DNA from: a virus | Lineage: Duplodnaviria > Caudoviricetes | Reading direction: 5' to 3' (one strand) | IMG/VR virus record: IMGVR_UViG_3300019487_000034 | Coordinates: 1 to 61,068 of that record | DNA length: 61,068 bases | In this document: in pieces, positions 1 through 61,068 of the stretch | How the letters are laid out: every line of letters begins with the position of its first letter | Numbering within the stretch: position 1 is the first letter of the stretch | The notes under the pieces: generated by a model | Told to the model about the DNA's origin: nothing | The model's input: only the letters and a program-made list of their open reading frames with translations | The model's database searches: none | Translations under genes and position numbers: made by a program

Positions 1-90
1 CCCCGTTGGGGTTACCCCGAACGCCCCCCCCCCCCCCAAGCGGGGTCTGCGGGACCCCCCGGGGCCCCCGCCCCCCCCCCCCCCCGCCCG
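1..90. other. Low-complexity poly(C)-rich contig end
   Basis: Long C runs mixed with irregular GC-only sequence; mirrors the C-rich right end. Confidence 0.8.
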
Positions 91-191
91 GTTTATTCTG
101 CAGCTCGTTGGTCCAGCTATACTGGACCCACAGGCGATAACGTAAACCGTACTAAACTTGTTATAACTGGTGTCACCTATTCTGTGTACAA

Positions 192-209
192 GTGTCTCCT
201 CGAAGACAC
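192..209 (+). promoter_or_regulatory. Putative upstream activator site for a sigma54 enhancer-binding protein
   Basis: Inverted repeat GTGTCT-N6-AGACAC containing TGT-N10-ACA (193-208), about 70 bp upstream of the -24 box. Confidence 0.45.
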
Positions 210-275
210 AACTCGAGGGATCATAATCATTAATAGCTAGCTGCATTGCGTAGAAATCATTCGTGATTTCGAAGC

Positions 276-291
276 TGGCACGGTGTCTGCA
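276..291 (+). promoter_or_regulatory. Sigma54 (-24/-12) promoter
   Basis: TGGCACG-GTGT-CTGCA matches consensus TGGCACG-N4-TTGCW with exact GG/GC spacing, at the start of the early arm. Confidence 0.7.
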
Positions 292-301
292 ATAGCTATT
301 C

Positions 302-552
302 TCGTTCGGCGAGGCAAACTGAGTGCAAGCCTCACGGGATACCAGGATACGGCCAGGGGCGCCGCAGGGACTAAGCCCAAGCCTATAAGATCCGGAGACC
401 GACGACCGAACTAACTGAAGCTGGGATCATGGGAATGTTCGCTTGCAGTCAAAGGATGCTGGTGCTCGGGACTACCGCCTGACAAGCGGCCGACGCTGGT
501 GCTGACTAGTTGCAATACAATGTAACGGCGATCTTCCGACCCATGATCCAAA
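302..552 (+). ncRNA. Structured non-coding RNA / long leader of unknown family
   Basis: No credible ORF; long-range helices GTTCGG 304-309/CCGAAC 405-410 and GGATCATGGG 424-433/CCCATGATCC 540-549, with nested hairpins. Confidence 0.6.
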
Positions 553-601
553 CCCGTATCTGCAATTGCAGACTGACGAGCCGGAGTAACGGCGAAACGG
601 G
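553..601 (+). ncRNA. Hammerhead ribozyme, type III (predicted cleavage after A558)
   Basis: CCCG-UA / stem I UCUGC-AAUU-GCAGA / CUGACGA / stem II GCCG-GAGUAA-CGGC / GAAA / CGGG: full catalytic core and all three stems intact. Confidence 0.93.
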
Positions 602-608
602 GAATAAC

Positions 609-794
609 ATGAATATTGAGCAATACGTGGATGCGATTGGGCAATTCGTTGACCTATCGACACTGGACATGTCATCCGATGAGATCGACAATTATGCGGT
701 CGAAATGCTGGAAGCCGGATATTCCGCCGAGGAAGCGGCTGCAGGCTTATGCCTGGAAAATATTCCGGATCAATTTCATTTGCAGGGGGAATAA
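609..794 (+). CDS. Small acidic hypothetical protein (first early gene)
   Basis: ATG at 609 after GGGGA RBS; very D/E-rich. Confidence 0.7.
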   Translation: MNIEQYVDAIGQFVDLSTLDMSSDEIDNYAVEMLEAGYSAEEAAAGLCLENIPDQFHLQGE

Positions 795-795
795 T

Positions 796-951
796 ATGAT
801 TAAGTTTGGAAGTCACGTCTGGTTTATTCGGGAGCGGGCCGGACAGTACTGGTTGGTAGACGATAGTAATCCCGAACTGGCCCTGAAGTTGCAAGGTGTT
901 CACTGCCAGGCCGAGGCGGAACGCATGGCCTGGGTGTTGATAAACGGATAA
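796..951 (+). CDS. Hypothetical protein
   Basis: ATG after AGGGGGA RBS, abuts previous stop. Confidence 0.6.
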   Translation: MIKFGSHVWFIRERAGQYWLVDDSNPELALKLQGVHCQAEAERMAWVLING

Positions 952-968
952 TAAACTAGGAGCATCAA

Positions 969-1211
969 ATGCGAGTCTTCAATCAAGCGGGCGATACGGT
1001 TAACATTACGGTCGGCGGGCGTTACTCCGATGATATACAGATCAATTCGGCCGAATTCGAGATGCATCCGGAGCTGGATGTCCCGGACACCGATATTGAG
1101 TGGATTCTCGAGAATCACGCTGATGAGATCTACCAGGAATGGCTCGAGAATCGGATTGATGAGGCAGAATTGGCTTGCGAGTTGCGTCGAGATGCGGAGA
1201 TGGGACTATGA
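969..1211 (+). CDS. Acidic hypothetical protein
   Basis: AGGAG RBS, 80 aa. Confidence 0.7.
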   Translation: MRVFNQAGDTVNITVGGRYSDDIQINSAEFEMHPELDVPDTDIEWILENHADEIYQEWLENRIDEAELACELRRDAEMGL

Positions 1212-1492
1212 GTCACAAGTTAACACCGACCCGACCGGGTCCAGAATTCAGTCACAAGCTGACACTTCACCAGGTCATGAAATTGGGTCTCGAGGTGTGG
1301 GTAATACGATATAACAATCGGGACGTATACCAGTATCTATCGGAGCGTATTGCCCGGACTAGGTTCGAACGTCTCCGCATGGAATTGGAAAGGGGACTGC
1401 ATGCGTCCACGGACCCAGAACGGAGCCAACATGCGGCCCATCCGGTGGGCCCCGAAGGGAGACATCATGTATCTGCTCGCCGATCAGTCTAG
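1208..1492 (+). CDS. Hypothetical protein
   Basis: ATGA overlap with previous stop; short SHKLT duplication. Confidence 0.5.
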   Translation: MSHKLTPTRPGPEFSHKLTLHQVMKLGLEVWVIRYNNRDVYQYLSERIARTRFERLRMELERGLHASTDPERSQHAAHPVGPEGRHHVSARRSV

Positions 1493-2243
1493 TAATGCGA
1501 AACTGTCGAAGAATCTCGGTATCACGGCCAAATGGCAGACCTCGATTCTATACCTGTCCCCCGCCGATAGCAGCGATCTGACAGATAGCTCCGGCGGTCC
1601 GGTTAACCTCTGTCCGGCGGCGAGTCCCGGTTGCCGTGCGGCATGCCTCAATACGGCCGGACGTGGTGCCATGAGTAGCGTGCAGCTCGGGCGTCTCCGC
1701 AAGACGAAACTTCTGGTCCAAGACCCGATCGAATTTAACCGGCAACTATCTGCGGACCTCGAGACGCTTGTCAATCGTCAGCGTAGAACGGGAGTGAGGC
1801 AGGCAGTCCGTCTAAACGGAACGTCCGATATCGCATGGGAATTCCATTCCATTGTCCGGAACGGAACGGAGTTCGACGGAGTCCCCCAGGCATTCCCCGA
1901 ACTTCTCTTCTACGATTACACCAAGTTGCCGAATAGGATAATCGACTTCGCTACTCCCGAGGATTCCTGGTTTCCGAGTAACTACCATCTAACATTCAGT
2001 CGGTCCGAAGTTAACGACGTGATAGTCCGGCGATTGCTCAAGTATAGCACAGTCACGGTCGCAGTTGTATTCTCCGGAACACAGTTGCCTACTGAATGGA
2101 ACGGCCGGCCGGTGATCGACGGGACACAGCATGATATGAGATTCCTGGACCCGGCCGGTGTAATTGTGGGCCTGTTGGCTAAGGGCAAGGCGAAACGTGA
2201 TGACTCAGGATTTACTATCCAATTAACGGAGGGAGCGGCATGA
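1467..2243 (+). CDS. GP88-like phage protein (Cys-motif, radical-SAM-like)
   Basis: LCPAASPGCRAACLNTAGRG, VRLNGTSDI, FYDYTK, YHLTFSRSE, HDMRFLD motifs; RBS GGGAG before ATG 1467. Confidence 0.75.
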   Translation: MYLLADQSSNAKLSKNLGITAKWQTSILYLSPADSSDLTDSSGGPVNLCPAASPGCRAACLNTAGRGAMSSVQLGRLRKTKLLVQDPIEFNRQLSADLETLVNRQRRTGVRQAVRLNGTSDIAWEFHSIVRNGTEFDGVPQAFPELLFYDYTKLPNRIIDFATPEDSWFPSNYHLTFSRSEVNDVIVRRLLKYSTVTVAVVFSGTQLPTEWNGRPVIDGTQHDMRFLDPAGVIVGLLAKGKAKRDDSGFTIQLTEGAA

Positions 2244-2482
2244 GTAAGTGCCAGCGTTGCGGAGGCAAGGCCAAGTTATATTCAATCTCGGCGAAATGTT
2301 CGGACCTATACTCACATGAGCATATCGGAGGCAAGAGCTACGATGGCTACGTGCCCGATTGGATCGGCGAATACGGTGATTATGTGCGATTCACTATCTG
2401 TCGACACTGTGGCCAGGTCCAGGGGGAATGGCCTGAACTGGACAGTTCAATTAACAAGTTCAAATCAGGAAAGGCGAGTTAA
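2240..2482 (+). CDS. Zn-finger-like hypothetical protein
   Basis: CQRC...CRHC; ATGA overlap. Confidence 0.7.
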   Translation: MSKCQRCGGKAKLYSISAKCSDLYSHEHIGGKSYDGYVPDWIGEYGDYVRFTICRHCGQVQGEWPELDSSINKFKSGKAS

Positions 2483-2484
2483 CC

Positions 2485-2577
2485 ATGGACGAATACCTAC
2501 TATTCTATATTCCAGTCCTAATAGGACTAGGACTGGCAATCCTAGTACTACTAACCGTAGACGATGGGAGGGATTGA
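2485..2577 (+). CDS. Small membrane peptide (30 aa)
   Basis: MDEYLLFYIPVLIGLGLAILVLLTVDDGRD fills the gap exactly; below ORF-track cutoff. Confidence 0.55.
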   Translation: MDEYLLFYIPVLIGLGLAILVLLTVDDGRD

Positions 2578-2578
2578 T

Positions 2579-2851
2579 ATGTCTGTGATAATGTCAGTCA
2601 CGTTCGGGCATCGCCCGGTGACACAGATCGAGTTGGTATTAACACGGGACACTGAGCGGTATACCGTATCCGTGAATGATTCGGAGGGACTCCTGCACCT
2701 GACGGAATTCCCGTTCGATGACACGATTGAGTTACTGGATGCAAACGAACAGGCACTGGAATGGTTCGACACTGTGCATGAGGCTATCACACAGTACGTA
2801 GATCAATCTGGTAGCCAAGCGATTCGCAATCTGGTGAATACACTGCAGTAA
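2579..2851 (+). CDS. Hypothetical protein
   Basis: GGGAGGG RBS. Confidence 0.7.
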   Translation: MSVIMSVTFGHRPVTQIELVLTRDTERYTVSVNDSEGLLHLTEFPFDDTIELLDANEQALEWFDTVHEAITQYVDQSGSQAIRNLVNTLQ

Positions 2852-2863
2852 CGGAGGTACGCC

Positions 2864-3535
2864 ATGGCCATCTATAACGACGGACTTCCCAAGGAACATT
2901 GCCGCAAGATCATACTGGATCGAATGAGTGAACGTCTGTCATCCGCATTTACACTGCCCTCCGAGTCACTGACGTTCGAGCAGAGACTGACTGAGTTGAA
3001 CCCGAATATCCGGCTAGTTGGTGCTGAATGGGACACAGGCGTGTGGTCTAGGGCACAGGAGAAGGCCAACCGCTGGCGACTGCCAATCTCCATAATGCGG
3101 GGTGAGGATCTCAACGTACTCAAGTCAGCGGAACAGCAGCAATTCCAATTGATGTGGCTAGACTGGTGTGGATCATTGACTTCTAATCGTATTGATTACA
3201 TGAGACGCATAGCGAGGGGATTACATTCCTGTCAATACCTAGCCGTTACTATTCTGGCAGCTCGAGAGCCTGCGGGTAATCTTCCCGAAGCGTATGCCAG
3301 GGACCGAGCTTCCTGGATCACGACGCAGCTGCGGAGTGCAGCGACCCGTAGGGATCGGCACTGTCACCCATTGCACATAGTGCGTTATCATTCTCATGTC
3401 GGAGACTATGTCTCATCACCAATGTTATTCATGCTATTCCAATTTCATGAATCGAAGTATCCGGTCCTCGATATTTCTGATTTTACTCGGGTTGAACATT
3501 TAGTGTCCACAGGTAGACGTTTGGTTGCAGCGTAA
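2864..3535 (+). CDS. Putative SAM-dependent methyltransferase-fold protein
   Basis: LVGAEWD and FQLMWLDWCG resemble class I MTase strands; GGAGG RBS. Confidence 0.45.
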   Translation: MAIYNDGLPKEHCRKIILDRMSERLSSAFTLPSESLTFEQRLTELNPNIRLVGAEWDTGVWSRAQEKANRWRLPISIMRGEDLNVLKSAEQQQFQLMWLDWCGSLTSNRIDYMRRIARGLHSCQYLAVTILAAREPAGNLPEAYARDRASWITTQLRSAATRRDRHCHPLHIVRYHSHVGDYVSSPMLFMLFQFHESKYPVLDISDFTRVEHLVSTGRRLVAA

Positions 3536-3585
3536 TATTCGAACAGTACCGACGTGTATGCAAATAACAAGAAGGAGAACACATC

Positions 3586-4323
3586 GTGAGTCAGAATCTC
3601 AGCTCAGTCAGCATCAGTGAGTACGCCGATCGTGCATTGGCATCAGTCTCGGGACGCTATCGCCCAGTGGACACCGAGTCACTAGTGCAGAAGATCATTA
3701 AGGACATTGGCCTGGGTGCGACGGTCGAAGCTGTATCCGGGAGGGGCTCGAAGAGTACCAAGCATGCAGTAGTACTGACACTGCCGAACCCCGTGAGTCT
3801 TGCCGGAACCCAGTGCTACCCCCGGATCTATGTCCGGAACTCATACGATGGGGAGTCGGCACTGACCGTACGTGTCGGCTTCTATAGGCTCATCTGCACC
3901 AATGGCATGATGATTGGCACGGATCACTTCAATGGCCGCATCGTACACTTGCAGTCTGGTGTCCAGCAGTTGGCACAGTTGCGGAGTAGCATTGTCGCTG
4001 CTGTCCAGTGGTGCACGGTCGAGCTGCCCAAGCTTGCGGACAGATTGAATTCGGTGCTCCTCACACCGGTACAAATTAGCACCGTACTGGCGAGGATCGG
4101 AGCATCGAAGCGGTTAGCCGAGCGGGTCAGCACTCGAGTGCAGTTCCCGTGGGTTGCGGTTCGCACCGAGGATCGCCAGGTCGATGGTCAATTGACAGCG
4201 TGGAACGTGTGGAATATTATCAATGAGCAGCAGCGAATCCTCTCACGGTCGCAGCTCCGTCAATTGGAAGTCAATGCCCGGCTACTGGATGCAGTCGAGG
4301 CAGTAGTTCAGCAAGCCGCATAG
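3586..4323 (+). CDS. DUF932/DUF945-family protein
   Basis: NSYDGESAL...GFYRLICTNGM signature. Confidence 0.8.
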   Translation: MSQNLSSVSISEYADRALASVSGRYRPVDTESLVQKIIKDIGLGATVEAVSGRGSKSTKHAVVLTLPNPVSLAGTQCYPRIYVRNSYDGESALTVRVGFYRLICTNGMMIGTDHFNGRIVHLQSGVQQLAQLRSSIVAAVQWCTVELPKLADRLNSVLLTPVQISTVLARIGASKRLAERVSTRVQFPWVAVRTEDRQVDGQLTAWNVWNIINEQQRILSRSQLRQLEVNARLLDAVEAVVQQAA

Positions 4324-4404
4324 CCCTCTGCAATTGCTGCTGCAATCATGCCTCGGTCAACCGATCCCATGGAAGGGATCCCGCCTACAACGAGGAAGAG
4401 TAAC

Positions 4405-4578
4405 ATGACCAGTCCCGAACTGGCACTCGCCATAATTGCCGCACGCAAGTGGCGGAATGGACACCTAATCGAGCTGGACCTCAAGGGTCTGCGGGATCAA
4501 CCGATAGATCGAGAGTTGGATTCGGATTGTACACCCGAACAATGGGAGAGACTGAATAATGATTCAACAATTCGTTGA
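4405..4578 (+). CDS. Hypothetical protein
   Basis: GAGGA RBS before ATG 4405. Confidence 0.5.
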   Translation: MTSPELALAIIAARKWRNGHLIELDLKGLRDQPIDRELDSDCTPEQWERLNNDSTIR

Positions 4579-4960
4579 TCGCTTCATGGGCTCACGGGAT
4601 ATGCTGCGATCTAAGTGGGCATTGAAACATGTAGATTCCTACAAAGAGCTAGTAACAGACGTCGTCCAGATCCTCCATGATCCGGAGGAGTATGAGTCCA
4701 TTGATCCGAATAGAGTGCATCTCATCGACGATGGTGACTATCAGGGAACGCTGTTGTTTGTGATTGCTGCTGGAGGATACCAGCCGAGTACCTACTGGTA
4801 CGTGAAGGTCAGTTACGGTAGTTGCAGCGGATGTGATACACTGGAAGGAATCCGTGGGTACTATGAGCTTCCTCCCACCGAGGAACAATTAGATCAATAC
4901 CTAACCCTAGCCCTGCATGTGGTGCAGGGATTGAAAGGAATGAACAATGAGGAAGAATAA
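4559..4960 (+). CDS. Hypothetical phage protein
   Basis: GDYQG and YGSCSGCDTLE motifs. Confidence 0.7.
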   Translation: MIQQFVDRFMGSRDMLRSKWALKHVDSYKELVTDVVQILHDPEEYESIDPNRVHLIDDGDYQGTLLFVIAAGGYQPSTYWYVKVSYGSCSGCDTLEGIRGYYELPPTEEQLDQYLTLALHVVQGLKGMNNEEE

Positions 4961-5168
4961 TATTCGAGTGACACGTCCGGATCAGGCACGTGCCGAAGCG
5001 GCAGCCAAACGCCGGGCCAAGCGAAAGCAAGTGCGCACGGCCCTCCTCGCCCCGTATCGCAAGCTCCTGGTAGCTCGAGATGAGCAGATCTCCAAGCTCA
5101 TCACTGAGGTACAGGAGTTGTCGTCGGAGAATCAGAAGCTTCGACTTCCGGTGACGGAGGGCAAGTGA
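4947..5168 (+). CDS. Basic coiled-coil hypothetical protein
   Basis: Tight operon packing. Confidence 0.6.
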   Translation: MRKNNIRVTRPDQARAEAAAKRRAKRKQVRTALLAPYRKLLVARDEQISKLITEVQELSSENQKLRLPVTEGK

Positions 5169-5476
5169 GTCACACACCACCACCTCCGAAACCCCCGGTT
5201 TACAAGACGTATGCCGAACGTGCCGCAGCGGAGAAGAAGATACGGGATGAGAGTAACCGGAAGACTCATCAGGAGTACCGGCTACCTCCAGTACCGGCGC
5301 TCGGTAAGACACGACGACATGACCCGAAGGATCCGGTCCCGAGTGCGGGTGGTATTCCAACGAGGGACATGGAGCCAATCAAGCTTCCACTGCGGAAGCG
5401 TGAGGATCGGGGTAAGTTTGCGGATATCATATCCATTAATCGGAAGGAGGGAAGAGGAGATGGACAACAGGATTGA
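5165..5476 (+). CDS. Hypothetical protein
   Basis: GGAGG RBS, GTGA overlap. Confidence 0.6.
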   Translation: MSHTPPPPKPPVYKTYAERAAAEKKIRDESNRKTHQEYRLPPVPALGKTRRHDPKDPVPSAGGIPTRDMEPIKLPLRKREDRGKFADIISINRKEGRGDGQQD

Positions 5477-5726
5477 GACTGAATCACTTGCCGATTGGAT
5501 TGGCGGTCGCAGTAACCGCCCCCGCTGGTCTGAGCCCGAGGGTATGACAGCCTGGGAATTACTGAAATGGTACCGTCAATGCTCGCAACGCCAGAGGATT
5601 CGACATGCTACCAGGATCCGTGAATTGTCCGAGCAGGTAATTCGTGAGTATCACGAAGTGGGATACGAGAAGGGTCGGATGGATCCCCTGTCCCTTATAC
5701 TCGGTCCAATGAGGGAGGCCAAATGA
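5460..5726 (+). CDS. Hypothetical protein
   Basis: GGAGG/GAGGAG RBS. Confidence 0.55.
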   Translation: MDNRIETESLADWIGGRSNRPRWSEPEGMTAWELLKWYRQCSQRQRIRHATRIRELSEQVIREYHEVGYEKGRMDPLSLILGPMREAK

Positions 5727-6313
5727 TACCGTATTCGCCACATGTTTTGCTAGCGCTGGGATTATTGAATCCCCAATACGGGTTACTGGCCGAACCCACC
5801 CCACCCCTCTCAACTCACAAGTGTGGCATCTCACTGGCAGAGCATGCTGGACTATCTCCGCACGATGCGGAGATAGTCGTCGGGCAGATCGAGCTGCATT
5901 CGGTCTCCCAGGACGAGGAGTTTCTCCGAGTACTGTACGCATTAGCCTATGTTGAGAGTAGATTTCGGACGGACCGGAGGTCAAGTGCTGGGGCGGTGGG
6001 CATTCTCCAGGTAACCCTCGATGCAGCGAAGCACATCCATGTACTGCGCCGTACCGTTGGGTTGCGGGAGGTAGCTCCCACACTCAAGAGACTATCACAA
6101 GTTCCGATCAATGTCAACTACGGTTCTGCCTACCTGTGGCTGGCTCTGGAAGAGGCCGATGGGGACTACCTGGGTGCCCTCACTATGTACAATGGCGGCT
6201 ATCGGCAGTTGACTAATCTGCGACGAGGTGCTATTGTCACTCATGAGACTGCGCAGTACGTACTGCGAGTCATGACTCTGGCATTTACATGTGGTGTGAA
6301 GAGTCCAGGGTAA
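5723..6313 (+). CDS. Lytic transglycosylase (SLT domain)
   Basis: VESRF catalytic Glu, SSAGAVGILQV, YGSAYL, MYNGG, ETAQYV motifs. Confidence 0.85.
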   Translation: MIPYSPHVLLALGLLNPQYGLLAEPTPPLSTHKCGISLAEHAGLSPHDAEIVVGQIELHSVSQDEEFLRVLYALAYVESRFRTDRRSSAGAVGILQVTLDAAKHIHVLRRTVGLREVAPTLKRLSQVPINVNYGSAYLWLALEEADGDYLGALTMYNGGYRQLTNLRRGAIVTHETAQYVLRVMTLAFTCGVKSPG

Positions 6314-6335
6314 TAGCAATTCCACGGAGGTTTGG

Positions 6336-7112
6336 ATGATTAAGTTTCTTCTGGCATTGTTCACTTCGTTCTATGCGTGTACGGGACTGTCCGATTCCCT
6401 ATTCATCGGGGGAGGTACACCTGCGAAGGTGGTAAATGTTGATAATCATTTCCTCTATCTCGATGGGGTGATCACGGGTCAGACTATTGCTCCACTCCAA
6501 GAGGCACTCGAGAAGATCATCACCGCCGGTGGCAGTAAACGAGCAGTAACAATCCTCATCAATTCCCCGGGCGGTGGTGTCGTTGCCGGTATGTCCTTCA
6601 TTAATCGAATGCAGACTCTCCGTGCCCTGGGTACCGAGATTAACTGCTATGTGCTAGATGTTGCTGCCTCGATGGCATTTCAGATTCTCACTCAGTGTAC
6701 TACCCGGTATACTATGCCGACCTCCTTCCTCCTCTGGCACGGGGTTCGAATGGGAACGTATCAGCCCATTACGGCCGAACTGGCCCGGCAGATGGCAGCT
6801 GATCTCGAGCGCATGGACTTCATGGTAATGCGGCAGTTGGCTAGTACCCTCAGTATGAAGGATGATGATATCCGTAGTCACTTCCGCAATGAGACCCTGT
6901 GGTCCGGTGCCGGTCTACATTTCATAGACCCCTACTTCATTAGTATCGAGGATGCCTATCCAGAGTTGATGTCGAAGTTGGATACTGCTGTTCGCACCGA
7001 GGAGCCTATGTTCTTCCTACAATTGGATGGCATGATCTACATCTGGGAGAGTTGGGCTCGGAAGGCTGGTTTGATTCCAGCTATTCAACCTGGCATGGAG
7101 GGGGCACAGTGA
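6336..7112 (+). CDS. ClpP/S49-like serine protease with N-terminal signal-like peptide
   Basis: ILINSPGG, AASMA (Ser), LLWH (His), ETLW motifs. Confidence 0.8.
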   Translation: MIKFLLALFTSFYACTGLSDSLFIGGGTPAKVVNVDNHFLYLDGVITGQTIAPLQEALEKIITAGGSKRAVTILINSPGGGVVAGMSFINRMQTLRALGTEINCYVLDVAASMAFQILTQCTTRYTMPTSFLLWHGVRMGTYQPITAELARQMAADLERMDFMVMRQLASTLSMKDDDIRSHFRNETLWSGAGLHFIDPYFISIEDAYPELMSKLDTAVRTEEPMFFLQLDGMIYIWESWARKAGLIPAIQPGMEGAQ

Positions 7113-7459
7113 GTCGTAGAATCTCGTTTAAACTCTATGATAAGGATGCTGCCGGTAATCCACTGAACGAGTTGGGCCTGAGTCTCGCATTCCAGCGGCA
7201 CTACGCTGTCAATCTCGGGGTGCCAGATGATCTGAATATACTGGTGAAGAAAGTCTGGTTGAAGTTTCTGATGGATTCAGTGGACCCTGTTGCCTCTGAC
7301 AAAGCAAACTTGAGTAAGGCTGGAGTAACTGATGCGGTTCCACAAGGAGACACTGCGGGACATGGCGAGCCGGCTCTCGGGGAACCCGAGGGGAATACTG
7401 GTGATGCAGTGGCCCAGCCGCAAGTTGTGGATGATCAGGACACCACTACCACTGGGTGA
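7109..7459 (+). CDS. Hypothetical protein
   Basis: GTGA overlap, GGAGGGG RBS. Confidence 0.55.
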   Translation: MSRRISFKLYDKDAAGNPLNELGLSLAFQRHYAVNLGVPDDLNILVKKVWLKFLMDSVDPVASDKANLSKAGVTDAVPQGDTAGHGEPALGEPEGNTGDAVAQPQVVDDQDTTTTG

Positions 7460-7553
7460 CCTGTGCCCTGCGGTATTAATGAGGGACCGTGACCAGGCTC
7501 CGGTGTGGGTGAGCGTGGATGACCCAGTGTGGATCTACCGTGGAGTACTCTGA
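7332..7553 (+). CDS. Hypothetical protein overlapping the previous gene's 3' end
   Basis: GGAG RBS; stop overlaps next ATG (TGATG). Confidence 0.45.
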   Translation: MRFHKETLRDMASRLSGNPRGILVMQWPSRKLWMIRTPLPLGDLCPAVLMRDRDQAPVWVSVDDPVWIYRGVL

Positions 7554-8635
7554 TGTCAATTATCCGGTTGGATATTGGGCAGCGATTACGAGAGGGCCGG
7601 CAGCTTGCTCGCCGTGAGTACCAGGCCCAGGATGTCCTGAAGCTCGGTGTACTCCGTGCGGGTAACTCCGGCATTGTCTCGGTTGACGGTGAGGTAGCTG
7701 CCTCGTGTCACAGGGTGGCACATCTCCGGCAACTCGGCATCGAGGTGGATCCACCGGATGACTCCTCCCTGTTGATGTTCCAGTTGGGCACCGCCAATGA
7801 ACAAGTGGTATACGAGGACCTGGTGCACACGGCCGGATCCGACGAGGTTATCCTCAGAGAGGAAGAGATCCCGATCGAGTGGTTCACGTCGAATGGTACG
7901 AAGGTTACGGGCCGCCCGGACATGGTGATCTGTCACCAGACCCAGGGTCCGGACTGCGAGCCCAAACCGGTGTTATGCGTGGAGATTAAGAGTATCGCCT
8001 CAGTGTGGACCAGTAGTGCCGTGATGTTCGATGGTGAGCCCAAGCTGGGGCACCTGGCCCAGGTGGGCCACTATATGTGGAAGCTGGGAACCCCGGGACG
8101 TATAGTCTACAAGCAGTATGCTATCCAGGAGATCCCGAACTGGACCGAGGTGGTCAACGGTGAGAAGCGCAAGGGCTGGGGTCAGAAGCTATTCCCCCGT
8201 GCTGGTGCTCCGGGTTCCGAGCTAATAGACTACGAGAAGGGTCGCATCCGTCCGTTCGAAGTAGTGTATGAGTTGGAGTTTACGGACGACGGCGTGCTCA
8301 AGTATAAGCGGGAGGGAGCCGAGACCGATTGGACCTTGACGATCGTGAGTACTACTGACATTGCTCGATTCTATGAGCTGGTCTCCAACATGGCTAGCAC
8401 AGGTAACCTGGGTCCCCGGCCGCTCACACTCTCCCCGGATGGGTCGACCAAGCGGTTCACGAACTGCGCATACTGTCCGTTGAATGCGGTGTGTGATTCG
8501 GTTGAGGGTGCCGATCCTGGTACGCAGTACCTGCAGTGGCTGGATGCAGTGCGAGAACATGTGGCGAACCGAGGGGCTAGTAGTGAAGTGAGCCCAACAC
8601 CGAAACGGGTTGACAAGCGTAGCAAACTGAAGTAA
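7553..8635 (+). CDS. Cas4/AddB-like PD-(D/E)xK exonuclease
   Basis: N-terminal SCHR Cys, GRPD, VEIKS, QVGHY, C-terminal CAYCPLNAVC (four-Cys Fe-S staple pattern). Confidence 0.75.
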   Translation: MSIIRLDIGQRLREGRQLARREYQAQDVLKLGVLRAGNSGIVSVDGEVAASCHRVAHLRQLGIEVDPPDDSSLLMFQLGTANEQVVYEDLVHTAGSDEVILREEEIPIEWFTSNGTKVTGRPDMVICHQTQGPDCEPKPVLCVEIKSIASVWTSSAVMFDGEPKLGHLAQVGHYMWKLGTPGRIVYKQYAIQEIPNWTEVVNGEKRKGWGQKLFPRAGAPGSELIDYEKGRIRPFEVVYELEFTDDGVLKYKREGAETDWTLTIVSTTDIARFYELVSNMASTGNLGPRPLTLSPDGSTKRFTNCAYCPLNAVCDSVEGADPGTQYLQWLDAVREHVANRGASSEVSPTPKRVDKRSKLK

Positions 8636-8638
8636 TGT
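8610..8638 (+). promoter_or_regulatory. Sigma70-type promoter
   Basis: TTGACA-N17-TAATGT. Confidence 0.55.
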
Positions 8639-8694
8639 GAGTGAACCTCCGGAGCATATCGCCCCGGGGTAACGCCAACAATAAGGAATTACAC

Positions 8695-8991
8695 ATGGCG
8701 TACAACAGTGGAACGAAGTATTCTGGTACGAAGAATGCAACTGGAACCGGGGCAGCCCGTGCCGGTGCAACACGTGCGAAGGTGGCACCTCTCTTCTCCA
8801 CGGGTCTCTTCGTGAAGAAGGATGACGAGGGCAATCCGGTCTCGGGTGCAACTCTCGCCTCGGTCCAGGTCAAGGAGACGGTTACTCTTCCCGCTGGTAG
8901 TTGGATTAACCTCTATGCCAATGAGCCGAAGACTCCCAATCATCCGGAGTTCAGCATCAAGGTGAACCCGGGTCAGTTGCGGCAAGCTTAA
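8695..8991 (+). CDS. Putative small ssDNA-binding protein (DUF736-like)
   Basis: Beta-rich with NEPKTPNHPEFSI; follows exonuclease; AAGGA RBS. Confidence 0.4.
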   Translation: MAYNSGTKYSGTKNATGTGAARAGATRAKVAPLFSTGLFVKKDDEGNPVSGATLASVQVKETVTLPAGSWINLYANEPKTPNHPEFSIKVNPGQLRQA

Positions 8992-8996
8992 GTTTG

Positions 8997-9360
8997 AGCC
9001 CGGGCAGTACCCGGGTAGAGGGAGGTGGTAACCGTGTATTACCCCGTACAACGAGGCGTTACTGGACGCCTACCCACAAACGCATCAGCTTCGTTACAGC
9101 TGGATCGGATCTGATCACGATCCCAAAACTGATACTGCCTGGACATGCAGCAAAACTGTCCATCCAACCAAGATGTGGCGGCGTGGGAAGCTGGACCTGA
9201 CAGGGCAACTCTGTTGGAGACCTGGAGACACGCAGTGAGCAAACGGACCTGACCGGATCTGTACTGAAAGCGTACCGCACAACGGCATTGAGTTGCCAGG
9301 GCGCACGAGTGGTGAAACCAGATCCTCGCTGGAGTAGCGCCCGGCCCACATCTAATCAAC
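8997..9360 (+). ncRNA. Large structured non-coding RNA of unknown family
   Basis: ORF-free gap with many helices, e.g. AGATGTGG 9171-9178/CCACATCT 9346-9353, GGCAACTC 9204-9211/GAGTTGCC 9290-9297, GGGCGC 9299-9304/GCGCCC 9337-9342. Confidence 0.7.
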
Positions 9361-9375
9361 CCATCGGAGATTATC

Positions 9376-9543
9376 ATGGCAGTAGCAACTAATCCAAAGC
9401 GTTACCAGAATCAAGCGATGAGCAAGCCGATCCCGATGCGATCCGAGAATCATGCAAAGGTGAAGTGGATTGCACGAGATCCAGCTAAGCGTAACCGCAA
9501 GCAGCGACGTGCCTGGGCTGCCATCACGGGAGAATCTCTATGA
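9376..9543 (+). CDS. Small basic protein (55 aa)
   Basis: GGAG RBS; MAVATNPKRY...NRKQRRAW. Confidence 0.6.
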   Translation: MAVATNPKRYQNQAMSKPIPMRSENHAKVKWIARDPAKRNRKQRRAWAAITGESL

Positions 9544-9638
9544 CAGGAGAACACGTTCTCATCGGTGTTGTCATACTACTGAACATCCTGATATTTGCAG
9601 GCATGTTCTATAGCCAGGAACTGGAGAAATCCAAATGA
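9540..9638 (+). CDS. Small membrane peptide (32 aa)
   Basis: MTGEHVLIGVVILLNILIFAGMFYSQELEKSK; ATGA overlaps at both ends. Confidence 0.55.
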   Translation: MTGEHVLIGVVILLNILIFAGMFYSQELEKSK

Positions 9639-9955
9639 ATGACATTCTCTCCCATGCAGAGATCCAACAGTTGCTCCTCCGCAATAATGCTCAGCCCGAG
9701 CTGGGTCGTCCCCAATACATTGGCTGGTCCGACAATCGTATCCGCCCGATATCCCAGTCGGATCTGGACGAGGCGAATCGTCGGGCCAACCTCGGTCCTG
9801 CGCTCAACTACCAGCGGTGGCTAGCCAAGCTCAACTCCAAACGGTGGCGCTTCAATGCTGGCAAGGGGCATCGCTATTGTATGCGCCCGACTAGGGTCCG
9901 TGCCGGTGATAGCTGGCAGTGGTCCGAGGTTGAACTCAATGCGAGAGTGAGGTGA
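9635..9955 (+). CDS. Hypothetical protein
   Basis: GGAG RBS. Confidence 0.65.
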   Translation: MNDILSHAEIQQLLLRNNAQPELGRPQYIGWSDNRIRPISQSDLDEANRRANLGPALNYQRWLAKLNSKRWRFNAGKGHRYCMRPTRVRAGDSWQWSEVELNARVR

Positions 9956-9958
9956 GTA

Positions 9959-10546
9959 ATGAACATGACACCCCGATTCAAGTTCGAACAGTTGAATGAG
10001 GGCGACTCAGTGGAGTTCGGATTCTCCACCTCCTCCTGGACTGATGTTGCAGATCGCCTATACGACTTCCTGCTGGGCTGTGGCTTCAGTCTCGGTCGTC
10101 AGGACCTGGCCGATCACTTCGATCAGTCGGTATTCTCATCGGTGGTAGACGGGGTCATCGAGGAGCATAGTGATGCTCTAGATAAACTGGATGATCGTCC
10201 GGATCAGTTCGCTCCGGAACGGTACACGGAGCTGGATAATCATGCGGAGCGATATGGCATGCAGGGTCCAGGGGAGGAGGCCAGCCCGGCCCCGCCGGGT
10301 ACTCTTGCCGCTACACCCAGTAGCCCCCGGTTACTGTACGAGTTTACAGCATCCGATACCTATGGGAAAACATTGCCAGAGATCTGGGCCGTTGCTCGTC
10401 GCAGCGTCGAGGCCCAACAGGACTACGAGATGCAGGTGGACGGAACCATGTGGCCTAGTTATCGAGTGGTCATGACTGGATGCACGGTGAATGATTCCTC
10501 CGATGGATTACAGTACCTATTCGAGGTGTGGAGTAATTATGTCTAG
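9959..10546 (+). CDS. Acidic hypothetical protein
   Basis: GAGGTG RBS, 195 aa. Confidence 0.7.
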   Translation: MNMTPRFKFEQLNEGDSVEFGFSTSSWTDVADRLYDFLLGCGFSLGRQDLADHFDQSVFSSVVDGVIEEHSDALDKLDDRPDQFAPERYTELDNHAERYGMQGPGEEASPAPPGTLAATPSSPRLLYEFTASDTYGKTLPEIWAVARRSVEAQQDYEMQVDGTMWPSYRVVMTGCTVNDSSDGLQYLFEVWSNYV

Positions 10547-10745
10547 AACAGTTTCCACTCGCTGTCGTGTCTACGAGGAGGGAACCCAGGACTATCACGG
10601 GGATAACACGCTGGATGTACTGAGTCATTGGAACATTCACCGCTGGGTGGTACTGAGGCTACCGGATGGTCAGCGCTTCACGGTTACTGCGGCAGATCTG
10701 CAGGCTGCAATTACAAATGCAACTAACTTCAGCATGGGTGAGTAA
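10539..10745 (+). CDS. Hypothetical protein
   Basis: GGAG RBS, operon packing. Confidence 0.6.
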   Translation: MSRTVSTRCRVYEEGTQDYHGDNTLDVLSHWNIHRWVVLRLPDGQRFTVTAADLQAAITNATNFSMGE

Positions 10746-11395
10746 TGCCGTATCACAATTGGTCCGATGATTCCGTCGATTGGGAGGGTATCAACGATGC
10801 CGCTCGTTACATTGCCGTATGGCTCCGTCGCTGGGCCCGACTTCCCGTCCGAGATTACAAGGAGAAGTTCGGGACAGTTCGCATCTATTGCGGTTTCGGC
10901 TGGCACCAACTCCACGATATCACTCACCCCGGATATTGTTTCTCACAGTATCCCGAGTGGCTGTGGCATCTAGACTGCCGCTACATCCGTCGGCTCATGC
11001 CTCTCGTGAACTGGGCAGTAGTACCCGTGCACCGAGCATTGTATCGCTGGCGTTACGGTCGAGCTATTCGCAAGTGGCCCCATTTGGCAGGCGAGATCCT
11101 CATGGGTGCCGACTGGCACGAGGATCTTCTCGGCCTAGATCCCAATCTGCATCTGGTGCAGACTGGAGATCACAGTTGGAGTTACTGGTGGACCGGCTAT
11201 GACGGGGGCCGGAAGGATTGGAAGACGAAGTTCATGCTGGAGCAGGAGGCATACGATGAGGGAACTGAAGCTCTCCCCGGAGGACGAGCATCTACGGAAG
11301 TTCTGCCAGGTGATACCTCGGAACAATCATCGTCGAGCGGGAATCCAGATGTACCATGCGGTGATGACCCGGACGTTAACGGGTCGGAAACGTAG
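10745..11395 (+). CDS. Trp-rich hypothetical phage protein
   Basis: YKEKFGTVRIY motif; TAATG overlap. Confidence 0.65.
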   Translation: MPYHNWSDDSVDWEGINDAARYIAVWLRRWARLPVRDYKEKFGTVRIYCGFGWHQLHDITHPGYCFSQYPEWLWHLDCRYIRRLMPLVNWAVVPVHRALYRWRYGRAIRKWPHLAGEILMGADWHEDLLGLDPNLHLVQTGDHSWSYWWTGYDGGRKDWKTKFMLEQEAYDEGTEALPGGRASTEVLPGDTSEQSSSSGNPDVPCGDDPDVNGSET

Positions 11396-11801
11396 GCGAA
11401 GGGCACCGCCCGTTTACCGGTTGATCATGCAGCGAGTCCTAGGTGTGAGGCGCCTGCCTCGGCGCATGCATGTGGATCACATCAATGGCGATCCCCTGGA
11501 CAATCGCCGTGAGAATCTGCGCATGGCAACACCGATGCAGAACGCAGCCAATGCACATAAGCGTAGTGGTTGCAGCAGCATCTACAAAGGTGTGAGCTGG
11601 TGCAGAGTGAAGCGGAAGTGGAAGGTCGAACTGAATCTAACCGTGATCCCGGGGCTAAGAGGTCGCCGATCCCGGGCGGTCCGTCTCAACCTGGGTTACT
11701 TCGAAGTTGAAGAGGATGCAGCTGCATGCTATAACTCCATCGCTACCGAATGGTACGGTGACTTTGCGAGATTGAATGATGTTAACTCAGCGGATGATTG
11801 A
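11256..11801 (+). CDS. HNH homing endonuclease with AP2-like domain
   Basis: VDHINGDPLDNRRENLR, SIYKGVSW, LGYF..EEDAA..YN, GDFARLN; GGAGG RBS. Confidence 0.85.
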   Translation: MRELKLSPEDEHLRKFCQVIPRNNHRRAGIQMYHAVMTRTLTGRKRRRRAPPVYRLIMQRVLGVRRLPRRMHVDHINGDPLDNRRENLRMATPMQNAANAHKRSGCSSIYKGVSWCRVKRKWKVELNLTVIPGLRGRRSRAVRLNLGYFEVEEDAAACYNSIATEWYGDFARLNDVNSADD

Positions 11802-11967
11802 CCAGCAATGTAGAGATGCATACGGTATGATACAGATGGACTGGCTCCTTGCCTTGATGGATTTACTGAAGATACCACCCGAGGAACGGTGGCCCTGGTA
11901 CGGTCAGCTGATATATAATCGACAGTATGATATCCGCAGAAAGTTCCCCGACATAACGGAGGATTAA
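11776..11967 (+). CDS. Hypothetical protein
   Basis: Fills gap before polymerase. Confidence 0.5.
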   Translation: MMLTQRMIDQQCRDAYGMIQMDWLLALMDLLKIPPEERWPWYGQLIYNRQYDIRRKFPDITED

Positions 11968-11968
11968 C

Positions 11969-14221
11969 ATGTCGAACGTGCTGTCCTCAACTGATCAGCT
12001 TACTGTATATACCCAGCCAAAACCATTCACCATATTACAGCCCACCTCCTGCCCCCCACGGGGCATTGGTATTATCGTGGATCCCAGCTGCTGGGTCGAG
12101 GCTATTGATCGAGTACTGACAACTCGGGATGTGGTCGCAATCGACTTCGAGACACGGGGTACTGACCCCACTCTACCAGATAACTACATTGTGGGTATGG
12201 GTCTAGCTGGTTCCGACTTCAATTACTATCTCCACCGAATTGGTAATGAGGAACTGTTCGACCATATGTTGGAACACCTGATAGGGTCGGACGTGCGGTT
12301 CATTGCACATAACGTTTACTTCGATGGTCAATGGATATATGCTCGAAAGGGACCAGCTCCTGCCTTCCTGCAGTGGCATCTCAACTGGGAGTCCTGCACG
12401 TATGCCCTGTATCGTAAGCTTGCCACCGAGGGCTGGGTCGGACAGCGTTGGTCACTCAAGGATGCTATGACTGACTTGCTACTGTGGGAGTCAGCCAATG
12501 ATGATGGCATCAGTCAGTGGCTTGTGGCCAACGGTTATACGAATGGCTCGGGCAATGCATTGAAGGGCGAGATGTGGCGGTGTCCGCCGGAGATACTCGG
12601 TGAGTACTGCCTCCTAGATGCCGAGGCTACCTACCTCCTCTACACTCGGATCCTGCGGCCAGCGATGGAGCGATTCCCCGAGCTTCAACGATTCCACCAG
12701 CAGGATTTCCTCCATCTGATCCGGCGCCTGATAGAGCAGAAACTCCACGGTATCCTCGTGGATAGGGAGGGACTGATCGCTGCACGTGATGAGATCCTCA
12801 GTGAGTTGGGACCCATGGAGTGTTGGATCCGAGAGGAGTCTGATATCGCCGAGCCCATTCACCAGTGGGAAGAGAACAAACTTGCCGAGTATGACGAGCG
12901 GGAACCACCTCAATATCGTAAGCGGCCGAAGATGGGGGCCGAACCGGCCCAATTCAAGAAGGATGGGAATACCTCCAAGGTGTGGATCAAGTGGTGTGAG
13001 AAGCGTGATCGTCCTCCGGTGCGGTCTAAGGCATGGGAGAAGTGGGAGAATCGCCGACAGGAGATTCTGGGTGGTCTAGACGAAGCGTATAGGTTCAATC
13101 TCCGCTCCGGCGATCACCTCCGGTGGCTCTTCTTCGACGCACTGGGATTCGAGCCTACTGAGTTTACGAAGGGTGGGCAGCCCAAGTGCGACACCGACAC
13201 GATGCGACGATATGGTCCAGGAGGTGCGGCACTCGAGAAGTTCCACCTGCTCCATAAGGAGCTGGGATTCGTTACCGCTTACATTGAACTGACTGAGCAT
13301 CGAGATACGGTGCACCCCGGGTTCCGATCGCCCGGCACACTGACGGGTAGACTGTCCGGGACGGAACCGAATGTTCAGCAGGTCCCGAAGAGTCGGCGCT
13401 TCCTCCAATGTCTGCGTGCACGTCCGGGTCACGTCTGGATCGATGCCGACTTCACTGCACTCGAGCCTGTGGTAGCTACCGAGCTGAGCGGAGACCCGGA
13501 ACTCATGAAGGTATTCGGCCCGAACGCTCCGGCCGGGAGTGACATCTATCTGCACACGGGCGCAGGTCTCCCCCAATTCCGGGATCAGATTGTGGCTGCC
13601 GGGTACGATTCCGAGAACCTGACTGCTGAAGGGGCGGCCCATGCGAAGAAGGCAGTGAAGCCGCTGCGGGCTATCTGCAAGGTCCTGTACCTGTCATCAC
13701 AATATGGTGCCGGGCCCAACAAGATCTGGCGCACACTCACAGCGGACGGCGTGGACATCAGTCTCGAGCAGGTTCGTGAACTGCACGAGCAATACTGGGA
13801 GTACTATCAGGGGATCAAGAGCTGGGAGAAGCAGCTGAGAAAGGAACACCGGGAGAATCGTGGCTTCGTGATAAATGGTATCGGCCGTCCCATCGGTGTT
13901 CACGAGGATTCGGACCGCAAGTTCGACAAGCGGAAAGATATTGTCAATCGTGTGGTGCAATCTACTGGCCACGACATCCTGGTACAATATCTGTATGGCC
14001 TATGCCAGCTCTTGGATATCGAGGGGATACACTGGAAGCCGATTATTGTGGACTTCCATGATGAAGTTCTGGTAGAAGTACCAGAGGAGGAAGCGGAGGC
14101 AGCCATTGCCTGCTTCCGTAGGGCCCAGGATCAACTGAACGCCCAGCTGGGTGGGACAATCCCACTGAGGATTAACCCGGTGATAGTGAAGACATTGGCC
14201 GACGCAAAACTGGAAGATTAA
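11969..14221 (+). CDS. polA: Family A DNA polymerase with 3'-5' exonuclease
   Basis: Exo DFET, HNVYFD, YCLLD; TGRLS..PNVQQVP; motif A DADFTALE; motif B RAICKVLYLSSQYG; motif C FHDE. Confidence 0.95.
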   Translation: MSNVLSSTDQLTVYTQPKPFTILQPTSCPPRGIGIIVDPSCWVEAIDRVLTTRDVVAIDFETRGTDPTLPDNYIVGMGLAGSDFNYYLHRIGNEELFDHMLEHLIGSDVRFIAHNVYFDGQWIYARKGPAPAFLQWHLNWESCTYALYRKLATEGWVGQRWSLKDAMTDLLLWESANDDGISQWLVANGYTNGSGNALKGEMWRCPPEILGEYCLLDAEATYLLYTRILRPAMERFPELQRFHQQDFLHLIRRLIEQKLHGILVDREGLIAARDEILSELGPMECWIREESDIAEPIHQWEENKLAEYDEREPPQYRKRPKMGAEPAQFKKDGNTSKVWIKWCEKRDRPPVRSKAWEKWENRRQEILGGLDEAYRFNLRSGDHLRWLFFDALGFEPTEFTKGGQPKCDTDTMRRYGPGGAALEKFHLLHKELGFVTAYIELTEHRDTVHPGFRSPGTLTGRLSGTEPNVQQVPKSRRFLQCLRARPGHVWIDADFTALEPVVATELSGDPELMKVFGPNAPAGSDIYLHTGAGLPQFRDQIVAAGYDSENLTAEGAAHAKKAVKPLRAICKVLYLSSQYGAGPNKIWRTLTADGVDISLEQVRELHEQYWEYYQGIKSWEKQLRKEHRENRGFVINGIGRPIGVHEDSDRKFDKRKDIVNRVVQSTGHDILVQYLYGLCQLLDIEGIHWKPIIVDFHDEVLVEVPEEEAEAAIACFRRAQDQLNAQLGGTIPLRINPVIVKTLADAKLED

Positions 14222-14231
14222 TAGGCCCAAT

Positions 14232-14498
14232 ATGCGGATGCAAAGCTCGTGGAAATACCCTGGACTGTGGAGACACGTGGATAACACCACGGTGGCCATG
14301 GAGGTGACCAACTGTACCTGGGTCCCGGAGAAGGATTCCTGGAGTATGAGAGTGAGCTGGTATAACATTGGGCACTGTCATCTCCCGTGGCCTCTCGGCA
14401 TATCACAGCGAATCTGGATCCGCCGGGAACATGCAGGTAATTGGCAGCGTATGGGTGAGCAGGACTTCGGACCTGCCCCAATCCACAGGAGTCTCTGA
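14232..14498 (+). CDS. Hypothetical protein
   Basis: Operon packing. Confidence 0.6.
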   Translation: MRMQSSWKYPGLWRHVDNTTVAMEVTNCTWVPEKDSWSMRVSWYNIGHCHLPWPLGISQRIWIRREHAGNWQRMGEQDFGPAPIHRSL

Positions 14499-14926
14499 TG
14501 CACAAGAGGTTCGATCAGCAACTGTTCGACGATAATGACTCGGTCGCCAAGCGAACCGTGACGGAGTACCTCCTGTGTACCGAGGATGCAATAGTGGAGA
14601 ACTACCCGGATCCGTACCACGTGGACCTGTTGGTAACGGGTGGTCTCGGTAACAAGCGGGCCATTGAGTGCGAAGTGAAGAGAGTCTGGTCGGGTGCGGA
14701 CTTCCCATGGGACTCGGTCCAACTTCCCGAGAGGAAGCGGAAGTATCTGGACTGCGGTTATCCCGTGGAATACTGGCTGTTGAACAACGAGCTGAGCTAT
14801 GCTATTGTCATCCCCGGCGATGCACTGTTGAGGCATGAGCCGGTCGAGGTCAGTAATCGATACGTGCGGAAGGGCGAACGCTTCTACCAGATACCTCTGG
14901 TAGAATGCTCCATGAGGATATTATGA
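14498..14926 (+). CDS. Putative PD-(D/E)xK nuclease
   Basis: YHVDLL...IECEVK pattern; ERKRK. Confidence 0.55.
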   Translation: MHKRFDQQLFDDNDSVAKRTVTEYLLCTEDAIVENYPDPYHVDLLVTGGLGNKRAIECEVKRVWSGADFPWDSVQLPERKRKYLDCGYPVEYWLLNNELSYAIVIPGDALLRHEPVEVSNRYVRKGERFYQIPLVECSMRIL

Positions 14927-14957
14927 GTAGCACACTGCGTTTCAGTAGGAGAACCCC

Positions 14958-15518
14958 GTGAGCACAACACTACCGTCCAAGTCCTCCGCTGCCTACGCTG
15001 CGATCAGAGAGAACGTACTCCCCCTTACGAGGGGCATCGTATTGGTCGTGGATCCCAGCATCGGCAGCCAGTCCTCGCTACCCGGCTGGGCCGTCTACGG
15101 TGGCGGGGATTCACTTCTGGACTCTGGCGTGATCCCGATGGATGTCACTGAGTCACGGCCGTACAGGCTCCGTGCCGTGTACGATAAGCTCGAGAATCTG
15201 ACCACTGCCTGGCAGCCTCACGTCATAGTGTACGAGGAGGTCCCGGTCATGGCGCATGCAGGCCGTAGCCAGGTGTCCCACGCCTCACTGCTGAATGCGG
15301 TGGGTGTAACCCTAGCTGCCACTCATCTGCCCGGCGTGGGCTACGTGGGGATCCAGCCGATCGTGTGGAAGAAGAGGGTCTCTGCGGACTACGTGAAGGG
15401 TGACGAAGCGGATGCGATTGAGATGGGTCAGATTGTGATTGCCATGGCCCACGAGATATTACTGAAGGATCCTCCGAGGAAGTATCGTACGGCTAGGGAG
15501 GGGGGAGATGAAGCGTAA
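14958..15518 (+). CDS. RuvC-like Holliday junction resolvase
   Basis: VVDPS, IVYEE, PIVWKK, DEADAI acidic tetrad. Confidence 0.7.
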   Translation: MSTTLPSKSSAAYAAIRENVLPLTRGIVLVVDPSIGSQSSLPGWAVYGGGDSLLDSGVIPMDVTESRPYRLRAVYDKLENLTTAWQPHVIVYEEVPVMAHAGRSQVSHASLLNAVGVTLAATHLPGVGYVGIQPIVWKKRVSADYVKGDEADAIEMGQIVIAMAHEILLKDPPRKYRTAREGGDEA

Positions 15519-15855
15519 CCCACTGCCGGAAACAGTGAGTGTACTGGGCGTCCCCTTCCGGGTACTGATAGTGGATGAGGTGGATGACCAGGACTCCTCC
15601 GGGGAAACATGTGGGGAGCATCGGCACATCAAGATCGCCTCCTCCCAGGATACACGCAGACGCTGGACCACGTTTGCCCTGCATGAGTACCTACATGCGG
15701 CTCTTGTAATCAATGGGGTCCATTCGGTCCTCGGCGAGGAACTCGAGGAGGTGATAGTGCAATCCCTAGAGCATGCACTCGAGCAACTATTACTGACCCA
15801 CGGCAAGCAACTCCTGGCAGCATTGGCTGTACAGAAGGAGGATATAAATGATTGA
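15508..15855 (+). CDS. HExxH metallopeptidase-like protein
   Basis: LHEYLHA followed by EEVIV. Confidence 0.7.
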   Translation: MKRNPLPETVSVLGVPFRVLIVDEVDDQDSSGETCGEHRHIKIASSQDTRRRWTTFALHEYLHAALVINGVHSVLGEELEEVIVQSLEHALEQLLLTHGKQLLAALAVQKEDIND

Positions 15856-16267
15856 ACTAGTGACTAGGATTCATCTATTCGACAGAACATATCAACAGCG
15901 AATCAATACCATCGAGGTGAATCAGCAGATGGAACTCCCGGATTGGATGGTTGACGACCGTATGCCACAAGTATACGCTCCCTATTTTGAACTCAAGGGG
16001 AGAACGGTCAGTCCTGGTGGAACCGAGGCGCAGTATGCGCACAACTCAGCTCCACCTATTGTTGTTGCTACAAGGTTAACATACCTACTGAAGCTGTCCG
16101 TTCCAGGATCTGGTTTAGAGCTAGTTCATGTCGGGATTCCGTGGGGAGATTTGCCCGGGTTATCAATGAGTACCGAGGAGCCCGAGTGCGCCTGCGATAT
16201 CCGGGCACTGATGTCATCAGGCCATAACAGTGGCTGTCAGTACCTACAGTGGAAGAGGAGCAAGTGA
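15848..16267 (+). CDS. Hypothetical protein
   Basis: AGGAGG RBS; C-terminal CAC...GH..GC. Confidence 0.65.
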   Translation: MIELVTRIHLFDRTYQQRINTIEVNQQMELPDWMVDDRMPQVYAPYFELKGRTVSPGGTEAQYAHNSAPPIVVATRLTYLLKLSVPGSGLELVHVGIPWGDLPGLSMSTEEPECACDIRALMSSGHNSGCQYLQWKRSK

Positions 16268-16515
16268 GTTACCGATATGTATCCAGCATCATCTGTCCCC
16301 ACTGTGCCGATAGGGTCTGGTCCCGGTATGGTCACGACATGAGGTACTGCTTCTGTCAATACTGCTTCATCGATGGGGGACGGGCCTATACTCGGGTGGG
16401 TTATGGGGGTACCGATTGGCCCGAACCCTGGACCCCTCCAGTATTATCGAAGATGCGTGTACCAACGGCCGAACTGGCTCCGTATCAGAGGGTGACGAGC
16501 AGATGGCCCTACTAG
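16264..16515 (+). CDS. Zn-binding hypothetical protein
   Basis: CPHC...HD...CFC...IDGG. Confidence 0.7.
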   Translation: MSYRYVSSIICPHCADRVWSRYGHDMRYCFCQYCFIDGGRAYTRVGYGGTDWPEPWTPPVLSKMRVPTAELAPYQRVTSRWPY

Positions 16516-16787
16516 CTTATCTTGGAAGGTCCAACGCTGTCATAATTATCCTGTTACTATCGGCATGTGCAACCCCATACCGCTACTCGGATACTCGGTA
16601 CCCCGGGTGTGAGTTGGTTCAACCGCTAATGGTGGATATGACCGGGTTGGGCTGGGATGATACCATATCCCGTACCACTATTGACCGGGCACGACACGTG
16701 TGCTACTATCGGTATCGAGGTTGCCTGTCGAAGATAACCCGCACAATGGAGTACTCCTTCCGGGTACTCTGCAGACGAACGAAGTGA
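16503..16787 (+). CDS. Putative lipoprotein
   Basis: Hydrophobic stretch plus lipobox LSAC. Confidence 0.55.
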   Translation: MALLAYLGRSNAVIIILLLSACATPYRYSDTRYPGCELVQPLMVDMTGLGWDDTISRTTIDRARHVCYYRYRGCLSKITRTMEYSFRVLCRRTK

Positions 16788-16793
16788 GTCTGC
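16750..16793 (+). repeat. Two-hairpin element copy A (variant first loop)
   Basis: Hairpin then GCAGAC-GAACGAAGTGA-GTCTGC. Confidence 0.6.
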
Positions 16794-16807
16794 TAGGAGG
16801 AGCCAGT

Positions 16808-17029
16808 ATGTTTCGCATAGGCAACATAGTGATCAGTGTACTACTGTGGACCGGAATCGTGATCCTGACCAGTTGCATGATGACTGACCCCAGTCAATGG
16901 CGCCCCGAGCAGCACATGATGATGAGTCGCAACTGCCGGATCGTGTGTAAGCCCGGGCAGGTTCTCCGATATGACTCAACTGATGGTTCATGTGATTGCC
17001 AGCCGAGTCAACCTAGACCACGCAAGTAA
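16808..17029 (+). CDS. Putative Cys-rich lipoprotein
   Basis: Signal plus lipobox LTSC; AGGAGG RBS. Confidence 0.6.
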   Translation: MFRIGNIVISVLLWTGIVILTSCMMTDPSQWRPEQHMMMSRNCRIVCKPGQVLRYDSTDGSCDCQPSQPRPRK

Positions 17030-17067
17030 TAGCTGGGGTCACGGCTCGTGCGATTGTCAACCAACCG

Positions 17068-17101
17068 GTCGTCGTCGAGACGACTAGCGAACGGAGTGAG
17101 C
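17068..17101 (+). repeat. Two-hairpin element copy B
   Basis: GTCGTC-GTCGA-GACGAC ta GC-GAACGGAGTGA-GC. Confidence 0.75.
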
Positions 17102-17102
17102 A

Positions 17103-17663
17103 ATGGGTCACAGAAACAGAGAGATTGAACTGAAGATGCTCGTGCCGGGAACCTACACTCACATCTGCGAGGAACTGGACAGGATACTCTCAGACGAGAA
17201 ACCGCAGATACGGACTGGTAGTTCCCTTGACACCTACTGGACCATTCATGATGGGCGTGCAGAAGCACAGTTCCTCCGGGTCCGTGAGCGTGACGGGATC
17301 CGGCAGATCACCGCCAAGGGCAAGGACCGGGGTACCAACGTCAACCGCATTGAGGTTGACATTGATTCCACCAGTGAGACCCATCGGATTCACCGCCTAC
17401 TCCGGTGTGTCCTGGGGAAGCCCGCCGGTGTAGTGCAGAAGGTGTACAAGGTGTGGGAGCTAGAGTCCGAATATGACACCGTATGCGCCTACGAGGTATT
17501 GGAACCAGAGAATAAGCTGGGCATGGTTATCGAAGTTGAGGCACGTACCGAGGAGCGCATGCGGGAACTTGAAATGCTAGTACGGGGGGCCATCCCCGGA
17601 GTGCAGACTGCACCGGGTAGTCTATATGAGTTGTTGATCGCCAAGAGTGTACCAATCAAATGA
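17103..17663 (+). CDS. CYTH-domain protein (triphosphate tunnel metalloenzyme / class IV cyclase-like)
   Basis: EIELK, DTYW, LRVR, ITAKG, RIE, IEVE motifs. Confidence 0.8.
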   Translation: MGHRNREIELKMLVPGTYTHICEELDRILSDEKPQIRTGSSLDTYWTIHDGRAEAQFLRVRERDGIRQITAKGKDRGTNVNRIEVDIDSTSETHRIHRLLRCVLGKPAGVVQKVYKVWELESEYDTVCAYEVLEPENKLGMVIEVEARTEERMRELEMLVRGAIPGVQTAPGSLYELLIAKSVPIK

Positions 17664-17675
17664 AGGAGTGAGGAG

Positions 17676-17930
17676 ATGCCCACTGTAACAATCAAGTTCA
17701 CCCTACCCGAGGAACGGGACGAGTACGAGATGGCTAACCGAGCCATGGCCATGGCCATTGCTATTGAGCAGATTGGCAATGAGGTGTTCCGACCCGCCCG
17801 GAAGCACGGTTACCCGGAGCAGGAACTGGCTTCTCTCCTCGAGAAGTGTGGGGATGCAGGCCCGGAATTGGTATCTGCTCTGGAACAGAAGTACTATGAG
17901 ATTCTACGTGAGAATAATGCCGTGGGCTAA
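17676..17930 (+). CDS. Hypothetical phage protein
   Basis: KFTLPEE motif; GAGGAG RBS. Confidence 0.7.
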   Translation: MPTVTIKFTLPEERDEYEMANRAMAMAIAIEQIGNEVFRPARKHGYPEQELASLLEKCGDAGPELVSALEQKYYEILRENNAVG

Positions 17931-17946
17931 CAGGCGAGGAATAGCT

Positions 17947-18153
17947 ATGCCGATGTATACCTGGAAGGATACACGAACTGGAGTCGAAACCGAGGTGGTT
18001 CGCAGTTTCGACGAGTGGGAGCGGCCACCCGAGCGGGACGAGGTTCTGACCCTGAGTGATTCGCAATTCGAGAAGGCCGAATGGGAACGTGTCATCGGTG
18101 CACCAGGTGTTGTCAAGGGTGCGAGATGGGGCGGCGGGAAGGGCCACTGGTAG
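17947..18153 (+). CDS. FmdB-like ribbon protein (Cys-less)
   Basis: MPMYTWKD..TG...E...S...ERVIGAP. Confidence 0.5.
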   Translation: MPMYTWKDTRTGVETEVVRSFDEWERPPERDEVLTLSDSQFEKAEWERVIGAPGVVKGARWGGGKGHW

Positions 18154-18207
18154 CAGTGGGTAACTAATCGTGGCCTGCGCCCGTATAACGGACGAGGGGT
18201 ATTGGTA

Positions 18208-18408
18208 ATGTCAGACTTCAAATGTCCACAGTGTCAACATCCGCAGACTTGTCCATGTCCCTCCTGTCAATTGACGAACCCCACGGAGAAGCCCTGGATA
18301 TGTGACGGGGATTTCATATCCTGCGGGAACTGTGGCCTCAAGAGACATTGTGACTGGTGGTTAGATAGAGAATGGGAGTATTATGAATCTGTTGGGAAAC
18401 AAACGTAA
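18208..18408 (+). CDS. Cys-rich Zn-finger protein
   Basis: CPQC, CPCPSC, CGNC. Confidence 0.65.
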   Translation: MSDFKCPQCQHPQTCPCPSCQLTNPTEKPWICDGDFISCGNCGLKRHCDWWLDREWEYYESVGKQT

Positions 18409-18652
18409 GCGCACTAACACGTTCACGATCCGAGCATCGGATGGTGCGATCGGTGGTCGACTCAAACGTAATGGCGATCTAGATCTCAGCATCGACGGTC
18501 ACCTCTTCGCCACTATCCCAGGTAACCTCATCCCCGCATTGGCACACTGGCTGTCCTCTGTTAATGGGAGATTTGCTGATGTCCTCGATTCGAAACTACA
18601 AGCCAATGCTGCGATCATTCCCCTATCCTCAGGCAAGAGCCGGACAGAGTGA
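18383..18652 (+). CDS. Hypothetical protein
   Basis: GGGAG RBS. Confidence 0.55.
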   Translation: MNLLGNKRKRTNTFTIRASDGAIGGRLKRNGDLDLSIDGHLFATIPGNLIPALAHWLSSVNGRFADVLDSKLQANAAIIPLSSGKSRTE

Positions 18653-20036
18653 ACTCCTCAGAACCCTGGAGCGACTCTGGAATCAGTTCGACGTATTCAT
18701 AATTTGTGCGCCCACGGCCTTCGGGAAGAGTGCCGTATCCCGGACAATTCAGGAGTGGGCCTACTCGGCCTCACTCATTACTCCGACTAATCTACTGGTC
18801 AATCAGTTTCTCACGGAGTTCCCCGAATGTCCCACACTCCACAGACTGGACTCCTACTCTTGCGAGGAGTGGCAAACCAACTGTGCTGAACATCGTGGAA
18901 AGGCTGGAGGATTCTGTCGTGGATGTCCCGCTGCGGCTGACCTAGCCAGAGCCAAGTATCGTCGGGGTCCCGGAATGTACAATTATCACATATATCTAGC
19001 CCATAAGCTCCAACGTCCCACTCTCATTGTGGATGAGGCGCACAATCTAGTTCCCACGCTACAAGACCTGCTCTCCGGTCGTATCTGGATTCACGACTAC
19101 CCGGAGTTGAGTGCGCCACCAGGTACCTCCCATTCAGAGATTCTCCATAGATTGGATAAACTTCCTCCCCATAAGAGGAAACATGTTAAGATTCAGTTAT
19201 TACATGAAGCACTGACCTCGAAGATTCCACACTATGTGATTCAGTACACGACGGATTCATTCAACGGGAAGGGCACGAAGCGTGGAGAACCGGAGGATCG
19301 ACCCTGCATTAAGCTCTACCCAGTAGATATTGGGGATTCATTCGATCTATTCACCAGGGGTGAAACGCAGAAGGTAATACTGATGTCTGCTACCATCGGT
19401 CCCGTCGATGTTACTGAGTTGGGGTTGCAGCGCAAGCGTGTGTGCTACCTCCAGGCGGCTCACCCGATCGCCCCCGATCGCCGTCCCGTACAGTTACTGT
19501 CAATTGAGGACTTGAACCATGAGAATCTTGAGGCTAGTGGCCCTCGATTAGCAGAAGAGATAATCAATATTGCTAACTACCATGCAGGGGAGAAGGGTGT
19601 AATTCACTGCACATATCAACTATCTACCATGTTATCGGAGCATCTAACAGATGTACGATACATCTTCCACGATCGTGAAAACAAGCGAGAACAATACCAG
19701 AAATTCAGAGACCTGGCACCAGAGAGTGGCGCAGTATTGGTTGCCAGTGGTATGTATGAGGGTATTGACCTACCTGACGATCTCGGTAGATGGCAGGTAA
19801 TCGCCAAGGTTCCCTGGCTTAGTCTGGCTGATCCTGCCATTAGATACAAGGCGGATCGGGAACCTGATTATTACAGATGGAGCACCCTGAAGCACCTGAT
19901 CCAGGCCTGTGGACGCATCTGCAGACACGAGGAAGATTATGGAGTTACGTACGTTTTAGATGGAAGCGTGAACCGCCTGTTAGCAGGAAGTGCTCACCTC
20001 TTACCTTCATGGTTCAGTGATGCAATTGTCGAATAG
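18579..20036 (+). CDS. DinG/XPD-like SF2 helicase
   Basis: APTAFGKS, four-Cys cluster, DEAH, MSAT, EGIDL, QACGRICRHEEDYG. Confidence 0.88.
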   Translation: MSSIRNYKPMLRSFPYPQARAGQSELLRTLERLWNQFDVFIICAPTAFGKSAVSRTIQEWAYSASLITPTNLLVNQFLTEFPECPTLHRLDSYSCEEWQTNCAEHRGKAGGFCRGCPAAADLARAKYRRGPGMYNYHIYLAHKLQRPTLIVDEAHNLVPTLQDLLSGRIWIHDYPELSAPPGTSHSEILHRLDKLPPHKRKHVKIQLLHEALTSKIPHYVIQYTTDSFNGKGTKRGEPEDRPCIKLYPVDIGDSFDLFTRGETQKVILMSATIGPVDVTELGLQRKRVCYLQAAHPIAPDRRPVQLLSIEDLNHENLEASGPRLAEEIINIANYHAGEKGVIHCTYQLSTMLSEHLTDVRYIFHDRENKREQYQKFRDLAPESGAVLVASGMYEGIDLPDDLGRWQVIAKVPWLSLADPAIRYKADREPDYYRWSTLKHLIQACGRICRHEEDYGVTYVLDGSVNRLLAGSAHLLPSWFSDAIVE

Positions 20037-20068
20037 ATCGGGAGGGTTCGCCAGCATCCAAAACGATC

Positions 20069-20098
20069 TTGACGGATCTGTCGAACGTCTGATAGATT
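20069..20098 (+). promoter_or_regulatory. Sigma70-type promoter
   Basis: TTGACG-N18-TAGATT with extended TG; followed by a multi-hairpin leader. Confidence 0.5.
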
Positions 20099-20181
20099 CA
20101 TCTCACCATCTCATTCCGGGATGGTTTGCCGAGGCAATCAATGCGGGATGATGAGCCGCTACTGACAAGGGGAACTCTTCT

Positions 20182-20688
20182 ATGCCTTCTTGGAATATCA
20201 TTACTGCTGGTACCGGGTGGGGTACTGGTGACGCTGATTGCCCTGTTATGTCAGAAACTCCACTATTGGTGGACCACCCGATTGTGAATACTGGTACCCA
20301 GGTGAATGCCACTACGGCAACTATTCAGCAGGCACTGACCGCAGGTCCAGCACTTAAGTTTGATACTGCTAAGGTGAGGCTCGAGCTTCTCTCTGTACCC
20401 GCTATGGAGGCTATTGCCGAAGTGATGACCTTCGGTGCCCGCAAGTATGCAGCTCACAACTGGCGCAAGGGATTCGAGTGGTCTCGCCTATTCGGTGCAC
20501 TACTCCGGCACACGTTCGCCGCAATGAGGGGCGAGGACCGAGACCCGGAGTCCGGTCTCCTCCATCTGGCTCATGCCGGTTGCTGTGTCATGTTCCTATT
20601 GGAGCATGTCCTCTGCAAGCTGGGTACGGATGACCGGTATAAGTCGATTGTCGTCGAGACAATCCCGAACGAAGTGAGGGGGAAGTGA
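20182..20688 (+). CDS. DUF5664 dATP/dGTP diphosphohydrolase-like protein
   Basis: KFDTAK, FGARKYAAHNWRKG, ALLRH, DPESGLLHLAHA. Confidence 0.85.
   Translation: MPSWNIITAGTGWGTGDADCPVMSETPLLVDHPIVNTGTQVNATTATIQQALTAGPALKFDTAKVRLELLSVPAMEAIAEVMTFGARKYAAHNWRKGFEWSRLFGALLRHTFAAMRGEDRDPESGLLHLAHAGCCVMFLLEHVLCKLGTDDRYKSIVVETIPNEVRGK
20646..20680 (+). repeat. Two-hairpin element copy C
   Basis: GATTGTC-GTCGA-GACAATC then CC-GAACGAAGTGA-GG, inside the 3' end of a CDS. Confidence 0.75.
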
Positions 20689-21032
20689 ACCTCATCAGTA
20701 TTGACATTCAATGCGGAGTCTGCGAACATGTTTTCGACGATCTGGTCCAACGTCCTCCGGCGGATTTCGGGATTCCTGCGTATGTCTGCACCGCCTGCGG
20801 CTCCGAGGCGTATCGTATTCCTTCTGCGCCGAGGGTACTCCGAGCCTCTCATCCCGATGGATACTCCCGAGGACCCGGATACCAGTCAATGAAGGAAGCT
20901 GCAAAGCTCAGGGCCGCACGTGCCAACCTACCGAACACGGATGCTGCTCGGGCAGATATTAATTCTGAGATTCGGAAGGTGGAGAAGGCAGCCGGTCGTG
21001 GCTATGTGAAGAAAGAGAAGGGACAGAAATGA
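20685..21032 (+). CDS. FmdB-like Zn-ribbon protein
   Basis: CGVCEHVF...CTACGS...RIPSAP. Confidence 0.7.
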   Translation: MNLISIDIQCGVCEHVFDDLVQRPPADFGIPAYVCTACGSEAYRIPSAPRVLRASHPDGYSRGPGYQSMKEAAKLRAARANLPNTDAARADINSEIRKVEKAAGRGYVKKEKGQK

Positions 21033-21274
21033 ATAATGTCAAGCAGGCACTACTCGAGTTAGTCAATTTACAGAAGCAGCGAATCGTTCAGCTGGAGAGC
21101 CAGGTACGCCACATGGCCCGGGATCTATGTCACACTCAAGACCCCACCTACTATTCTGCATTTGCTTCTGAGATCGGAGATGTGATACGTATTAGGGGAG
21201 AGGACTGGAAACTCCTCAGTAAGAATCGCAATGAGTGTACTATCACATTGAAACTGATCGAGTCTAAACAGTAA
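21029..21274 (+). CDS. Hypothetical protein
   Basis: ATGA overlap. Confidence 0.6.
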   Translation: MNNVKQALLELVNLQKQRIVQLESQVRHMARDLCHTQDPTYYSAFASEIGDVIRIRGEDWKLLSKNRNECTITLKLIESKQ

Positions 21275-21278
21275 CAGT

Positions 21279-21316
21279 GCTCGCCGTCGAGGCGAGTCCC
21301 AGCGAACGGAGTGAGC
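21279..21316 (+). repeat. Two-hairpin element copy D
   Basis: GCTCGCC-GTCGA-GGCGAGT ccca GC-GAACGGAGTGA-GC. Confidence 0.75.
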
Positions 21317-21319
21317 GGT

Positions 21320-21595
21320 ATGAATGATGGATACCTTGCTAGACTGAAGCTTGTGGAACAACAGATCACTGTGATGCGCTCCGATATGAACAAGGCGCTC
21401 AATGAGGTCATGGACACAATAACCAAGATGATGACCGCCCATCGCATGTTCCAGATCTACATCGATGAGAACCTGAGGGAACTTCGGGATAAGGCAGGAC
21501 TCTCAGGTTCGCTTCTCACAGATGGTCTCGCCTCGACCGAGGATACGTCATCGATGGCGCCCTCGACGGGCGATGTCGGAGGCAAGGAGTTATGA
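21320..21595 (+). CDS. Coiled-coil hypothetical protein
   Basis: ATG after GGAGTGAG. Confidence 0.6.
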   Translation: MNDGYLARLKLVEQQITVMRSDMNKALNEVMDTITKMMTAHRMFQIYIDENLRELRDKAGLSGSLLTDGLASTEDTSSMAPSTGDVGGKEL

Positions 21596-22128
21596 TCCCC
21601 GAATTTGGTCGGGTCATGATTGGCTGGTATATCCTGTTCCTCCTCCTACTTGTCACCACTGGCTGTGGCTATGATGAGTGGAGAGAGACCGACTGTTACG
21701 ATGGCTGTGAACCCCCGGAGGAATATCCAGATGACCAAGATAGCGAAACCCGCAGTGTTACTGTGGTCGGACCTGCAGGGCCTACGGGTCCGACTGGACC
21801 GAGTGGTAAAAGGGGGCGGACCGGGGATCCAGGAGTTGCTGGCAAACCTGGACGAGATGGAACTGATGGTGCTCCGGGGACAGCTGGTGCAGATGGTCAG
21901 CCAGGTCCAGTGGGTACTCCAGGCGCACAGGGCGAGGAAGGGCCCGTAGGGCCGACTGGTGAGGAAGGGCCGGTGGGGGATACGGGGCCACAGGGCGAGG
22001 AGGGTGGTAGCTGCACTACGTATTACATCAATGGAAATCAGGACTGCGGTGTGGTGATCGAGTGCGAGGATGGAACACTGACAGAGATTCCCGGTAAGAA
22101 GTATAATAGGCCAATCTGTGCACACTGA
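21592..22128 (+). CDS. Collagen-like (Gly-X-Y) putative lipoprotein
   Basis: Hydrophobic N-terminus with TTGC; more than 25 contiguous GXY triplets; Cys-rich C-terminus. Confidence 0.8.
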   Translation: MIPEFGRVMIGWYILFLLLLVTTGCGYDEWRETDCYDGCEPPEEYPDDQDSETRSVTVVGPAGPTGPTGPSGKRGRTGDPGVAGKPGRDGTDGAPGTAGADGQPGPVGTPGAQGEEGPVGPTGEEGPVGDTGPQGEEGGSCTTYYINGNQDCGVVIECEDGTLTEIPGKKYNRPICAH

Positions 22129-22144
22129 CCAACGAGGAGATAAC

Positions 22145-22354
22145 ATGTTCATTCAACTAACAGATACCGATGGTACTCAGCTTTGGGTCAATGTAGAACA
22201 TGTCACCGCTTTCTTTCGACACGACAGTAATAAGGGAACGGAGCTGAAATGTCTCTCAGATAGAATGGTAATCGCAACAGAAGATCCATATACAGTACTG
22301 GCTCGCATTCGAGAACAAGAGAATCAGCGGGCCCGGGACTATACCAGAGGCTAG
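22145..22354 (+). CDS. Hypothetical protein (FlbD-like pattern)
   Basis: MFIQLT...WVNVEHV...ATEDP..V...I; GAGGAG RBS. Confidence 0.55.
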   Translation: MFIQLTDTDGTQLWVNVEHVTAFFRHDSNKGTELKCLSDRMVIATEDPYTVLARIREQENQRARDYTRG

Positions 22355-22364
22355 TGAGGTCAGT

Positions 22365-23051
22365 ATGAACTGGAATGAACTTCTAGGCGAGGATTGGTGG
22401 TGGCATGCTGCTATTCTGGCAAATAAACTTGCTGGACAACCAAGTAAACCACGAACGGATGTATACCCCGAACGACTCAACGTGTTCGCCGCATTCGATG
22501 AGGTTGAACCCAATGATGTCCGAGTAATTATTCTCGGCCAAGATCCCTATCACAGCGTGGGAAAAGCCCGGGGCGTAGCATTCGGATATCACCCGGGCTA
22601 CACGGGATCTGTTAACAGTTCATTGGCTAACATCATTCTAGAAGCGGGAGGGGACCCTACTCACTTCGACAAGACACTCCGTAACTGGACCCAACAGGGA
22701 GTCCTGCTACTCAACACCCGGTTAACTGTTCCCCATGAGCAGCCCATGGGCCACGCAGGACTGGGCTGGGAAGAGATGGTATCAGAGGCTCTCGAGGTAG
22801 TCGTCAAGCGGGGCCAACCCCCAATACTGGCCTGGGGTGCCGAAGCCCGTAAGATGGCAGCACGAACGTCCGCATGGACAGTTATTGACACGAGCCACCC
22901 TTGCAGGTATAGTGCTTCCAGGGGGAACAAGCCGTTCCTCGGTAGCAATTGCTTCGAACGAGTGAATGAGGCCCTAGTGGCACAGGGTGACGAACCGATT
23001 AACTGGGCCTGTTCTGGACCCTCGGGGGTCGGAGGTATTAATAACACATGA
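22365..23051 (+). CDS. ung: Uracil-DNA glycosylase, family 1
   Basis: ILGQDPYH, GVAF, SLANI, QGVLLLNTRLTV, GWE, AWG, SHP. Confidence 0.9.
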   Translation: MNWNELLGEDWWWHAAILANKLAGQPSKPRTDVYPERLNVFAAFDEVEPNDVRVIILGQDPYHSVGKARGVAFGYHPGYTGSVNSSLANIILEAGGDPTHFDKTLRNWTQQGVLLLNTRLTVPHEQPMGHAGLGWEEMVSEALEVVVKRGQPPILAWGAEARKMAARTSAWTVIDTSHPCRYSASRGNKPFLGSNCFERVNEALVAQGDEPINWACSGPSGVGGINNT

Positions 23052-23119
23052 GTGACTTCCAGGTGTACATGGTCTGCATTACAGTTATGCTGGGAATATT
23101 CTTCTGGGGGATTAAATAA
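23048..23119 (+). CDS. Very small membrane peptide (23 aa)
   Basis: MSDFQVYMVCITVMLGIFFWGIK; GGAGG upstream; ATGA overlap. Confidence 0.4.
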   Translation: MSDFQVYMVCITVMLGIFFWGIK

Positions 23120-23153
23120 TGGCAAACCCAACTACGGAATGTGGAGAAGTAAC

Positions 23154-23567
23154 ATGGCAGACGTAACATTCCTGAACCTGCTGCGGGGCAATCGCATCTC
23201 CGGGTTCCTCCGGCTGAAGATGTCCCCCGGTGTCGCATACCGCATGGCCACCGACTACACGTATGCCGAAGTGGCCCTGAACAATGTTCAGAACATGGAG
23301 GGCGAGAACCTGGCCATGTCAGCGGAGTTGAAGATCCAACGAAACCAGCAGGTGGAACTGGTAGCCCCGTGCAGCCTGCAGCCTATTGCGGGCCACAAGG
23401 CACTCATAGTCGCCAATCCCGCACTGTTCCGGTACGCCTCGGTACCGCCGATGCTTCTCGTGGATTCACTACAGCAACCGGCTGAGGTAGTGATCCCGGC
23501 GAAGTTCCACCGTGACATGGCAATATCGGAATTAGACTGGCTCTGCAGGATATACTTGATTAACTGA
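23154..23567 (+). CDS. Hypothetical beta-rich protein
   Basis: GGAG RBS before ATG 23154. Confidence 0.65.
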   Translation: MADVTFLNLLRGNRISGFLRLKMSPGVAYRMATDYTYAEVALNNVQNMEGENLAMSAELKIQRNQQVELVAPCSLQPIAGHKALIVANPALFRYASVPPMLLVDSLQQPAEVVIPAKFHRDMAISELDWLCRIYLIN

Positions 23568-23580
23568 ATTGGAGTTGAGT

Positions 23581-23790
23581 ATGGAACTAGACATTCAGAA
23601 GCTTGCTGAGGATCTGATTGCCCGGACCCAGCGGCAATCCCGAGTCTATGGGGAACAGTCGGATAGGCTGAAGTGGGTAGCCGAGGGTATGCGGGAACTG
23701 CATGAGGCTATTCGCCGAGCAGCAGCCCAGTTGGCCACCGAGGAGTTTGCAGATAAACTAGTACCCAGTGGAGATGGCGATGCCGACTGA
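23581..23790 (+). CDS. Hypothetical protein
   Basis: GGAG RBS. Confidence 0.6.
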   Translation: MELDIQKLAEDLIARTQRQSRVYGEQSDRLKWVAEGMRELHEAIRRAAAQLATEEFADKLVPSGDGDAD

Positions 23791-24031
23791 GGACAGGCCC
23801 AATGTCTTCGCAATCCAGGCGAAGAGGACTCAGTCCAATCTGCGGGTGCGGAGGGGAATGTTATCCCCCGAGGAAAGGATAGCGGAACTGGAAGCGGACG
23901 TGGATAAGCTTATAACTACACTCCTCCAGCAGCAGAAGCAACTGGAGGAGATGGAGGATCGTCAGTGGAAGTTACTGAGGCTCATCGGGAAGAGGCTGGG
24001 GATTTCCGCTTCGAAGAGGCGGGCCGAGTAA
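23780..24031 (+). CDS. Coiled-coil hypothetical protein (last gene of + arm)
   Basis: Heptad pattern; overlaps convergent gene. Confidence 0.6.
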   Translation: MPTEDRPNVFAIQAKRTQSNLRVRRGMLSPEERIAELEADVDKLITTLLQQQKQLEEMEDRQWKLLRLIGKRLGISASKRRAE

Positions 24032-24350
24032 ACTTCCGTCTACGTTCGAACTCTTCCGGCGACAGCGGCACCATGCCCTCCGAGGACATACCCGTAGGTC
24101 CCGGGCGCATCCCGCCACTCGATGCCCCATAGGCAGCCGCAGACACAGGATTCATATTTGCTCGATTCAGCAAACGTTGCTCCTCACGAGACTGAGTCTG
24201 CTCCTCGAAATTCTCCTGCCGCTCCTGTTCCTCGGGAGGTAGCTCCTCTCCTGTCCACTTATCTGAATACCGAGTGTTCGGCATCCCCTCCGCCCTGAGG
24301 CGGTCGAGAACGGATAAAGTCTGTTTGCGTTTCTGTGTTTCCGTGGGCAT
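23982..24350 (-). CDS. Hypothetical protein (last gene of - arm)
   Basis: MPTETQKRK start follows upstream stop. Confidence 0.6.
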   Translation of the reverse strand: MPTETQKRKQTLSVLDRLRAEGMPNTRYSDKWTGEELPPEEQERQENFEEQTQSREEQRLLNRANMNPVSAAAYGASSGGMRPGPTGMSSEGMVPLSPEEFERRRKFTRPASSKRKSPASSR

Positions 24351-24351
24351 G

Positions 24352-24480
24352 TTATTTCTTCCCCTTACCTGCCTCATTATAGGCTATAGCAGCCGCCTGC
24401 TTCTTCGGATATCCCTTGGCAATCAGGTGACCAATGTTGGACCCGATAGCCTCATCCGATTTCCCTTTACGTAATGGCAT
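24352..24480 (-). CDS. Small basic phage protein (42 aa)
   Basis: MPLRKGKSDEAIGSNIGHLIAKGYPKKQAAAIAYNEAGKGKK resembles a recurrent MPLKKG..QAxAIA phage microprotein. Confidence 0.7.
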   Translation of the reverse strand: MPLRKGKSDEAIGSNIGHLIAKGYPKKQAAAIAYNEAGKGKK

Positions 24481-24481
24481 A

Positions 24482-24655
24482 TCAATATCCCTCACGTTTC
24501 GGCGGTGGCGCCGAACGCTTGCGAAGCTTATCTATTCCCGAAGAGATCTTCGAAGCGAAACTGGACTCCTCTCCATCCTCCTCTTCCCTCTCCTCGGGTT
24601 TCTTCCTGAATGCCTTGCGCATCGCATCGGCTTGCTTACTATACTGATCTGCCAT
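24482..24655 (-). CDS. Small charged protein (57 aa)
   Basis: AGGAG RBS; MADQYSKQADAMRKAF... Confidence 0.6.
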   Translation of the reverse strand: MADQYSKQADAMRKAFRKKPEEREEEDGEESSFASKISSGIDKLRKRSAPPPKREGY

Positions 24656-24707
24656 TTCAGAAATCTCCTATTATATTTCTACCGATATTCTAGATCCCGA
24701 AGCGGGA

Positions 24708-25157
24708 TTAGAAGTCTACACGCACAGCTAACAGTGCAGCTCTATTGCCGAAATCGTACCCACCGCCTGCCCACAGGTTCGTGTCACCAACCCGGTGGTA
24801 CAATACTCCAGACCAATTGATTCTGGGTCGTATTGATTGATCAGACCAACTCTCCGGTTTGACGGCTGCTATTGCCTCGGCCGACCACTTCGGTCTCACT
24901 ACTGGCGTGGGCTTACTCGTGTTGGTATTGGTATCGGCAGTAGTCTCCGTGGTGACTTCCTCAACCGTACCATCCGGACGCTTGATCACCGTGACCGTAC
25001 GGGTTACTACCCGTTCCACGGTTATCGTATTGGTCACGGGAGGAGGAGGAGCCGGAGGCATTGGGCGGAATAGTGTATTTGCTTGCCAGCCGCCCCATCC
25101 TCCCAGACTGAGGATGAGTAGCACCACATAGGTTCTCCAATTAGCCAGCAGAGTCAT
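24708..25157 (-). CDS. Membrane-anchored spanin-like protein with C-terminal beta strands
   Basis: N-terminal TM, Pro/Thr-rich linker, amphipathic strands ending AVRVDF; follows holin-like gene. Confidence 0.5.
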   Translation of the reverse strand: MTLLANWRTYVVLLILSLGGWGGWQANTLFRPMPPAPPPPVTNTITVERVVTRTVTVIKRPDGTVEEVTTETTADTNTNTSKPTPVVRPKWSAEAIAAVKPESWSDQSIRPRINWSGVLYHRVGDTNLWAGGGYDFGNRAALLAVRVDF

Positions 25158-25366
25158 TACGCTTCCTCCTTGGGGGGTCGAGCTGACAATACCGCTTGTG
25201 CCGCATTTGCCCCGGCAACTGAAGTGACAATGAGGCTGATTGCCCCTGCCGTCTCCACGCCAGTCATTGCCGTTATTGCCACACAGCAACCCATGCCGAC
25301 CAGTGCAATCACCGAACGACGACACGTTACCACCTTATTGAACCCTGACCTAATTGAATTAGTCAC
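25157..25366 (-). CDS. Putative holin
   Basis: Small, two hydrophobic segments, charged C-terminus. Confidence 0.5.
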   Translation of the reverse strand: MTNSIRSGFNKVVTCRRSVIALVGMGCCVAITAMTGVETAGAISLIVTSVAGANAAQAVLSARPPKEEA

Positions 25367-28300
25367 CCGTAATCCCCGCTCTCTCCAATGTGGTGGATCC
25401 CTCCGGACGCTCACCCGTGGCCAACGTTACTAGGTCGTCCGTGACGAATCGTATCCAACCGCCGAGACCTCCCGGGGCAAACATGTACACACCATTCTCT
25501 GCGGCCTTCTGCATCCGGCTAATTGCCTGTTCCGAATCTGCTGCCCGGCTAGGTTCGGCAAATAACTTCAATGCGGTATCAATGACAGGCGGAGTGAAGA
25601 AGTCTCCGGTGACTACCCCCTTCAACGTACCGATGGGAGCCGCTTGGGATATGCCCTGGGAACTGAAGAGCTTCTTCTGTCGATCCGTGAGGCCCTCATC
25701 TGAGTATTGTCCCATGAGTGCATCTGCTGTCTCGAGTAATACCCAGGGAGCTACCAGTTGTTCCGCAAGCCGAGCGCTCCCGCCGAGGGCTCCCTTCGAA
25801 CGATATCCCTCGACCACCTGACCCAGGGTTGCCGTGGGCCACTTACTGAAGGCGCTGAAGAGAGGTCCCATCGTCCGACCATATTCCGACATCGAAGCTC
25901 TATTATATTGATACTGCGTAGAATTCACAATGTGGGTTGCAATCTCCCGGACCATGCCCCCCACGTCCCCGGCATCACGGGCCCGTTCCACTGCACTCCG
26001 AACACTCGAGGGAAAACGCATCAGGGCAGTTTCGGCTAGCTTGGATCCCTTGTTGAGATCATTCGCCATCATCTCCGAAGCACCGAAGGCGACACTGCGG
26101 TTAACTGACTCGGCCCACTCGTAGGGCTTCATGCCCACTTCAGCCATAGCTCTGGTGCCCCGCTTCAGTAGCTGTGCTGCATCAGTACGGGCCAGACCCT
26201 CATCGAGGTAATCCAGGGAACCCCCCATGAAACGACGAGGAGCAAGACCCATGGCTTCCATTCGCCGCATATAGGCAGGAAGTTTCCGAACACCTCCGAC
26301 ACGGGCAGCACCACGCATGAACAGGAGAGACCCGTATGGCCCGCCAAATTCAGGTAGGGTCTTAGTAAATGTCTGCGTCAAGTTCATGATGAGGGTACGA
26401 GGATTCAGGGCACCAAGGAGGTTCGGGTATATCTGCTTACTCAGGTCCTGAAGGAACGTCGGCATCATCTTGACTGTGCGCAGGGCAGTACGCTGCCAGT
26501 CACTGCCGGCATCCCGAATCCGACGATCTAGTGCGGTGTGAAAGGCATCTTGGGAACGAGTGAAGTATTCAGCTGCGGTACCCTTGCGAGTCCCCATTAG
26601 ATCGGAGATTAAACGATCAACATACTGGGCCTGAGAATCGGCTCCGAGATTGTGCAACATCGAAGAGACATTACGCATCCGGTCAATTCCCTTGCGCAGA
26701 TATAGATGCCGTAACGTGTTGGTAGTCCACTTGTCTGCTAGTTTGTATAAGTTAGTTTCCCGGGCCCAGAGAGGAATAAGATCTTCACGCTCGAGAGCCG
26801 CACGGGCCACTGTCTCCAGTTTCTGTCGACCCTCTGGATTCAGGAAGGTGGACTTCCACATGCGAGAAATCTCCGACGGAGTATTCCCCGTTTCGCCGCT
26901 CAGCGTATGCATGAATTTCAGAGTCGAGGAATGTTCGGCATTAGAGTTGATTAATGAGTTGAATACGTCGGGGGGGACTTCGGCAATGTCCCTGTAACGA
27001 CGCCCAGTTATCACCTCAGCATCTCGCTGGATAGAGTTGATTCGTGTGGAGATTAGTTCCCGGAGTTCCGAGGTATCTCGCAATTGAGCCGGGACGTAGT
27101 TCGGGCGACTCTTGATAGCGAGGGGCGGGATACCCTCTTCCTCCGCCAACTTGCGGACCCGATCTATACCTTCCTCGAAGAAGTCCCGAAACCCAGCAAA
27201 TGCTCTCTGCTCAGGTCCGGTGAGAGCCTCTCCAGCCTCTACCTTACGTATAATATCCCCCGCCTGCAGGGCCTCGGCATCCACTCCCGACCGCTTGTTA
27301 TCACGGAAGATACGACTGATCTGCTGTCGCATGTCCTCACGAGGAAATGACATGCGGTTCACGCCCCGATTGATTTCCTTGTGAGCGGCCTCGGCGCCAA
27401 GTCCACGCCACTTCTCGTCCATCCCACGTAGCACGTACTGGGAATCGGAAAGCCAATCGAATGAGCGCTGGAGGAAGGACGGGGCCTCGCCCTGTGCAAT
27501 TCCCCTACTGCGCACATATTCCTCAGCAGTACGAGCATTGAGAAGTTCTCGGAGACGACCTTCCGCATACTGCTGGCCCTGCCCCGACGCCTCGCCCATG
27601 CCAGCCCACTGCCGTAACATTGCCCGAGGATCGTCGGACTGTGCAATACTGCGCTTGAATACGTCCCGGGCAAAATCATCAGTAGCATTGCGGATAGTAG
27701 TCTCTGCTACCTCTCTGTTGGCCGCCTCGACAATACCCGGGCGCTCAATCTCTGGAACGGCCCGACGCAATCTCTCAATGAACTCGGCCCCGACCTCAGT
27801 CCTCGGATCTGCTAGATCCGCCACGGTTCGGGGGGAATAGGCTCTGGCTATCACACGAGACTGCTCCGGAGTTAACTCGGGAGTATCTCCGAATATATGT
27901 TGAATGATAAGATCATCCGCAGGGGTCCGCTGTTCCACAGCATCTCGGACGCCCTCCTCTAAGGCAGCTCCACCCCGAGCGGAGACTCTGTCAACAGCCT
28001 CTTCCGAGGCTCCGGGGGTCGCAACTCTTCCGACTCTAGCAGCACGCCCAGACAGTACCCGCTGTACTCCTGCGATTACACCGCCCGCCCCGGCACCCAG
28101 GCCCGCACCGAATGCGGCAGTGGAGAGTTCCTCGCCCTGCCTCGACGCCCCGAATCCACCAGCAGCACCGAGCCCAGCCCCGGCAGCTAGCTTAGTACCC
28201 AGGCCGGCTGTCTTGGCCACGCCACCGATAGGCGTAGCAACCTCGCCAGCCAGTTGGAGGTAGCTCGAACGTCCTGCGGCTAATTGTTGGAGATCATCCA

Positions 28301-28760
28301 GGGCACGCTCCATTGCGGGCTCCTGGGAAAGCTTGTAGAGTTTCTGTGGGATCCCGAGGCCGAAGACCTGACCAACTCCACCTACGGCTCGCTTCACTTC
28401 GGGTTCGGAGATGGGAGCACTTCCAGCCATACGAGCACCGAAGTAGGGGGCTATTTCCTCCAGCTGCTGCGGATTCACTCCATGTTTACGAGCTATATCA
28501 GCGATTTCATTGGAGGTCATTTCCTCGGCACCGAGAACGGGCTTATCGAAGAAGGAACGATCTTCCAGTTCCTTTTCGAAACCCGCCGGAGGAGGAGCGA
28601 ACAGATCCGGCCCCTCGGCTGGAGGAGGCGGAGCGAATAATGACTCGTCACTAGTCGCCCCACCGCCACCAGGTTGGGGGGTTTCACCCAGCTGAGGCTG
28701 GGCCCGATTCATCTCATCCTGGGTAGGAGGAGCGAATAGATCTACGGAATTATCTACCAT
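25359..28760 (-). CDS. Large internal virion / DNA ejection protein
   Basis: 1133 aa, helical Ala/Gly-rich, N-terminal DLFAPP repeats, last of ejection-type cluster. Confidence 0.6.
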   Translation of the reverse strand: MVDNSVDLFAPPTQDEMNRAQPQLGETPQPGGGGATSDESLFAPPPPAEGPDLFAPPPAGFEKELEDRSFFDKPVLGAEEMTSNEIADIARKHGVNPQQLEEIAPYFGARMAGSAPISEPEVKRAVGGVGQVFGLGIPQKLYKLSQEPAMERALDDLQQLAAGRSSYLQLAGEVATPIGGVAKTAGLGTKLAAGAGLGAAGGFGASRQGEELSTAAFGAGLGAGAGGVIAGVQRVLSGRAARVGRVATPGASEEAVDRVSARGGAALEEGVRDAVEQRTPADDLIIQHIFGDTPELTPEQSRVIARAYSPRTVADLADPRTEVGAEFIERLRRAVPEIERPGIVEAANREVAETTIRNATDDFARDVFKRSIAQSDDPRAMLRQWAGMGEASGQGQQYAEGRLRELLNARTAEEYVRSRGIAQGEAPSFLQRSFDWLSDSQYVLRGMDEKWRGLGAEAAHKEINRGVNRMSFPREDMRQQISRIFRDNKRSGVDAEALQAGDIIRKVEAGEALTGPEQRAFAGFRDFFEEGIDRVRKLAEEEGIPPLAIKSRPNYVPAQLRDTSELRELISTRINSIQRDAEVITGRRYRDIAEVPPDVFNSLINSNAEHSSTLKFMHTLSGETGNTPSEISRMWKSTFLNPEGRQKLETVARAALEREDLIPLWARETNLYKLADKWTTNTLRHLYLRKGIDRMRNVSSMLHNLGADSQAQYVDRLISDLMGTRKGTAAEYFTRSQDAFHTALDRRIRDAGSDWQRTALRTVKMMPTFLQDLSKQIYPNLLGALNPRTLIMNLTQTFTKTLPEFGGPYGSLLFMRGAARVGGVRKLPAYMRRMEAMGLAPRRFMGGSLDYLDEGLARTDAAQLLKRGTRAMAEVGMKPYEWAESVNRSVAFGASEMMANDLNKGSKLAETALMRFPSSVRSAVERARDAGDVGGMVREIATHIVNSTQYQYNRASMSEYGRTMGPLFSAFSKWPTATLGQVVEGYRSKGALGGSARLAEQLVAPWVLLETADALMGQYSDEGLTDRQKKLFSSQGISQAAPIGTLKGVVTGDFFTPPVIDTALKLFAEPSRAADSEQAISRMQKAAENGVYMFAPGGLGGWIRFVTDDLVTLATGERPEGSTTLERAGITGD

Positions 28761-30060
28761 TTAACCGATCTGTCAATATCTGAGTTGCCTGGGCTTCTGT
28801 TACCTGGGGGTATTGCTGGACATACCTAGCAATCTGTTCCGGGGTTGGACGTTTCTCAGTGGAAGCGGGGGTTACCTCCCCAGTGGCAGGCTGAGAACGC
28901 ACCTCATCGAATGACTTGCCCGTTCGCATCATCTCATTAGCAACTCGTTGCTTCTCTCGAACAACCGTGAGCTTATTGCGAATCTCACCGAGCAATGCCT
29001 GTTGTGTCTTCTCCCGGACGAGGCGATCCTCATCTGTCCAGATAGTATCCTCGGCAGCTGCATCCTTTTCCGCCTGGGCCCGAATTTCTGCCAAACGAGG
29101 TTCATCAATACCAGCCTGAGTAGCAAGTTGATCCAAGTTCACGGTGCGTGCACGCTTCTCATCACGAAGTGCAGTAGTCGACTTGGTTAGTAATGACTCT
29201 TCCTGCTGTGCATTGTCGAACGCCTTTGCACCGTATTGACGATTGAATCGTTCCTCAGCAGATACCTCACGAGCCGTTGCTCGTTCATCTGACTTCGCCG
29301 CTGCATCAGCCGCACGTTGAGCTGCAAGCTCTGCAGAGTATAGTGATGTCTCACGGCCGAGGGCAGCCTCTTCCGAACCAATACGTTCACGGAGCGATTG
29401 GACCTTATCTTTTTCGATCTGATAACGTTTCTCAGCTCGATCCATTTCCATGCGACGCTGGTCTCGGGCCTCTCCCGACGCCATCTTGTATTCCTCGAGA
29501 GCCCTACCAGTACGTCCCTCATAGTCTACCGAGGGCACCTGAACCTGATCCCCGATATACCGGCCCCGTTTAGCTCCGTAATTATACGCTGCCAACTTAG
29601 CGAAGGATTGACCTATCATCTGCACCAGACTGAGTAATTCATTCCGATTCTTCGATTCCCGATAGGCAGCCCGAGCATCGGCCAGGGATTGATCAATGGC
29701 AGTAGTATCAACAGCTTGTTCCTTTAGTTGATCAGCAGCCTTCTCATAGGCCGAGACCGCCTCTCGTAACTTAGCAGGAGAGGGCTTAGGTCCCAGTATG
29801 GACTTGACTTCCTGCTGTGTCTGTGTTACAGTGGAGCTAACCCCCCCACTCGGCTCGGTTGAGTCGGTTGGCCGGAGACCCGATGTTTGCTCTGCAGCAT
29901 CGGGTTTCTTGTCGGTAACCTGATCGGCAAGAGATCTTGGTACTCCCATCTCCGGAGTAGTGCCATATAGTGCAGCCGCTCCTCCGGGGATTGCTGTCCG
30001 CTGGCGCAACTCTTCCTTGCGCTTGCGTTCCTCATCTGACATGAATAATGGTTCTGCCAT
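28750..30060 (-). CDS. Putative internal virion protein
   Basis: Coiled-coil, position in cluster. Confidence 0.55.
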   Translation of the reverse strand: MAEPLFMSDEERKRKEELRQRTAIPGGAAALYGTTPEMGVPRSLADQVTDKKPDAAEQTSGLRPTDSTEPSGGVSSTVTQTQQEVKSILGPKPSPAKLREAVSAYEKAADQLKEQAVDTTAIDQSLADARAAYRESKNRNELLSLVQMIGQSFAKLAAYNYGAKRGRYIGDQVQVPSVDYEGRTGRALEEYKMASGEARDQRRMEMDRAEKRYQIEKDKVQSLRERIGSEEAALGRETSLYSAELAAQRAADAAAKSDERATAREVSAEERFNRQYGAKAFDNAQQEESLLTKSTTALRDEKRARTVNLDQLATQAGIDEPRLAEIRAQAEKDAAAEDTIWTDEDRLVREKTQQALLGEIRNKLTVVREKQRVANEMMRTGKSFDEVRSQPATGEVTPASTEKRPTPEQIARYVQQYPQVTEAQATQILTDRLNGR

Positions 30061-30073
30061 AATAGTGCTCCGA

Positions 30074-30877
30074 TTACTGTGCGGCCATGGTGCCGACTGC
30101 TGAAACCGCTGAGTATCCGGCGGCAGCTCCGGCGGGACCACCGATTATACCACCAGCGACAGCGCCTCCGATGCCACCGATAGTGGAGAATGTGCCCGTA
30201 CGATTTGCCTGGTCAGCTTTCTGCTTCGCAATACGCTCTTCCAGCGAACGCTTGGACTCGGCCAACTGTCGCATCAGGTTCTGGTCCTGCTTCTGATTAC
30301 TCAGAGAGTTCTGGAACTGTAGCTCCTGATTGATTCGCTGCTGAGCAGCTTCCATCATCTGGAGTTTCCGTTGGTGTAGTTGCTCAGCTGACTGAGCATA
30401 ATTCCGCAGTTGCTCTACGTCCCTAGCATGGGTAACTGCATAGTCAGCCAGCTGTCTCTCATTCATGTACTCTCGGCCCATCTCATCTCTGGCAAATTGC
30501 ATACGACTATCGAACATTTCCCGCTTCGCTTGCTCACTGAGATTGGCTAGTGCCTGCTCATCTGACAGCTGCTGTGTATCCTGGCCCCTGCGGAGATCGG
30601 AGAGACCCTGCTGCAATTGTGCCTGCTTCTGCTGCAACTCCATTCCTGCCGCCTGCTGGGTCGTGGCTAGGTTCTGCTTTGCCGTCTCAATCATTTGGGC
30701 CCCGACGTTCTGCTGAGCCGCAGCTCCGAGTTGCTGAGCAACCTGGGGAGTAGCCGCTGCTGTGGGCACGGCCTTCACGGCCTGCTGCAACTGGAGGTCA
30801 GTTGCTGCCTGGGCCTGTTGTTGGCGGCGCTGATTGGCAACCGGCATCTGATTAATTATCTGATCTAGTGCGGCCAT
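30074..30877 (-). CDS. Putative DNA transfer/ejection protein
   Basis: Gln-rich coiled-coil with C-terminal glycine-zipper segment. Confidence 0.6.
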   Translation of the reverse strand: MAALDQIINQMPVANQRRQQQAQAATDLQLQQAVKAVPTAAATPQVAQQLGAAAQQNVGAQMIETAKQNLATTQQAAGMELQQKQAQLQQGLSDLRRGQDTQQLSDEQALANLSEQAKREMFDSRMQFARDEMGREYMNERQLADYAVTHARDVEQLRNYAQSAEQLHQRKLQMMEAAQQRINQELQFQNSLSNQKQDQNLMRQLAESKRSLEERIAKQKADQANRTGTFSTIGGIGGAVAGGIIGGPAGAAAGYSAVSAVGTMAAQ

Positions 30878-30880
30878 ATG

Positions 30881-31735
30881 TTACTTCGTTCCCCCGGGTG
30901 GAGCCGAGGGAGACCCGGCGTCCTGCCAGCCCGTGTAACTCTTCTGCCCCCCGGCATCTTTATACTGTCCATACTCATCTGAGAAGGCACCTGACTTATA
31001 TGAGCCATATGCACTGACGCCGGCAGCTCCCATGGCCCCAACGGCGCCAATAGTTGCTGCCTGCTTCGCATCGGCCATCTCATTTTGCGCCATCTGGAGT
31101 GCTGCGTTGAGGTCGATGGAAGCCATGGCCTTCTGGAAGTCCCGATCCGAAGAGGCCAGGACATTCTGATTCCCGAGGCTCTTCACCAATAGATCCTTAT
31201 TAGATCCGAGGACTGCCTTCTGCAGGGCCTCCTTGAAGGCGAGATCATTATCCAGACGATTCCGCTGACCTTCGAGTTCCAACTTGTCGAGGTACTTCTG
31301 GTCACCCATGCGCATCGTGTGGGACAGTTGCTCCAACTTCGCCTTATCTTTCTCGAAGTCGAGAGTTCCACGCTGCCTTCCGAGATCTGACAGTAACTCC
31401 TGCTTCCGTATAGAGTTCTGCTGTTGCATTTGCTGGCGACGGAGATCGAGATCCGCACGAGCCGATTGCTCCTGCATCCCGAGTTGTTGCACCTTCTGCC
31501 CAACCTCGGCAGCGGCTAGTTGCCCCTGGGGTTGCAGTTGTTCCAACTGTTGCCGGGTCTGGTCCACCGCAGCCGATTCTGCAATAGCAGATTGTGGCGC
31601 AAGCTGACCGGCACCCACTGCCTTCCCGCTCTTCGCTGCCAGGAGTTGCCGGGCCCGACCAGTCTGATCGGTTGTACCGACAGCTTCGGTCCCCGTGGCT
31701 GCTAGGTTGCGTTGAATCTTATCGATGAGGGCCAT
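30881..31735 (-). CDS. Putative DNA transfer/ejection protein
   Basis: Gln/Ala-rich coiled-coil with Gly/Ala hydrophobic segment. Confidence 0.55.
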   Translation of the reverse strand: MALIDKIQRNLAATGTEAVGTTDQTGRARQLLAAKSGKAVGAGQLAPQSAIAESAAVDQTRQQLEQLQPQGQLAAAEVGQKVQQLGMQEQSARADLDLRRQQMQQQNSIRKQELLSDLGRQRGTLDFEKDKAKLEQLSHTMRMGDQKYLDKLELEGQRNRLDNDLAFKEALQKAVLGSNKDLLVKSLGNQNVLASSDRDFQKAMASIDLNAALQMAQNEMADAKQAATIGAVGAMGAAGVSAYGSYKSGAFSDEYGQYKDAGGQKSYTGWQDAGSPSAPPGGTK

Positions 31736-31738
31736 ATG

Positions 31739-34033
31739 TTATCCCATGTCCAATCCGTACGGATTAGCTGCAGAGCCCTGGAAGGTTGGTTCCTTGCTCT
31801 TAGTCTGCTCATGCTTCTCTCGTAAATCCTTCTGCATAGCCGGAGTACTGCCGAGTTGTCGAGCATAGACTCGATCCTGGAGATCCCCCGGGACCTTCTT
31901 GCCTTCCGTGCGAAGTTTACGGAAGGTCTGATCGTCGATGGCATTATCAATCTTCGTTCTCAATGACTTACTACTCTGGTAGATGGGCAGTTCCTTGAGG
32001 GAGTGCAGGTAATCCAGATCCGGACCAGATAGTCCCCCGGCCACATAATCGGTGGCCTTGCCAGATGCATCAGACCACTTAATACCCCCAAGTGTCTCCC
32101 AGATGGCAGTCTTCAATCCCTTACTCTCGAGGGTCCGGGCATCTAGTGTACTATACACGGTGCGCATGGAGTCTGTCAATCCCGCTGGAGCATCATGTTC
32201 CCCGAAGCTGGAGGCTCCCTTGAGTACCTCCTTCACCGTATCTGCTTTCATCATTCCCTTGGAAATAGCGGAGTACAGACGGGTAGCTGCCTCGGCATCT
32301 ATCTTCCCGTCCTTATTGGAGTCTAATAGTGTGAGATCCTTGGGAACTTTCAGGCCGAGCTTACGCATGGCAACGGCATCATCGAGGAGGGTCTGAGCCC
32401 CGCCCGTGCCGGCAACCTTGCCTCCGAAGTATAGGTTCACTAGGGCGTCAGCATCTCCTCTAGCCTGTTCGAGTCCCGCCATGGCACGCTTATTGCGATC
32501 GAGGATCTCCAACTTAGTAAAGCCATTGGCATCCCGCTTATTAATGAGATTATCTAGGTCCCAGGCATTAGTCATTCCCATGAGTTCTGTGGTCAACTCG
32601 GGAAACTGGGTGGCCAGGGCGAACATCTGATTGATACCAGCAGCAGATTTCTTCAGGAACTCGGGAGTTCTGGTCTTGAGTAGTTTGAGTACACCCGTGG
32701 GTTCCAGCTTCTTCGCTTGGGGAGTGCCCCACTTGTCCCCATAGAGGGACTTCATCAGTTCGTCTGGAACAGCAACACCCTCAGCAATATTGGACAGTTC
32801 CTTGTTCGCCTTCTGAATGGCAGTATTCTCGGCCGTCGCCTTGCCGATACCAGTAGCAACTTGGGTAAGTGCATCCCTATACTTATTGACGAATGCTAAT
32901 AAGCCCTTAGCCGTTGGGTCCGCTTCGAGGGCCTTCGAAGATTCCGAGGTGGGATTAGTTAGATAGTCAGTAACTATCTTGCTGATGCTCTCATCACTGA
33001 GGAGTTGCTCCACTGTATACGTCTGACCGGCGAACTGAACCTGATCAGCACTCTCCAGGGAATGGCCCAAATCGAGAAGCTGACGCTCGCTGGCCGCTAG
33101 GCCTGTGGTGGACTGCTCCTGACTCGCTTCACGCAAGGAAGCCCGCTCTGCGGCCCCCAAGAGGCCACTCTGTGCTGCGGCCTCAGTCTCTGCAACACTT
33201 AGGTCCGCCCCGGCAGCAGCAGCCGTATTGACTGCCTCATTGAGGGAATCAATAGTCATCGTGTCAATCTGCTCCGGTGGGACGCCCAGGAGCAGGGCCA
33301 GTTCATCCCTATTGGTTCCGAGCGAAGGCAATAAGGCGCTTACATTCACGGCAGCTGCATCTGTTACTCGCTGTGCAGCGGCAGTTCCGGCAGTAGATTG
33401 AAGTTGTTGAGTAGCCGCTTCCTGTGCCTTGGCTGCCACCTCATCGGCAGATAGCCCAGTTAACTCGAAGAGCTTATTGAGATTCTGCTGTACACTCAAT
33501 GAGTCCAGCGCCATGCCCTGATTCAGGAAGGTGACGACCGAGTTGAAACGTCTGTCCACTTCCGACTGTATATCTGCAGCACCGCCAGTAGCGGTGAGGA
33601 CGCCCTTAGTCGTATACGTGGGAGTACCGGTGGCTAGAGTTTGCTTATTCATCTCATTGCCGATGAGTTCCTGTACCTTCGCTTGGGTATTACCGAAGAC
33701 CTCACCGAGACGTTTCTGCTGTTCCAGTCGTTGCTGTTCCTGGGCCGTGACTGCCGAACGATAGCGTCTATCGGCCTCGGCCTCCTGGAGGGTAGTAGTT
33801 GTATCCAGGACCTGTCGCAGGGCCGAGGGCTTCTGGGCCGCACTACCCGCCATTGCCTGTTGCTGCGGTGTACCCCCGAGAGCCGCAACGCCAGCGGGCG
33901 TAGTAGGAGGAGCCAGCATACCCGCCTGACCAGCCAGCTGGGACGTGGGAGTGGGAACAGCTTCCTCGACGAGCTGCCCGCCACGGCGCACCAGTGTGGT
34001 ATTCACTTTATCGGTTAGTGATGCCATACGCAT
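31739..34033 (-). CDS. Putative internal virion protein
   Basis: 764 aa Ala/Gln-rich helical protein after nozzle gene. Confidence 0.55.
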   Translation of the reverse strand: MRMASLTDKVNTTLVRRGGQLVEEAVPTPTSQLAGQAGMLAPPTTPAGVAALGGTPQQQAMAGSAAQKPSALRQVLDTTTTLQEAEADRRYRSAVTAQEQQRLEQQKRLGEVFGNTQAKVQELIGNEMNKQTLATGTPTYTTKGVLTATGGAADIQSEVDRRFNSVVTFLNQGMALDSLSVQQNLNKLFELTGLSADEVAAKAQEAATQQLQSTAGTAAAQRVTDAAAVNVSALLPSLGTNRDELALLLGVPPEQIDTMTIDSLNEAVNTAAAAGADLSVAETEAAAQSGLLGAAERASLREASQEQSTTGLAASERQLLDLGHSLESADQVQFAGQTYTVEQLLSDESISKIVTDYLTNPTSESSKALEADPTAKGLLAFVNKYRDALTQVATGIGKATAENTAIQKANKELSNIAEGVAVPDELMKSLYGDKWGTPQAKKLEPTGVLKLLKTRTPEFLKKSAAGINQMFALATQFPELTTELMGMTNAWDLDNLINKRDANGFTKLEILDRNKRAMAGLEQARGDADALVNLYFGGKVAGTGGAQTLLDDAVAMRKLGLKVPKDLTLLDSNKDGKIDAEAATRLYSAISKGMMKADTVKEVLKGASSFGEHDAPAGLTDSMRTVYSTLDARTLESKGLKTAIWETLGGIKWSDASGKATDYVAGGLSGPDLDYLHSLKELPIYQSSKSLRTKIDNAIDDQTFRKLRTEGKKVPGDLQDRVYARQLGSTPAMQKDLREKHEQTKSKEPTFQGSAANPYGLDMG

Positions 34034-34044
34034 CCTCGCATCTG

Positions 34045-34083
34045 CATGCTACTCCATGCTACTACATGCAATAGCATGTAAGT
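34045..34083. repeat. Four CATG-cored repeats at exact 10-bp spacing
   Basis: CATG at 34045, 34055, 34065, 34075. Confidence 0.7.
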
Positions 34084-34115
34084 ATCTACTATGTATTCGA
34101 CCGGCGGACCGCCTC

Positions 34116-34144
34116 AGTATCACATGTATTTCGGAAGCTGTCAA
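34116..34144 (-). promoter_or_regulatory. Sigma70-type promoter
   Basis: TTGACA-N17-GATACT with extended TG. Confidence 0.55.
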
Positions 34145-34154
34145 CCACATATGA

Positions 34155-37100
34155 CTAGGCGTCTGTACCTGTCTGTATTGCCTCGAGAATTCCCTTCGAG
34201 CCCACCGAGGCTACACGGAATTCTACGCTGGCGATCTCTACGGTCTCCAGCCTGGTCGATGTCTCCACCTGGACCGACATGCTGACACCTTTACGCCGGC
34301 TGGTATTATGTCGGACTGTCAGTACGTCCCGGCCGACCGCATCACTGGCACCATCCAAGTTAGTTCCGGGTACTACTATCCGGGCCCCGGTGACATTCAC
34401 GTATTCCTGTTCGGTGTCTACTGCAGTACCCACCTGTGCATTAGAGGGCACAGCTGTGCGGTATCCAATGTAGATTGAATCATAGATCTTCCGGGATCCA
34501 GACTGTCCGAAGTCATTGGCCCGTAGTTGCAACCGGAATGTATAGGCGGCATGGTCATCCTGGTAGTCTACCTCATCTCCCATGCGACGTATGACCATCA
34601 TGCGGCCCGTGGAGGTGCAGAAGAATGCGTCCTGGTTGAGGTTACACCAGCCCGTAGTCGGGTGATTATCATAGCGAGTCCAGGCACCGACGCCCTTCTC
34701 CACTTCATTAGTGTGGTCGTACACGAATACTTCGGAGGTCCTAGTCTCGCTTAGCAGGGGAACCGATAGCTTATACTTCCGGCCCACCGTGTAGTGATGT
34801 CCCTGGGCCAATTCGAGCTGGGTGCGGTCTACCCGATCCCAGTTCCGTTCCATGAGTTTCCCGACGTACTCCACGACTAGATTGCGACGGAGAGCATAGA
34901 TACCGGATTCATTGGCGAACATGATGCCATTCTTAGTGACGCTGACGGAGTTGGGCGCCGTACACCCGATACCCTCAGTCTCGATACGCTGCACGGGGTT
35001 GCGGCCTGCTCGCTTCTCATTTACGTCCACGAGGTAGATCGAGTTCTCCTTGAACACCACTATGACACTGGACTGCTGGGCAGCACCGAATGCCGCTTCT
35101 CCGAAGAAGGGGACTATCACAGTCACCTCCTGACCATCGGCGGGATTAATGTCAACCGCCGAATCTGAGTCGGTATCGAGTATGGCCGTGGGATTATCGA
35201 AGATCTCGGGGAAGTTCTCGTATCCAATGAGGATCCTCGATGGGAATAGCGCTGTTTGCGAACTGACCGTAGTTCCCGAGGCACGCTCAACATCATTAAC
35301 GAATACCCGGAAGTTCGTTCCGAGGGCGACTAGCCGCATCCCGAGTGCCTCCTCGTCCACTCTGGGTTGACGAATGAGTACTCGCCCGGAAACGCCGGTA
35401 TCATTGCCACCGATGGCGATGACCCAGGGTACGAAGGTGGTATATCCGGTGAGCGTAGTATCTACGTTCCGCATTGAGGCATTGATTGCGAGTGCTAACC
35501 GCCGTCCAGCCTGGAATAGTTGCAGGGTTGTATTGGCACTGGCAGCGGAGGAGTTGCCATCGTTCCCCAGCAATATAGGAATGTCTGCTCCAGCCGCTGC
35601 TCTCACCAATCTCTCGGGGTGAAAAGGTACTATGCCACCTGAACCACCGGCGCCCGTGTAGTTGACACGGAATACTGTGACCGACTGCACGTCCACCTGC
35701 CACCACCCGGAATAGGTGATTGGCCGATTCGCTGTACTCGGAGTGGATAGGGCACTATAGTAGATGTACACCCAGTTACCGTCGACGAGGCCGTGTGGTA
35801 AGCCGGTGTTCACTTCGAAGTAGGTTCCCGGAGTTGCAGGCTCTGAGATGACTATGCTGAAGGCGGTAGAGTCGGTCCGGAATTCATAGCGAGCCCGGTT
35901 CAACATGTCCGTTGTTCCGGTGGTATCATTTACATCTCTACGGAATTCGAAGATTGATCCACTCAGTTGCGTAGCGGTTACTGTGGAATCTCCGAAGAGT
36001 TGCATATCTAACTGCGGGTAATCCCGGACATTACCGAGGATGGCAGTACCAGCTGCCGAGGTGATGCATTCAGCTCGCAGTGGTTCCTGCCAACCCACAC
36101 CTAGCTCGGTACCCTTGAGGGCCGTGTTAATCGGGTCCAGATCGAGAAGGTTGGAATCCCGGAAGGAATCCGAGAATTCAACGTATCCATCGGCACCATT
36201 GAAGGGTAGGCGTTGCTGGAATACTCTGTAGAAGGGAGCAGAGGTGTTGGCCTTGGTCCGGTATACCTGGACGTAGATAGCATCATAGTCGTAATTGTCC
36301 CAGGCGGGGAAGCCCACTAACTTGTGGTGAATGGCGGCGTCCTGGGTAAGTTCAACAGAGTAATCTTCGGATTGCGCCACAGCTGAGGCAATAACATTCT
36401 GATTCTGATCAACAGCATTCAATCGATAGTAATACTTGAAGACTGCGGACTCGGATAGTGTACCCGTCGCAGCGACGCCGGTGTCGAGTGACCGGTCGAG
36501 AAATATGAAGTATGCGGGGGTACTGGTAGCTGTCGTACTGATAATCGTGTACAGCTCAGTACTTCCTGTTAATCTCACCTTAGTACCAATTGGAAGGACG
36601 TCGAGATCCTCTTCTGCAGCGACAGTGAGGCGGCCCCGTGTGGCGTCTCTAGCAGTATATGCTACGGATCTCAGCGAGGTGACTATCCTGGCCGTCGGAG
36701 CGGTATCAGTCTGAATGAATACTCCCGGCTGCCACTTGAATAGCCCAGCTCGGAAGAGTGAGCTACCGTCAAACTTCATCGCCTCATCATCACCATTCTC
36801 GAGGAATAGAGTATCCGAGACCATACAACTGCGGAGGAAGGGTTGATCCCCAAATGTATTGGCGTCGAAGTATCTAATGTGTGTAGAGGGTGTCAGCGTA
36901 TAGGAGTCATCGGGCGCCTCTACCGGAATTAACCGGCGATCCACTTGCAGGGTATTGGTGTCCGAGGTGGTATCTTCCCATTCAATAGGTTCCCCGAGAT
37001 GAACCGTGTGGCCGACAACCACTGCGGTACCCGAGACCGTGTCCGTTTCCGTCGATACAAATGTAAACGTCGTCTGAGATGGAACATCTTCGATGAGCAC

Positions 37101-39362
37101 CTCGCCTGTATATACGCCCGCCCGACGTAGTAATACTCGCATTCCACTGGAGAGGTGGTCGGTATTTCCCGAACCGAGGGTGACCGTGGCCATATCCCCG
37201 TCGCCAGAGATTGATCCACCGGTGATATCGGACAGGGGGTTGACGTATTCAATACGGAGAGGCCGAGTTGCCTCTTCCGAGTAGAAGGCGATATCCCCAC
37301 GTACGAAGTTAACAGCAGTTGCTGCATCGGCAACGTTGCGGAGGGGCATGACCTGCCCGGTGCGCCGGCCGACCAACTGAACACCTGCCTGAATAGTAAT
37401 GACATCGACCACCCCCGAGACGAGGATGTCCGTGGGGGTGGAGTCTGAGCTGGAGAGGACCTCGAGTTCCTGGGAGGCCGACAGGGCATCGGAGAGGATT
37501 GTATCCCCGGGGAGGAAAGGGGAATCAGACTGTAGGGTTAACTTGTCAGTGAAGAGTCCCACGGATCCCGTGACACCGGCATCATCCCAGTCACTTGTGG
37601 TAATCGACTCGTTGGAGACCCAGATGTTAATGGTGGTACCCGAGGCGCCGACCTGGATTATATTGAAGGAACCATTGTGACGGGAGTAACTCATGTCCTC
37701 TGCGGTAATCTGATCCCCGACCGAGATTATCGTGTTGACGTTGGCATCATTTACAGTTAGTGCCGTTCCCGCACTATTCCGTAGGGAAAGTGCCGGGACG
37801 GTAAGAGTGTATCGAGTGGAGCCCCCACCTACCAGCGGATCAAAAGCGACAGCCGTGCAGGTGGCCCAGTTATCACCGAGACCAGTTCCCGTAATGTATC
37901 CCCGGGACCGGCCAGGAGTCTGACCAGTCTCCCACAGTGCCGGTGCTATGACCGTCGTGGAGGCTAGTCGTTGGAATAGCGAGGGCAATGCGGAACCGAA
38001 TAGATAGCTGGTACCTGATTCCGAATATTCCCGAACAGAATACAGATTACCTCCGAGGGCTCCAACTACCCTCGATTCGCCCGCAATCCTGTAGGTGTCG
38101 ATGTGGGTTGCCCAGCCCTCTCGGCCCGTGGGCGCATCCCCGTAGATCTCCGTGTGGTCGAGGCCCCAGATTGTCAACTGCGGACGAGTGTCCGTGCCGC
38201 TTGCGGTTAGCGTCGTATCCGTGACACAGATCTCTGTACTGCGTATAGTGGCATATTCCCAGTAGATCGTGAATGAATTGGCTCCGGGGTTCTGGAACGT
38301 TACCGATATGGTATTGGAGGCGGAGTCATATTCGATCTCATCCGGGATGACCATTTCCAGATCGGTACCATTGGAAACGTAAACGCCGGGGAAGATGAAT
38401 GCTCGTTCGGCATTGGGAATAGTGATCGTATAGGTACTGCCAGAGAGGGAGCCCGTCTTGAAGTTAGCCGAGGGGGCAGCAGAGAGAATCACGAAATAGT
38501 CTGCTGCAACTCCAGTACTATTCGTGACTATTACTGTCACACTTCCCGTGACTGTATCGATCGTCAGTGATTCCGGATCTACGAGATCCCGGTTGGTACC
38601 ATTATCACGGTACACCTGGGCGATGATATTGAAGTTGGAGAGCTGGTGCGTCGCTGCGGTGATCGGCCCACCCGTTAACGTGGTGGGTGTCCCGGTCCCG
38701 GGAACAGAGGTATTGCCTGAGACGTAGGTACTGCCGGTGACTGCATCCTTATCCGCATAATAGGTGAACACCGAGATCGGAGATCCCGTGCCATTTGTAT
38801 AATCAATGTCAATGTCAAATGAGGTCTCATCCACATTGATATTATCCCAGAGGACATACCGATTGGAGAGATTGGAAGCCGAGAGAGACTCCGCAACACC
38901 AACGAATAGGTTGATGGTACCCAGGCCATGAGTAGTTCCCGGCACGGTGAGGGTATTGGTACCCGTCTGGAAGGTCTGCCGGATCTGCTGGAAGAAGCCT
39001 GGATAATACTTAACTGAGTCAGTGGTGGTAAACGGTCCAGCCCCAATATTGGCACTGAGTCGGCCGTAGACAACCATCGGGCTGGAGCGAACCGTTAGGA
39101 GGTCGATGGTGGCCAGTTCAATGGCACTGTCGAGGGTGAAGCAAATCTGATTATTCGGATCATCATACTCGACTGAGACTACTCGGACTGGGAAGTTCCC
39201 GGCATAGCCTGCATAGCCGGGGCGGCCCCGGGCAATTCCCTGGACCACGTCGGCATTGAGCGCATCACGGACATATCCGGGGGGAATCTGATTCTCGGGA
39301 CTCCGAGCGTCAATCCCCTGGAATGGGTCCTCTTTGATAAGGGAGAACGTCGTAGCTGCCAT
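34155..39362 (-). CDS. Tail nozzle / packaged-DNA stabilisation protein with large insertions
   Basis: N-terminal FQGID...DALNAD...RPGY; C-terminal propeller-like VFKENSIY, GIGC.APNSV, VYD...AWTRY; follows adaptor. Confidence 0.7.
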   Translation of the reverse strand: MAATTFSLIKEDPFQGIDARSPENQIPPGYVRDALNADVVQGIARGRPGYAGYAGNFPVRVVSVEYDDPNNQICFTLDSAIELATIDLLTVRSSPMVVYGRLSANIGAGPFTTTDSVKYYPGFFQQIRQTFQTGTNTLTVPGTTHGLGTINLFVGVAESLSASNLSNRYVLWDNINVDETSFDIDIDYTNGTGSPISVFTYYADKDAVTGSTYVSGNTSVPGTGTPTTLTGGPITAATHQLSNFNIIAQVYRDNGTNRDLVDPESLTIDTVTGSVTVIVTNSTGVAADYFVILSAAPSANFKTGSLSGSTYTITIPNAERAFIFPGVYVSNGTDLEMVIPDEIEYDSASNTISVTFQNPGANSFTIYWEYATIRSTEICVTDTTLTASGTDTRPQLTIWGLDHTEIYGDAPTGREGWATHIDTYRIAGESRVVGALGGNLYSVREYSESGTSYLFGSALPSLFQRLASTTVIAPALWETGQTPGRSRGYITGTGLGDNWATCTAVAFDPLVGGGSTRYTLTVPALSLRNSAGTALTVNDANVNTIISVGDQITAEDMSYSRHNGSFNIIQVGASGTTINIWVSNESITTSDWDDAGVTGSVGLFTDKLTLQSDSPFLPGDTILSDALSASQELEVLSSSDSTPTDILVSGVVDVITIQAGVQLVGRRTGQVMPLRNVADAATAVNFVRGDIAFYSEEATRPLRIEYVNPLSDITGGSISGDGDMATVTLGSGNTDHLSSGMRVLLRRAGVYTGEVLIEDVPSQTTFTFVSTETDTVSGTAVVVGHTVHLGEPIEWEDTTSDTNTLQVDRRLIPVEAPDDSYTLTPSTHIRYFDANTFGDQPFLRSCMVSDTLFLENGDDEAMKFDGSSLFRAGLFKWQPGVFIQTDTAPTARIVTSLRSVAYTARDATRGRLTVAAEEDLDVLPIGTKVRLTGSTELYTIISTTATSTPAYFIFLDRSLDTGVAATGTLSESAVFKYYYRLNAVDQNQNVIASAVAQSEDYSVELTQDAAIHHKLVGFPAWDNYDYDAIYVQVYRTKANTSAPFYRVFQQRLPFNGADGYVEFSDSFRDSNLLDLDPINTALKGTELGVGWQEPLRAECITSAAGTAILGNVRDYPQLDMQLFGDSTVTATQLSGSIFEFRRDVNDTTGTTDMLNRARYEFRTDSTAFSIVISEPATPGTYFEVNTGLPHGLVDGNWVYIYYSALSTPSTANRPITYSGWWQVDVQSVTVFRVNYTGAGGSGGIVPFHPERLVRAAAGADIPILLGNDGNSSAASANTTLQLFQAGRRLALAINASMRNVDTTLTGYTTFVPWVIAIGGNDTGVSGRVLIRQPRVDEEALGMRLVALGTNFRVFVNDVERASGTTVSSQTALFPSRILIGYENFPEIFDNPTAILDTDSDSAVDINPADGQEVTVIVPFFGEAAFGAAQQSSVIVVFKENSIYLVDVNEKRAGRNPVQRIETEGIGCTAPNSVSVTKNGIMFANESGIYALRRNLVVEYVGKLMERNWDRVDRTQLELAQGHHYTVGRKYKLSVPLLSETRTSEVFVYDHTNEVEKGVGAWTRYDNHPTTGWCNLNQDAFFCTSTGRMMVIRRMGDEVDYQDDHAAYTFRLQLRANDFGQSGSRKIYDSIYIGYRTAVPSNAQVGTAVDTEQEYVNVTGARIVVPGTNLDGASDAVGRDVLTVRHNTSRRKGVSMSVQVETSTRLETVEIASVEFRVASVGSKGILEAIQTGTDA

Positions 39363-39411
39363 TACTGGAGATCTCCGTTATCTAAGATTATCAATGAGAA
39401 GGTCGCTGCCA

Positions 39412-40410
39412 TCAGCTCCCCGACTGTGTAGGGAACCACCGGCGGTGTGTGCGTCCCCAGGCGGAACTCCGCCGCTGGATGCGCATGGTCGTTTCACGGG
39501 CAGTTCCGTATTTCTCGATCTGTTTCTCGAACTTATCCAGTACCTGTTCTTCGGTGGCAGCCTCGCCCCCCAGGGAACGCACGATCTCGGCCACTGTGAA
39601 CTCCACGAGGAAGTTCCGTAGAGCACCAGACGGAGGGATACAGGTCCCCCGGATACTGCACACGTAGTCATCTAGTCCGACCGTCGGGGTCTCGGAACTG
39701 GTGGGAAGTGTTCCGTCGACAGTACGATTCAGCACTGAGGTGCGAATGGGACTGGACCGGAATGTGATCTGCTGAGCATCGATTACGGAGATCTGACCGG
39801 TCCACTTCACGGTGCCGGTCTGACCGTCGACGAGATTGACGTATGATTCGAGGGTATCGGCTTCTGTCGAGAGGTCATCTCCCAACGTGTCGACGATGAT
39901 ATAATTACCGGGCTGATTATATGCGGTGATCCGGCCCTGCGGCAGGACGGCCTGCTCGGGTTCCAGGACGTACCAGATGCGGGCCGGGTAGGTTCCGGTG
40001 GGGGCCGTGGGGAATCGAAGCTTCCGGCCCACAACAGTGTACACAGGGGGAGTTGCGCTGGGGTTCCTGGACTCGAATTTCCAGGCATCGTAATAGCCAA
40101 CACGACGAACTTCGACCGTTGTGATCTGCCCGTTGGACCCCTCAGACGTGACGATCTCGACCCGGCTGATCCGGTCCTCGAAGCAATCCTCGGGGAGATC
40201 ATACTCCTGGGCAGTTGTGAGCACCAGGGGGGCGTGAGTGAGGTACGGCTCTGGGTATCTGCGAGCGAGCGTATCGAATGCATAATCTTGGGCCCGATTA
40301 ATGGTGGGCAGGATGCGATTCGGTATACTAACTGAGTCGATATTCAACTCGTCGAGCTGCTCTTGGATCTCCGATACGAGATCGTCGATTGTACTGAGTC
40401 GTCTGGGCAT
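39412..40410 (-). CDS. Putative head-tail adaptor
   Basis: INRAQ, EYDLPED, LRFPTAP pattern; position before nozzle. Confidence 0.6.
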   Translation of the reverse strand: MPRRLSTIDDLVSEIQEQLDELNIDSVSIPNRILPTINRAQDYAFDTLARRYPEPYLTHAPLVLTTAQEYDLPEDCFEDRISRVEIVTSEGSNGQITTVEVRRVGYYDAWKFESRNPSATPPVYTVVGRKLRFPTAPTGTYPARIWYVLEPEQAVLPQGRITAYNQPGNYIIVDTLGDDLSTEADTLESYVNLVDGQTGTVKWTGQISVIDAQQITFRSSPIRTSVLNRTVDGTLPTSSETPTVGLDDYVCSIRGTCIPPSGALRNFLVEFTVAEIVRSLGGEAATEEQVLDKFEKQIEKYGTARETTMRIQRRSSAWGRTHRRWFPTQSGS

Positions 40411-40458
40411 GTATCACCCGATTAATATTGGTCACACGATGGAAGCCGAACAAGCTTC

Positions 40459-40746
40459 TCAGTATTGCTCGTCGCTCATCGGCTCGTCGCCACTGGCCTT
40501 CTCAGCCTTAGCGGTCAGTCCCCGCTTGCGGACCTCAGCCAACAGATCCTCATCGGAAGCGTCGGCCAGGGCACCATCGGTTTCGCCCTCGGCCTCACCT
40601 GCCAACTCATTGGACAGGTCGGCGTCCATCTCGGCCGGGGTCTCTTCTCCCTCGTCTGCCGGTTCCATTTCGAGTTCCATGACTGTAACATCGTCCAGCG
40701 GTTTCTTCTTCGCTGGCATGTTCATCTTGCTGAGCTTACCTGCCAT
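40459..40746 (-). CDS. Acidic hypothetical protein
   Basis: GGGAGAG RBS; SDEDLLAEVRKRG. Confidence 0.7.
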   Translation of the reverse strand: MAGKLSKMNMPAKKKPLDDVTVMELEMEPADEGEETPAEMDADLSNELAGEAEGETDGALADASDEDLLAEVRKRGLTAKAEKASGDEPMSDEQY

Positions 40747-40771
40747 TGTTCTCTCCCGGACCCTGAGTGGG

Positions 40772-40975
40772 TCATCCGAATAACTGATTAATGAGGACAG
40801 TACCCAGGGCCCCTATGACCGCCAGGAATACAGTAGTTGAAATGCGAGCATGCCCACGAAGCCACTCGATAGCTGACTCGGCCTTGGTAACCCTCTCTAG
40901 ATGATTGTCCAATTTGGATTCAATCCTGTCGAGACGAGTACCAATGCCGTCCAGCCTGTCATTGAGGTCAGACAT
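40772..40975 (-). CDS. Small coiled-coil plus C-terminal TM protein (XhlA/holin-like)
   Basis: LDRIESKLD...VFLAVIGALGTVLI. Confidence 0.6.
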   Translation of the reverse strand: MSDLNDRLDGIGTRLDRIESKLDNHLERVTKAESAIEWLRGHARISTTVFLAVIGALGTVLINQLFG

Positions 40976-40976
40976 G

Positions 40977-41005
40977 ATGCTACCAGATACCTAGTGAAAA
41001 GTCAA
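40977..41005 (-). promoter_or_regulatory. Sigma70-type promoter
   Basis: TTGACT-N17-TAGCAT with extended TG. Confidence 0.5.
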
Positions 41006-41015
41006 TGATCATCTG

Positions 41016-41933
41016 CTAACTCCCCAGAATTACACGAGCTACGAACAATAGGTCACCACCTGAATGAGGCTCATCTGAGTCTCCCGGCTGGAATCCGGAA
41101 TCTCCATCGGAACGCTGGGTACGCCATTCCTCCGACCAATCCCGGCCCGTGGCTAGACGATCAGCGGGCCACGTGCCGAGGAGAAGCTCAGTCGCACGGG
41201 ACTGCTCCCCGTCCGTATACCGGTGGTACAGGGCGTGTGCCAGGGGATTCTGGGACATGTGCTGTAGAATGTCGGTGAGAGTTCCCAGCTCGCTAGCAGT
41301 TAAGCCGCCATGCATTTCTCCGAGGAGATGCAGATTGAGGAGAGTCAGATGTGACTGGAATCCGGGGGCGGAGCTGAGCGGGTTGACTGTCAGAAGCGAT
41401 CGCTCCCAATGGTTCTCTCCGCCCAACTTGTAGATCAGTTCGGCCAGGAGGCCGACAGTGCCGGGCCTGAGGTATACCCGATCGAAGTGCTCAGCCGCAT
41501 TACGTTCCTCACCCATCTTCCAATTATTCTCCGAGCCGTAGGCCCACAGATTCTCAGCTACGTCTAGCCTCTTGAATTCCCAGATCCACACGAAGAGACC
41601 CATCAGCATATCACGACTGATGTCGGAGCTGCATTTGACAGCATACTCGGGCCCCGGGAGTCGGTGCCAGTGACCCAGCTCAGATTCAGCCGCCTCGAGA
41701 TCCCCCGGCTCGCCGAGGCCGACCTGAGTCAGTGCAGTGAATAACAGAGCGTCACAGGCATCGCTGACATCCCATGCTCTCGGTGCCAATGACCGGATCA
41801 GGGCACGACGCTCTCGTAGAGCATCAAGATCACCCGAGGATTCTCGTGCAGGTTCCCGACGCCGTTCGCAGGAAGTCAGCGGGAATAGGAGGATTGCAAT
41901 AGCTAGTACTAACCAACGATATCCTGGGAGCAT
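41016..41933 (-). CDS. Putative lipoprotein of unknown function
   Basis: Signal plus lipobox LTSC; helical body with SRDML motif. Confidence 0.65.
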   Translation of the reverse strand: MLPGYRWLVLAIAILLFPLTSCERRREPARESSGDLDALRERRALIRSLAPRAWDVSDACDALLFTALTQVGLGEPGDLEAAESELGHWHRLPGPEYAVKCSSDISRDMLMGLFVWIWEFKRLDVAENLWAYGSENNWKMGEERNAAEHFDRVYLRPGTVGLLAELIYKLGGENHWERSLLTVNPLSSAPGFQSHLTLLNLHLLGEMHGGLTASELGTLTDILQHMSQNPLAHALYHRYTDGEQSRATELLLGTWPADRLATGRDWSEEWRTQRSDGDSGFQPGDSDEPHSGGDLLFVARVILGS

Positions 41934-42355
41934 TAGAATCGCCTCCGACGAACTGCTCGTTTAACTGCAGCGGCTGGAGTTGCAATAGGAGTAGCAAGAG
42001 GTGCAGATGCGGGAGTGGCAGATGCGGGGGCTGCCGGTGCCGGTTGCTGCAGTTGTTCAATTCGAGAAGTAGGAGCTGGCGCCGGAGCTGGGGTGTTCGG
42101 GAATGGGTTCCCAACACCCGCTACTAGGATTTGCTCTGGTGGCTTGAATGATCCGGGCTTCCCTACCTGGATTCCCTGTCCACTTCCCAACACTATGCCA
42201 CCCTGTGGAGGACCCTCGGGAAGTTTACGGATATCATCAATTTTGATATTGGCGTTGATGGGTTTAGCCGCCGGAGCTGGTACAGGTTTCTTCTGCAGTT
42301 CCTGTACCGCTTTCGTCGCCTCTCTCATTGCTGACTTAATCGCCTTGAATGCCAT
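41933..42355 (-). CDS. Pro/Ala-rich hypothetical protein
   Basis: Operon packing. Confidence 0.6.
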   Translation of the reverse strand: MAFKAIKSAMREATKAVQELQKKPVPAPAAKPINANIKIDDIRKLPEGPPQGGIVLGSGQGIQVGKPGSFKPPEQILVAGVGNPFPNTPAPAPAPTSRIEQLQQPAPAAPASATPASAPLATPIATPAAAVKRAVRRRRF

Positions 42356-42358
42356 AGA

Positions 42359-45148
42359 TTAGAACCTGTAGAGTTCCTCAATATGTAGTTCGCCGTATAA
42401 GGCGATGCCGGTGCCGGCGGCGTTCTGAATACTCTCGTGACCTATACGCACCGTCGCTCCCGATGCCAATGATAATACATGATCAATGTTGGAGAAGCTG
42501 AATGCACCGAAGGCTGCGTTCCGATTGGCTGCTCCATAGCCGAAGGCCAGCTGTAAAGTGTCGCCAGTTCCGTATGCACTGCCACCAGTACGCAATTCGA
42601 AGTTCACTTGAGATTGATTGTCTACTGCTGTGCCCGAACGCATTCCCAGCCGACCGGTTGTTATCCGGTACACCGCTGCATAGGGAGGTACAAGTGTTTG
42701 GTATTCAGTGCGTGTAGTAGTGGAAGTCGATGCCACGCCAGATCCAGTAGACACAGATGCACGGTACTTCAGCGGATAGGCGATCACTTGCCACGTATTG
42801 GTCGATTGATCAGCTCGGAGTGTTACAGACTGTGCCTCCATGGCAAGTGGGAAAGTCGTAAGCGCACCCTCAATGGTTTCAGAAGCGTTACCATCGACGA
42901 TGACTAAATTTGTTCCGCTACTGACCTTCTTCACGGTAATCGTACGACCGTAGTTGTTCGCCAGAGCAGGTAGCAGGATCGTTCGGTCCGCACCACTGGG
43001 GACTACTAGTATGGTGTCATAGCCATCAGTGTCCGTGATCGTGTAATTGGCACCACTCACATAGTTTGTGCGAGACTTCTCTCTTGGCGCCGAGGTGGTG
43101 ACAAGGCCAGCTGAGCCGGAGGTTGCGATACCGAATCCGGCCGCTTGACCCGCTTTAGTCTTTACGATGCGCCACGTAAAATTAGGATCGGCATCAATTG
43201 ATGACCAGTTAGTTCCGGCTGCGCCAAAAGTAGCACCACTAGAGTGGCGGTATTGGCCGAAATTGGCATCTATATCTGTAGAGTTAACGATGGTTAACCC
43301 GGCTCCGTACGTGACACCATTTTGCGTATGGAAATTCTGGACATAACTTTGAATCTCTCCGACCTCGGCCCAGGTCACACCGGCGTTTAATGACACTTGG
43401 AGTTCAACTCTGTCGCTCGACTGGAACGGGGTTTGAAGCCTTACACGCTTCTGTCTTTCGGCCGTAAAGTTGCCGAACTGACCACCACCGGGTCCATACG
43501 CAAACGCCGTCGTGTCATTTGCATCGGTAGTACTAGTGTTGTACGCATATTCCACATCATTCTGGGCGACATTAAGCGTGCCACTACCCTGGAGTTGGCT
43601 AATGAGAACTGTTGCATGAACTGCAACATCGAATGGGCCTGCGCCGATGTTGTTCGGGGCTAACTCACTGTAAATATCTGAAGCGGTATAGGCACGGGAC
43701 ATAGCGACATAGGCATTACCTGATGTAGCAATGATCGTTCGTGTATTATCGCTTGCGACCTCGGTCCACATGTCCCCGATTACCTGAGTTGATGCATAGC
43801 TTCCGACAGTATAGGAACTGGGCAGTCCGATGGAACTACTACCACCTGTCGTAGTTCCGGAGGTAAACTTACCCTGTAATTCAATCGAATCTCCGACACG
43901 TCGCCAGTAAAAGGAACTATTAGTAGTAGTTCCCCAGCCCGCACCGTAGGTAGGCGTGTATGCGGCCCACTCGCCAACAACTGCACCCTGGGGCTGAATT
44001 CCCGGGCCTACTACGATTCCCGCTACATTGAGGGTAGCTGAACCTGAGCCACTCGTGCGGGCGAAGCGCAGAGTATAGCCGGTAGAGCTATCGGCGTCGA
44101 AGGTAGTCGTGAACTTGCCGGTCTGATTCGGAAGTGTAGTAGCTCCACTGGAGTCAGTGGACAGTGCCATCCTGGTGGGACCTGCCGTGTTGTAGACACT
44201 GACGGTCCACTCCCCGGAGACGAAGCCCGAGCCGGGACGCATCCAGATGTCCACCTTGAGTTTGCGATTCTTGAGAGCCTCACCCGGTGTCATCGTATAG
44301 GAGTTGTAGTTAGTCGTCTCGGTACCATTGCCCGTGGCGACGAACTGAATAGCTGTGTCAATTGTTCCGCCCAGAGGGAGATCGCCTGCCGTAGTCGTCG
44401 TGACTGGCGTAGCGAATACTGTACCCGTCTCGGTCCATCCCACAGCATCCGAGGGACTCTCCACGAGGTTCAGCTCGCCGGAACTACCGGAGCCCACCTC
44501 GAATAGGCTGGAGCCATTGTCCGCATAGAGTTTGTCGAGGTCCGAGGCATACCAGAGGGTGGCCTCCTTACGGGTCAGTCCATCCAGTGTTGCCTTGGCT
44601 GCCTTCGGCAGAGTGATACGGCTAGTATTAGATGCAGTACCGCCGTCAATGTCCTTATTAGTGAATACTTCGGTGCCGGCCAGCGTGGCCAGTGTTCCCG
44701 TGTTCGGTGTGGTGACGTTGGTAACACCGGTAGTAGTTAACGTGAGGCTATTCCCGCCCACATTCCGGAGATCCCCGGAGAGTTCCAGAGTACGGTTGCC
44801 ATCGTCCGCATCTAGAGTCAGTGTTCGGTTAGCCGTGAGAGTGGACGTAGACTGGACGGCCAGGTTAAATGCAGAGTCAGTATCATCGAGACTGAAGGTA
44901 TCCACCGACGTGAATGATCCATCGGTAGAGGAGGGAGCTGTCAGAGTCGGCGAGGTGAGCGTCTTATTAGTGAGGGTCTGAGTAGCGTCGATCTCGACCA
45001 GCACCTGAGTGGTGTCGGTTGTCGGCGCCAGCTGGACATCCGTGGATGCCGTGTAGGTCACTGCCTGGTTGGGGCGCAGGGTGATGGCCCTGGTATCCTT
45101 GCGGAACACAGTTGCTACTAGTTCAGATAGAGTACCGAATAATTTCAC
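42359..45148 (-). CDS. Tail fibre / receptor-binding protein
   Basis: Thr/Ser/Gly-rich, TQTLTNKTLT repeats, modular C-terminus. Confidence 0.75.
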   Translation of the reverse strand: MKLFGTLSELVATVFRKDTRAITLRPNQAVTYTASTDVQLAPTTDTTQVLVEIDATQTLTNKTLTSPTLTAPSSTDGSFTSVDTFSLDDTDSAFNLAVQSTSTLTANRTLTLDADDGNRTLELSGDLRNVGGNSLTLTTTGVTNVTTPNTGTLATLAGTEVFTNKDIDGGTASNTSRITLPKAAKATLDGLTRKEATLWYASDLDKLYADNGSSLFEVGSGSSGELNLVESPSDAVGWTETGTVFATPVTTTTAGDLPLGGTIDTAIQFVATGNGTETTNYNSYTMTPGEALKNRKLKVDIWMRPGSGFVSGEWTVSVYNTAGPTRMALSTDSSGATTLPNQTGKFTTTFDADSSTGYTLRFARTSGSGSATLNVAGIVVGPGIQPQGAVVGEWAAYTPTYGAGWGTTTNSSFYWRRVGDSIELQGKFTSGTTTGGSSSIGLPSSYTVGSYASTQVIGDMWTEVASDNTRTIIATSGNAYVAMSRAYTASDIYSELAPNNIGAGPFDVAVHATVLISQLQGSGTLNVAQNDVEYAYNTSTTDANDTTAFAYGPGGGQFGNFTAERQKRVRLQTPFQSSDRVELQVSLNAGVTWAEVGEIQSYVQNFHTQNGVTYGAGLTIVNSTDIDANFGQYRHSSGATFGAAGTNWSSIDADPNFTWRIVKTKAGQAAGFGIATSGSAGLVTTSAPREKSRTNYVSGANYTITDTDGYDTILVVPSGADRTILLPALANNYGRTITVKKVSSGTNLVIVDGNASETIEGALTTFPLAMEAQSVTLRADQSTNTWQVIAYPLKYRASVSTGSGVASTSTTTRTEYQTLVPPYAAVYRITTGRLGMRSGTAVDNQSQVNFELRTGGSAYGTGDTLQLAFGYGAANRNAAFGAFSFSNIDHVLSLASGATVRIGHESIQNAAGTGIALYGELHIEELYRF

Positions 45149-45162
45149 GGGTCATCTCCTAT

Positions 45163-45268
45163 TGTCCCCACCGGGGACGGATATACTAGTCGGCTTTCCG
45201 ACTCGTGGGAACTACTCGGGTGTGCGGCCCGAGTCGTTACAATTGAAGTCAGCCGCACCTGACAATTA
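45163..45268 (-). ncRNA. Compact intergenic structured RNA with kissing loops
   Basis: Hairpin loops GUGCGG and CCGCAC are complementary; two more hairpins before the RBS. Confidence 0.55.
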
Positions 45269-45269
45269 A

Positions 45270-46373
45270 TTATTGCGCCGTGATGAGTACACGCCAGCTG
45301 GACCCACCGGGGGCCTCGCTCGAGGTGAGCGTCACAACACTGGTGCTGGTCCGGATGATCGTATCAACGAAGATGGTCTCATCGTTGGTCATATCATAGA
45401 CCTCGACCTGGACATCCTTCGTGCCGAGCGAATGAGTGACCGCCTTGGTTGTGCCGTCGCCCGTGGTCCACGTGGCCTCGAAGGTATCATCGACCCAGGT
45501 GGCCGTCGTGCCGTTGCTCTTAAGTTTGGTACCCGAGGCGCCAATGGCCAAATTGGAGACCTGAGTAGTCGATGTGCCGATGAGCAGGGAGCCCGTAGCT
45601 AGGCCGGAGACTGTAAGGTTATCCAGGTTACGGGTGGCAGCATTGCTGGAGCCCGAGAATTGCGTAAAGGAGACAGGATCTGTGCCAACTGTCGTGACTT
45701 CGAGGGTCTCGACATATGCCTTATCGGCATTCGCAGTACCTTCACGGACGAAGACTGCCGAACCGGAGAACTCCGCAGCAGCATTCATGTCTTGTGAACG
45801 GGACGGTGCACCAGAGGCAGCAACGATGTAGATGCCGTTCTCTTCAGAAGCGGTCTGATCCTTCAAGAGGATCCGGTCGCCGGTGGCCAGCGTGACACCG
45901 TCGAGGGTATCACCATTCTCGTATGCGGTAGCGAGAGCACCGTTGGCCGTGGTGGCTGCCCGGACAGCATGCTTCCAGCTGAGACCGTTGACCAGGTTAT
46001 CAACGTAGGTGGTGCTAGCCTTCGAATCGATCTGGGTCTGGATGGCCGAGGTGACGCCGTCGAGGTACCCGAACTCGGTGTTACTAACAGATCCGTTGTG
46101 GATCTTAGCAGCATCAATAGCGGCGCCGCTCTTAATGTCGGCATTCTCGATGTTGGTGATCGAGTTACCCGTGCCATCGGCATCGAAAGTCTTGTTGGTG
46201 AACGTGGCCGTGGAGTTGGCCGAGACTAGCACATGATCGGCATCGCCCGGAGGGAACTGGAAGTCCCGTGACGCCGTGTACGTAGTCGCCTGGTTGGGAC
46301 GCAATGTCAGGTCCTGGCTATTCTTGCGGAACAGGAGGCTGACAAGTCGGGAGATAGAACCGAATACTTTCAT
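45270..46373 (-). CDS. Tail fibre protein
   Basis: LDGVTSAIQTQID, GLSWKHAVRAATT, GDRILLKDQT..ENGIY motifs. Confidence 0.8.
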   Translation of the reverse strand: MKVFGSISRLVSLLFRKNSQDLTLRPNQATTYTASRDFQFPPGDADHVLVSANSTATFTNKTFDADGTGNSITNIENADIKSGAAIDAAKIHNGSVSNTEFGYLDGVTSAIQTQIDSKASTTYVDNLVNGLSWKHAVRAATTANGALATAYENGDTLDGVTLATGDRILLKDQTASEENGIYIVAASGAPSRSQDMNAAAEFSGSAVFVREGTANADKAYVETLEVTTVGTDPVSFTQFSGSSNAATRNLDNLTVSGLATGSLLIGTSTTQVSNLAIGASGTKLKSNGTTATWVDDTFEATWTTGDGTTKAVTHSLGTKDVQVEVYDMTNDETIFVDTIIRTSTSVVTLTSSEAPGGSSWRVLITAQ

Positions 46374-46397
46374 TTAATTACTCCGGACCCCGAGGGG

Positions 46398-46976
46398 TCA
46401 GTCTGCGTGCACGACGACTCGCCAGGACGTCCCCGGCGACTCTGATGCATTTAGGGTTATTGCATTTGGACTAGTGACTGTTACTGAGTTTACACCAATT
46501 AGCTCATCGGTGTCAAGATCAATTACAGACACCACTACGTCTGGATTATCTAGGTTGTGGGTGAACGTGAAGGTAGGTCCATCGGCCGTGAGCCAGTCAG
46601 TCTCGGCGGATTGAACTCCCGTGGCCCCGGCCACCGACTGCCAACTGGCAGCAGTACCATTTGTCTGCAGGACCTTACCAGCCTGCCCCGACTGATCCGG
46701 TAATACTCCGGTAACAGTTGTGGCGAAGATGTTGAGTTCGGCTATCTCGTGACCAGAGGTACCGATATTAACAACACCACCGACGCCGGAACCGCCTGCA
46801 ATCTGGGACTGCGGCTCGAAAGTCATATCAGTGCGGGATCGGAAGTTAACCGAACTTGTGGAATCTATAGAGAGCGTGGATCCGAGAAGATCAATACGCT
46901 CCAGATTATAGCGGGCATTGGCCGTTAAATTGGAGTCTAATCTAAGACGTAGGTATCGAGATAGAGTGAATGCCAT
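46398..46976 (-). CDS. Minor tail/fibre protein
   Basis: LPDQSGQAGKVLQTNG linker; C-terminal domain similar to that of 45270-46373. Confidence 0.65.
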   Translation of the reverse strand: MAFTLSRYLRLRLDSNLTANARYNLERIDLLGSTLSIDSTSSVNFRSRTDMTFEPQSQIAGGSGVGGVVNIGTSGHEIAELNIFATTVTGVLPDQSGQAGKVLQTNGTAASWQSVAGATGVQSAETDWLTADGPTFTFTHNLDNPDVVVSVIDLDTDELIGVNSVTVTSPNAITLNASESPGTSWRVVVHAD

Positions 46977-47099
46977 ATGAGTTTAGTCCCCGGATACATA
47001 GACCCTATTAATTGGGTACTGACCGAAGGCCCTGTACTGGATTGAGGTTTATAATCTAGTGTAAACTATAAACCGTCAACCAGCCATCGGGTAATTAGC

Positions 47100-47549
47100 T
47101 TATGGATTGCTGGAGCGTGACAAGTAATACTCTACACACCAGCGAACCCGACCAGCGGTTGCAGGCGTGGTAGCAATGGCCATGCTCAACTCGCTATAGG
47201 CGGTTGCACTGGGCTTGATCGCCGTGGCTCCCCCGGCCAGTGCCTGGGAGTTAGTGCCCGAGCTGGCAGTGAAGTCGGTAGATCCCGTCAGTGCAGTTGC
47301 ACCGGCCGATAGGGTCATATCCGTGGCCCCGGCGACCGCAGTTTGTTCATCCGTGTAGACGTTGGTGACAACGGCACCCGGGGGCAACTTCGCATTGAAG
47401 AGATAGGTGCCAACAGCTCCGCCATCGGCAGTGAAGTCCCACACGACCGTGGCAACTTGCTTGCAGAACAGGTCCATGACCGCTGCTTCACGAGCATTGG
47501 ATTGATTCTGATTGAGACGACCGGCGGGGGTACGCTTAGGAGAACGCAT
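47100..47549 (-). CDS. Putative capsid decoration protein
   Basis: Beta-rich, near capsid gene; GAGGA RBS. Confidence 0.5.
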   Translation of the reverse strand: MRSPKRTPAGRLNQNQSNAREAAVMDLFCKQVATVVWDFTADGGAVGTYLFNAKLPPGAVVTNVYTDEQTAVAGATDMTLSAGATALTGSTDFTASSGTNSQALAGGATAIKPSATAYSELSMAIATTPATAGRVRWCVEYYLSRSSNP

Positions 47550-47559
47550 GATATTATTC

Positions 47560-47826
47560 CTCAGGGTTATTCGGGGAGCTTATGCTCCGAGAGTTGGTAT
47601 ACACTACCGAGGCCCGCTCCCGCCGAGCGCAATGTAGGACGAGAGGGGCACGGAGTGCTGGGGGTTGAAACCCCAGGGGGTGGGTAGTTTCACCACATAC
47701 CCAGGTGGTCAATCCCAGCAGGATAAGCTCACCACTGACGGAGGTGACCCGTTGGGTGGGGTAAGCTCCCCCGGTCTCACCACTCAGCACTTGCTCACAA
47801 GGAGCCTGGCAGGTGACGCCAGCTTT
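47560..47826 (-). ncRNA. Structured non-coding RNA of unknown family
   Basis: AGUGCUG/CAGCACU (47785-47791 with 47654-47660) encloses several hairpins; further flanking hairpins. Confidence 0.65.
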
Positions 47827-47830
47827 CAAA

Positions 47831-48418
47831 TTAACGGGGGACGTATCGGAACGTCCAACCCTTGTTGTGCGGACATCTCCAACTAGGACGTAGGCAGTTG
47901 GCAATAGCCGATCGAGACCCTAGTCCATCTTTAGAGGCGTGACAAGCGCTTAGATACCATCGCTCCTCTCCTGTTTCCAGATTAATTGCGACAATAGGTT
48001 TACGCAGTTTCAGATTATTACGGGCCGAGACACCTGACAAGAATGCAGCTCTACCTGCCCGTCTGCCCCGCTCTTTACGTATCGCTAATGGCACACTACG
48101 AGCTAATTTACTGGCCATTGCAGAATCAAAGCCATCACCACCAATAGTAAGATTGGTTAGACGGGCCCCAATAGATCTGAAATAAGCAATGTGAAATTGT
48201 TCAGACTCATTCAGTTGATCCGCATCAGTTTCTTCTAATACCACAACCTTAGGTAAACCGGGTAATGTTCGTAACCATCTGGACTTATAATTATCCTCAG
48301 TCAACTTATGATTCATGTGATCCCGAATACGAGCTTTGAGATTTACCGTTTTACCGATATACCTCAATTCTCCCGTAACCGGGTCACACAATCCATAAAT
48401 TGTTGGAATAGTACTCAC
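47831..48418 (-). CDS. GIY-YIG homing endonuclease with NUMOD1-like C-terminus
   Basis: IYGL...YIGKT, R...H, E, NLTIGG; KPIVAINLETGE; AT-richer than neighbours. Confidence 0.85.
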   Translation of the reverse strand: MSTIPTIYGLCDPVTGELRYIGKTVNLKARIRDHMNHKLTEDNYKSRWLRTLPGLPKVVVLEETDADQLNESEQFHIAYFRSIGARLTNLTIGGDGFDSAMASKLARSVPLAIRKERGRRAGRAAFLSGVSARNNLKLRKPIVAINLETGEERWYLSACHASKDGLGSRSAIANCLRPSWRCPHNKGWTFRYVPR

Positions 48419-48425
48419 GCTACCC

Positions 48426-48434
48426 AGTATACCA
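48426..48434 (-). promoter_or_regulatory. Extended -10 promoter for leaderless GIY-YIG mRNA
   Basis: TGGTATACT 7 nt before GTG, no SD. Confidence 0.45.
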
Positions 48435-48445
48435 CAGATTCGAGA

Positions 48446-49831
48446 TTAGGCGAAATTGCGAATTCTTGCTATTGATTTCGGGTGCTTACAGATCAACACG
48501 CAGCAAGCTTGTAGGTAGCTCACGACGTTATTGACGTATTCACCACCGGTAACCTTCATGTGGAAGTCATCTCCATTCGGGGCCTTTACAGTCGTGAAGT
48601 CCGTGCCGTGGTACTCGAGGACCTTCTCACCGGCCTTCGTTTCCGGAAGGATGTAGAGACGCTTCTTATGGCAGTACTCACTGTCGTACAGTTCGATCTG
48701 GTCGTTCCGGTGAACGATACCGAAGACCTTCGTTCCACGCTTATTGTCATCCCACGAGATGAACCGGCGGTCCGTCTCACGGCTCTCAATAAGGGCAGAT
48801 TGTGTCTCAGGGGCCGAGCAAGCCATGCGCCACTTATAGCGATCCTGGCCAACTTCGATCTTGACCTTATCCATTACCTGGTTGAAGTGGCTGAGATCCA
48901 GCGCAGCCGCAGCAGCGTCAACTTCGCTAGAGCCGGTAACGCCGGTCATCGAGATGCCGTGGACGGTGCGGTTGTCATTGGCTGCCAGGGATTCCAAGCC
49001 AACCAGTGTCTCAGTGAGGGTACCGTAGTCGGTAGCCGAGGTGATGGCCGTTAGATCCGGGATCGTCGGCTGATCATACTTGTAGAACACGGAACCCGCT
49101 TGGGCACCCGTGGTAACAGTCGTGATCGTGCCAGCCGAGGCGAACGCTGCGGTGAGGCCCTGGAGGCGGACCTTACCAGTTGCCCGGTCCTTCGTGATAA
49201 CCCGCCAGTAGACCGGCTCAGTCGCCAGGTTGGTGTCGAGAGCGGTGACTGCACCGGCACTCGTGCGGAGGATGAGGATGTCCTGGTATTCGAAATAACC
49301 GGTGTGACCCCGGCTCGTGTCGCTCTCGTCGAGAGTCCACTCGAGTTGGTCGCTGTTCGGCGTAGTGACAGCGGCAGCGCCAGCGGCGACCTGACCAATG
49401 ACACCAGTACCGTCCTGCCACAGGGCTCGAGCCATCTCACGCTTCGTTGAGGACATGGAGGCCGAGAGGATCATCTGCAGAGGCTCTGCATACTTCTCGG
49501 GGCTGACTCGTGCACGCTCGTACAAGTTGTATTCCAACTCTACGGTTGCGTTCGCTTCCTTCAGCTTCGCCGTGTACTCATCAGCGGCCGGCTGGAAACC
49601 ACGGGGGAACGGGCGATTGCTCGTACCCGGGTTACGCCACTGGGTGTTCATCGGGAGGAGACCGTTCTGGAAGTAGAACCGGATTTCCCGAGGAGCATGA
49701 CCCGAGACCTTCGCCCGCTTAACCATCTCGTAGTCCCGGAAATCGGTACTGATCTGGGTGCGGACACCTTTGGAGAATGCAATCTGGAGAATTTCCCCGA
49801 GTTGCAGTGTATCAACGTTTGTAAAAGCCAT
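48446..49831 (-). CDS. Major capsid protein
   Basis: 461 aa after scaffold; ARALWQDGTG motif typical of a phage capsid family. Confidence 0.75.
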   Translation of the reverse strand: MAFTNVDTLQLGEILQIAFSKGVRTQISTDFRDYEMVKRAKVSGHAPREIRFYFQNGLLPMNTQWRNPGTSNRPFPRGFQPAADEYTAKLKEANATVELEYNLYERARVSPEKYAEPLQMILSASMSSTKREMARALWQDGTGVIGQVAAGAAAVTTPNSDQLEWTLDESDTSRGHTGYFEYQDILILRTSAGAVTALDTNLATEPVYWRVITKDRATGKVRLQGLTAAFASAGTITTVTTGAQAGSVFYKYDQPTIPDLTAITSATDYGTLTETLVGLESLAANDNRTVHGISMTGVTGSSEVDAAAAALDLSHFNQVMDKVKIEVGQDRYKWRMACSAPETQSALIESRETDRRFISWDDNKRGTKVFGIVHRNDQIELYDSEYCHKKRLYILPETKAGEKVLEYHGTDFTTVKAPNGDDFHMKVTGGEYVNNVVSYLQACCVLICKHPKSIARIRNFA

Positions 49832-49878
49832 TACTATTACTACCTAGTTAGTTCAGGCAACTAGCCACTGCGGTACCA

Positions 49879-51021
49879 TTACCGCTTGATAGCCTTCCCG
49901 TACTTCCCCCAGTTGGAGAAGAGGGACTTGAAGTCACCCTTGTTCAATAATGCGTGGGCTTCGGCTGTTGCTCCGCCCTTCTTATACGCTGCCACCGTAG
50001 ATGCCTGAGCATTCTCAGTAGCTTCTTGCTTCTTCTGGTCTACTACTGCCGCCGCTTTCTTCTCGGCCTGTACGCCGATACGCTTGCGGAGTGCTGCAGC
50101 TACCATGCGGAATTCCCTGTCCACGAGTTCCCGGGTCATGGGAGTACCCTGGTCCTCGAATGGCTTCAGACGCTTCAGTGCAGTATTCCAGAGCATCTCA
50201 TCGAACATCGCCTCGTCATCTGAGCTTCCGAGCTTCCCGTCGAATCGGTGCTTCTCGAACACCGGGTGGACAGTAGACTCCAGAGAGCGTAGTTCTGCGG
50301 TTTCCCGCTCTTCGACGATTCGCTTCTCTCGTGCCTCTGATTCGGTACGCTGCTTAGACAGCTCCCTCTCCAGTTGCTCCAGCCGCTCCTTCTGCTCCAA
50401 CTGAGCTACCTCGGCGGGACTGGCCTTCTCGAGAAACTTCGCTCGATCAATCTGCCTCTGAATGAAATCCTGCGATGCGCCTGGCTTACCTGCAATCAGG
50501 TCGATCACACCAGCTTCGCCTCGTTCGGCATATGCTGCCTCGAGTGCGTCCAGGACCCTGCGATCCTTCTGGTGAACCTCGGAGTCCCGGGTACGGGCCG
50601 CCTTCTCCTGGTCACGCTCAGCCTGCCACTTGCGAGCCCCGGCCGCTAATTCGAATTGCTTGCGAATAGCTGCTCGGTCTGAATAGTCGATCTCCAACTT
50701 CCGACGATTACCCTTGTCATCAGAGACTGTGATGGTTTCCTTGTCAGCACTGGGTGTCTTACTGGTCGTCCGTGCATTAGCATCGGTCGATGCAGCAGAG
50801 CCCTTGGAATCCTCTGTCTCTTCGGGGGTCTCCGTCTCCTGGGTCTCATTTGACTCATCAATTGAGTCATTTGCACTGACCGAGGAATCGGAATCACTAA
50901 TCACCTCGACTTCGGCAAACGCACTTTCCTGTGGTTCTGCCTCGGTCCCTCCGGCCTTTCCATCAACTACCGATCCGCCGGATTTCCCTGTTGCCATTGC
51001 ATCCAATATCAGATTTGCCAT
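49879..51021 (-). CDS. Capsid scaffolding protein
   Basis: Acidic N-terminus, coiled coil, directly upstream of capsid gene. Confidence 0.7.
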   Translation of the reverse strand: MANLILDAMATGKSGGSVVDGKAGGTEAEPQESAFAEVEVISDSDSSVSANDSIDESNETQETETPEETEDSKGSAASTDANARTTSKTPSADKETITVSDDKGNRRKLEIDYSDRAAIRKQFELAAGARKWQAERDQEKAARTRDSEVHQKDRRVLDALEAAYAERGEAGVIDLIAGKPGASQDFIQRQIDRAKFLEKASPAEVAQLEQKERLEQLERELSKQRTESEAREKRIVEERETAELRSLESTVHPVFEKHRFDGKLGSSDDEAMFDEMLWNTALKRLKPFEDQGTPMTRELVDREFRMVAAALRKRIGVQAEKKAAAVVDQKKQEATENAQASTVAAYKKGGATAEAHALLNKGDFKSLFSNWGKYGKAIKR

Positions 51022-51126
51022 GTCTCACACCTCGCCATCTGGGATTACCAGATAGGCATAACCACCGGCACAGTGACCCAGTCACCTCGTCATGAGGAGA
51101 TATGGGGTGCAGGTGGGATTGTGTAC

Positions 51127-51155
51127 AATATAATACAGGTGTTCTCAAAAGTCAA
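51127..51155 (-). promoter_or_regulatory. Sigma70-type promoter for scaffold/capsid
   Basis: TTGACT-N17-TATATT, followed by a ~100-nt multi-hairpin leader. Confidence 0.65.
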
Positions 51156-51190
51156 TAGGTATTTTCAGATACAGTGCTAACCGTTGGACA

Positions 51191-51625
51191 CTATGCGAGA
51201 AATACTCGCTTACCACTCTTGGGTGCCCGGACCTGCAGATGCACCCAGGTGGGGGTGTTAATCGGGGATTCCATGTAGAGTCCCGCTTTTGCTAGGATAT
51301 CTAGATTCCGGAGACACCATTGGATCAGCTTGCGATCCGGGTCAGCAAAGTCACAGGCCTCGCAGGTGAGGTGACAGCTAGTCTTAGATGCCCCGGGTGT
51401 CGTGCTGTTAACGGCCGCAGGCCTGTAGCCACTAGACACCCTCATCGGCTTCCCATAGAGGTCCCGTAGTAGGTTCACGGCAATGAGCAGCTTCTCCATG
51501 TTCTGCTGCATATCGGGGGTCAGGGGAGCCGCTGCGTCCCGGCCCATCAGGTACTCTTTCTCCGTAATTTTCCACTTCGACTTATCCAGCATAGGAATCC
51601 TAATAGTGGATAATATATTGCTCAA
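51191..51625 (-). CDS. Peptidase M15 endolysin
   Basis: SSGYR, SCHLTCEACDF (H..D), WVHLQ. Confidence 0.85.
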   Translation of the reverse strand: MSNILSTIRIPMLDKSKWKITEKEYLMGRDAAAPLTPDMQQNMEKLLIAVNLLRDLYGKPMRVSSGYRPAAVNSTTPGASKTSCHLTCEACDFADPDRKLIQWCLRNLDILAKAGLYMESPINTPTWVHLQVRAPKSGKRVFLA

Positions 51626-51655
51626 TAACTCAGTTATGGACCAATATATTGATCA

Positions 51656-53683
51656 TTATCCGTTGACGATGGGTGCGGGGGCCATTGGGGCTACTGGTAA
51701 TTCCCCGGGAGCGGGAGCAGGACCTGGGGGCTGCGGCTGAGCCGACATACCGCCACTCTTCTCCTGGGCTGCCTGAGTAATGCGCTGCCGGATATGCTCC
51801 TTACACAACTCTCTAGAGGTACCATCCAGATACTTAAATTCCGCAGTCATGAAGTACTCCATGGCCCAGGCGATCATATTCTCGTGGTCCTCGAACTCTT
51901 CGGGAGCAACTAGTAACTGAGAGGCGATCATCTCATCAAAGATTTCTCGCTGGCGATCCTCGGCCATTTGCAACTTATCGTACATCCCTTCCAACTCATT
52001 GAGCTTCAACATCTTGAGGGACAGCCGGGTGGGGATACCTGCCTTCTCGAACATGGGCTGCAATGCCATGATCTCCTCTCGCCGAGTCATGGGATCCAGG
52101 CTGAGGGTCACACCGTATTCGCCCACCACATCGTAGCCACCGTCGATATCCGCACCCTTGAGTGCGAGTGACTCGAACGCCTTCTCCTTGCCGAGAACCC
52201 GGATCGTCCGCTCGATAGTCCAATGCTTACGCTCGAGATCGAGAAGACCCTTGTGGAGGGATTCGACTCCGAGAACATACTTATTGAACAGGCGGCGGCG
52301 AATCATGTTACCCTGGTTTGTCGCATATTGCATCGACGCCCCGGATTGTTCTCGAGACTGCTGGCCCAGCATCGCCTCGTTCATGCCCATTACATCATTG
52401 ATGCCCTGGATCATATTGACTCGGGAGGAAGTCATCTCCGGCATTAGTTGTGGGACCTCCATGAAGAATGGGGCCTGGTTACTGTCAACCTTAGTCACAT
52501 CCCATGGGGTATTGCTGAGATCCAAATTGACCTCTGCCTGATTACTCACAACCATGCGAGCCACGCCGTGGGCACGGATGTTATCAATGTAGGCGGTATC
52601 GATCTGACCTAGAACTTCCTGGAGGGGGGCAGAATACTCGAGGGTTGACTTCCCCCAGACCGAGTTCGGAACATCGACATCGGTGAGGAGATGATAGGGG
52701 AGACGAGCCATCTGCGGAAGTTTGCGAATACGAGCTTCCTTGATCTCATCCGGATCATCGGAGTTGATTATGGCAGCGAGAGTTCCTGCCCGGGGGAACC
52801 GGAATGGCGAGGGTCTGCAGGGTTCGAGAACATCTCCCTCTGCAGTAGTAACACAGTAGCGACCGAGATAGCCGTTGGTGGGGAGACCTGTTTCCCAGTA
52901 CTCGAGAATCTCGACACAATTATAGTGTTCCTCACGATCCTTCGACGTGGACGAGTATCCCTCGTTCTCAATACGTGCCTGCTTCAATAGATCATGCTTA
53001 TCCGGCCACTTCGCACAGGCCAGCTCGTAATCCATGAAGAGACGCTCGATAATCCACTTCACACCATTGGGAGTTTCGGGAGCAATCCCAGAGGAGCGAG
53101 CATCGGGGTCGATGAATATATTCCGGGTATGCGGAATGGAGATGGATATGTCACCCTCGAGGCGCATGGTACCATCGGCCTCATTGAATTCGAGGATGTC
53201 CCCAAGAGTGGAGTCCCAGACCGTCTTCATGGCACCGAGCCCATAGGTCAGCGTGTTGAGGGTCCACTTATCTGTATTTTCCTGCAATTGATACTTGCGA
53301 ATATTGTAACGACTGACCCGGTCTGCAGCATCGGCCTTCCGAGTATCCTCTTGATCGGAGCTAGTGGGGCGCATCGCTACGGTGGGAGGATTTGCAGAGA
53401 GTTGGGAGTGGAGGAATCGAAGATTCTTGAACGTATAGGCGACATTTGTACGAGAAACGTCACCGGAGATGTCATCTCCATCGGAATATCCGGAGAGGGG
53501 ATTACCCATTGAGTCCACGAGAAGCGAGGAACCAGTAACGGAGTCGAAGCCATAGGCTGCTGCCTCGTTGCGGTCCCACTGATCAGCCAATCGACGTTGT
53601 GCCTGAGAGGCTTGACGAAATCTCTTCAGGACCTCTCGCTTAGTCTGCTCTTCCCCCCAGGGGGTTAGCTTAATACCACTCAT
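51656..53683 (-). CDS. Portal protein
   Basis: 675 aa after terminase; YGLGAMKTVWD, NIFIDPDA, WGKS motifs. Confidence 0.8.
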   Translation of the reverse strand: MSGIKLTPWGEEQTKREVLKRFRQASQAQRRLADQWDRNEAAAYGFDSVTGSSLLVDSMGNPLSGYSDGDDISGDVSRTNVAYTFKNLRFLHSQLSANPPTVAMRPTSSDQEDTRKADAADRVSRYNIRKYQLQENTDKWTLNTLTYGLGAMKTVWDSTLGDILEFNEADGTMRLEGDISISIPHTRNIFIDPDARSSGIAPETPNGVKWIIERLFMDYELACAKWPDKHDLLKQARIENEGYSSTSKDREEHYNCVEILEYWETGLPTNGYLGRYCVTTAEGDVLEPCRPSPFRFPRAGTLAAIINSDDPDEIKEARIRKLPQMARLPYHLLTDVDVPNSVWGKSTLEYSAPLQEVLGQIDTAYIDNIRAHGVARMVVSNQAEVNLDLSNTPWDVTKVDSNQAPFFMEVPQLMPEMTSSRVNMIQGINDVMGMNEAMLGQQSREQSGASMQYATNQGNMIRRRLFNKYVLGVESLHKGLLDLERKHWTIERTIRVLGKEKAFESLALKGADIDGGYDVVGEYGVTLSLDPMTRREEIMALQPMFEKAGIPTRLSLKMLKLNELEGMYDKLQMAEDRQREIFDEMIASQLLVAPEEFEDHENMIAWAMEYFMTAEFKYLDGTSRELCKEHIRQRITQAAQEKSGGMSAQPQPPGPAPAPGELPVAPMAPAPIVNG

Positions 53684-53686
53684 TTG

Positions 53687-53950
53687 TTACTCCATGTGAA
53701 ACCCATACTTAGACAGTACAGGCTTAATCATGTTACGGAGGTTCTGAACTCTCTCAGTTTGCTTCAATTTACACAGCTCTGCATATAGGCCCTTGATTGC
53801 ACGCCATTCTATGTTGGAGGAATGCCCGGAATCAATCAATTCCAGGGATTCCCGAACCTCATCTTCGATTGGACGCCTGGGACAATGCTCTTCCTCCGGA
53901 GTACGCAGTTCTCGAGGAGTTCCCATGTCAATCATTACTTGTAATTTCAT
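53687..53950 (-). CDS. Hypothetical protein
   Basis: Operon packing. Confidence 0.6.
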   Translation of the reverse strand: MKLQVMIDMGTPRELRTPEEEHCPRRPIEDEVRESLELIDSGHSSNIEWRAIKGLYAELCKLKQTERVQNLRNMIKPVLSKYGFHME

Positions 53951-53951
53951 A

Positions 53952-54095
53952 TTAGCGTCTCGATTGATGCAATTTAATCAGAGCAAACCTGAGCATAGAC
54001 TGCATTCTACGCCGTTCGGAGTAGAGACCATACCACAGAATCATCTGGATGGGGAGAAATGAGACCTGGAATGCGAGGAATGTGGTCAGATCCAC
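53952..54095 (-). CDS. Small membrane protein (47 aa)
   Basis: GTG start, MDLTTFLAFQVSFLPIQMILWYGL...; fills gap. Confidence 0.5.
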   Translation of the reverse strand: MDLTTFLAFQVSFLPIQMILWYGLYSERRRMQSMLRFALIKLHQSRR

Positions 54096-55567
54096 CCTTT
54101 TCTCCTAATTCTACTGGCCCGAAGGGGTTGCCTGGGGGTTCTCCGACGTTTAGCAACTTCTGCCTTCCGGTGCTCGAACTCTTTTCTCTTCTCATTGGCC
54201 TGGTAGAGCTGCTGCTGCCAGCCTCCGAGCTTCTGCAGAGGTTCCCAGCGGGGAATATTGTCGCAGAAGTAATGCCACTGGTCACACATGTGCTTACTGG
54301 ACGCATTTACGATGCGATCCTGCTCAGAATCGGCCCACTTGCAGCCAATAATCTGGTCGATAAACTCAGTATTGTGGGGCGGGATGAACACCCGAGTACC
54401 CAGGAGGTGCTGGGACTGCTTAATAAGCTCGCCCTTACGCTCATTCTTACGGACAACTCCCACATATCGAATTCCGAGACGAGCCGCTGTCGAGATATAC
54501 CATACCTCATGGGGGTCCGAGACTCTCCGGATGATATTATACTGTGCAGTTCTGGCCGCAACTGCCCGGACTAGCGCCTCGGGCTCGTGGATTCCGGAGA
54601 TTTCCTCCGAGTGCACGCAATACCAATGCCCTGTGGCAGGATCCTCGGCCCAGACGCCCAGACCCAGGGCACTCTTGAGGGCTGGATCTACTGATTCCAC
54701 GTGTCGCCAGGAGGTCTGATAGTTCTCTGGAACTGTACGGCAGGCAATTGAATAGTCGAAATGATATACGGCATAGGAACTGGGGGACCAGTCGCCTTCG
54801 AGACGAGTCCTGCGGACTGTCTCCGGCAGATGGCTCAGTTCAGACAGTATCTTCTCCCGCTTCTCTGGATCTGAGTAGATGGGATTATCCAACATAGAGA
54901 AGCGATACTTCCGGCCGTGTGGGGCTGCCGAAGCGTCGATGCGACGCTGGATGCGGAGATTCTCTACAAGCGGAGTGAGACTTCCGAGGAGCAACCCGGA
55001 ACGAGCCTGGAGACGACGGAGGATCTCATCGATGATCTCGTCCGTCGGAGGCATCTCATCAATCCAGGCGAGATGTGCAACGTAACTCTGCAGCCGCTCA
55101 CGAGCCACGTGGGGATTCTCTAGCGATTGGAAGACGATCCGATTCCCATTAGCCATTTCCAGACGCTGGATAATGTTTCCGATCCGGACTTCCTTGTAGG
55201 TTCCGGGGTCGAGGTAAGATCTAATCTTAGGCAGTAGAGATTCCTCAATCTGCTTCCCCGTTCGAGCAGCCACAAGTACGAGGCGAGGTTCCATTCCCCA
55301 TTCGGAGGGGTGTCGCCACGTAGGGTGAGAGTCGGTGAGGAACCAGGCCACAAGTCGGGCACAGGTTTGTGACTTTCCGGATTGGTTCCCGGCGACGATC
55401 CACTGGACGGGGATTCTACCGAACTCATCGATAACCTCTTGCTGCTTCGGGGTGGGACGAGATTCCGGGTGAATAGGATCAAAGCATTCCGCACGGGTAA
55501 TACTCTCCATGCGCCGCATTGCTGCGGCGAGGAGACGAGCATCCTGGTCCGGCGAACTCTGCAACAT
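54086..55567 (-). CDS. terL: Terminase large subunit
   Basis: Walker A GNQSGKS, Walker B AWIDE, SLTP, DNP, RLEGDW, nuclease VDPA and HMCD. Confidence 0.92.
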   Translation of the reverse strand: MLQSSPDQDARLLAAAMRRMESITRAECFDPIHPESRPTPKQQEVIDEFGRIPVQWIVAGNQSGKSQTCARLVAWFLTDSHPTWRHPSEWGMEPRLVLVAARTGKQIEESLLPKIRSYLDPGTYKEVRIGNIIQRLEMANGNRIVFQSLENPHVARERLQSYVAHLAWIDEMPPTDEIIDEILRRLQARSGLLLGSLTPLVENLRIQRRIDASAAPHGRKYRFSMLDNPIYSDPEKREKILSELSHLPETVRRTRLEGDWSPSSYAVYHFDYSIACRTVPENYQTSWRHVESVDPALKSALGLGVWAEDPATGHWYCVHSEEISGIHEPEALVRAVAARTAQYNIIRRVSDPHEVWYISTAARLGIRYVGVVRKNERKGELIKQSQHLLGTRVFIPPHNTEFIDQIIGCKWADSEQDRIVNASSKHMCDQWHYFCDNIPRWEPLQKLGGWQQQLYQANEKRKEFEHRKAEVAKRRRTPRQPLRASRIRRKGWI

Positions 55568-55578
55568 CGATTATGATC

Positions 55579-55953
55579 TCATCGTTCCTGGAGGTCCTTG
55601 ATGGAGATCAGCTCCACCGTCGAAGCTGCTGCTGTGGTAACTACCACCCGAGCCTTGCTGTACAGTGGAAGATATATCCAATCTGCAGAGTCGATATCGA
55701 GGAAGCGAAGATAGAAGTATCCACCGGCTCCGGCCGTGAGAGTAACACTCTTAGTGTCCACCCAGTTGGGACCGAAAGCCTTTTGCATCTTGGCAGATAC
55801 TGTACCAACGGTAGTACCGGTACGAATCTCGAGAGCCAACATCCTGGCTCCTCCGGCACTCACCGGAAACTCCTTAGTAACTGGCAGGTCCGCCTGAGAT
55901 GCCGGAACTGTCGTGACGATTAACTCGTCTACTGGTGCCCAACCCTGAGCCAT
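55579..55953 (-). CDS. Beta-rich putative virion protein
   Basis: AGGAG RBS; composition. Confidence 0.6.
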   Translation of the reverse strand: MAQGWAPVDELIVTTVPASQADLPVTKEFPVSAGGARMLALEIRTGTTVGTVSAKMQKAFGPNWVDTKSVTLTAGAGGYFYLRFLDIDSADWIYLPLYSKARVVVTTAAASTVELISIKDLQER

Positions 55954-56000
55954 TACACGTTACTCCTATAGAACTGTGGGTCCAAAATAGCCATTACACA

Positions 56001-56198
56001 TTACTCCTCTAAAAGGCCGTTCAACCAATCTCTAAGAGCGGTTATCTTGCCAATCTTTGCACTATTGAACTGGATGATAACATTTCCCGTATCATCTACA
56101 ACTGCAATACCATCTGCATTGAGGTCAGCGTTCGGAACTGGACGGGTATTGAGATGTTCGACAAAACTCGTTTGAAATGATTCAATTACATTAGCCAT
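56001..56198 (-). CDS. Hypothetical protein
   Basis: AGGGGA RBS. Confidence 0.55.
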   Translation of the reverse strand: MANVIESFQTSFVEHLNTRPVPNADLNADGIAVVDDTGNVIIQFNSAKIGKITALRDWLNGLLEE

Positions 56199-56205
56199 AA
56201 GTCCC

Positions 56206-56541
56206 CTATTCACCGTTCCGAATAACAGCAGAAAGATGTACAAAAATCCTCTGGACATTTATTACATCCAGATTAGCCCTCAAGAGCCTGAAGCGATTCA
56301 CTCCATCACCTGTGAAGGTCATATTACGAAAATCAAAATAAAAAACGCCATGTGATCCACGCACCGTGGTCCAGCTAGACCCATTGCCCCACTGCAAGCC
56401 ACACCAATTACCATTTGTGCATGACCCAGAAAACTCCCTCAGAATTACTTGTGATCCGTTCGGAACTATAGAAGATAATTGCATATCTGTGGTATTCGCT
56501 GCCACAGTTGAGTCGAAGGCCAATTCAATAGGTGTCGCCAT
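56206..56541 (-). CDS. Beta-rich putative virion protein
   Basis: Operon packing; AT-richer. Confidence 0.6.
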   Translation of the reverse strand: MATPIELAFDSTVAANTTDMQLSSIVPNGSQVILREFSGSCTNGNWCGLQWGNGSSWTTVRGSHGVFYFDFRNMTFTGDGVNRFRLLRANLDVINVQRIFVHLSAVIRNGE

Positions 56542-56543
56542 AT

Positions 56544-56879
56544 CTACCTGTATATTACCGTCACGTCATTACTGGTGGATCCCGAAGTAACCACAGTGAG
56601 ACCTGTGTTGAACCCCAGACTCAGCGGTCCGGTACTAAACGGTCCCGGCTGTCCCGACGAACTGAGCAACCCACCAGAAGGTGTGCCACAATCAAGTTGT
56701 ATAAGAATCGTTCCCGATCCAGCAGTATTATCATAGATTGTAATTATTCCCTCAGTAGTATTATCCCCGATGATGACTGAATGCAGAATTCCAGCACCGC
56801 TCTTCACAGTACTCGTGGTATTGCCAGTAATCCTAGCAGAGGAATTATGACTAGTTTCTAAGGATAGACTGGCACCCAT
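56544..56879 (-). CDS. Putative virion structural protein
   Basis: VKSGAGILHSV, TIYDNTAGSGT, FNTGLTVVT pattern. Confidence 0.65.
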   Translation of the reverse strand: MGASLSLETSHNSSARITGNTTSTVKSGAGILHSVIIGDNTTEGIITIYDNTAGSGTILIQLDCGTPSGGLLSSSGQPGPFSTGPLSLGFNTGLTVVTSGSTSNDVTVIYR

Positions 56880-57130
56880 TACTTCTTCTTCCGACCCTTA
56901 GTAGCGGGTAGAGGTCCTGCACTCTTCACACGGAAACCCCCAGACGAAGCAGGGGCAGCGGCTGGAGCCAACTTCCGGGCCATAGTCTGTGCTAGGTCGT
57001 GAACCCAGCGCTTCACCAATACCAACTCCTCAGCATCCTTCCCAGTCAGGTCCCATCGGCCCTTAGTGAGGAATGCAATCAGATTGGCACAGCGACGTCC
57101 ATCATCATTAGAAACATTTGATATATCCAC
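56879..57130 (-). CDS. Hypothetical protein
   Basis: GGGAGG RBS, GTG start. Confidence 0.65.
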   Translation of the reverse strand: MDISNVSNDDGRRCANLIAFLTKGRWDLTGKDAEELVLVKRWVHDLAQTMARKLAPAAAPASSGGFRVKSAGPLPATKGRKKK

Positions 57131-57149
57131 TGGAGTCCTCCCTATTGAG

Positions 57150-57178
57150 ACTGTAACATGGGGTCAACTACCTGTCAA
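57150..57178 (-). promoter_or_regulatory. Sigma70-type promoter embedded in an inverted repeat
   Basis: TTGACA-N17-TACAGT with extended TG; hairpin 57158-57184. Confidence 0.6.
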
Positions 57179-57195
57179 CCCCATATCCGGCAGTA

Positions 57196-58152
57196 TTATG
57201 AGAGTTCCAGTACATTCAAATTGAGCGTGCCAATACCACTCTTAACGGCATAGACATTGACCGCAGGTCCAACTTCCAACTCCATAAATGCATTCGACGG
57301 CAATTCGATACCTGCCGTTGCTCCGGAGGTCGTCACAGTAGCAGAACCAATCCAGATACGAGCAGCACTGGTATTCTGCAACATCAATACCTTACGGTTA
57401 GCGAGGTTAGCCGCAGGAACCTGCGCCGCTGTCGAGCTTACCGAAACCTGCTGCTGTAGAATAGTGGAGTTTGCGATATCCACCGTCTTCAACGAGCCCT
57501 CGGACCAGGTGAGCAGGGAGGCGTAGTCACCATCAGCCGAGGTGTTGGTGCCCTGGGCATCCTTCCGGACCGCCAGAGATTGAATGCCCATGTCACCGCT
57601 GACATGAGCTACATCTTCCGCATGAGAGAGATTCTGGATCTCGGTCAGGAGAGATGTTAGGGTAGTATTGGCATCATCATCACGGACCCTCATATCTCCG
57701 TTGGCGGTAGCCTGCCAACCTGTATAATCACCATCGGTATCAACCATCGAACTGCGAGTATCCCTGCGGACGCCAAGCTGGAAGAGACCAACGTCCCCGG
57801 AGACGTGGGGAGAATCTTCAGCATAGTCACCGGCAAAGTTTACAGTAGCATCGACTCTGAGTGCACCTGCTGCAGTAAGGCTGAGGGGGATGTAATCCCC
57901 GTCGGCGCCGAAGGAGGTACCGGCGTCATTGCGAACACCGGCGATACCAGTGAGGAAGTCGCCACTGACATGAGCAGTATCCTCGGCATACTCCGAGGCA
58001 CCCTTGGCATCGAGGTACTGCTTACCACCAATAGTAGTATTGGTGAGCAACGTACCTGAGGCGGACGTCAGATAAGCGGCAATTGTGGAACCATCAGCAA
58101 GCGTCGTAGTATTGACGGCAATCTGATGCATGCCCATTAGTGATCCGGACAT
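57196..58152 (-). CDS. Repeat-containing fibre/decoration-like protein
   Basis: Three AED..HVSGD.....VR.D......DGDY repeats plus C-terminal beta domain. Confidence 0.65.
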   Translation of the reverse strand: MSGSLMGMHQIAVNTTTLADGSTIAAYLTSASGTLLTNTTIGGKQYLDAKGASEYAEDTAHVSGDFLTGIAGVRNDAGTSFGADGDYIPLSLTAAGALRVDATVNFAGDYAEDSPHVSGDVGLFQLGVRRDTRSSMVDTDGDYTGWQATANGDMRVRDDDANTTLTSLLTEIQNLSHAEDVAHVSGDMGIQSLAVRKDAQGTNTSADGDYASLLTWSEGSLKTVDIANSTILQQQVSVSSTAAQVPAANLANRKVLMLQNTSAARIWIGSATVTTSGATAGIELPSNAFMELEVGPAVNVYAVKSGIGTLNLNVLELS

Positions 58153-58187
58153 TAATCAACTCCTCTGATCGTCGATGATTCGACAGA

Positions 58188-58532
58188 TCATACCCAGGTT
58201 AGTATCTCGGCCACCTGACCGGCGACACTGCACTGGAAGTATATGGTTAGTGTTGGCGAATCTAGGTCGCCCTCAGAATAGAATCCATTTGGCCCGAAGG
58301 TACCGTAATCGACGGCAGCGGGGGACCAGGCCCACTGCACATGTCCCGGGGGCAACGTGGAACGCAGCTTCAACAGTACACGTTTGGTACCAACGGGAAG
58401 CGCATAGGAGTATTCAGTTGCCGCTGCCACGATCGCTACATTCGCTACGGTTGGCGTAGTAACTGTGACGCCATCGACTGTTATCGGGGTAGCGGGTTGG
58501 CCTCCACTTCCTGCGGGGGTAAATGCTGACAT
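58188..58532 (-). CDS. Beta-rich putative virion protein
   Basis: EYSYALP.GTK, TIYFQ motifs. Confidence 0.6.
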   Translation of the reverse strand: MSAFTPAGSGGQPATPITVDGVTVTTPTVANVAIVAAATEYSYALPVGTKRVLLKLRSTLPPGHVQWAWSPAAVDYGTFGPNGFYSEGDLDSPTLTIYFQCSVAGQVAEILTWV

Positions 58533-58540
58533 TTATTAGA

Positions 58541-59173
58541 TTATCCCCCTGCCTCACCTATGCGAACATCAGCCCCAGCAGCATCTGAGACTGCCCATAC
58601 TTCAGCACCAGCAGTTACATCCACAGCAAGTGCGTCCTTTGGGGCCAGCGGGTAACCAATGGCAGTAGTAGCCTTGAGGGCGGACTCTGCTATGTATACG
58701 GTCTGGGTAGCAGACCAATTCTTCAACACCAGGCCACTCCGATCAACCAGAGCAGACGGAATTAGTAGGAATGGAACAGTGCCCACTGTCTGCTGGGAGA
58801 CGCTGAATCCAGCCGCTCCGAGGATCTTGACATCACTGGAGCCACTGTTGATCGCACGGCACTGCACCTTGTACGTACAAATGCCGGTATAGGTGGCTCG
58901 GACCCTCAGGTTACTGACCGTGGGCCCGGATCGCTTCAACACGAGATCTACTGGTGCAGAGATCGTGGGGAAGGAGAATACCTCTAGCTCCTCGTCATCG
59001 ACAACGGCCAGTACAGTAACGTCGAGGGTGCCCACAATTGCATCCACCGATAGCGTCGCCAGGACAGCATCCGATTGGATGATGAAGTCACGCTGGGATG
59101 TGCCCGCCCCGACCGTAGTCTCGGTGAGCATATCCAGCTGAACCCCGAGATTCATGACTGGTAGTACGGCCAT
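58541..59173 (-). CDS. Two-domain putative virion protein
   Basis: C-terminal domain resembles that of 57196-58152. Confidence 0.6.
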   Translation of the reverse strand: MAVLPVMNLGVQLDMLTETTVGAGTSQRDFIIQSDAVLATLSVDAIVGTLDVTVLAVVDDEELEVFSFPTISAPVDLVLKRSGPTVSNLRVRATYTGICTYKVQCRAINSGSSDVKILGAAGFSVSQQTVGTVPFLLIPSALVDRSGLVLKNWSATQTVYIAESALKATTAIGYPLAPKDALAVDVTAGAEVWAVSDAAGADVRIGEAGG

Positions 59174-59199
59174 TAATTACACCCTGCGCAGGTGTTAGT

Positions 59200-59228
59200 A
59201 CTATACCATTGGGTGACCGCTATGTCAA
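59200..59228 (-). promoter_or_regulatory. Strong sigma70-type promoter
   Basis: TTGACA-N17-TATAGT with extended TG. Confidence 0.7.
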
Positions 59229-59692
59229 GCTTTACTGACAGCAGCGGTCTTTCTTCTAATGTATTCTTCTAATTGAGACCGATCCATCTGGCCGATCTCC
59301 TCGTCCGCAAACTTGGGGGCCGTGGAACTGTGGAGTTTGGTGTATATCTCCCTCGCCTCACGGGCAGCGGAGATCACGAGGCTCGGGTTCTCCTCGTCCC
59401 GGAGGATCTCCGAGACTCGGGCCATGCTCTGCATGAGGAGGCGGTGAGATTCCTCCTGTTCCCACTGGGGACTGGTCCACCAGTCGGAGAAGCCGGGGGT
59501 AGCCCACCACTTGCGAATGGCCTCTGGAGCGCCGTAGCTCAATGAGGTTGCGGCGTCCAGCTCGGAGAGGGTCCCGGGAGGGTTCCGCCGGTGGAACTCA
59601 TTGCGAGCCCTGATCTGCCGGTTGGAGGGGGTGAATGATGCTGCAGCTACTACCTGCTCTAAGATGGTACTGGATGGAGGAATGCTAGTCAC
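59225..59692 (-). CDS. Possible terminase small subunit (HTH-like)
   Basis: First late gene; AIRKWWATPGFSDWW helix pattern; helical C-terminus. Confidence 0.45.
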   Translation of the reverse strand: MTSIPPSSTILEQVVAAASFTPSNRQIRARNEFHRRNPPGTLSELDAATSLSYGAPEAIRKWWATPGFSDWWTSPQWEQEESHRLLMQSMARVSEILRDEENPSLVISAAREAREIYTKLHSSTAPKFADEEIGQMDRSQLEEYIRRKTAAVSKA

Positions 59693-59724
59693 TTCCTGTT
59701 ACTCCCTGTTACTACTAGTAGCAC

Positions 59725-60099
59725 TTTCTTCCCTACCTGAAGCTGTATAGGCTTGTGGTAGCTTGTCTGCTGGTAGATATACTCGCTTTGCGGCCTGTGC
59801 CTGCTTCCGCTCGTACGGCCCGAATTGCATACCTCACTGAATCAGTGGCGTATGGGCATTTCGTGATGATTGCTGCCGTTGCGTTAGTTACCGCTGGTCC
59901 CATTGTAGTCTCGGTTGTTAACCCGAGCTTCAGTATAGGGTGGGACGGAGAACGGACCTACAACAACTCCTGACTGGTATCTATCACTCTGGCAGCTATG
60001 TCCCGAATCGTATGGGGTCCCGCCCTGCACGTGTGCTCTTCGGAAGGTTCCCGTGGTAGGCAACCGCATACGACCCGTAGATGGTACTATGCCCATCAC
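59725..60099 (-). ncRNA. Large structured leader / non-coding RNA
   Basis: Starts at predicted TSS; helices UCGUAUG/CAUACGA, GGGAC/GUCCC, CCCUAU-A-CUGAAGCU/AGCUUCAG-GUAGGG, CAUAC..CACUGA/UCAGUG..GUAUG. Confidence 0.6.
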
Positions 60100-60104
60100 T
60101 TGAC

Positions 60105-60133
60105 AATATAGCACTTCTTTCGATTCCTGTCAA
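60105..60133 (-). promoter_or_regulatory. Sigma70-type late promoter flanked by a 9-bp inverted repeat
   Basis: TTGACA-N17-TATATT; CACTTGACA 60097-60105 / TGTCAAGTG 60128-60136. Confidence 0.7.
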
Positions 60134-60170
60134 GTGCGAAGTGCACACCTCGGAGCCCTCGGTGAACACC

Positions 60171-60716
60171 TCAGTCCAAGTCTCGGCCACCATTAGACCA
60201 TCTACGTTGGATACTATTCGCTACCCGCATGATGAACCCCAGCCATTCCGTGACGTTCTGGCCTCTACGTTGAGTTGAGCAGGGGGTACAAATCGGAACG
60301 AGGTTAGTGGATCGTCCGGGTCCCCGGGGATCTCCCAATTCTGCCACCACTCCCCGGGTATTGCAGGCAACGCAGCGATTACTCACGGTTCTCAGGTAGT
60401 CCTGGACCGTGAATTGTACTCCCCCGTCCAGTTTCCGAGCTGCTCTCACGAGGGCCCTGAAGGGGCGCCTGTGGCCGATGGGTACCCGGGCCGCTATTAC
60501 TGACTCCGGGCCGGGAATGCCTAGGCCCGAATGGCACCTACCGCACGTCCGCTTGTGCCCAGCCTGGCAGCTCTTGGCGATCACTTCCACTATTGATCCG
60601 CAGCTGCAGGCGGCTAGCCAGATCGCACCGACCCCCCCACCCCCACTCCTGGAATAGTGTAACATTGTGAGTTCGCCATACTGGCGATCTGTATGATCTT
60701 TTGGCTTCCTGGGCAC
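60171..60716 (-). CDS. HNH-like (Cys-rich) endonuclease, possibly degenerate
   Basis: YGELT..W...CSCG...TCG N-terminus; CVAC...NLVPICTPC; first His of HNH not evident; AGGAG RBS before GTG 60716. Confidence 0.6.
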   Translation of the reverse strand: MPRKPKDHTDRQYGELTMLHYSRSGGGGVGAIWLAACSCGSIVEVIAKSCQAGHKRTCGRCHSGLGIPGPESVIAARVPIGHRRPFRALVRAARKLDGGVQFTVQDYLRTVSNRCVACNTRGVVAELGDPRGPGRSTNLVPICTPCSTQRRGQNVTEWLGFIMRVANSIQRRWSNGGRDLD

Positions 60717-60753
60717 ACAATACTCCTTGTGTATTGGCCTCACCAATACTCCT

Positions 60754-60782
60754 ATTATATCACAATGATATTGCGGGGTCAA
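60754..60782 (-). promoter_or_regulatory. Sigma70-type promoter
   Basis: TTGACC-N17-TATAAT with extended TG. Confidence 0.7.
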
Positions 60783-60945
60783 ATGGTGCGTCCGGCCCGT
60801 GTGTAAGTGCCGGAGTGTAGTGGTAGAAGTTGTGGCCCGGGCGTCGAGAGCAAACCCACTTCCACGTCGGTGGTTCTTAACACCTACCCCACGGTGGGCT
60901 TGGGATAGGAGAGGGGGGAAGTAACCAGCTAACACTGCTGGGGTA

Positions 60946-61001
60946 TGCCCAGTACGACCCATCGCACCCAATACGGGTACCAGCGTACCCACAGGGTCCC
61001 A
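60946..61001 (+). repeat. Helically phased CCCA repeats
   Basis: CCCA at 60948, 60958, 60967, 60988, 60998 and ACCA at 60979. Confidence 0.55.
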
Positions 61002-61003
61002 GT

Positions 61004-61068
61004 CCCCCCCCCCCCCCCCCCCCCCTTTCTTTCTCTCTTTTGTCCCCCCCCACTCCCACCACCCGCGA
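61004..61068. other. Poly(C) tract and low-complexity contig end
   Basis: More than 20 consecutive C followed by pyrimidine-rich sequence. Confidence 0.8.

Follow-up and report, generated by a model that had tools for sequence, protein, structure and literature searches.

A compact type III hammerhead ribozyme motif lies at positions 553-601 on the + strand of the studied phage genome, directly ahead of the first gene of the replication operon, with part of that gene's ribosome-binding site built into one of its stems. The explanation that best accounts for the results is that this ribozyme works as a leader-trimming insulator for the first ORF of the operon, a reading to which we assign a probability of roughly 0.6. 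An initial sequence-only reading of the same DNA had presented the region as its best candidate for an undescribed system; leader-trimming hammerheads are already known from viruses such as HF1/HF2, and what the window would add is a bacteriophage case.

Genome organization

The window, i.e., the whole stretch of DNA analysed (61,068 bases), is the complete IMG/VR record, classed as linear and 100% complete by CheckV. The replication operon is formed by + strand genes running from 609 to about 24 kb. Its content comprises family-less small ORFs, GP88 (PF17338), DUF932, a ClpP-like protein, an SLT transglycosylase and HNH, followed in the inventory by a family A DNA polymerase, a helicase, a dATP/dGTP diphosphohydrolase domain and UDG. 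The - strand, from about 60.8 kb down to 24 kb, carries the terminase, the portal, a head decoration protein and large structural ORFs. No DNA-level match to GenBank phages was obtained with positions 1-8000 as blastn query, and protein matches are distant (22-26% for the DNA polymerase, about 40% for GP88).

Both window ends are C-rich homopolymer tracts. A contig of one DNA run, possibly the window's source, presents no differences over positions 100-1500 and also has a C-rich end; given that it starts near window position 69, the genome ends are not bridged and the region upstream is not revealed. The sequencing-run search listed no RNA run with the window sequence.

The features considered in the following sections are:

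110-128, no strand assigned: perfect palindrome GGTCCAG-N5-CTGGACC, from the palindrome scan
192-209, no strand assigned: perfect palindrome GTGTCT-N6-AGACAC, 67 nt upstream of the sigma54-type box
253-270, no strand assigned: perfect palindrome GAAATCA-TTCG-TGATTTC (7+4+7), 5 nt upstream of the box
276-291, + strand: sigma54-type -24/-12 box, TGGCACGGTGTCTGCA, with GG at 277-278 and GC at 289-290 (GG-N10-GC spacing)
302-423, + strand: leader segment in which no structure, family or conservation was detected
424-550, + strand: possible closed RNA domain, helix GGAUCAUGGG (424-433) / CCCAUGAUCC (540-549), ending 3 nt before the ribozyme
553-601, + strand: type III hammerhead (RF00008 match, core and stems read by script, minimum-energy fold)
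599-611, + strand: Shine-Dalgarno GGGG and ORF1 ATG, read from the sequence
609-794, + strand: ORF1, 61 aa, without family, opening the operon that runs to GP88, DUF932, the ClpP-like protein, the DNA polymerase and the helicase

A type III hammerhead before the first operon gene

Searching Rfam with E-value reporting yielded a match to RF00008 (type III) at 551-603, covering the whole model with 39.2 bits and an E-value of 1.1e-6. This score does not reach the family's gathering score of 48.5 bits, and at gathering thresholds there are zero matches anywhere in the window. The hammerhead is single-copy in the genome, with no second RF00008 match at E<=1. Sub-threshold matches occur in 3 of 14 control genomes.

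Pairing was assigned by script, since MAFFT placed the 5' halves of four hammerheads wrongly against each other. Stem III, the open stem, has 5 bp (C553-U557 with A597-G601), stem I has 5 bp (559-563/568-572, loop AAUU) and stem II has 4 bp (580-583/590-593, loop GAGUAA). All three consist of perfect pairs and are also formed in the minimum-energy fold of 420-606. The catalytic core is intact, with CUGACGA at 573-579 (C3 U4 G5 A6 N7 G8 A9), GAAA at 594-597 (G12 A13 A14) and the U557-A597 pair (A15.1-U16.1), and the cleavage triplet G556 U557 A558 agrees with the NUH rule, A558 being H17. Judged by its core and stems, 553-601 is a genuine type III hammerhead, for which cleavage is predicted between A558 and U559. 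The sequence-only reading had placed a perfect hammerhead directly before the first + strand ATG, cleaved after A558; the RF00008 match, together with the compensatory changes presented in the next section, bears this out, and the predicted H17 coincides with the proposed site.

The ribozyme is physically merged with the ribosome site of ORF1. The Shine-Dalgarno sequence GGGG occupies 599-602, and G599-G601 double as the 3' strand of stem III, while the ATG (609-611) stands 7 nt past the end of that stem at G601 and 6 nt past the last G of GGGG. Given that stem III contains G599-G601, the ORF1 ribosome site would be half buried until the 5' fragment leaves. The same ribosome-site sequence, GGGGAAUAA-N-AUG, is also found upstream of ORF2 (796).

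Occurrence in related loci

The main support for a functional ribozyme at the operon head comes from L120, a syntenic metagenome contig of 1,783 nt, in which a hammerhead stands in the same place with compensatory changes. Its GP88 matches that of the window at 55% (BLASTP) or 59% (alignment), and it also has a homologue of the window ORF 1208-1492 (52.5% over 40 aa, E 4e-7). In this contig a + strand ORF ends just upstream of a 524-nt ORF-free leader, which is followed by a type III hammerhead at 633-687 (25.6 bits in Rfam, below the gathering score of 48.5), by GGGG at 682-685 and, 5 nt further on, by a GTG at 691 with which a short ORF starts. The core and H17=A are identical to those of the window, and four pairs differ from it in both partners, three of them in stem I and one in stem II, with none broken, a covariation basis that is thin, as it consists of one relative only. 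Stem III has 4 bp in L120. The ORFs directly behind the two ribozymes are unrelated, so it is the position that is kept, not the gene.

Conservation of the hammerhead among GP88 relatives appears not to be wide. In a motif scan of 166 sequences totalling 1,058,464 bases, the window (also present as L001) and L120 were the only ones with a type III hammerhead; type I hammerheads were found by the same scan in L002-L004, where pairs of them flank a small ORF, and in L068. One of the 50 GP88-bearing IMG/VR records has even a weak match (21.4 bits). No hammerhead was detected in L005 and L086 (GP88 54%) at E<=1, in twelve further GP88 metagenome loci at E<=0.1, or in the cultured distant GP88 phages HMO-2011 and HTVC120P. 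Pattern-scan matches elsewhere were discarded, as they are unrelated type I ribozymes, look-alikes in coding sequence, or two type III copies in candidate-phyla MAGs.

The searches for relatives were of limited yield. Scanning IMG/VR with one protein at a time (ORF1, GP88, DNA polymerase) returned zero relatives, and the best of the matches listed in the GP88 profile scan is at 55%. Among 359 candidates, ORF 2864-3535 has no homologue but itself. The metagenome scan with the P0019 query did not return P0019's own contigs. Closer GP88 homologues, with 66-73% identity, do exist, and the contigs of P0013 and P0019 measure 61.7 kb and 62.2 kb.

Putative regulatory DNA and the source of the transcript

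The region 110-291, holding three perfect palindromes and the sigma54-type box, is probably regulatory DNA. The palindrome at 192-209, previously described as activator-like, is indeed present. Measured over the stretch of about 200 nt holding all three palindromes, five nested matches are counted, against 0.47 +/- 0.86 in shuffles; at least five are reached in 3 of 500 shuffles and in 2 of 297 equal-sized tiles of the window.

The sigma54 -24/-12 consensus used is TGGCACG-N4-TTGCW, from which the box at 276-291 differs by one mismatch (T to C at -15). The window contains two boxes with at most one mismatch, against 0.42 +/- 0.68 expected, and two or more are found in 7 of 100 shuffles; boxes with two mismatches number 32, against 25.0 +/- 4.5 expected. 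The motif that had been claimed does exist, but taken alone the window's box makes a weak case that does not exceed chance. A transcription start near 302 is predicted from the canonical spacing from this box only.

The 160 GP88 loci (974,517 bases) give a different picture from the window alone, with six perfect boxes against 0.15 expected, an excess of about 40-fold, and 24 one-mismatch boxes against 5.7. In L120, a perfect box (460-475) lies inside the leader and faces away from the hammerhead, with a 7+4+7 palindrome 15 nt from it on the box's own upstream side. L086 presents three perfect boxes within 104 nt of a 415-nt non-coding region ahead of early ORFs and GP88, and, close to the end of the contig, a group of five one-mismatch boxes within 111 nt; its boxes are on both strands, in two clusters, 5-45 nt apart. 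The box matches of L157 and L158 are hairpin arms flanked by T-runs, resembling terminators, L095 has one one-mismatch match inside a gene, and HMO-2011 has one one-mismatch box elsewhere. A box facing the same genes is not conserved, the L120 box being on the opposite strand and those of L086 on both. Searches for PF00158 and PF04552 found no sigma54 activator domain and no sigma54 DNA-binding domain in the phage. In our reading, the box probably is a genuine site for the sigma54 holoenzyme, with about even odds that it is the promoter of the hammerhead transcript.

The opposing view, that the box does not drive the transcript, is tenable, if some way short of even odds. The box would then be a chance match, part of an operator, or a binding site used otherwise, whether as an antisense or divergent promoter or as a sigma54 sink, and the operon would be read from a promoter further upstream that is weak or phage-specific and went unrecognised. 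The weak statistics within the window agree with this, as does the orientation not being kept in L120; the boxes of L086 are too dense for independent promoters, those of L157 and L158 look like terminators, and in L120 read-through from the + strand ORF before the leader could supply the transcript. Set against it are the excess of perfect boxes over the GP88 loci and their placement, since those of L120 and L086 lie in the non-coding stretch equivalent to the leader of the window. Moreover, the sigma54-type box is the only consensus-like promoter facing the + operon: no sigma70-type site of at least 9/12 faces it upstream of 609. No terminator-like site is found in 1-3000.

There is also a precedent for a sigma54-dependent promoter in a phage, namely the virulent Pseudomonas phage YuA, which, in the available text of PMC10914365 (citing Ceyssens 2008), is reported to need host sigma54 for part of its transcription. 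YuA has a genome of similar size to the window, but a sequence relation between the two was not seen, and the GP88 matches listed include no Pseudomonas phage. The window's box, unlike the case reported for YuA, is a putative site whose orientation is not conserved in relatives.

Another possibility is that the ribozyme serves mainly as a maker of 3' ends, splitting an upstream transcription unit from the replication operon and having no specific role for ORF1. We regard this as unlikely. It would suit the + strand ORF upstream of the L120 leader and the type I pairs around a small ORF in L002-L004, and there is a parallel in prophage hammerheads that cut polycistronic RNA into gene-length pieces, as given in the available part of PMC3088659. 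However, the window has no + strand coding sequence upstream, the record and the DNA-run contig both ending in a C-rich tract, and in the window and in L120 the ribozyme abuts the ribosome site despite the different ORFs that follow.

The leader RNA and the order of expression

The sequence-only reading had gone further and proposed that a host ATPase opens the 276-291 promoter, that transcription starts near 302 first in infection, and that cleavage releases a discrete RNA of about 255 nt (257 nt for 302-558) that may be an effector. This complete model is doubtful and has a low probability. Several observations are in line with it: the box has the canonical GG-N10-GC spacing and a single mismatch, no other consensus-like promoter faces the operon, palindromes stand upstream, where activator sites could be, no terminator separates 302 from the ribozyme, sigma54-type boxes recur in relatives, and the released RNA would have 424-550 as a closed domain at its 3' end. 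On the other side are the folding of 302-558, the comparison of leaders, the box of L120, which faces away from its hammerhead, the domain search, in which neither a phage activator nor a phage sigma54 was found, and the distribution of promoters over the genome.

Regarding folding, the whole of 302-558 is at shuffle level (z -0.16, with 88 of 200 shuffles as stable), and similar computations gave z -1.51 for 296-610, z -0.65 for 302-552 and z 0.47 for the complement of 302-558. The signal is confined to the 3' part. A domain of 127 nt is delimited by a perfect closing helix of 10 bp (424-433/540-549), a length that 1 of 1000 shuffles attains; 420-552 has z -2.31 (4 of 200 shuffles as stable); and the minimum-energy fold of 420-606 consists of the domain, a 3-nt linker and the three hammerhead stems, with z -2.58 (3 of 200). 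L120 presents the same layout at 440-690, where a linker of 10 nt separates a closed domain of 185 nt from the hammerhead (z -2.65, with 0 of 200 shuffles as stable; z -2.12 for 476-635). Its longest helix beside the ribozyme is weaker, with 8 bp reached by 49 of 1000 shuffles, and the case for a closed domain consists of the folding statistics of these two unalignable sequences. Hence, of the roughly 250 nt that had been described as paired, what is left is a possible domain immediately 5' of the ribozyme (424-550).

The comparison of leaders provides no conserved sequence. An Rfam search of 1-1200 at E<=10 recovered, beyond the hammerhead, only a weak match at 776-833 (E 4.7) and no family in the leader. 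Similarity among the leaders of the window, L120 and L086 is at chance level: alignment scores are 20 against 19.9 +/- 2.6 in shuffles (local), 25 against 23.3 +/- 3.1 (reverse orientation) and 148 against 143 +/- 8.8 (global). In sequence, the L120 leader is unlike that of the window in both orientations, and the L086 leader is also unlike it. A block marked as conserved between the window and L120 by MAFFT was rejected as chance, given that the leaders align at shuffle level; its seven IMG/VR matches have no hammerhead core and no likeness to the leader, and resemble high-GC coding sequence. The leader had also been called ORF-free, which holds loosely: short ORFs of 43-143 aa overlap it on both strands, but no conserved protein was seen among the three leaders (tblastx, best E 0.038). 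Given that 302-420 has no fold signal, that no Rfam family matches and that there is no similarity to the leaders of L120 and L086, a discrete structured effector RNA of about 255 nt is not supported.

Nor does the region look like the first expressed module, as had been suggested. The strongest sigma70-type sites, scoring 10 or 11 of 12 and having an extended -10 TG, are on the - strand at 57178, 59228, 60133 and 60782 (57.2-60.8 kb), and they make up four of the seven TG-bearing sites in the genome. The right end would be the likelier immediate-early region. By consensus alone, its - strand genes resemble the immediate-early class, and the + replication operon resembles a unit that needs something else, which would fit a gated promoter but not a first one.

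The remaining alternative, a decayed and inactive ribozyme or a resemblance arising by chance, is very improbable, for despite the score below the Rfam cut-off and the sub-threshold matches in control genomes, the core is intact, the three stems are perfect, and four compensatory pairs separate it from L120 at the same genomic position.

Proposed mechanism

We infer cleavage in vivo, an effect on translation or stability, and the start site from the arrangement described above. In the leader-trimming reading, the roughly 500-nt non-coding leader of the + operon ends in the compact hammerhead at 553-601, and any transcript entering from upstream would fold the closed domain and then the ribozyme, cutting itself between A558 and U559. 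The cut-off leader would end in a 2',3'-cyclic phosphate, and the mRNA left would begin with a 5'-OH at U559, having stems I and II as a folded 5' end. Given that stem III, with its 5 bp, would be too short to retain the leader fragment, G599-G601 would be freed 7 nt before the ATG, and the Shine-Dalgarno sequence would become accessible to the ribosome. The 424-550 domain would most likely either shield the ribozyme fold from the leader or cap the 3' end of the released leader. A 5'-OH combined with two hairpins at the 5' end should slow decay by RNases that depend on the 5' end.

If cleavage occurs as predicted, bacterial viruses would have, in natural form, what ribozyme insulators provide in engineered constructs. 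A single short RNA would take away a long regulatory leader, fix a defined 5'-OH end and expose the first gene's ribosome site, and a bacteriophage case would stand beside the single mapped archaeal-virus example.

Comparison with known systems

The window's motif shares with the type III hammerheads of RF00008 the CUGANGA...GAAA core, the capped stems I and II, the open stem III, the GUA triplet and similar stem lengths. It differs from them in being located in a dsDNA phage leader rather than in a viroid, satellite or retrozyme, in having a 5-bp stem III that doubles as a ribosome site, and in its score (39.2 vs 48.5 bits).

RiboJ is a type III hammerhead inserted downstream of a promoter and upstream of the ribosome site, which cuts off the leader and makes expression leader-independent; it was engineered by adding a hairpin to the ribozyme of a satellite RNA. 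By analogy, the mechanism proposed for the window would likewise cut off the leader upstream of the ribosome site. Unlike RiboJ, the window's arrangement is natural, and its ribosome site lies inside stem III.

The haloviruses HF1/HF2 are the closest parallel in position. According to PMC3088659, an early polycistronic transcript of these viruses has a hammerhead 13 nt ahead of the start codon of its first ORF, and the 5' end of the transcript was mapped within 3 nt of the cleavage site. As in the window, the hammerhead is a few nt before the start of the first ORF of a polycistronic unit in a tailed dsDNA virus; in HF1/HF2 this unit belongs to the early gene section. The HF1/HF2 ribozyme is a structural variant with a high Mg2+ need in an archaeal virus, whereas the window has a canonical core in a phage, and a 500-nt leader with a sigma54-type box.

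In the same source, hammerheads of prophages are described as flanking genes and cleaving in vitro and in E. coli, and those of phages as processing long polycistronic transcripts (PMC3088659; Perreault et al. 2011). These intergenic hammerheads resemble that of the window in being self-cleaving motifs between phage genes. They are mostly of type I or II and often paired or tripled around a gene, while the window has a single type III copy heading an operon.

For RNA viruses, the available part of PMC13725137 reports that ribozymes in the 5' UTR enable translation, which is similar to the window in that a self-cleavage site lies directly upstream of a viral ORF. Those systems, as presented there, are eukaryotic and concern cap-independent translation, and their mechanism does not carry over to bacterial ribosomes.

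Sigma54-type boxes across the clade

As a side lead, sigma54-type boxes are found clade-wide in either orientation, with dense arrays in L086. Phage promoters needing a host enhancer-binding ATPase are rare, and the two-strand arrays of L086 have no obvious explanation.

A reading of these boxes as a clade trait draws on the window, L120 and L086, where they would stand in either orientation next to palindromes. The non-coding DNA preceding the replication operon would hold between one and eight sigma54-holoenzyme sites of high affinity, tying the start of the replication programme to a host enhancer-binding ATPase or soaking up sigma54, and in the branch of the window and L120 the hammerhead would additionally yield a 257-nt RNA with a 2',3'-cyclic phosphate end and a 5'-OH mRNA. 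We consider this reading speculative and improbable. RtcR, a sigma54 activator, senses cyclic-phosphate RNA ends of such kind. Were the clade-trait reading true, the cyclic-phosphate end, sensed by RtcR, could close a feedback loop.

Sigma54-type boxes in related and compared sequences

In L086, a related 55-kb phage contig, the sigma54-type boxes comprise three perfect and five one-mismatch matches, and are grouped in two tight clusters (4220-4323 and 7447-7557) that occupy both strands with a spacing of 5-45 nt. The first cluster lies within a 415-nt non-coding region, upstream of the early ORFs and of the GP88 gene. The boxes are packed too densely for independent promoters; they could instead form an array of operators, mark an origin or act as a sink for sigma54.

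Four further matches to the sigma54 consensus, one of them perfect, are accounted for by three hairpins in the compared sequence L158 (3090-3135, 6205-6240 and 7308-7345), which are the same in L157. The arms of these hairpins are TGGCACG/CGTGCCA, with T-runs on the flanks, and despite the consensus matches they look like intrinsic terminators.

Hammerheads in other sequences

Two type I hammerheads, approximately 250 nt apart (4991-5041 and 5238-5294), are found in L002, and equally in L003 and L004, all phage contigs of 90-139 kb. The pair stands on either side of a short stretch, and its first member is directly 3' of a terminator-like hairpin, which is itself 3' of an ORF. L068, an unrelated IMG/VR contig, has a type I hammerhead at 4846-4897, approximately 165 nt downstream of a GP88 match (4001-4681). 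Compact type III hammerheads are present on the - strand of L192 (1814-1870) and L181 (1881-1935), in MAGs of Patescibacteria and Saccharibacteria; stem II and its loop are identical between the L192 hammerhead and the ribozyme of L120, a syntenic relative of the window.

Putative right-end promoters and record ends

Four sigma70-type promoter matches were located on the - strand of the window's right end (57150-60782), each scoring 10 or 11 of 12 and carrying an extended -10 TG:

57178, - strand, sigma70-type promoter match
59228, - strand, sigma70-type promoter match
60133, - strand, sigma70-type promoter match
60782, - strand, sigma70-type promoter match

These sites are directed into small - strand ORFs, one of which is HNH-like, and this right-end stretch is likely an immediate-early region, judging from the motif matches. 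Long C-rich homopolymer tracts occupy both record ends (1-90 and 60998-61068), and an independent Logan contig, from the single run that holds the phage, begins within the left tract at about position 69. The tracts could be genuine termini; alternatively, they could reflect a limit of the assembly.

Other ORFs and repeats of the + strand operon

The ORF at 20182-20688 (+) matches PF18909 (E 1.7e-32), the dATP/dGTP diphosphohydrolase N-terminal domain, a domain known in phages with a replaced DNA base; a UDG-family ORF (22365-23051) is nearby. An ORF with collagen triple-helix repeats (PF01391) stands at the + strand block's end (21592-22128, +), where a 48-nt imperfect direct repeat was also noted (21894/21957). 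A 32-nt motif that ends in AGCGAACGGAGTGAGC occurs in two copies (17070-17101 and 21285-21316), the former ending immediately upstream of the ORF at 17103. Possibly it serves the + operon as a regulatory or ribosome-site motif specific to this phage.

Follow-up and report, generated by a model that had tools for sequence, protein, structure and literature searches.

The window, by which we mean the whole stretch of DNA analysed here, is an entire IMG/VR record of 61,068 bases with a completeness of 100% by CheckV. Its gene layout is that of a tailed phage, with a rightward block (0.6-24 kb) that encodes a family A DNA polymerase, a helicase and a Cas4-like nuclease, among others, and a leftward block (24-61 kb) that encodes a portal protein, a large terminase and a decoration-like protein, among others; the record begins with 100 bases and ends with 70 bases of C-rich homopolymer tracts. 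BLASTN of window positions 1-3000 against GenBank phages returned no match, and the large terminase found three GenBank phage records only, all at 25% identity or less. On these sequence comparisons, the window appears to be a novel 61-kb tailed phage that is distant from all GenBank phages. The features at the head of its rightward block are the following.

100-552, + strand: non-coding leader 5' of the ribozyme, delimited by ORF calls, codon scores and folding; cleavage would remove it.
553-557, + strand: 5' strand of stem III, CCCGU, read from the sequence, the Rfam alignment, the fold and the descriptor; it would stay on the discarded leader.
558, + strand: cleavage-site nucleotide A17 (triplet GUA), from hammerhead numbering and the RF00008 alignment; scission is predicted between 558 and 559.
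559-572, + strand: stem I hairpin, TCTGCAATTGCAGA, 5 bp with an AAUU loop, from the sequence and the fold; predicted extreme 5' end of the cut mRNA.
573-579, + strand: catalytic core strand CUGACGA (C3-A9), from the sequence and the RF00008 alignment.
580-593, + strand: stem II hairpin, GCCG/CGGC with loop GAGUAA, from the sequence, the RF00008 alignment and the fold.
594-596, + strand: catalytic core GAA (G12-A14), from the sequence and the RF00008 alignment.
597-601, + strand: 3' strand of stem III, ACGGG, from the fold; 599-601 are common to the Shine-Dalgarno sequence (SD).
599-603, + strand: SD-like G-run GGGGA, 5 nt before the ATG at 609-611.
609-794, + strand: gene 1, a 61-aa, very acidic ORFan and the first ORF of the early operon.
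796-951, + strand: gene 2, in the first early gene block.
969-1211, + strand: gene 3, in the first early gene block.
1208-1492, + strand: gene 4, with a homologue in locus L256.
1467-2243, + strand: GP88-family gene (PF17338), the nearest conserved gene, 0.9 kb downstream.

The reading frame and start of gene 1 were judged with a codon table trained on 17 long genes of the window. The 61 codons of gene 1 score 0.26 per codon, in line with in-frame windows (0.30 +/- 0.14) rather than off-frame windows (-0.49 +/- 0.18), and the in-frame extension 510-608, which includes the ribozyme, scores -0.03. Scores of -0.28 to 0.02 were obtained for antisense ORFs and likewise for the ORFs in or overlapping the leader (100-552), where there is no convincing ORF. 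Gene 2 starts after a 1-nt gap, and the 17-mer that holds its RBS and start (786-802) equals that of gene 1 at 15 of 17 positions. The earlier note had gene 1 translated from ATG 609, and both the codon score, by which the frame looks real, and the nearly identical RBS and start of gene 2 uphold this. GGAG-type SDs precede most other genes (79 GGAG-spacer-ATG matches against 61.8 expected), which indicates that the host uses SD-led initiation; the G-run GGGGA of gene 1 is a weaker SD than the GGAG type. The encoded protein contains 14 Asp/Glu and no Lys or Arg. Comparison with Pfam and PHROGs came back empty, Atlas scores (0.81 or less) were at chance level, and a search for relatives found none in IMG/VR and, among 5.8 billion proteins, only gene 1 itself.

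A promoter search of window positions 1-600 located none; since no promoter was located upstream, we infer the length of the leader transcript and even its existence. A sigma-54-like motif at 276-291 was considered and rejected as not significant (11 matches at 2 mismatches or fewer, against 7.9 expected). Short direct and inverted repeats around the ribozyme (D7, D9, I1 and I4) occur, by a rough estimate, about as often as expected for 8-10-mers in 1.3 kb.

Judged by its sequence and structural features, the element between the leader and gene 1 is a genuine type III hammerhead ribozyme, for which self-cleavage is predicted. The claim that a complete hammerhead lies here holds, as all of the invariant residues and three helices are found within 553-601. 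The core consists of C3 U4 G5 A6 N7 G8 A9 and G12 A13 A14 (573-579 and 594-596), the NUH triplet is G556 U557 A558, and the flanking pairs A15.1-U16.1 and G10.1-C11.1 are A597-U557 and G580-C593. Loops cap stem I (5 bp) and stem II (4 bp), and the 5-bp stem III is open, which is the type III topology, and 5 bp and 4 bp are in the usual range of stems I and II in natural type III hammerheads. For fast cleavage at cellular Mg2+, natural hammerheads need a tertiary contact between loop 1 and loop 2; here, stem I is short, with 5 bp and a 4-nt loop. Folding of 545-615 gives precisely the hammerhead as the structure of lowest energy (-20.3 kcal/mol, z -2.77, with 4 of 200 shuffles as stable), and this fold is retained when the 521 nt of 100-620 are folded.

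When all 4227 Rfam families were run over the whole window, RF00008 was the sole match at E<=1 (39.2 bits, E 5.6e-5), at a single hammerhead copy in the genome. Because 39.2 bits lies below the curated gathering threshold of 48.5 bits, a default Rfam scan reports nothing. The related ribozyme in L256 reaches 25.6 bits against RF00008 (E 0.34), and in two further loci, L160 and L161, Rfam found no hammerhead at E<=1 though both satisfy every element of our descriptor; such phage forms seem to escape the Rfam type III model. That descriptor requires the core, at least 4 bp in stem I, 3 bp in stem II and 4 bp in stem III, H at position 17, and a length of 90 nt or less. It matched four distinct sites in 2,240,411 bases of phage DNA (both strands), all on the coding strand, and none in five shuffles. 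A relaxed version (stems of 3, 2 and 3 bp) gave 39 matches in 1.78 Mb, and since these were mostly implausible, the strict descriptor alone was used. A search of IMG/VR for the exact 26-nt ribozyme core returned 0 matches.

To place the ribozyme among relatives, we gathered 300 GP88 loci from IMG/VR and JGI metagenomes, four of which (the window, L256, L160 and L161) hold a clean type III hammerhead, in each case upstream of GP88 and on the same strand. The window GP88 as a single query had no match in IMG/VR or genome contigs; its closest homologues, on contigs of roughly 55-63 kb, are P0013, P0019, P0022, P0027 and P0065, and locus scans with P0019 and P0065 yielded more distant loci only. 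L256, a phage fragment, is a true relative. It encodes a homologue of gene 4 (53% over 40 aa, E 5e-12) and a GP88 fragment 59% identical to P0019, itself a homologue of the window GP88, and its ribozyme lies upstream of the same gene block as in the window. BLASTN of the window against L256 at E<1 gave alignments nowhere but in the coding region of GP88 and over 29 nt of the ribozyme core (83%, E 0.012); nothing else in the leaders aligns, which leaves the core as the sole alignable non-coding DNA. Read from the two ribozymes side by side (one true relative), five stem pairs are changed on both sides and still paired (1.1-2.1, 1.3-2.3, 1.5-2.5, 10.2-11.2 and 15.2-16.2), and none of the shared stem pairs is broken; MAFFT misaligned stem I, and pair counts on descriptor-selected sequences would be circular. 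The element is not universal in the clade, given that two other GP88 relatives with flanks, L082/L002 and L222, contained no hammerhead by Rfam (E<=1) or by the descriptor.

The way in which the ribozyme meets the start codon also recurs in L256, where the 3' strand of stem III, AGGG, is followed by a fourth G, 5 nt and a GUG start. From this GUG runs a hydrophobic ORF of 26 codons, and the stop of this ORF overlaps the beginning of the gene 4 homologue. The first ORFs after the two ribozymes are unrelated (a 26-aa peptide in L256 versus the 61-aa gene 1 in the window), and, as far as the two sequences can tell, the ribozyme-on-SD geometry appears to be kept despite the different downstream ORF. 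A third case, L340, came from a G-run-after-core pattern that returned 61 IMG/VR loci, most of them type I or II hammerheads when read by eye. L340 is a type III hammerhead between two genes that begins 2 nt past a stop codon, and its stem III 3' strand, ACGGGGA, is followed by GG, 4 nt and an ATG. We take it to be an independent lineage because its record contains no GP88.

How phage hammerheads are generally positioned was asked with a second IMG/VR pattern, free of SD bias, that gave at least 131 matches in at least 120 loci. Full hammerheads among the matches listed numbered 71 (62 type I and 9 type III), and 54 of these 71 were followed within 60 nt by an SD-like word together with a start codon and an ORF of 25 codons or more, where 200 trials with random positions on the same strands under the same rule averaged 15.4 and never exceeded 25. 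Among the matches listed, the start lay a median of 24 nt from the hammerhead; in the loci L160, L161 and L323 this distance is 32, 42 and 25 nt, respectively. GP88 genes of other phages are flanked by type I or II hammerheads as well, 9 distinct ones, all on the coding strand. A leader position just upstream of a start is thus the usual and already known pattern of phage hammerheads, and only the SD overlap is unusual in the window. Since other phage hammerheads lie near starts without overlapping the SD, processing rather than masking of the RBS is the common denominator.

The explanation we favour, with a probability of roughly 0.7, is that the element is a constitutive type III hammerhead that processes, or insulates against, the 5' leader of the first early operon. 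From the observed motif, with its significance, conservation and position, we infer cleavage in vivo, the fates of the two fragments and the effects on stability and translation as follows. The RNA would fold as soon as the 3' strand of stem III has been transcribed and would self-cleave at the A558-U559 junction. The upstream leader, held by no more than 5 base pairs, would depart with a 2',3'-cyclic phosphate, and the early mRNA would then begin with a 5'-OH right at the stem I hairpin. As the ribozyme is of type III, it would stay on the 5' end of the downstream mRNA, where the order would be stem I, stem II, single-stranded ACGGGGAAUAAC and the AUG of gene 1. Early expression would gain a defined, structured 5' end that is independent of the long leader, in the way proposed for other phage hammerheads and achieved by the engineered RiboJ insulator. 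Bacterial mRNA decay involves 5'-end-dependent entry of RNase E or J, and a 5' hairpin with a 5'-OH should protect the mRNA. The 3-nt overlap with the SD would render translation of gene 1 somewhat dependent on cleavage, probably as a modest side effect of tight packing and not as a regulated switch.

That overlap was the starting point of the earlier note, which held that CGGG 598-601, in the 3' strand of stem III, shares bases with the GGGGA SD of ATG 609, and that self-cleavage would unmask the RBS as a natural ribozyme-controlled translation switch. The first of these points is borne out: the SD overlap is real and rare, and three of the five SD bases (599-601) lie in the helix, in which G599-G601 pair with C553-C555, the strand that cleavage would release. 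One could argue from this that the SD is hidden in uncut RNA, that cleavage is needed for initiation at ATG 609, and that this gating is the selected function of the overlap, a proposal that we consider unlikely. In its favour, C598-G601 are predicted to be paired in the uncut RNA, with an unpaired probability of 0.13 or less for five different 5' extents and with G602-C608 open, and the two-strand duplex of stem III, at 5 bp, is weak (-8.6 kcal/mol before a concentration term). In a thermodynamic model, the cost of opening the SD falls from 4.3 kcal/mol in uncut to 2.4 kcal/mol in cut RNA in the window, from 7.3 to 3.0 in L256 and from 6.1 to 4.0 in L340. However, just 3 of 5 SD bases are paired, in a helix of only 5 bp, and the predicted gain in the window is about 1.9 kcal/mol. 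When the SD through +12 is considered, the same model gives 5.6 kcal/mol before and 5.9 after cleavage, such that there is no gain for the whole initiation region. In addition, a 3-bp alternative pairing, CUG/CGG, is predicted to cover C598-G600 again in the cut RNA. The idea of unmasking survives, then, insofar as a 5-bp stem III should fall apart, and loses ground in that the predicted gain is small and vanishes over the SD to +12. The notion of a switch finds no support. The ribozyme carries no sensor or aptamer domain (its loops have just 4 and 6 nt, and RF00008 is the sole Rfam family found at E<=1) and no other regulatory domain; without a sensor, cleavage would be constitutive and nothing would be switched.

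Comparison with other loci cuts both ways. The same SD-overlap geometry is found in L256, ahead of an unrelated ORF, and in the unrelated L340 (by the same rule, the SD offsets are -3 in the window, -5 in L256 and -5 in L340), and it is otherwise rare, with an SD inside the ribozyme in 1 of the 54 hammerhead-start pairs among the matches listed. That one case, L482, is doubtful, with a better SD and ATG about 45 nt further on. This rarity among hammerhead-start pairs argues that the overlap is not simply the usual spacing, and its recurrence in L256 and L340 may mean that it was selected rather than being a by-product. Yet the window and L256 are related and do not count as independent cases, the overlap in L340 is partly a matter of ascertainment given that this locus was found with a pattern that requires a G-run, and in most phage hammerheads the SD lies outside the ribozyme. 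We rank constitutive processing above cleavage-gated translation, and the two are not exclusive. The stronger proposition, that a type III hammerhead was pulled onto the RBS as a natural maturation-to-translation checkpoint, in the lineage of the window and L256 and independently in L340, strikes us as doubtful. If true, the first early protein would be made only from transcripts that have been cut free of the leader, and the phage would possess a host-independent, RNA-only checkpoint at the start of infection.

That such an arrangement can work is indicated by the well-known engineered aptazymes, which, in the available text of PMC7445771, bury the SD in a ribozyme stem and control translation in E. 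coli. What they have in common with the window is an SD inside a hammerhead helix, in a bacterial 5' UTR, with a masking strand that cleavage frees (PMC7445771, as far as its available text describes them). They differ in that their scaffold is of type I, with a stem I lengthened to span the whole SD, and in that an aptamer makes them ligand-dependent (same portion of PMC7445771), whereas the window holds a natural type III ribozyme that lacks an aptamer and takes up just 3 SD bases in its 5-bp stem III. A search of full-text literature other than subscription journals and supplementary tables, which may contain some (those of Perreault et al., for example), returned no precedent for a natural SD shared with a hammerhead helix. 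If the overlap is functional, the locus would be the first natural example found, in that full-text literature, of a design hitherto built by hand in synthetic biology. If it is not functional, the locus still adds to the evidence for hammerheads placed just upstream of translation starts.

Constitutive leader processing, the reading we prefer, has several counterparts. In phage T7, RNase III cuts the polycistronic early transcript just upstream of the first early gene, which helps its translation. There, a host enzyme cuts a double-stranded hairpin, whereas the RNA of the window would cut itself, independently of the host. RiboJ is built from a type III hammerhead and a hairpin. Like the window ribozyme, it is a type III element that sits between promoter or leader and RBS and stays on the mRNA, and it removes a variable leader. 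Unlike the window, RiboJ is synthetic and has an extra hairpin that keeps the RBS clear of the ribozyme, a spacer that the window lacks; in L161, a distant case, a hairpin does lie between ribozyme and RBS. According to the available part of PMC6206723, RiboJ is an engineered hammerhead insulator, and protection of the mRNA at its 5' end is the proposed way in which it raises expression.

The closest natural parallel in position is the hammerhead of the haloviruses HF1/HF2 (HHphage), which, in the accessible sections of Perreault et al. 2011 (PMC3088659), precedes by 13 nt the first ORF of a polycistronic early transcript; the 5' end of that transcript was mapped to within 3 nt of the cleavage site. 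The likeness to the window is the placement in a leader just upstream of the first early start codon (PMC3088659, same sections). The differences are that HHphage is a structural variant needing high salt or Mg2+ whereas the window ribozyme has a canonical core, and that the distance to the start codon is 13 nt in HHphage and 7 nt in the window, where 3 nt are shared with the SD (again with respect to those sections of PMC3088659). Prophage hammerheads are also described there as flanking genes, with the proposal that they cut long transcripts into gene-length mRNAs; these, for example the triple around ardA in Agrobacterium tumefaciens, resemble the window ribozyme in being intergenic, on the coding strand and in phage operons (PMC3088659, accessible sections). 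The phage hammerheads that we sampled are mostly type I or II (62 of 71 are type I among the matches listed) and the window ribozyme is type III. Cleavage of a type I hammerhead leaves the ribozyme body with the fragment upstream, whereas in the type III of the window it would remain attached to the downstream mRNA, at its 5' end. Phage genomes contain thousands of hammerheads, and for their function the present locus offers a compact and testable example: one canonical type III ribozyme heads the first early operon of a complete genome, would stay on the mRNA and touches the RBS.

The leader itself, rather than the mRNA, could be the product of cleavage. By this explanation, which we regard as improbable, the ~450-nt leader (100-552) would be a functional ncRNA whose 3' end is trimmed by the ribozyme to ...CCCGUA with a cyclic phosphate. 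Consistent with it, the leader is long and devoid of a convincing ORF, a perfect 10-bp inverted repeat (424-433/540-549) closes a domain of 106 nt whose end lies 3 nt short of the ribozyme, and L256 likewise has ~520 nt of non-coding, GC-rich sequence 5' of its ribozyme. However, the leaders of the window and L256 share no alignable sequence, the fold of 100-620 is no more stable than those of shuffles (z -1.15, with 11 of 100 as stable), comparison of the leader with Rfam gives nothing at E<=1, and in L340, L323 and L161 the ribozyme directly follows a protein-coding gene.

Very improbable, finally, is a motif that does not work, whether a chance or decayed hammerhead or, with an incidental RNA fold, TCTGCAATTGCAGA as the DNA operator of a dimeric regulator: an Rfam score below gathering, a 14-bp perfect palindrome placed like an operator before the first early gene, a half-site copy at 286-293 and near-palindromes at 4327-4340 (intergenic) and 31578-31591 could be cited for it, but all invariant core bases are present, the match is significant over the window (E 5.6e-5) and the descriptor finds nothing in shuffles, in L256 the ribozyme is conserved, five of its pairs have changed in a compensatory way and its stem I is not palindromic, and near-copies of the palindrome are not enriched in the window (5 at 3 mismatches or fewer, where 2.25 are expected and 10 of 100 shuffles give at least 5). 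The operator idea was rejected on this lack of enrichment.

Stem I (559-572) is indeed self-complementary, as had been noticed before, and forms an exact 14-nt palindrome of 5 pairs with an AAUU loop. Because every hairpin is palindromic once its 4-nt loop is self-complementary, the palindrome is a trivial by-product with a chance of 1 in 16. The earlier note had further suggested that it could allow dimers to form, and the predicted energies are -22.0 kcal/mol for the two-strand duplex versus -5.4 kcal/mol per hairpin. We dropped the dimer idea as unsupported, since none of the other 5 type III hammerheads found has the palindrome and since an A/U loop of 4 nt makes a poor kissing site. Among public sequencing runs, one contains the locus, a DNA run that is labelled cave metagenome and is possibly the source sample.

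In other phages, hammerhead ribozymes were found near counterparts of two early genes of the window. Genes of the GP88 family (PF17338), a copy of which lies downstream of the ribozyme in the window (1467-2243), carry type II hammerheads and one type I hammerhead at their flanks in six of the metagenome phage loci collected for comparison (L009, L016, L019, L022, L061 and L077). All of the hammerheads bracketing these genes lie on the coding strand, some of them only a few bases from the gene ends. The two sites at L009 are:

3835-3888, coding strand, hammerhead at one flank of the GP88 gene
4705-4758, coding strand, hammerhead at the other flank of the same gene

A further type III hammerhead, the type present in the window, occurs at L433 (4074-4126), ~0.8 kb 5' of a gene (4949-5389) homologous to the DUF932 gene of the window (3586-4323). 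Hammerheads may recur ahead of early gene blocks of this kind.

Type II hammerheads at L307, L353 and L358, present as two sites ~470 nt apart in each of the first two, are each followed within ~25 nt or less by a Shine-Dalgarno-like word and an ATG. At L161 (3908-4030), a terminator-like hairpin with a 7-bp stem and a TTCG loop stands immediately 5' of the hammerhead, whose stem III takes its 5' strand from the T-run of that hairpin. Hammerhead and RBS are separated by a second hairpin. With a hairpin separating ribozyme from RBS, this arrangement is a natural look-alike of the layout of the engineered insulator RiboJ.

In the window, the leader upstream of the ribozyme contains a perfect 10-bp inverted repeat (424-433 with 540-549) that encloses a 106-nt domain. 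This domain ends 3 nt 5' of the ribozyme and is retained in the predicted fold of 100-620; it might allow the ribozyme to fold undisturbed by the leader. Two stretches could each offer an alternative pairing in competition with the ribozyme fold, or both may have arisen by chance: the segment 522-531, which repeats, 64 nt upstream, a 10-mer of the stem II 3' half (586-595), and a 12-nt stretch at 285-296 that is 92% complementary to the stem I stretch 562-573. The stem I palindrome has near-copies at 4327-4340 (2 mismatches), in the short gap separating two early genes, and at 31578-31591 (1 mismatch), and such near-copies are not enriched over chance in the window. A match to the sigma-54 -24/-12 promoter consensus with 1 mismatch, at 276-291 and ~260 nt 5' of the ribozyme, is not statistically significant.

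The product of gene 1 (609-794, 61 aa) has 14 Asp/Glu residues and lacks both Lys and Arg; no relatives were found among 5.8 billion proteins or in IMG/VR, Pfam, PHROGs and Atlas. Such a composition in the product of the first gene of the early operon brings to mind DNA-mimic anti-restriction proteins, although the searches gave no support for a function. The 17-mers spanning the RBS and start of gene 1 (599-615) and gene 2 (786-802) are identical at 15 of 17 positions (repeat family D5), and this near-identity suggests that the initiation region of the two genes is duplicated or under joint constraint.

Both ends of the complete record (1-100 and 61000-61068, + strand) consist of homopolymer tracts rich in C, with the longest runs reaching ~28 C, which may be either assembly artefacts or true genome termini.

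Follow-up and report, generated by a model that had tools for sequence, protein, structure and literature searches.

A 183-nt closed domain in a tailed-phage contig, very probably a member of a conserved phage RNA family outside Rfam 15

The described systems closest to the motif reported here are phage tRNA genes, which lie embedded in operons and are cut out of them, phage self-cleaving ribozymes (hammerhead, twister, twister-sister, pistol, hatchet), riboswitch aptamers, single-strand origins of the ssoA type from rolling-circle plasmids, and the orphan RNA structures of Rfam and of phage surveys. Among ribozymes, the hairpin ribozyme is a four-way junction with two docking loops. The ssoA origins possess an RSB and a long hairpin whose terminal loop carries CS-6 (TAGCGT), according to the portion of the source available to us (PMC4598088). 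Fremin, Bhatt and Kyrpides (2023) present 10,006 uncurated candidate phage RNA structures, as far as the accessible part of their report goes (PMC10690425), and this catalogue may contain the present motif. Like these orphans, our motif is a covarying intergenic structure in IMG/VR contigs; unlike the orphan motifs of Rfam, it is not in Rfam 15.

The locus lies in an IMG/VR virus record of the Caudoviricetes, and the window, i.e., the whole stretch of DNA that was analyzed, spans 61,068 nt. Judging from sequence comparison, the 183-nt closed domain at 9171-9353 on its + strand very probably belongs to a structured RNA family that is conserved among tailed phages, widespread and absent from Rfam. 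The comparison of the copies shows that selection maintains an intramolecular structure, specific to one strand and with a conserved core, which depends on no single neighbour gene or phage protein. The motif is new as an RNA family because nothing in Rfam resembles it; this is novelty by Rfam comparison and says nothing of a new mechanism.

The + strand arm of the window consists of tightly packed genes, among which a gap of 384 nt (8992-9375) separates a 98-aa gene (8695-8991) from a 55-aa gene (9376-9543). After training on 24 long window ORFs (training-gene mean +0.18 per codon), a codon-usage score was positive for both flanking genes (+0.29 and +0.15 per codon, respectively). It was negative for all six frames of the gap and for its seven candidate ORFs (-0.04 to -0.22 per codon), among them a 112-aa ORF on the minus strand and a 26-aa GTG ORF behind GGGAGG, so that a coding reading was rejected. 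The two longest gap ORFs had no match in Pfam. As no frame or ORF scores as coding, the gap is truly non-coding. Downstream, a GGAG ribosome-binding site (9366-9369) precedes the ATG of the 55-aa gene (9376), which lies 22 nt past the closing helix P1 of the motif. No promoter-like site was found by the promoter scan inside the gap. An upstream sigma70 promoter had been claimed from the sequence, and TTGACA (8610-8615) and TAATGT (8633-8638) are indeed present with 17 nt between them, but they did not pass the consensus scan.

Upstream of the 98-aa gene, a 368-aa protein (7529-8635) has 240 relatives at E ≤ 0.001 and no match in Pfam or PHROG. We call it a putative PD-(D/E)XK/Cas4-like nuclease, as it clusters in blastp with a protein of locus L123 that PHROGs describes as CRISPR/Cas-associated (phrog_1706); its closest relatives share 71-73% identity with it. 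With an alignment of 33 of the nuclease relatives, further loci were gathered, 7 from IMG/VR and 54 from metagenomes. The 98-aa gene, which the sequence-only reading had labelled a putative SSB, has homologues in loci of the same phage family. Its protein matches nothing in Pfam, PHROG or PDB and its AlphaFold2 model is poor (pLDDT 57.9), which leaves the SSB label without support.

Comparison of the gap with the nuclease-family loci by blastn and nhmmer gave different results for its two halves. The 5′ half (8992-9170) matched nothing, whereas 9161-9355 matched positions 2205-2395 of locus L028 in three collinear blocks (E 0.005) and, more weakly, locus L058. The L028 phage carries a nuclease only 41% identical to that of the window, and its copy starts 9 nt past the stop codon of a 98-aa homologue and is followed by an intrinsic-terminator-like hairpin and T run. 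The L058 copy takes up the space that separates the nuclease gene from a pyrimidine-dimer-glycosylase-like gene. For a covariance model (R1), 13 distinct sequences were aligned with MAFFT and the structure was drawn by hand. The model detects all members at 45.8-119 bits; the window copy, in which all parts were located, matches it along its entire length at 108.2 bits (E 2e-30). Applied to 61 nuclease-family loci, R1 found nothing beyond L028 and L058; since many of these loci end soon past the nuclease gene, absence of the motif there is weak evidence.

Other members were collected with exact patterns on two conserved blocks, and only the first three were found without a pattern; thus, the way of searching itself accounts for part of the near-invariance of those blocks. 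In IMG/VR, the exact two-block pattern gave 14 stretches with 10 distinct sequences, and the covariance model confirmed every one. In the GTDB species genomes it gave 4, of which 2 were true, i.e., a Bacteriovorax-binned phage-like contig (79 bits) and an isolate of Peiella sedimenti (65.5 bits), where the copy presumably lies in a prophage. The other 2 (L078, L079), which scored 11 and 21 bits, were chance matches within an AMP-binding and a DAO gene. When two P1a pairs were left free, 20 stretches were obtained with 7 new loci, all 7 of which keep the consensus letters at the free positions. Allowing a longer P2 gave 11 stretches (9 distinct), all confirmed. The loosest pattern, with three P1a pairs and the CG left free, gave 52 stretches and 32 new loci, 10 of them true (≥55 bits) and 22 due to chance: L130 and L136 were rejected at 17 bits, and 20 further loci had no model match. 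Locus L023 was also rejected, as a 28-nt end match at 11.8 bits. Searching the gap region as DNA in 50,697 phage records gave no match, and single-protein locus searches of IMG/VR with polA and the 98-aa protein gave nothing. A look-up in sequencing runs listed one DNA run, which may be the source, and no RNA run.

Altogether, the collection numbers 41 distinct copies, from phage contigs of IMG/VR, from two metagenome contigs and from two bacterial assemblies. The carriers comprise 42 IMG/VR stretches (contigs of 4.7 to 162 kb), the Peiella isolate genome and the Bacteriovorax-binned contig, and the GC content of the carrier phage genomes ranges from 40 to 54%. The motif is present as a single copy in the window and in all four records that are ≥96% complete (47.6 to 162 kb). 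Loci L082 and L141 have two copies each, which flank one or two genes.

In the family fold, a P1 helix of 6-8 bp closes a multi-way junction. The first arm is formed by P1a (GCGUG/CACGC), a purine-rich internal loop (GGAAGCU / UGGAGA) and the variable hairpin P2; the last is P4, a 5-bp hairpin with an 8-nt loop, AGUMGCGN, and with zero nucleotides between it and the 3′ strand of P1. In the window copy, the 5′ strand of P1, AGATGTGG (9171-9178), pairs with its 3′ strand, CCACATCT (9346-9353), which P4 directly abuts; this is the closing 8-bp helix that had been pointed out earlier. Then come the near-invariant junction CG (9179-9180) and P1a 5′ strand GCGTG (9181-9185), followed by the 5′ side of the internal loop, GGAAGCT (9186-9192), which is conserved in the alignments with an invariance that stems partly from the search patterns. 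P2 (9193-9222) has the stem CCTGACAG/CTGTTGG and the loop GGCAACT and is closed by G9193-C9222. The 3′ side of the internal loop, TGGAGA (9223-9228), leads to the P1a 3′ strand, CACGC (9229-9233). The variable middle domain (9234-9327) consists of a linker (9234-9254) and P3, GGATCTG (9255-9261) / CAGATCC (9319-9325). P4 (9328-9345) reads GCTGG, loop AGTAGCGC, CCGGC.

Folding of the window copy as a single sequence recovered P1 and P2 and missed P1a and P4. Where P4 should be, it draws the helix GGGCGC/GCGCCC (9299-9304 / 9337-9342), which the sequence-only reading had taken as a nested 6-bp helix. This helix belongs to the minimum free energy (MFE) fold, but it competes with the covarying P4, and relatives lack it; comparison among copies thus speaks for P4 as the likely pairing.

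The alignment of the first 13 copies, which was made with MAFFT and not fitted to any model, had 86.9% of pair cells paired, vs. 30-46% when partners were slid by 1-3 columns; 16 of its 22 pairs showed changes on both sides, and none of 500 shuffles equalled the observed values. With all 41 copies, which were aligned to the model and thus lean towards it, 93.5% of pair cells were paired (31-47% when slid) and double changes occurred in 17 of 22 pairs (212 cells). The covarying pairs were distributed over P1 (8/8), P4 (5/5), the base of P2 (3/4) and P1a (1/5). The second pair of P1a, C14-G89, is C-G in 35 sequences, U-A in 3 and U.G in 2, and never C.A. In paired cells G.U outnumbers A.C (17 vs. 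5, p 0.017), and therefore the structure belongs to the named strand. The P4 loop has the consensus AGU(A/C)GCG(A/C/U) in most of the 41 copies, with TAGCG in 17 and TCGCG in most others. In contrast to this core, the periphery is highly variable: P2 measures 14-86 nt, the middle domain 50-133 nt in the first 22 copies, without conserved sequence, and the whole motif, from P1 to P1, 136-291 nt (median 171, 41 copies). A stem closing just before P4 is visible by eye in many copies.

These results change the outline of what had been proposed, namely that the gap encodes a single RNA of about 360 nt with several domains, almost all helices and organised by UGAAA T-loops. In favour of this, the gap is non-coding throughout, and its 5′ half allows local hairpins to be drawn. 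However, the 5′ half (8992-9170) is a non-conserved spacer outside the motif, without detectable relative in the fetched loci, and the copies of L028, L058 and many other loci start ≤20 nt past the upstream stop codon. Also, the fold energy is at chance level, with MFE z-scores of -0.17 for the whole gap on the + strand (-0.44 on the - strand), -1.34 for 8992-9170 and -0.50 for 9171-9353. The UGAAA letters are present at 9265-9269 and 9313-9317, and the repeat GGACCTGAC at 9193-9201 and 9245-9253, but all of them lie in variable parts: both UGAAA loops and the second repeat fall within the middle domain. UGAAA has no fixed position among the copies and occurs in 9 of 41 middle regions, vs. 4.2 expected from shuffles. 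We consider an RNA spanning the whole gap extremely unlikely. The sequence-only reading had seen a real element and had located its sequence features to within one or two bases; its borders were too wide and its arguments came from non-conserved features. The new phage ncRNA that it proposed is supported for 9171-9353 only, through homologues, covariation and the lack of an Rfam match, and not through UGAAA loops, repeats or multiple domains. Directly after the stop codon of the 98-aa gene, the spacer has a CCCGGG/CCCGGG hairpin (8999-9015).

No Rfam 15 family matched at gathering score in the whole window, and in 17 motif-bearing loci only tRNAs were found, none at the motif. At E ≤ 10, the region 8900-9450 of the window gave two weak matches that overlap the closed domain: the S15 leader (9321-9424, + strand, E 1.7), at 13.4 bits vs. 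a gathering score of 39.5, and adapt33_3 (9166-9317, minus strand, E 7.2), at 11.2 bits vs. 70. Under the same threshold, 11 loci yielded 9 weak matches, none over a motif. The 14-nt core string was not found in the literature searched. Topic searches gave no description of the motif, and the accessible part of a 2026 bioRxiv ribozyme preprint held nothing relevant.

The motif resembles phage tRNA genes in being small, autonomous and closed by a terminal helix, and in its four-arm topology, in which the 5-bp last hairpin stacks directly on the terminal helix, whose 5′ strand is followed by 2 nt. Like them, it is scattered singly in intergenic spots, mostly co-oriented with its neighbours, and in L065 a tRNA-Asn gene begins 5 nt past the covariance-model match. 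However, T-loop and D-loop sequences are missing, as is conservation of a CCA or discriminator; the P4 loop AGUMGCGN has 8 nt and is not a T-loop, and the other arms are far larger and variable. ARAGORN called no tRNA in the window and none overlapping a motif in 32 loci. Membership among tRNAs or tRNA-like RNAs was therefore rejected, and the tRNA-like topology is a lead, not membership.

The genes around the copies were oriented with a crude ORF caller (≥60 aa, longest first), which miscalls some neighbours, including the upstream one in the window. Both nearest ORFs lie on the motif strand in 22 of 41 copies, and one of them in 14 others (the other side being opposite in 13 and without ORF in 1), i.e., at least one in 36 of 41. 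Both are on the opposite strand in 4 copies (L074, L085, L087, L149), and one copy has an opposite upstream ORF and none called downstream. The packing is often tight, with an upstream same-strand ORF ending ≤25 nt away in 17 copies and a downstream one starting ≤60 nt away in 15. Beside the opposite-strand copies, the adjacent ORFs with a PHROG match encode TerL (L085) and a metallophosphoesterase (L149), and the downstream ORF of L074 encodes TerS; near the L087 copy there is only a portal gene, at a distance of about 900 nt. Upstream of the copies of L085, L087 and L074 no promoter-like site was found.

Within about 2 kb, most neighbours belong to replication, recombination and nucleotide metabolism (ERF, Sak4, SSB, Gam, exonucleases, RusA, as well as Cas4-like nuclease, DNA polymerase, helicase-primase, dUTPase, MazG, RNR, thymidylate synthase, a DUF3310 kinase and methylases). 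The role in replication suggested earlier for the RNA is an argument from neighbourhood only, i.e., from the presence of such genes beside many copies. Terminase or portal genes are near the copies of L065, L071, L074, L082, L083, L085, L086 and L087, and an HNH endonuclease gene is near that of L081; HNH endonucleases of this kind often lie beside terminase genes. The sole flanking family present in at least three loci is the PD-(D/E)XK-like nuclease (4 loci), and blastp (E 1e-4) revealed no protein family common to all 5 near-complete carrier genomes.

This context bears on a riboswitch aptamer, which would bind a metabolite such as a nucleotide and control the downstream gene. As in riboswitch aptamers, a P1-closed multi-helix junction surrounds a conserved core, frequently just upstream of a start codon, and genes of nucleotide metabolism (dUTPase, MazG, RNR, thymidylate synthase, nucleotide kinase) are nearby. 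In contrast to them, the downstream genes are mutually unrelated, with no family in at least three loci, and there is neither a recognizable expression platform nor a match to a riboswitch of Rfam. Some copies have no same-strand downstream gene, and the 4 copies that run against both neighbours led us to reject riboswitch membership; we regard this explanation as most improbable.

A cis-acting element of early mRNA is another reading, as a stability or processing barrier, or as a modifier of polymerase or ribosome for the downstream genes, with put-like antitermination and translation enhancement as variants. It agrees with the ribosome-binding site and start codon found 13-40 nt past P1 in 13 of the first 23 copies, with the terminator-like hairpin and T run after the L028 copy, and with the T runs directly past P1 in several copies. 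Nevertheless, the motif occurs once per genome rather than once per operon, the copies of L071 and L133 converge with the next gene in addition to the 4 opposed to both neighbours, and no conserved alternative pairing with the ribosome-binding site could be seen by eye. We hold such an element to be distinctly unlikely. Still, the many copies with little room between the upstream stop codon and the following ribosome-binding site fit it as well as they fit a discrete RNA, and a discrete RNA is also disfavoured by the lack of a consistent terminator past the motif and of promoter-like sites upstream of the L085, L087 and L074 copies.

The structure could also act as single-stranded DNA, as a signal by which the replication module primes or initiates synthesis on the single strand, in the manner of sso origins or G4-type primase sites. 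The neighbours named above (SSB, Sak4, ERF, exonucleases, DNA polymerase, helicase-primase), the single copy per genome, an orientation that at times differs from that of transcription and the rarity of G.U pairs (about 2% of paired cells) would all suit this reading. Like ssoA origins, as far as the accessible parts of the sources describe them, the motif is strand-specific, folded and set in a replication context, and its P4 loop AGTAGCG has TAGCG in common with CS-6 TAGCGT (PMC4598088, PMC8860593). Yet this likeness spans 5 nt only and half of the copies have TCGCG, most copies lie in operons, the hosts and replicons are others, and the RSB given in the available part of the source (TTATGCCGAGAAAATTT, PMC4598088) has no counterpart by eye in the conserved blocks, on which ground ssoA membership was rejected. 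In the window, GC skew does not switch near 9 kb or 9.2 kb; its sole switch lies near 24 kb, at the meeting point of the gene arms. An RNA rather than single-stranded DNA is suggested by the gene co-orientation (in 36 of 41 copies a neighbour on one side or both shares the strand), the tight stop-to-start packing between cistrons, and the excess of G.U over A.C with U.G intermediates in P1a, which is expected for RNA and not exclusive to it. A role as single-stranded DNA seems very unlikely to us.

The main rival is a new class of self-cleaving ribozyme, which would cut early polycistronic RNA between cistrons. Junction and internal loop, both conserved, would make up its active site, onto which the P4 loop would dock. 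Like phage small ribozymes, the motif combines a junction and internal-loop core with dispensable and highly variable stems, and many of its copies are tight, same-strand and intercistronic, occasionally paired around one or two genes, as in L082 and L141. It is distributed over phages of 40-54% GC without a common phage protein or flanking gene, and hammerhead, twister, pistol and hatchet ribozymes show such a distribution in phages. Unlike these ribozymes, the motif exceeds the known small ribozymes in length and matches no Rfam ribozyme model at E ≤ 10, which excludes the known self-cleaving classes. To our knowledge, most orphan motifs tested so far are not ribozymes. We judge a new ribozyme class unlikely. 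A broader possibility, which we consider rather doubtful, is that the motif is a new catalytic or host-hijacking RNA, i.e., either a self-cleaving ribozyme built on a four-way junction that differs from every known class, or a small phage RNA whose invariant core binds a universal bacterial machine and redirects it early in infection. RNA polymerase, the ribosome and a tRNA-processing enzyme can be named as candidate machines.

The reading that we tentatively prefer, with somewhat less than even confidence, is that of a discrete and stable small RNA that acts through its conserved core on a partner universal among hosts. Such an RNA would be made within early replication and recombination transcripts, or from its own unit where it runs against its neighbours. 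P1 would isolate it as an autonomous fold; that P1 closes the motif and that some copies lie against their neighbours suggests an autonomous module. By analogy with phage tRNA genes, it may be excised and persist as a separate RNA, about 140-290 nt long. Its functional surface would probably be formed by docking of the P4 loop with the internal loop between P1a and P2, and the core would engage a partner common to very different hosts instead of a phage-specific protein or one downstream gene. Alternatively, a partner may not be needed at all. The early-region location, together with the lack of a common phage-encoded partner, points to an interaction of the phage with a conserved host function at the level of RNA. 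RNA classes with a conserved core and dozens of diverse members are the raw material for ribozyme and riboswitch discovery. As the motif is widespread, with short transcripts, a clear secondary structure and a covariance model, it is directly testable and open to wider searches.

The neighbourhood of the window copy has a feature of its own. Loci of the nuclease relatives start with a Clp-like protease gene, after which come those of the nuclease, the 98-aa protein and DNA polymerase A, so that the 98-aa gene is kept between the nuclease and polA genes. The distance from the 98-aa gene to polA is usually about 100-250 nt in these relatives vs. 2,977 nt in the window, where the extra stretch includes an HNH endonuclease gene (11199-11801) and several small genes besides the gap.

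In relatives, the 98-aa gene and polA are separated by only ~100-250 nt, whereas in the window ~3 kb of extra sequence (8992-11968) lies between them. This stretch holds the non-coding gap that carries the structured RNA motif, together with small ORFs, an HNH endonuclease gene (11199-11801, PF13392) and a gene for a 216-aa protein that relatives encode at a different location. It has the appearance of an insertion, accessory or mobile, within the replication module. Just upstream of the nuclease gene, a Clp-protease-like gene (6336-7112, PF00574, E 1.4e-9) was found, and this position is kept in many loci of this ~60-kb phage family.

Within the gap, the sequence GGGAGG precedes a GTG-initiated ORF of 26 codons (together 9021-9115; ORF 9035-9115), which scores -0.04 per codon for coding and is therefore probably not a gene. 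At 8999-9015, 8 nt past the stop of the 98-aa gene, two CCCGGG arms pair perfectly into a hairpin around a loop of 5 nt; it is without a T run and is not conserved in relatives.

Two of the phage contigs compared carry the motif twice, L082 at 3475-3771 and 4148-4313, and L141 at 4605-4811 and 5783-5943, with one or two small genes between the paired copies. The upstream copy of L082 is divergent (CGGTGTGGAAAGCTG), and its P2 part, of ~200 nt, holds a second sequence resembling block 2, the second of the two conserved sequence blocks of the motif. The L141 copy at 5783-5943 has a 32-nt P2 identical to that of a copy in another contig, L133 (1181-1337). As the two copies differ from each other in P1, in the junction and in the middle domain, their common P2 suggests recombination between motif copies from different phages.

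A metallophosphoesterase gene (phrog_221) adjoins the motif in L086 (1367-2071), L143 (6863-7564) and L149 (5577-6278), and the relative orientation of motif and gene differs in all three loci. A tRNA-Asn(GTT) gene was noted in each of four motif-bearing loci; in L065 it starts 5 nt past the match of the covariance model, and in L064, L071 and L119 it lies 5-6 kb from the motif.

Elsewhere in the window, one ORF (20182-20688) carries the N-terminal domain of a dATP/dGTP diphosphohydrolase (PF18909, E 1.7e-32), a domain linked to phages with modified purines, and a further ORF (21592-22128), which lies in the replication arm, contains collagen triple-helix repeats (PF01391).

Follow-up and report, generated by a model that had tools for sequence, protein, structure and literature searches.

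The window analysed here, the complete 61,068-nucleotide record of an uncultured 61-kb phage of the Caudoviricetes, contains a repeat of about 40 bases that consists of two hairpins and lies directly ahead of the start codon in each of a few early genes. Four copies (A–D) are located on the sense strand, at 27–35% of the record, ahead of genes with no obvious functional link: a lipoprotein-like gene, a gene for a 186-residue protein of no known family, a Zn-ribbon gene, and a gene for a 91-residue protein without a confident family match. Two further occurrences of the core motif (E and F) are found on the opposite strand. The parts of the copies, with H1 and H2 denoting the first and second hairpins, and a gene adjoining copy D are as follows.

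6361..6371, minus strand: copy E, a bare exact 11-mer without flanking stems
16748..16770, plus strand: copy A, variant first hairpin, GGAGTACTC / loop CTTCC / GGGTACTCT
16771..16793, plus strand: copy A, H2, GCAGAC - GAACGAAGTGA - GTCTGC; 13.8 bits, matching just the H2 portion of the model
17067..17085, plus strand: copy B, H1, G-GTCGTC / GTCGA / GACGAC-T; outer pair G.U
17087..17101, plus strand: copy B, H2, GC - GAACGGAGTGA - GC; whole element 60 bits
20646..20664, plus strand: copy C, H1, GATTGTC (20646-52) / GTCGA (20653-57) / GACAATC (20658-64)
20665..20679, plus strand: copy C, H2, CC - GAACGAAGTGA - GG; element 51.4 bits
21029..21274, plus strand: gene for an 81-residue protein, between the Zn-ribbon gene and copy D
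21279..21297, plus strand: copy D, H1, G-CTCGCC / GTCGA / GGCGAG-T; outer pair G.U
21299..21318, plus strand: copy D, H2, CC-A-GC - GAACGGAGTGA - GC-GG, four pairs and an A bulge; element 55.8 bits
30881..30891, minus strand: copy F, GAACGAAGTAA, one mismatch to the 11-mer

The coordinates and sequences of H1 and H2 given in the preliminary description proved correct. In copies B (17067-17101), C (20646-20679), and D (21279-21316), H1 with its constant C-GTCGA-G loop precedes the 11-mer GAACGRAGTGA, which follows after 0–5 nt in the form NN-GAACGRAGTGA-N'N' and begins at 17089, 20667, and 21304, respectively. The arms and loop of H1 occupy positions 17068-73 (GTCGTC), 17074-78 (GTCGA), and 17079-84 (GACGAC) in copy B, and 21280-85 (CTCGCC), 21286-90 (loop), and 21291-96 (GGCGAG) in copy D. 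GATTGTC, the 5' arm of H1 in copy C, is also present 9 nt upstream of H1 in copy B, and hairpin pairs of other kinds are found in the neighbouring spacer 20073-20125. Copy A (16748-16793), previously described as keeping the second hairpin, does so, and is also preceded by a differing first hairpin, in which the loop is CTTCC and not GTCGA; in the minimum-free-energy fold of the RNA this hairpin has nine pairs, two of them G.U, and the region 16745-16795 has a folding z-score of -4.2.

The plus-strand orientation that had been ascribed to the four copies A–D holds, and the two further motif copies are on the minus strand. Copy E is antisense within codons 9–12 of a ClpP-like gene (6336-7112) and is not at a real gene start, with only a 5-codon ORF on its 3' side, and is identical to copy B in 16 of 18 nt (the motif plus xCAATG). 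In copy F, the TAA of the motif ends gene 30881-31735, gene 30074-30877 starts with its ATG 3 nt further on, and the 8-pair hairpin directly upstream is unrelated. One-mismatch matches to the 11-mer, taken alone, are at chance level, and F is possibly a degenerate copy of the element.

The exact 11-mer occurs five times in the genome, with about 0.1 copies expected (mean 0.11, with none of 100 shuffles reaching five; mean 0.055 and a maximum of one in a second set of 200 shuffles). The GTCGA loop flanked by at least six perfect pairs is found three times, compared to a mean of 0.04 and a maximum of one in 200 shuffles, and the copy number is thus non-random. There is no enrichment of the 11-mer with up to two mismatches (33 vs 29.2 expected) or of CGTCGAG alone (16 vs 10.1 expected). 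No Rfam family matches the element, and none of the RNA runs searched for the sequence contains it.

The stems of H1 in copies B, C, and D differ in three of seven pairs, with complementarity always kept, the GTCGA loop is invariant, and the 11-mer varies at a single position. The covariation proposed for the stems was borne out across these copies, with 33 of 33 cells paired and both sides changed in 4 of 11 pairs, whereas arms slid out of register pair in 23–42% of cells and the observed score was reached by 3 of 500 shuffles; this structural support comes from three or four sequences of a single genome. RNA prediction yields a two-hairpin fold common to copies A–D, although B, C, and D fold with energies that do not surpass those of shuffled sequences (z -0.2 to -0.9). 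Within H2, the inner segment (GA/AC/GRA/GT/GA), the pairing of which is a prediction, is constant in every copy, and DNA folding parameters predict the inner helix of H2 in no copy. On the opposite strand, H2 is not predicted to form in B, C, or D. Copies B and D each have G.U as the basal pair of H1, and the first hairpin of A has two G.U pairs; on that strand these would become A.C mismatches, and together with the tandem G.A pairs they restrict the fold to the plus strand.

The motif contains a Shine-Dalgarno (SD) core and ends 3 nt (B), 5 nt (D), 7 nt (C, with a GTG start), or 20 nt (A) upstream of a start codon, so that the distance of about 15 nt stated earlier applies to B, C, and D and is exceeded in A. 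Four of the five exact copies lie on the sense strand near an annotated start, for which we estimate a chance of about 1% for a random site. In copies B and D, where R is G, GGAG is found 6 and 8 nt upstream of ATG and is the sole SD for the starts at 17103 (gene 17103-17663) and 21320 (gene 21320-21595). Copies A and C, where R is A, each carry an extra SD, namely AGGAGG at 16795-16800 ahead of the ATG at 16808 in A, and GAGGGGG, an SD-like sequence into which H2 continues, ahead of the GTG at 20685 (gene 20685-21032) in C. In copy F, also with R = A, the upstream stop codon inside the motif allows coupling. The outer stem of H2 is weakest where the motif itself serves as the SD (two pairs in B, four with a bulged A in D) and strongest, with six pairs, in copy A, where a separate SD is present.

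Two copies had been placed within coding 3' ends. This is correct for copy C, in which H1 falls within the final 14 codons of the gene for dATP/dGTP pyrophosphohydrolase (20182-20688), whereas the TGA of the motif in copy A is the stop codon of ORF 16503-16787, the reality of which is uncertain (no homologue and a weak coding score). The nucleotides are preserved at these overlapping gene ends although the two copies are read in different frames, which argues for selection on the nucleic acid.

The element was found in none of the 91 loci of relatives that were searched, and it is absent from the homologous junctions in three of them (L071, L058, and L064), where the downstream genes evidently function without it. 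Absence from relatives had been suggested as a finding that would refute the proposed signal; it is what these loci show, but the comparison is an unfair one because all the readable relatives are distant, with helicase identity of at most 58%. As judged from these loci, the element appears to be lineage-specific.

These features are best explained, with a probability that we put at roughly 45%, by a transcribed translation-start operator, the loops of which would be read by a putative trans-acting factor. The element would be transcribed within rightward early/middle mRNAs and would function as RNA, providing a small set of genes with a common structured region for translation initiation. H1 is expected to fold with 7–9 pairs and a 5-nt loop on a C-G closing pair, and H2 with an outer stem of 2–6 pairs, tandem G.A, A-U and C-G pairs, and a G-R-A triloop, its 11-mer supplying the SD core that ends 3–7 nt upstream of the start codon. 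Since the loops GUCGA and GAACGRAGUGA are constant and the stems are free to change, a trans-acting reader would have to recognise the loops. Such a reader would most likely be a phage-encoded RNA-binding protein, or otherwise the 30S subunit itself, and would determine jointly how fast the downstream cistrons are translated, in the manner of a translational operator; among the proteins of the genome, no candidate for an RNA-binding protein was found. We infer that RNA rather than DNA is the active form and that binding of the factor either represses or activates translation. The observation made in the preliminary description is confirmed and its interpretation partly supported. A selected structural signal is indicated by the constant loops and 11-mer, the covarying stems, and the two frames kept, and among the three roles proposed there, a shared translational operator fits best, with sense-only copies, 3–7 nt to the starts, and the SD inside.

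The proposed gene-cassette site gains some credit from the surroundings of the copies, since a gene insertion specific to this lineage adjoins the element. Two relatives, L071 and L058, have the Zn-ribbon gene directly joined by an ATGA overlap to the counterpart of gene 21320-21595, so that gene 21029-21274, which is not a paralogue of the latter, and the adjoining copy D represent an insertion relative to both. The unit of about 40 nt could thus be a cassette boundary or a mobile regulatory module, comparable to moron junctions or to the PeSLs of T4-type phages, a precedent described by Arbiol et al. (PMC2839356). It would travel with accessory genes or insert beside them and provide the downstream gene with a hairpin and a ready-made ribosome-binding site, and as a dispersed direct repeat it would offer homology for gene shuffling, which is compatible with a regulatory role. 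Consistent with this, copy C replaces the normal short C terminus of the pyrophosphohydrolase with a 14-residue tail shared by none of 13 fetched homologues, at a junction that is direct in L058 and holds a different insert of ~650 nt in L071; copies A and B flank a rare gene (16808-17029, with a homologue in 1 of 91 loci); the element is confined to one lineage; and copy B carries the arm sequence of copy C noted above. We nevertheless regard a cassette boundary or mobile module as unlikely. Neither promoter hexamers nor a T-run terminator are present in the element (a sigma-70 scan of 14000-25000 gave seven sites vs 8.3 expected, none overlapping the elements), target-site duplications and terminal repeats are absent, and identity between copies extends over only about 20 nt. 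Recent copy-and-paste predicts identical stems, contrary to the differences in H1, several neighbours are conserved rather than accessory (the 20685 gene in 23 loci, the 21320 gene in 4, the pyrophosphohydrolase in 24), and no variant lacking the cassette was seen among the contigs of the source sample.

The sense-strand intercistronic placement and conserved loops would fit equally well another role in RNA, either as an endoribonuclease processing or stability site or as a nut/put-type signal for antitermination or pausing, in which H1, as a hairpin with a boxB-like pentaloop, would be recognised by a small basic protein. BoxB pentaloops begin with G and end with A, as does the loop of H1, T4 RegB cleaves GGAG in early SDs, and the hairpin pairs in the spacer 20073-20125 suggest structured early mRNA. 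Such a role is nonetheless quite unlikely: nut/put sites follow a pattern of one per operon, unlike three or four start-locked sites within 4.5 kb; no N-like or RegB-like protein was found among the genome proteins; R = A in four of the six copies abolishes GGAG; and nearby intrinsic terminators that would need suppression are not in excess (five terminator-like sites vs 6.7 expected). A stoperator-like site in duplex DNA, where a phage protein would bind the 11-mer to block or tune transcription with the inverted repeat of H1 as a second site, would agree with the reversed exact 11-mer with the same boundaries in copy E, and Pope et al. prefer DNA-binding proteins for the ESAS inverted repeats of Cluster K mycobacteriophages (PMC3203893). 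We consider it very unlikely, as it leaves unexplained three different self-complementary arm pairs around a constant non-palindromic centre, as well as the link between position R and the extra SD; neither the G.U (G.T) pairs nor the G.A and GRA features, which are specific to one strand, would have a meaning in duplex DNA, and no repressor or integrase was detected among the genome proteins. Least probable of all is a signal in single-stranded DNA, whether an N4-type hairpin promoter or a site for priming or single-strand initiation on G-N-A mini-hairpins; these leads of the preliminary description are now weakened. The C-GRA-G triloop with sheared G.A is the core of N4 early promoters and G4/ssiA priming hairpins (PMC13037366, PMC4496689), and a hidden virion RNA polymerase is conceivable because the virion block encodes large proteins (1735, 1133, and 929 residues) without a detectable family. 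However, the G(-10) R(-11) A(-12) loop read by the N4 polymerase belongs to the template strand (PMC4496689), whereas GRA is here on the coding strand, so that transcription from a promoter of this type would be antisense and enter the upstream gene. The extra-stable DNA mini-hairpin is stated to require two G-C pairs to close it (PMC13037366), but the element has A-T and C-G in their place, and the DNA-parameter folds lack the inner helix of H2. The copies lie at 27–35% of the record, and a constant spacing of 3–7 nt to start codons would be unexpected in priming sites.

Returning to the translation-start operator, the coat-protein hairpins of MS2 and PP7 and the RegA and gp32 sites of T4 are translational operators of phage mRNAs, in which a small hairpin is located at the ribosome-binding site and a protein reads loop bases to set translation; these are single or unstructured AU-rich sites, in contrast to a two-hairpin module repeated before unrelated genes. 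Lambda-type nut sites combine boxA and boxB, and the put RNAs of HK022 are two-hairpin elements. They resemble the element in having a short G...A pentaloop hairpin beside a conserved linear block in the nascent early transcript, but hairpin and block come in the opposite order, neither the number of copies nor their locking to start codons fits, and the phage has no detected N-like protein. The N4 virion-RNA-polymerase promoters (PMC4496689) share a hairpin with conserved and variable stem positions and a 3-nt G-R-A loop closed by C-G with sheared G.A, but on the template strand; their stem has 5–7 bp instead of a 2-bp inner helix with G.A pairs, their three sites are at the left genome end rather than in mid-genome, and no homologue of their polymerase was detected here. 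The PeSL cassettes (Arbiol et al. 2010, PMC2839356; Comeau et al. 2014, PMC4122927) are likewise small dispersed intergenic stem-loop modules beside small accessory genes, forming direct repeats linked to insertions and deletions between related phages. A PeSL, however, comprises a sigma-70-like early promoter and a terminator, whereas the present element has neither, is locked to start codons, and carries the SD inside.

The closest known analogue is found in Cluster K mycobacteriophages, namely their start-associated sequences (SAS) and extended SAS (ESAS), the function of which is unexplained, with a role in translation suspected (Pope et al. 2011, PMC3203893). Both are short asymmetric conserved motifs with an SD core (13 bp in SAS, 11 here), lying 3–7 bp upstream of starts almost always in one orientation and concentrated in the non-structural half of the genome. 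In both, the motif sometimes encloses the upstream stop codon, an inverted repeat precedes about half of the copies, one reverse copy lies away from a gene start, and the motif is absent from other phages. The SAS sequence, GGGATAGGAGCCC, is unrelated to the element, it occurs in 11–19 copies per genome compared to 4–6 here, and it is conserved across three subclusters, whereas the element was found in no relative. The ESAS arms are 17 bp long with a conserved consensus, departures from which do not support pairing, and a DNA-binding protein was therefore proposed; Pope et al. also contrast SAS with the stoperators of L5 (PMC3203893). The arms of the element described here, by comparison, are 6–7 bp long, variable, and perfectly covarying around a conserved loop.

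Four copies of a two-hairpin element (A to D) lie on the forward strand where the preliminary description had located them, and two further occurrences of its 11-mer, GAACGRAGTGA, lie on the reverse strand (E and F):

16748–16793, +, copy A: second hairpin (H2) with a 6-pair stem, preceded by a different hairpin (16748–16770, loop CTTCC)
17067–17101, +, copy B: both hairpins
20646–20679, +, copy C: both hairpins
21279–21316, +, copy D: both hairpins
6361–6371, −, copy E: exact bare 11-mer, antisense in the ClpP-like gene
30881–30891, −, copy F: 11-mer with 1 mismatch, 3 nt before the ATG of gene 30074–30877, enclosing the stop codon of the upstream gene

Copies B, C, and D share a common layout, in which a stem, the loop C-GTCGA-G, and the second arm of the stem (hairpin H1) are followed after 0–5 nt by NN-GAACGRAGTGA-N'N' (H2). 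Chance, which the preliminary description had named as one possible alternative, does not account for the number of copies: the exact 11-mer occurs five times, against 0.11 or 0.055 in two sets of shuffled genomes, and GTCGA loops with at least six perfect flanking pairs occur three times, against 0.04 in shuffles. Looser versions of the pattern are not enriched in the window, and thus the signal resides in the exact, composite element. A covariance model, R1, built from B, C, and D, scores these copies at 51–60 bits and H2 of copy A at 13.8 bits; with filters off, it finds nothing else convincing in the window. Its best further match (40464–40496, −, 17.3 bits) is in coding sequence, has no convincing fold, and was rejected. 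A k-mer census and self-BLAST of the window gave nothing useful. The evidence base is one genome with 3–4 informative copies.

A GTCGA-loop hairpin of 5 pairs, CGCCC/GTCGA/GGGCG, is found without the 11-mer inside gene 21320–21595 (21558–21572, −); ~0.17 hairpins of this kind are expected by chance. The sequence GATTGTC at 17052–17058, 9 nt upstream of H1 of copy B, is identical to the 5′ arm of H1 of copy C.

The virus record, whole at 61,068 bases and rated 100% complete and linear, has rightward genes up to ~24.8 kb and leftward genes beyond, with products that include the following:

Rightward block, +: GP88-family protein, DUF932, SLT transglycosylase, ClpP-like protease, HNH endonuclease, family-A DNA polymerase, RuvC-like protein, DinG/Rad3-type helicase, dATP/dGTP pyrophosphohydrolase, UDG-like protein
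Leftward block, −: large terminase, P22/SU10-type portal, peptidase M15, large proteins without known family

Three of the virion-block proteins, encoded at 25359–28760, 34155–39362, and 42359–45148 (−) and comprising 1133, 1735, and 929 residues, remain unmatched in Pfam, PHROGs, and PDB sequences. The window contains no tRNA genes. No close relatives were found among 50,697 phage records, where the best polymerase identity is ~26% and the sole DNA match is a stray 43 nt. Long C homopolymers are present at both ends of the record (several C10–C15 in 1–90, C23 in 61004–61050); they may represent real C-rich termini or, where a linear genome physically ends, artefacts of poly-G read-through. 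A 39-nt near-perfect palindrome (51612–51650, 87% identity) separates the peptidase M15 and portal genes. Among the sequencing runs containing the sequence, the likely source DNA run is listed and no RNA run; the contigs of the source run yielded the source contig and one unrelated 38-nt piece, with no joints.

When B, C, and D are aligned on the two-hairpin structure, all 33 of 33 cells are paired, compared with 23–42% in slid controls. Double-sided changes are seen in 4 of the 11 pairs, three in H1 and one in the outer stem of H2. Among these copies, 3 of the 7 pairs of H1 have changed, as against none of the five loop bases, neither of the two closing bases, and a single motif base of 11 (the R). 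Stems that vary while loops and motif remain fixed are the signature of selection for a fold with loops read by something. Predicted RNA folding yields an identical two-hairpin topology in A, B, C, and D, with G.U at the base of H1 (A, B, and D) and a 2 × 2 G.A internal loop; the fold energies of B, C, and D are unremarkable (z −0.2 to −0.9). For B, C, and D, no H2 is predicted on the opposite strand. With DNA parameters, which do not model GNA mini-hairpins, the inner helix of H2 is not predicted.

The spacer between the helicase and pyrophosphohydrolase genes (20073–20125) contains two adjacent predicted hairpins (z −2.2), the first with GUCGAACG in its loop region. The apex of the second, CUC-AUUCC-GGG, is similar to CUC-CUUCC-GGG of the first hairpin of copy A, and its lower stem is different and complementary. 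The CTCNTTCCGGG apex common to these two hairpins (that of the spacer at 20105–20125) has three exact matches; it was rejected because 7 matches at ≤1 mismatch compare with 5.1 expected and because the pattern was picked after seeing the data.

The motif lies a few nucleotides before a start codon in three copies, with 3 nt separating its end from ATG 17103 in B, 5 nt from ATG 21320 in D, and 7 nt from GTG 20685 in C; in copy A the distance to ATG 16808 is 20 nt. Four of the five exact copies are in the sense orientation. The 11-mer resembles the canonical extended Shine–Dalgarno (SD) sequence (…GGAGGUGA), and TAACGGAGG serves as the ribosome-binding site of several other genes in this phage. 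In B and D, the R position yields a GGAG that is the sole SD; A and C read GAAG there and have an extra SD each (AGGAGG and GAGGGGG, respectively). The outer stem of H2 consists of two pairs in B, four with a bulge in D, and six in A, and is thus weakest where the motif must be accessible. Copy C lies inside the last 14 codons of the pyrophosphohydrolase and copy A inside the last codons of the putative ORF 16503–16787; protein coding does not account for the conservation of these nucleotides, because the two overlaps use different reading frames. The starts at 2240, 2864, 11969, 18202, and 39362 (−) have a common ribosome-binding context, TAACGGAG(G), that overlaps the 11-mer in its 5′ part (AACGGAG).

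The adjacent small ORFs in 16503–17029 are both lipoprotein-like, with a signal peptide and a lipobox (LSAC, LTSC). ORF 16503–16787 has no homologue in 5.8 billion proteins, and ORF 16808 has one among 91 relative loci (L064). Genes 21029 and 21320 are not paralogues, and neither are ORFs 16503 and 16808. When 14 small proteins encoded nearby were compared with Pfam at E up to 1 for candidate binding proteins, the only signals were zinc-ribbon hints below threshold.

Relatives were sought through the helicase. Of 8000 candidates scored, 416 are homologues at E ≤ 0.001, many of them on contigs of 57–62 kb; a search of viral_contigs by helicase alone gave no close relative. A 36-sequence profile provided 91 loci: 7 from viral records, 80 (of 98 found) from metagenomes, and 4 from genomes. 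The nearest helicase homologues are 66–71% identical, on contigs of up to 61.7 kb, and the element search itself covered loci at ≤58%. R1 found nothing above 12 bits in the 783,084 bases of the 91 loci (helicase identity ≤58%), and the 26 matches to the motif at ≤1 mismatch in 732,114 bases (87 loci) are at chance level. Recurrence in related phages, on which the preliminary description had made its proposal depend, was not seen: the element is missing from 91 loci, all distant (helicase identity ≤58%). The composite pattern CGTCGAG-N6-16-GAACGRAGTGA occurs at 45 loci of IMG/VR, approximately the count estimated for chance, and none of them has more than four pairs around the loop. One exact GAACGAAGTGA is present in L092 (8826–8866, 39% helicase identity), at 8842 on the sense strand of a 68-nt intergenic spacer, enclosed by a 5-pair stem (GCATA/TATGC) 30 nt before a start that has an SD of its own. 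The fold there is weak (z +0.1 to +1.4) and, as one exact match is the chance expectation in the bases searched, this locus remains a lead only.

The homologous junctions were also compared. In L071, the closest relative among the loci read, a plain GAGGAG site precedes the homologue of 17103; in L058, the pyrophosphohydrolase gene is joined directly to the Zn-ribbon gene; in both, an ATGA overlap joins the Zn-ribbon gene to the homologue of 21320. In L064, an AT-rich spacer precedes the homologue of 16808. Relative to these loci, the window has gained gene 21029–21274 with copy D, as well as copy C. The latter forms a C-terminal tail of the pyrophosphohydrolase that is found in 0 of 13 homologues compared, which were the top scorers and those on contigs sized like the nearest helicase contigs, taken from 120 listed of 1043 matches. 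In the sequences compared, the element thus appears lineage-specific and sited at plastic junctions. The suggestion that gene breakpoints fall at the motif holds for D, with C at a variable junction, in distant relatives only. In L071, the junction between the pyrophosphohydrolase and Zn-ribbon genes, which holds copy C in the window, is occupied by an insert of ~650 nt (2866–3510) made up of small ORFs and short repeats of GGTCAGGTC type.

Taken together, the strand and fold evidence, the locking to start codons, and the SD logic favour a transcribed RNA element over a DNA one, as far as these predictions reach. We assign a probability of about 45% to a translation-start operator, transcribed, structured, and read through its loops. 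Compensatory stems with invariant loops suggest that a factor reads a single strand in its folded form. Another role in RNA, e.g., processing or antitermination, is rather unlikely. A protein site in duplex DNA is more doubtful still. Least credible is a promoter or priming site in single-stranded DNA. The N4 promoter has, as described (PMC4496689), a G-R-A triloop closed by C-G on a 5–7 bp stem; the element has C-GRA-G as well, but on a 2-bp inner helix with tandem G.A pairs and 2–6 outer pairs. The G-R-A loop read by the N4 virion polymerase is on the template strand (PMC4496689), whereas the GRA strand here is the coding strand of all genes adjoining element copies, so that N4 geometry would give antisense transcripts. 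N4 sites are placed at the first-injected genome end (PMC4496689), those of the element at 16.7–21.3 kb of 61 kb. No RNA polymerase was matched in Pfam, PHROGs, or PDB sequences, an absence of detection only. Because the strand is wrong, the element is not an N4 promoter. The extraordinarily stable d(GCGNAGC) DNA mini-hairpin requires two terminal G-C pairs to close its GNA loop (PMC13037366), whereas one pair of the A-C-GRA-G-T core is A-T.

A cassette-boundary or mobile regulatory module, the strongest rival, is considerably less probable than the operator, which it does not exclude; the junctions of C and D bear on it. The comparable PeSL cassettes of T4-type phages (PMC2839356) contain a sigma-70-like early promoter and a stem-loop acting as intrinsic terminator, and they mark indel breakpoints between related genomes. 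Here, the latter is true for D, in distant relatives only, and no promoter-like site overlaps any element; H1 is not followed by a T-run and is not among the five terminator-like sites. Without promoter or terminator, the element is not a PeSL. If the cassette-boundary reading were true, gene shuffling shaped by small regulatory modules would have a second instance, this one outside T4-type phages. The small remaining probability falls to none of these five readings.

Copy E agrees with copy B at 16 of 18 nt, start-codon context included. Owing to this motif copy on the − strand, the ClpP-like mRNA (+, 6336–6400) contains 18 nt complementary to the start region of gene 17103, with 16 Watson–Crick pairs and two G.U; this may reflect an antisense interaction or be a fossil. 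Scanning the anti-motif by duplex energy did not discriminate, with similar scores in many windows. We can speculate, as a long shot, that the element is a self-propagating "portable start site", with E as an mRNA-to-mRNA antisense switch. A structured module, recognized by a dedicated factor via its GUCGA and GRA loops, would insert at gene junctions, overwrite the upstream gene at its 3′ end, and bring an SD for the downstream one; copy E would then be no fossil, its 18-nt complement within the ClpP-like mRNA facing the start region of gene 17103. Such logic, if true, could also account for the single reverse SAS copy that each genome of subcluster K1 contains.

Rfam 15 has no match at gathering score in the whole window, and the sole sub-threshold match in 16500–21500 is unrelated. 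The closest known analogue of the element is the start-associated sequences (SAS/ESAS) of Cluster K mycobacteriophages (PMC3203893). Start-associated phage repeats have been described since 2011 and carry no assigned mechanism. Both have a conserved asymmetric motif with an SD core, placed a few nucleotides upstream of starts in one orientation, and both include enclosed stop codons and a lone reverse copy (PMC3203893). However, the SAS consensus is GGGATAGGAGCCC, in phages of mycobacterial hosts, compared with GAACGRAGTGA here, and copy numbers also differ (PMC3203893). The ESAS arms are conserved over 17 bp, with departures that do not support base pairing (PMC3203893), whereas those of the element are 6–7 bp long and variable, with 33/33 cells paired and compensatory changes. 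Related phages keep SAS beside the same families of genes (PMC3203893); the element is absent from the 91 loci and from homologous junctions at helicase identity ≤58%. Set against the text description of SAS (PMC3203893), the element is not a member of that family. SAS-like placement is seen in an unrelated, uncultured phage, in a compact, mutable ~40-nt target for reporter, toeprint, and pull-down work and, beyond what is described for SAS/ESAS, with clear compensatory stem change around invariant loops.
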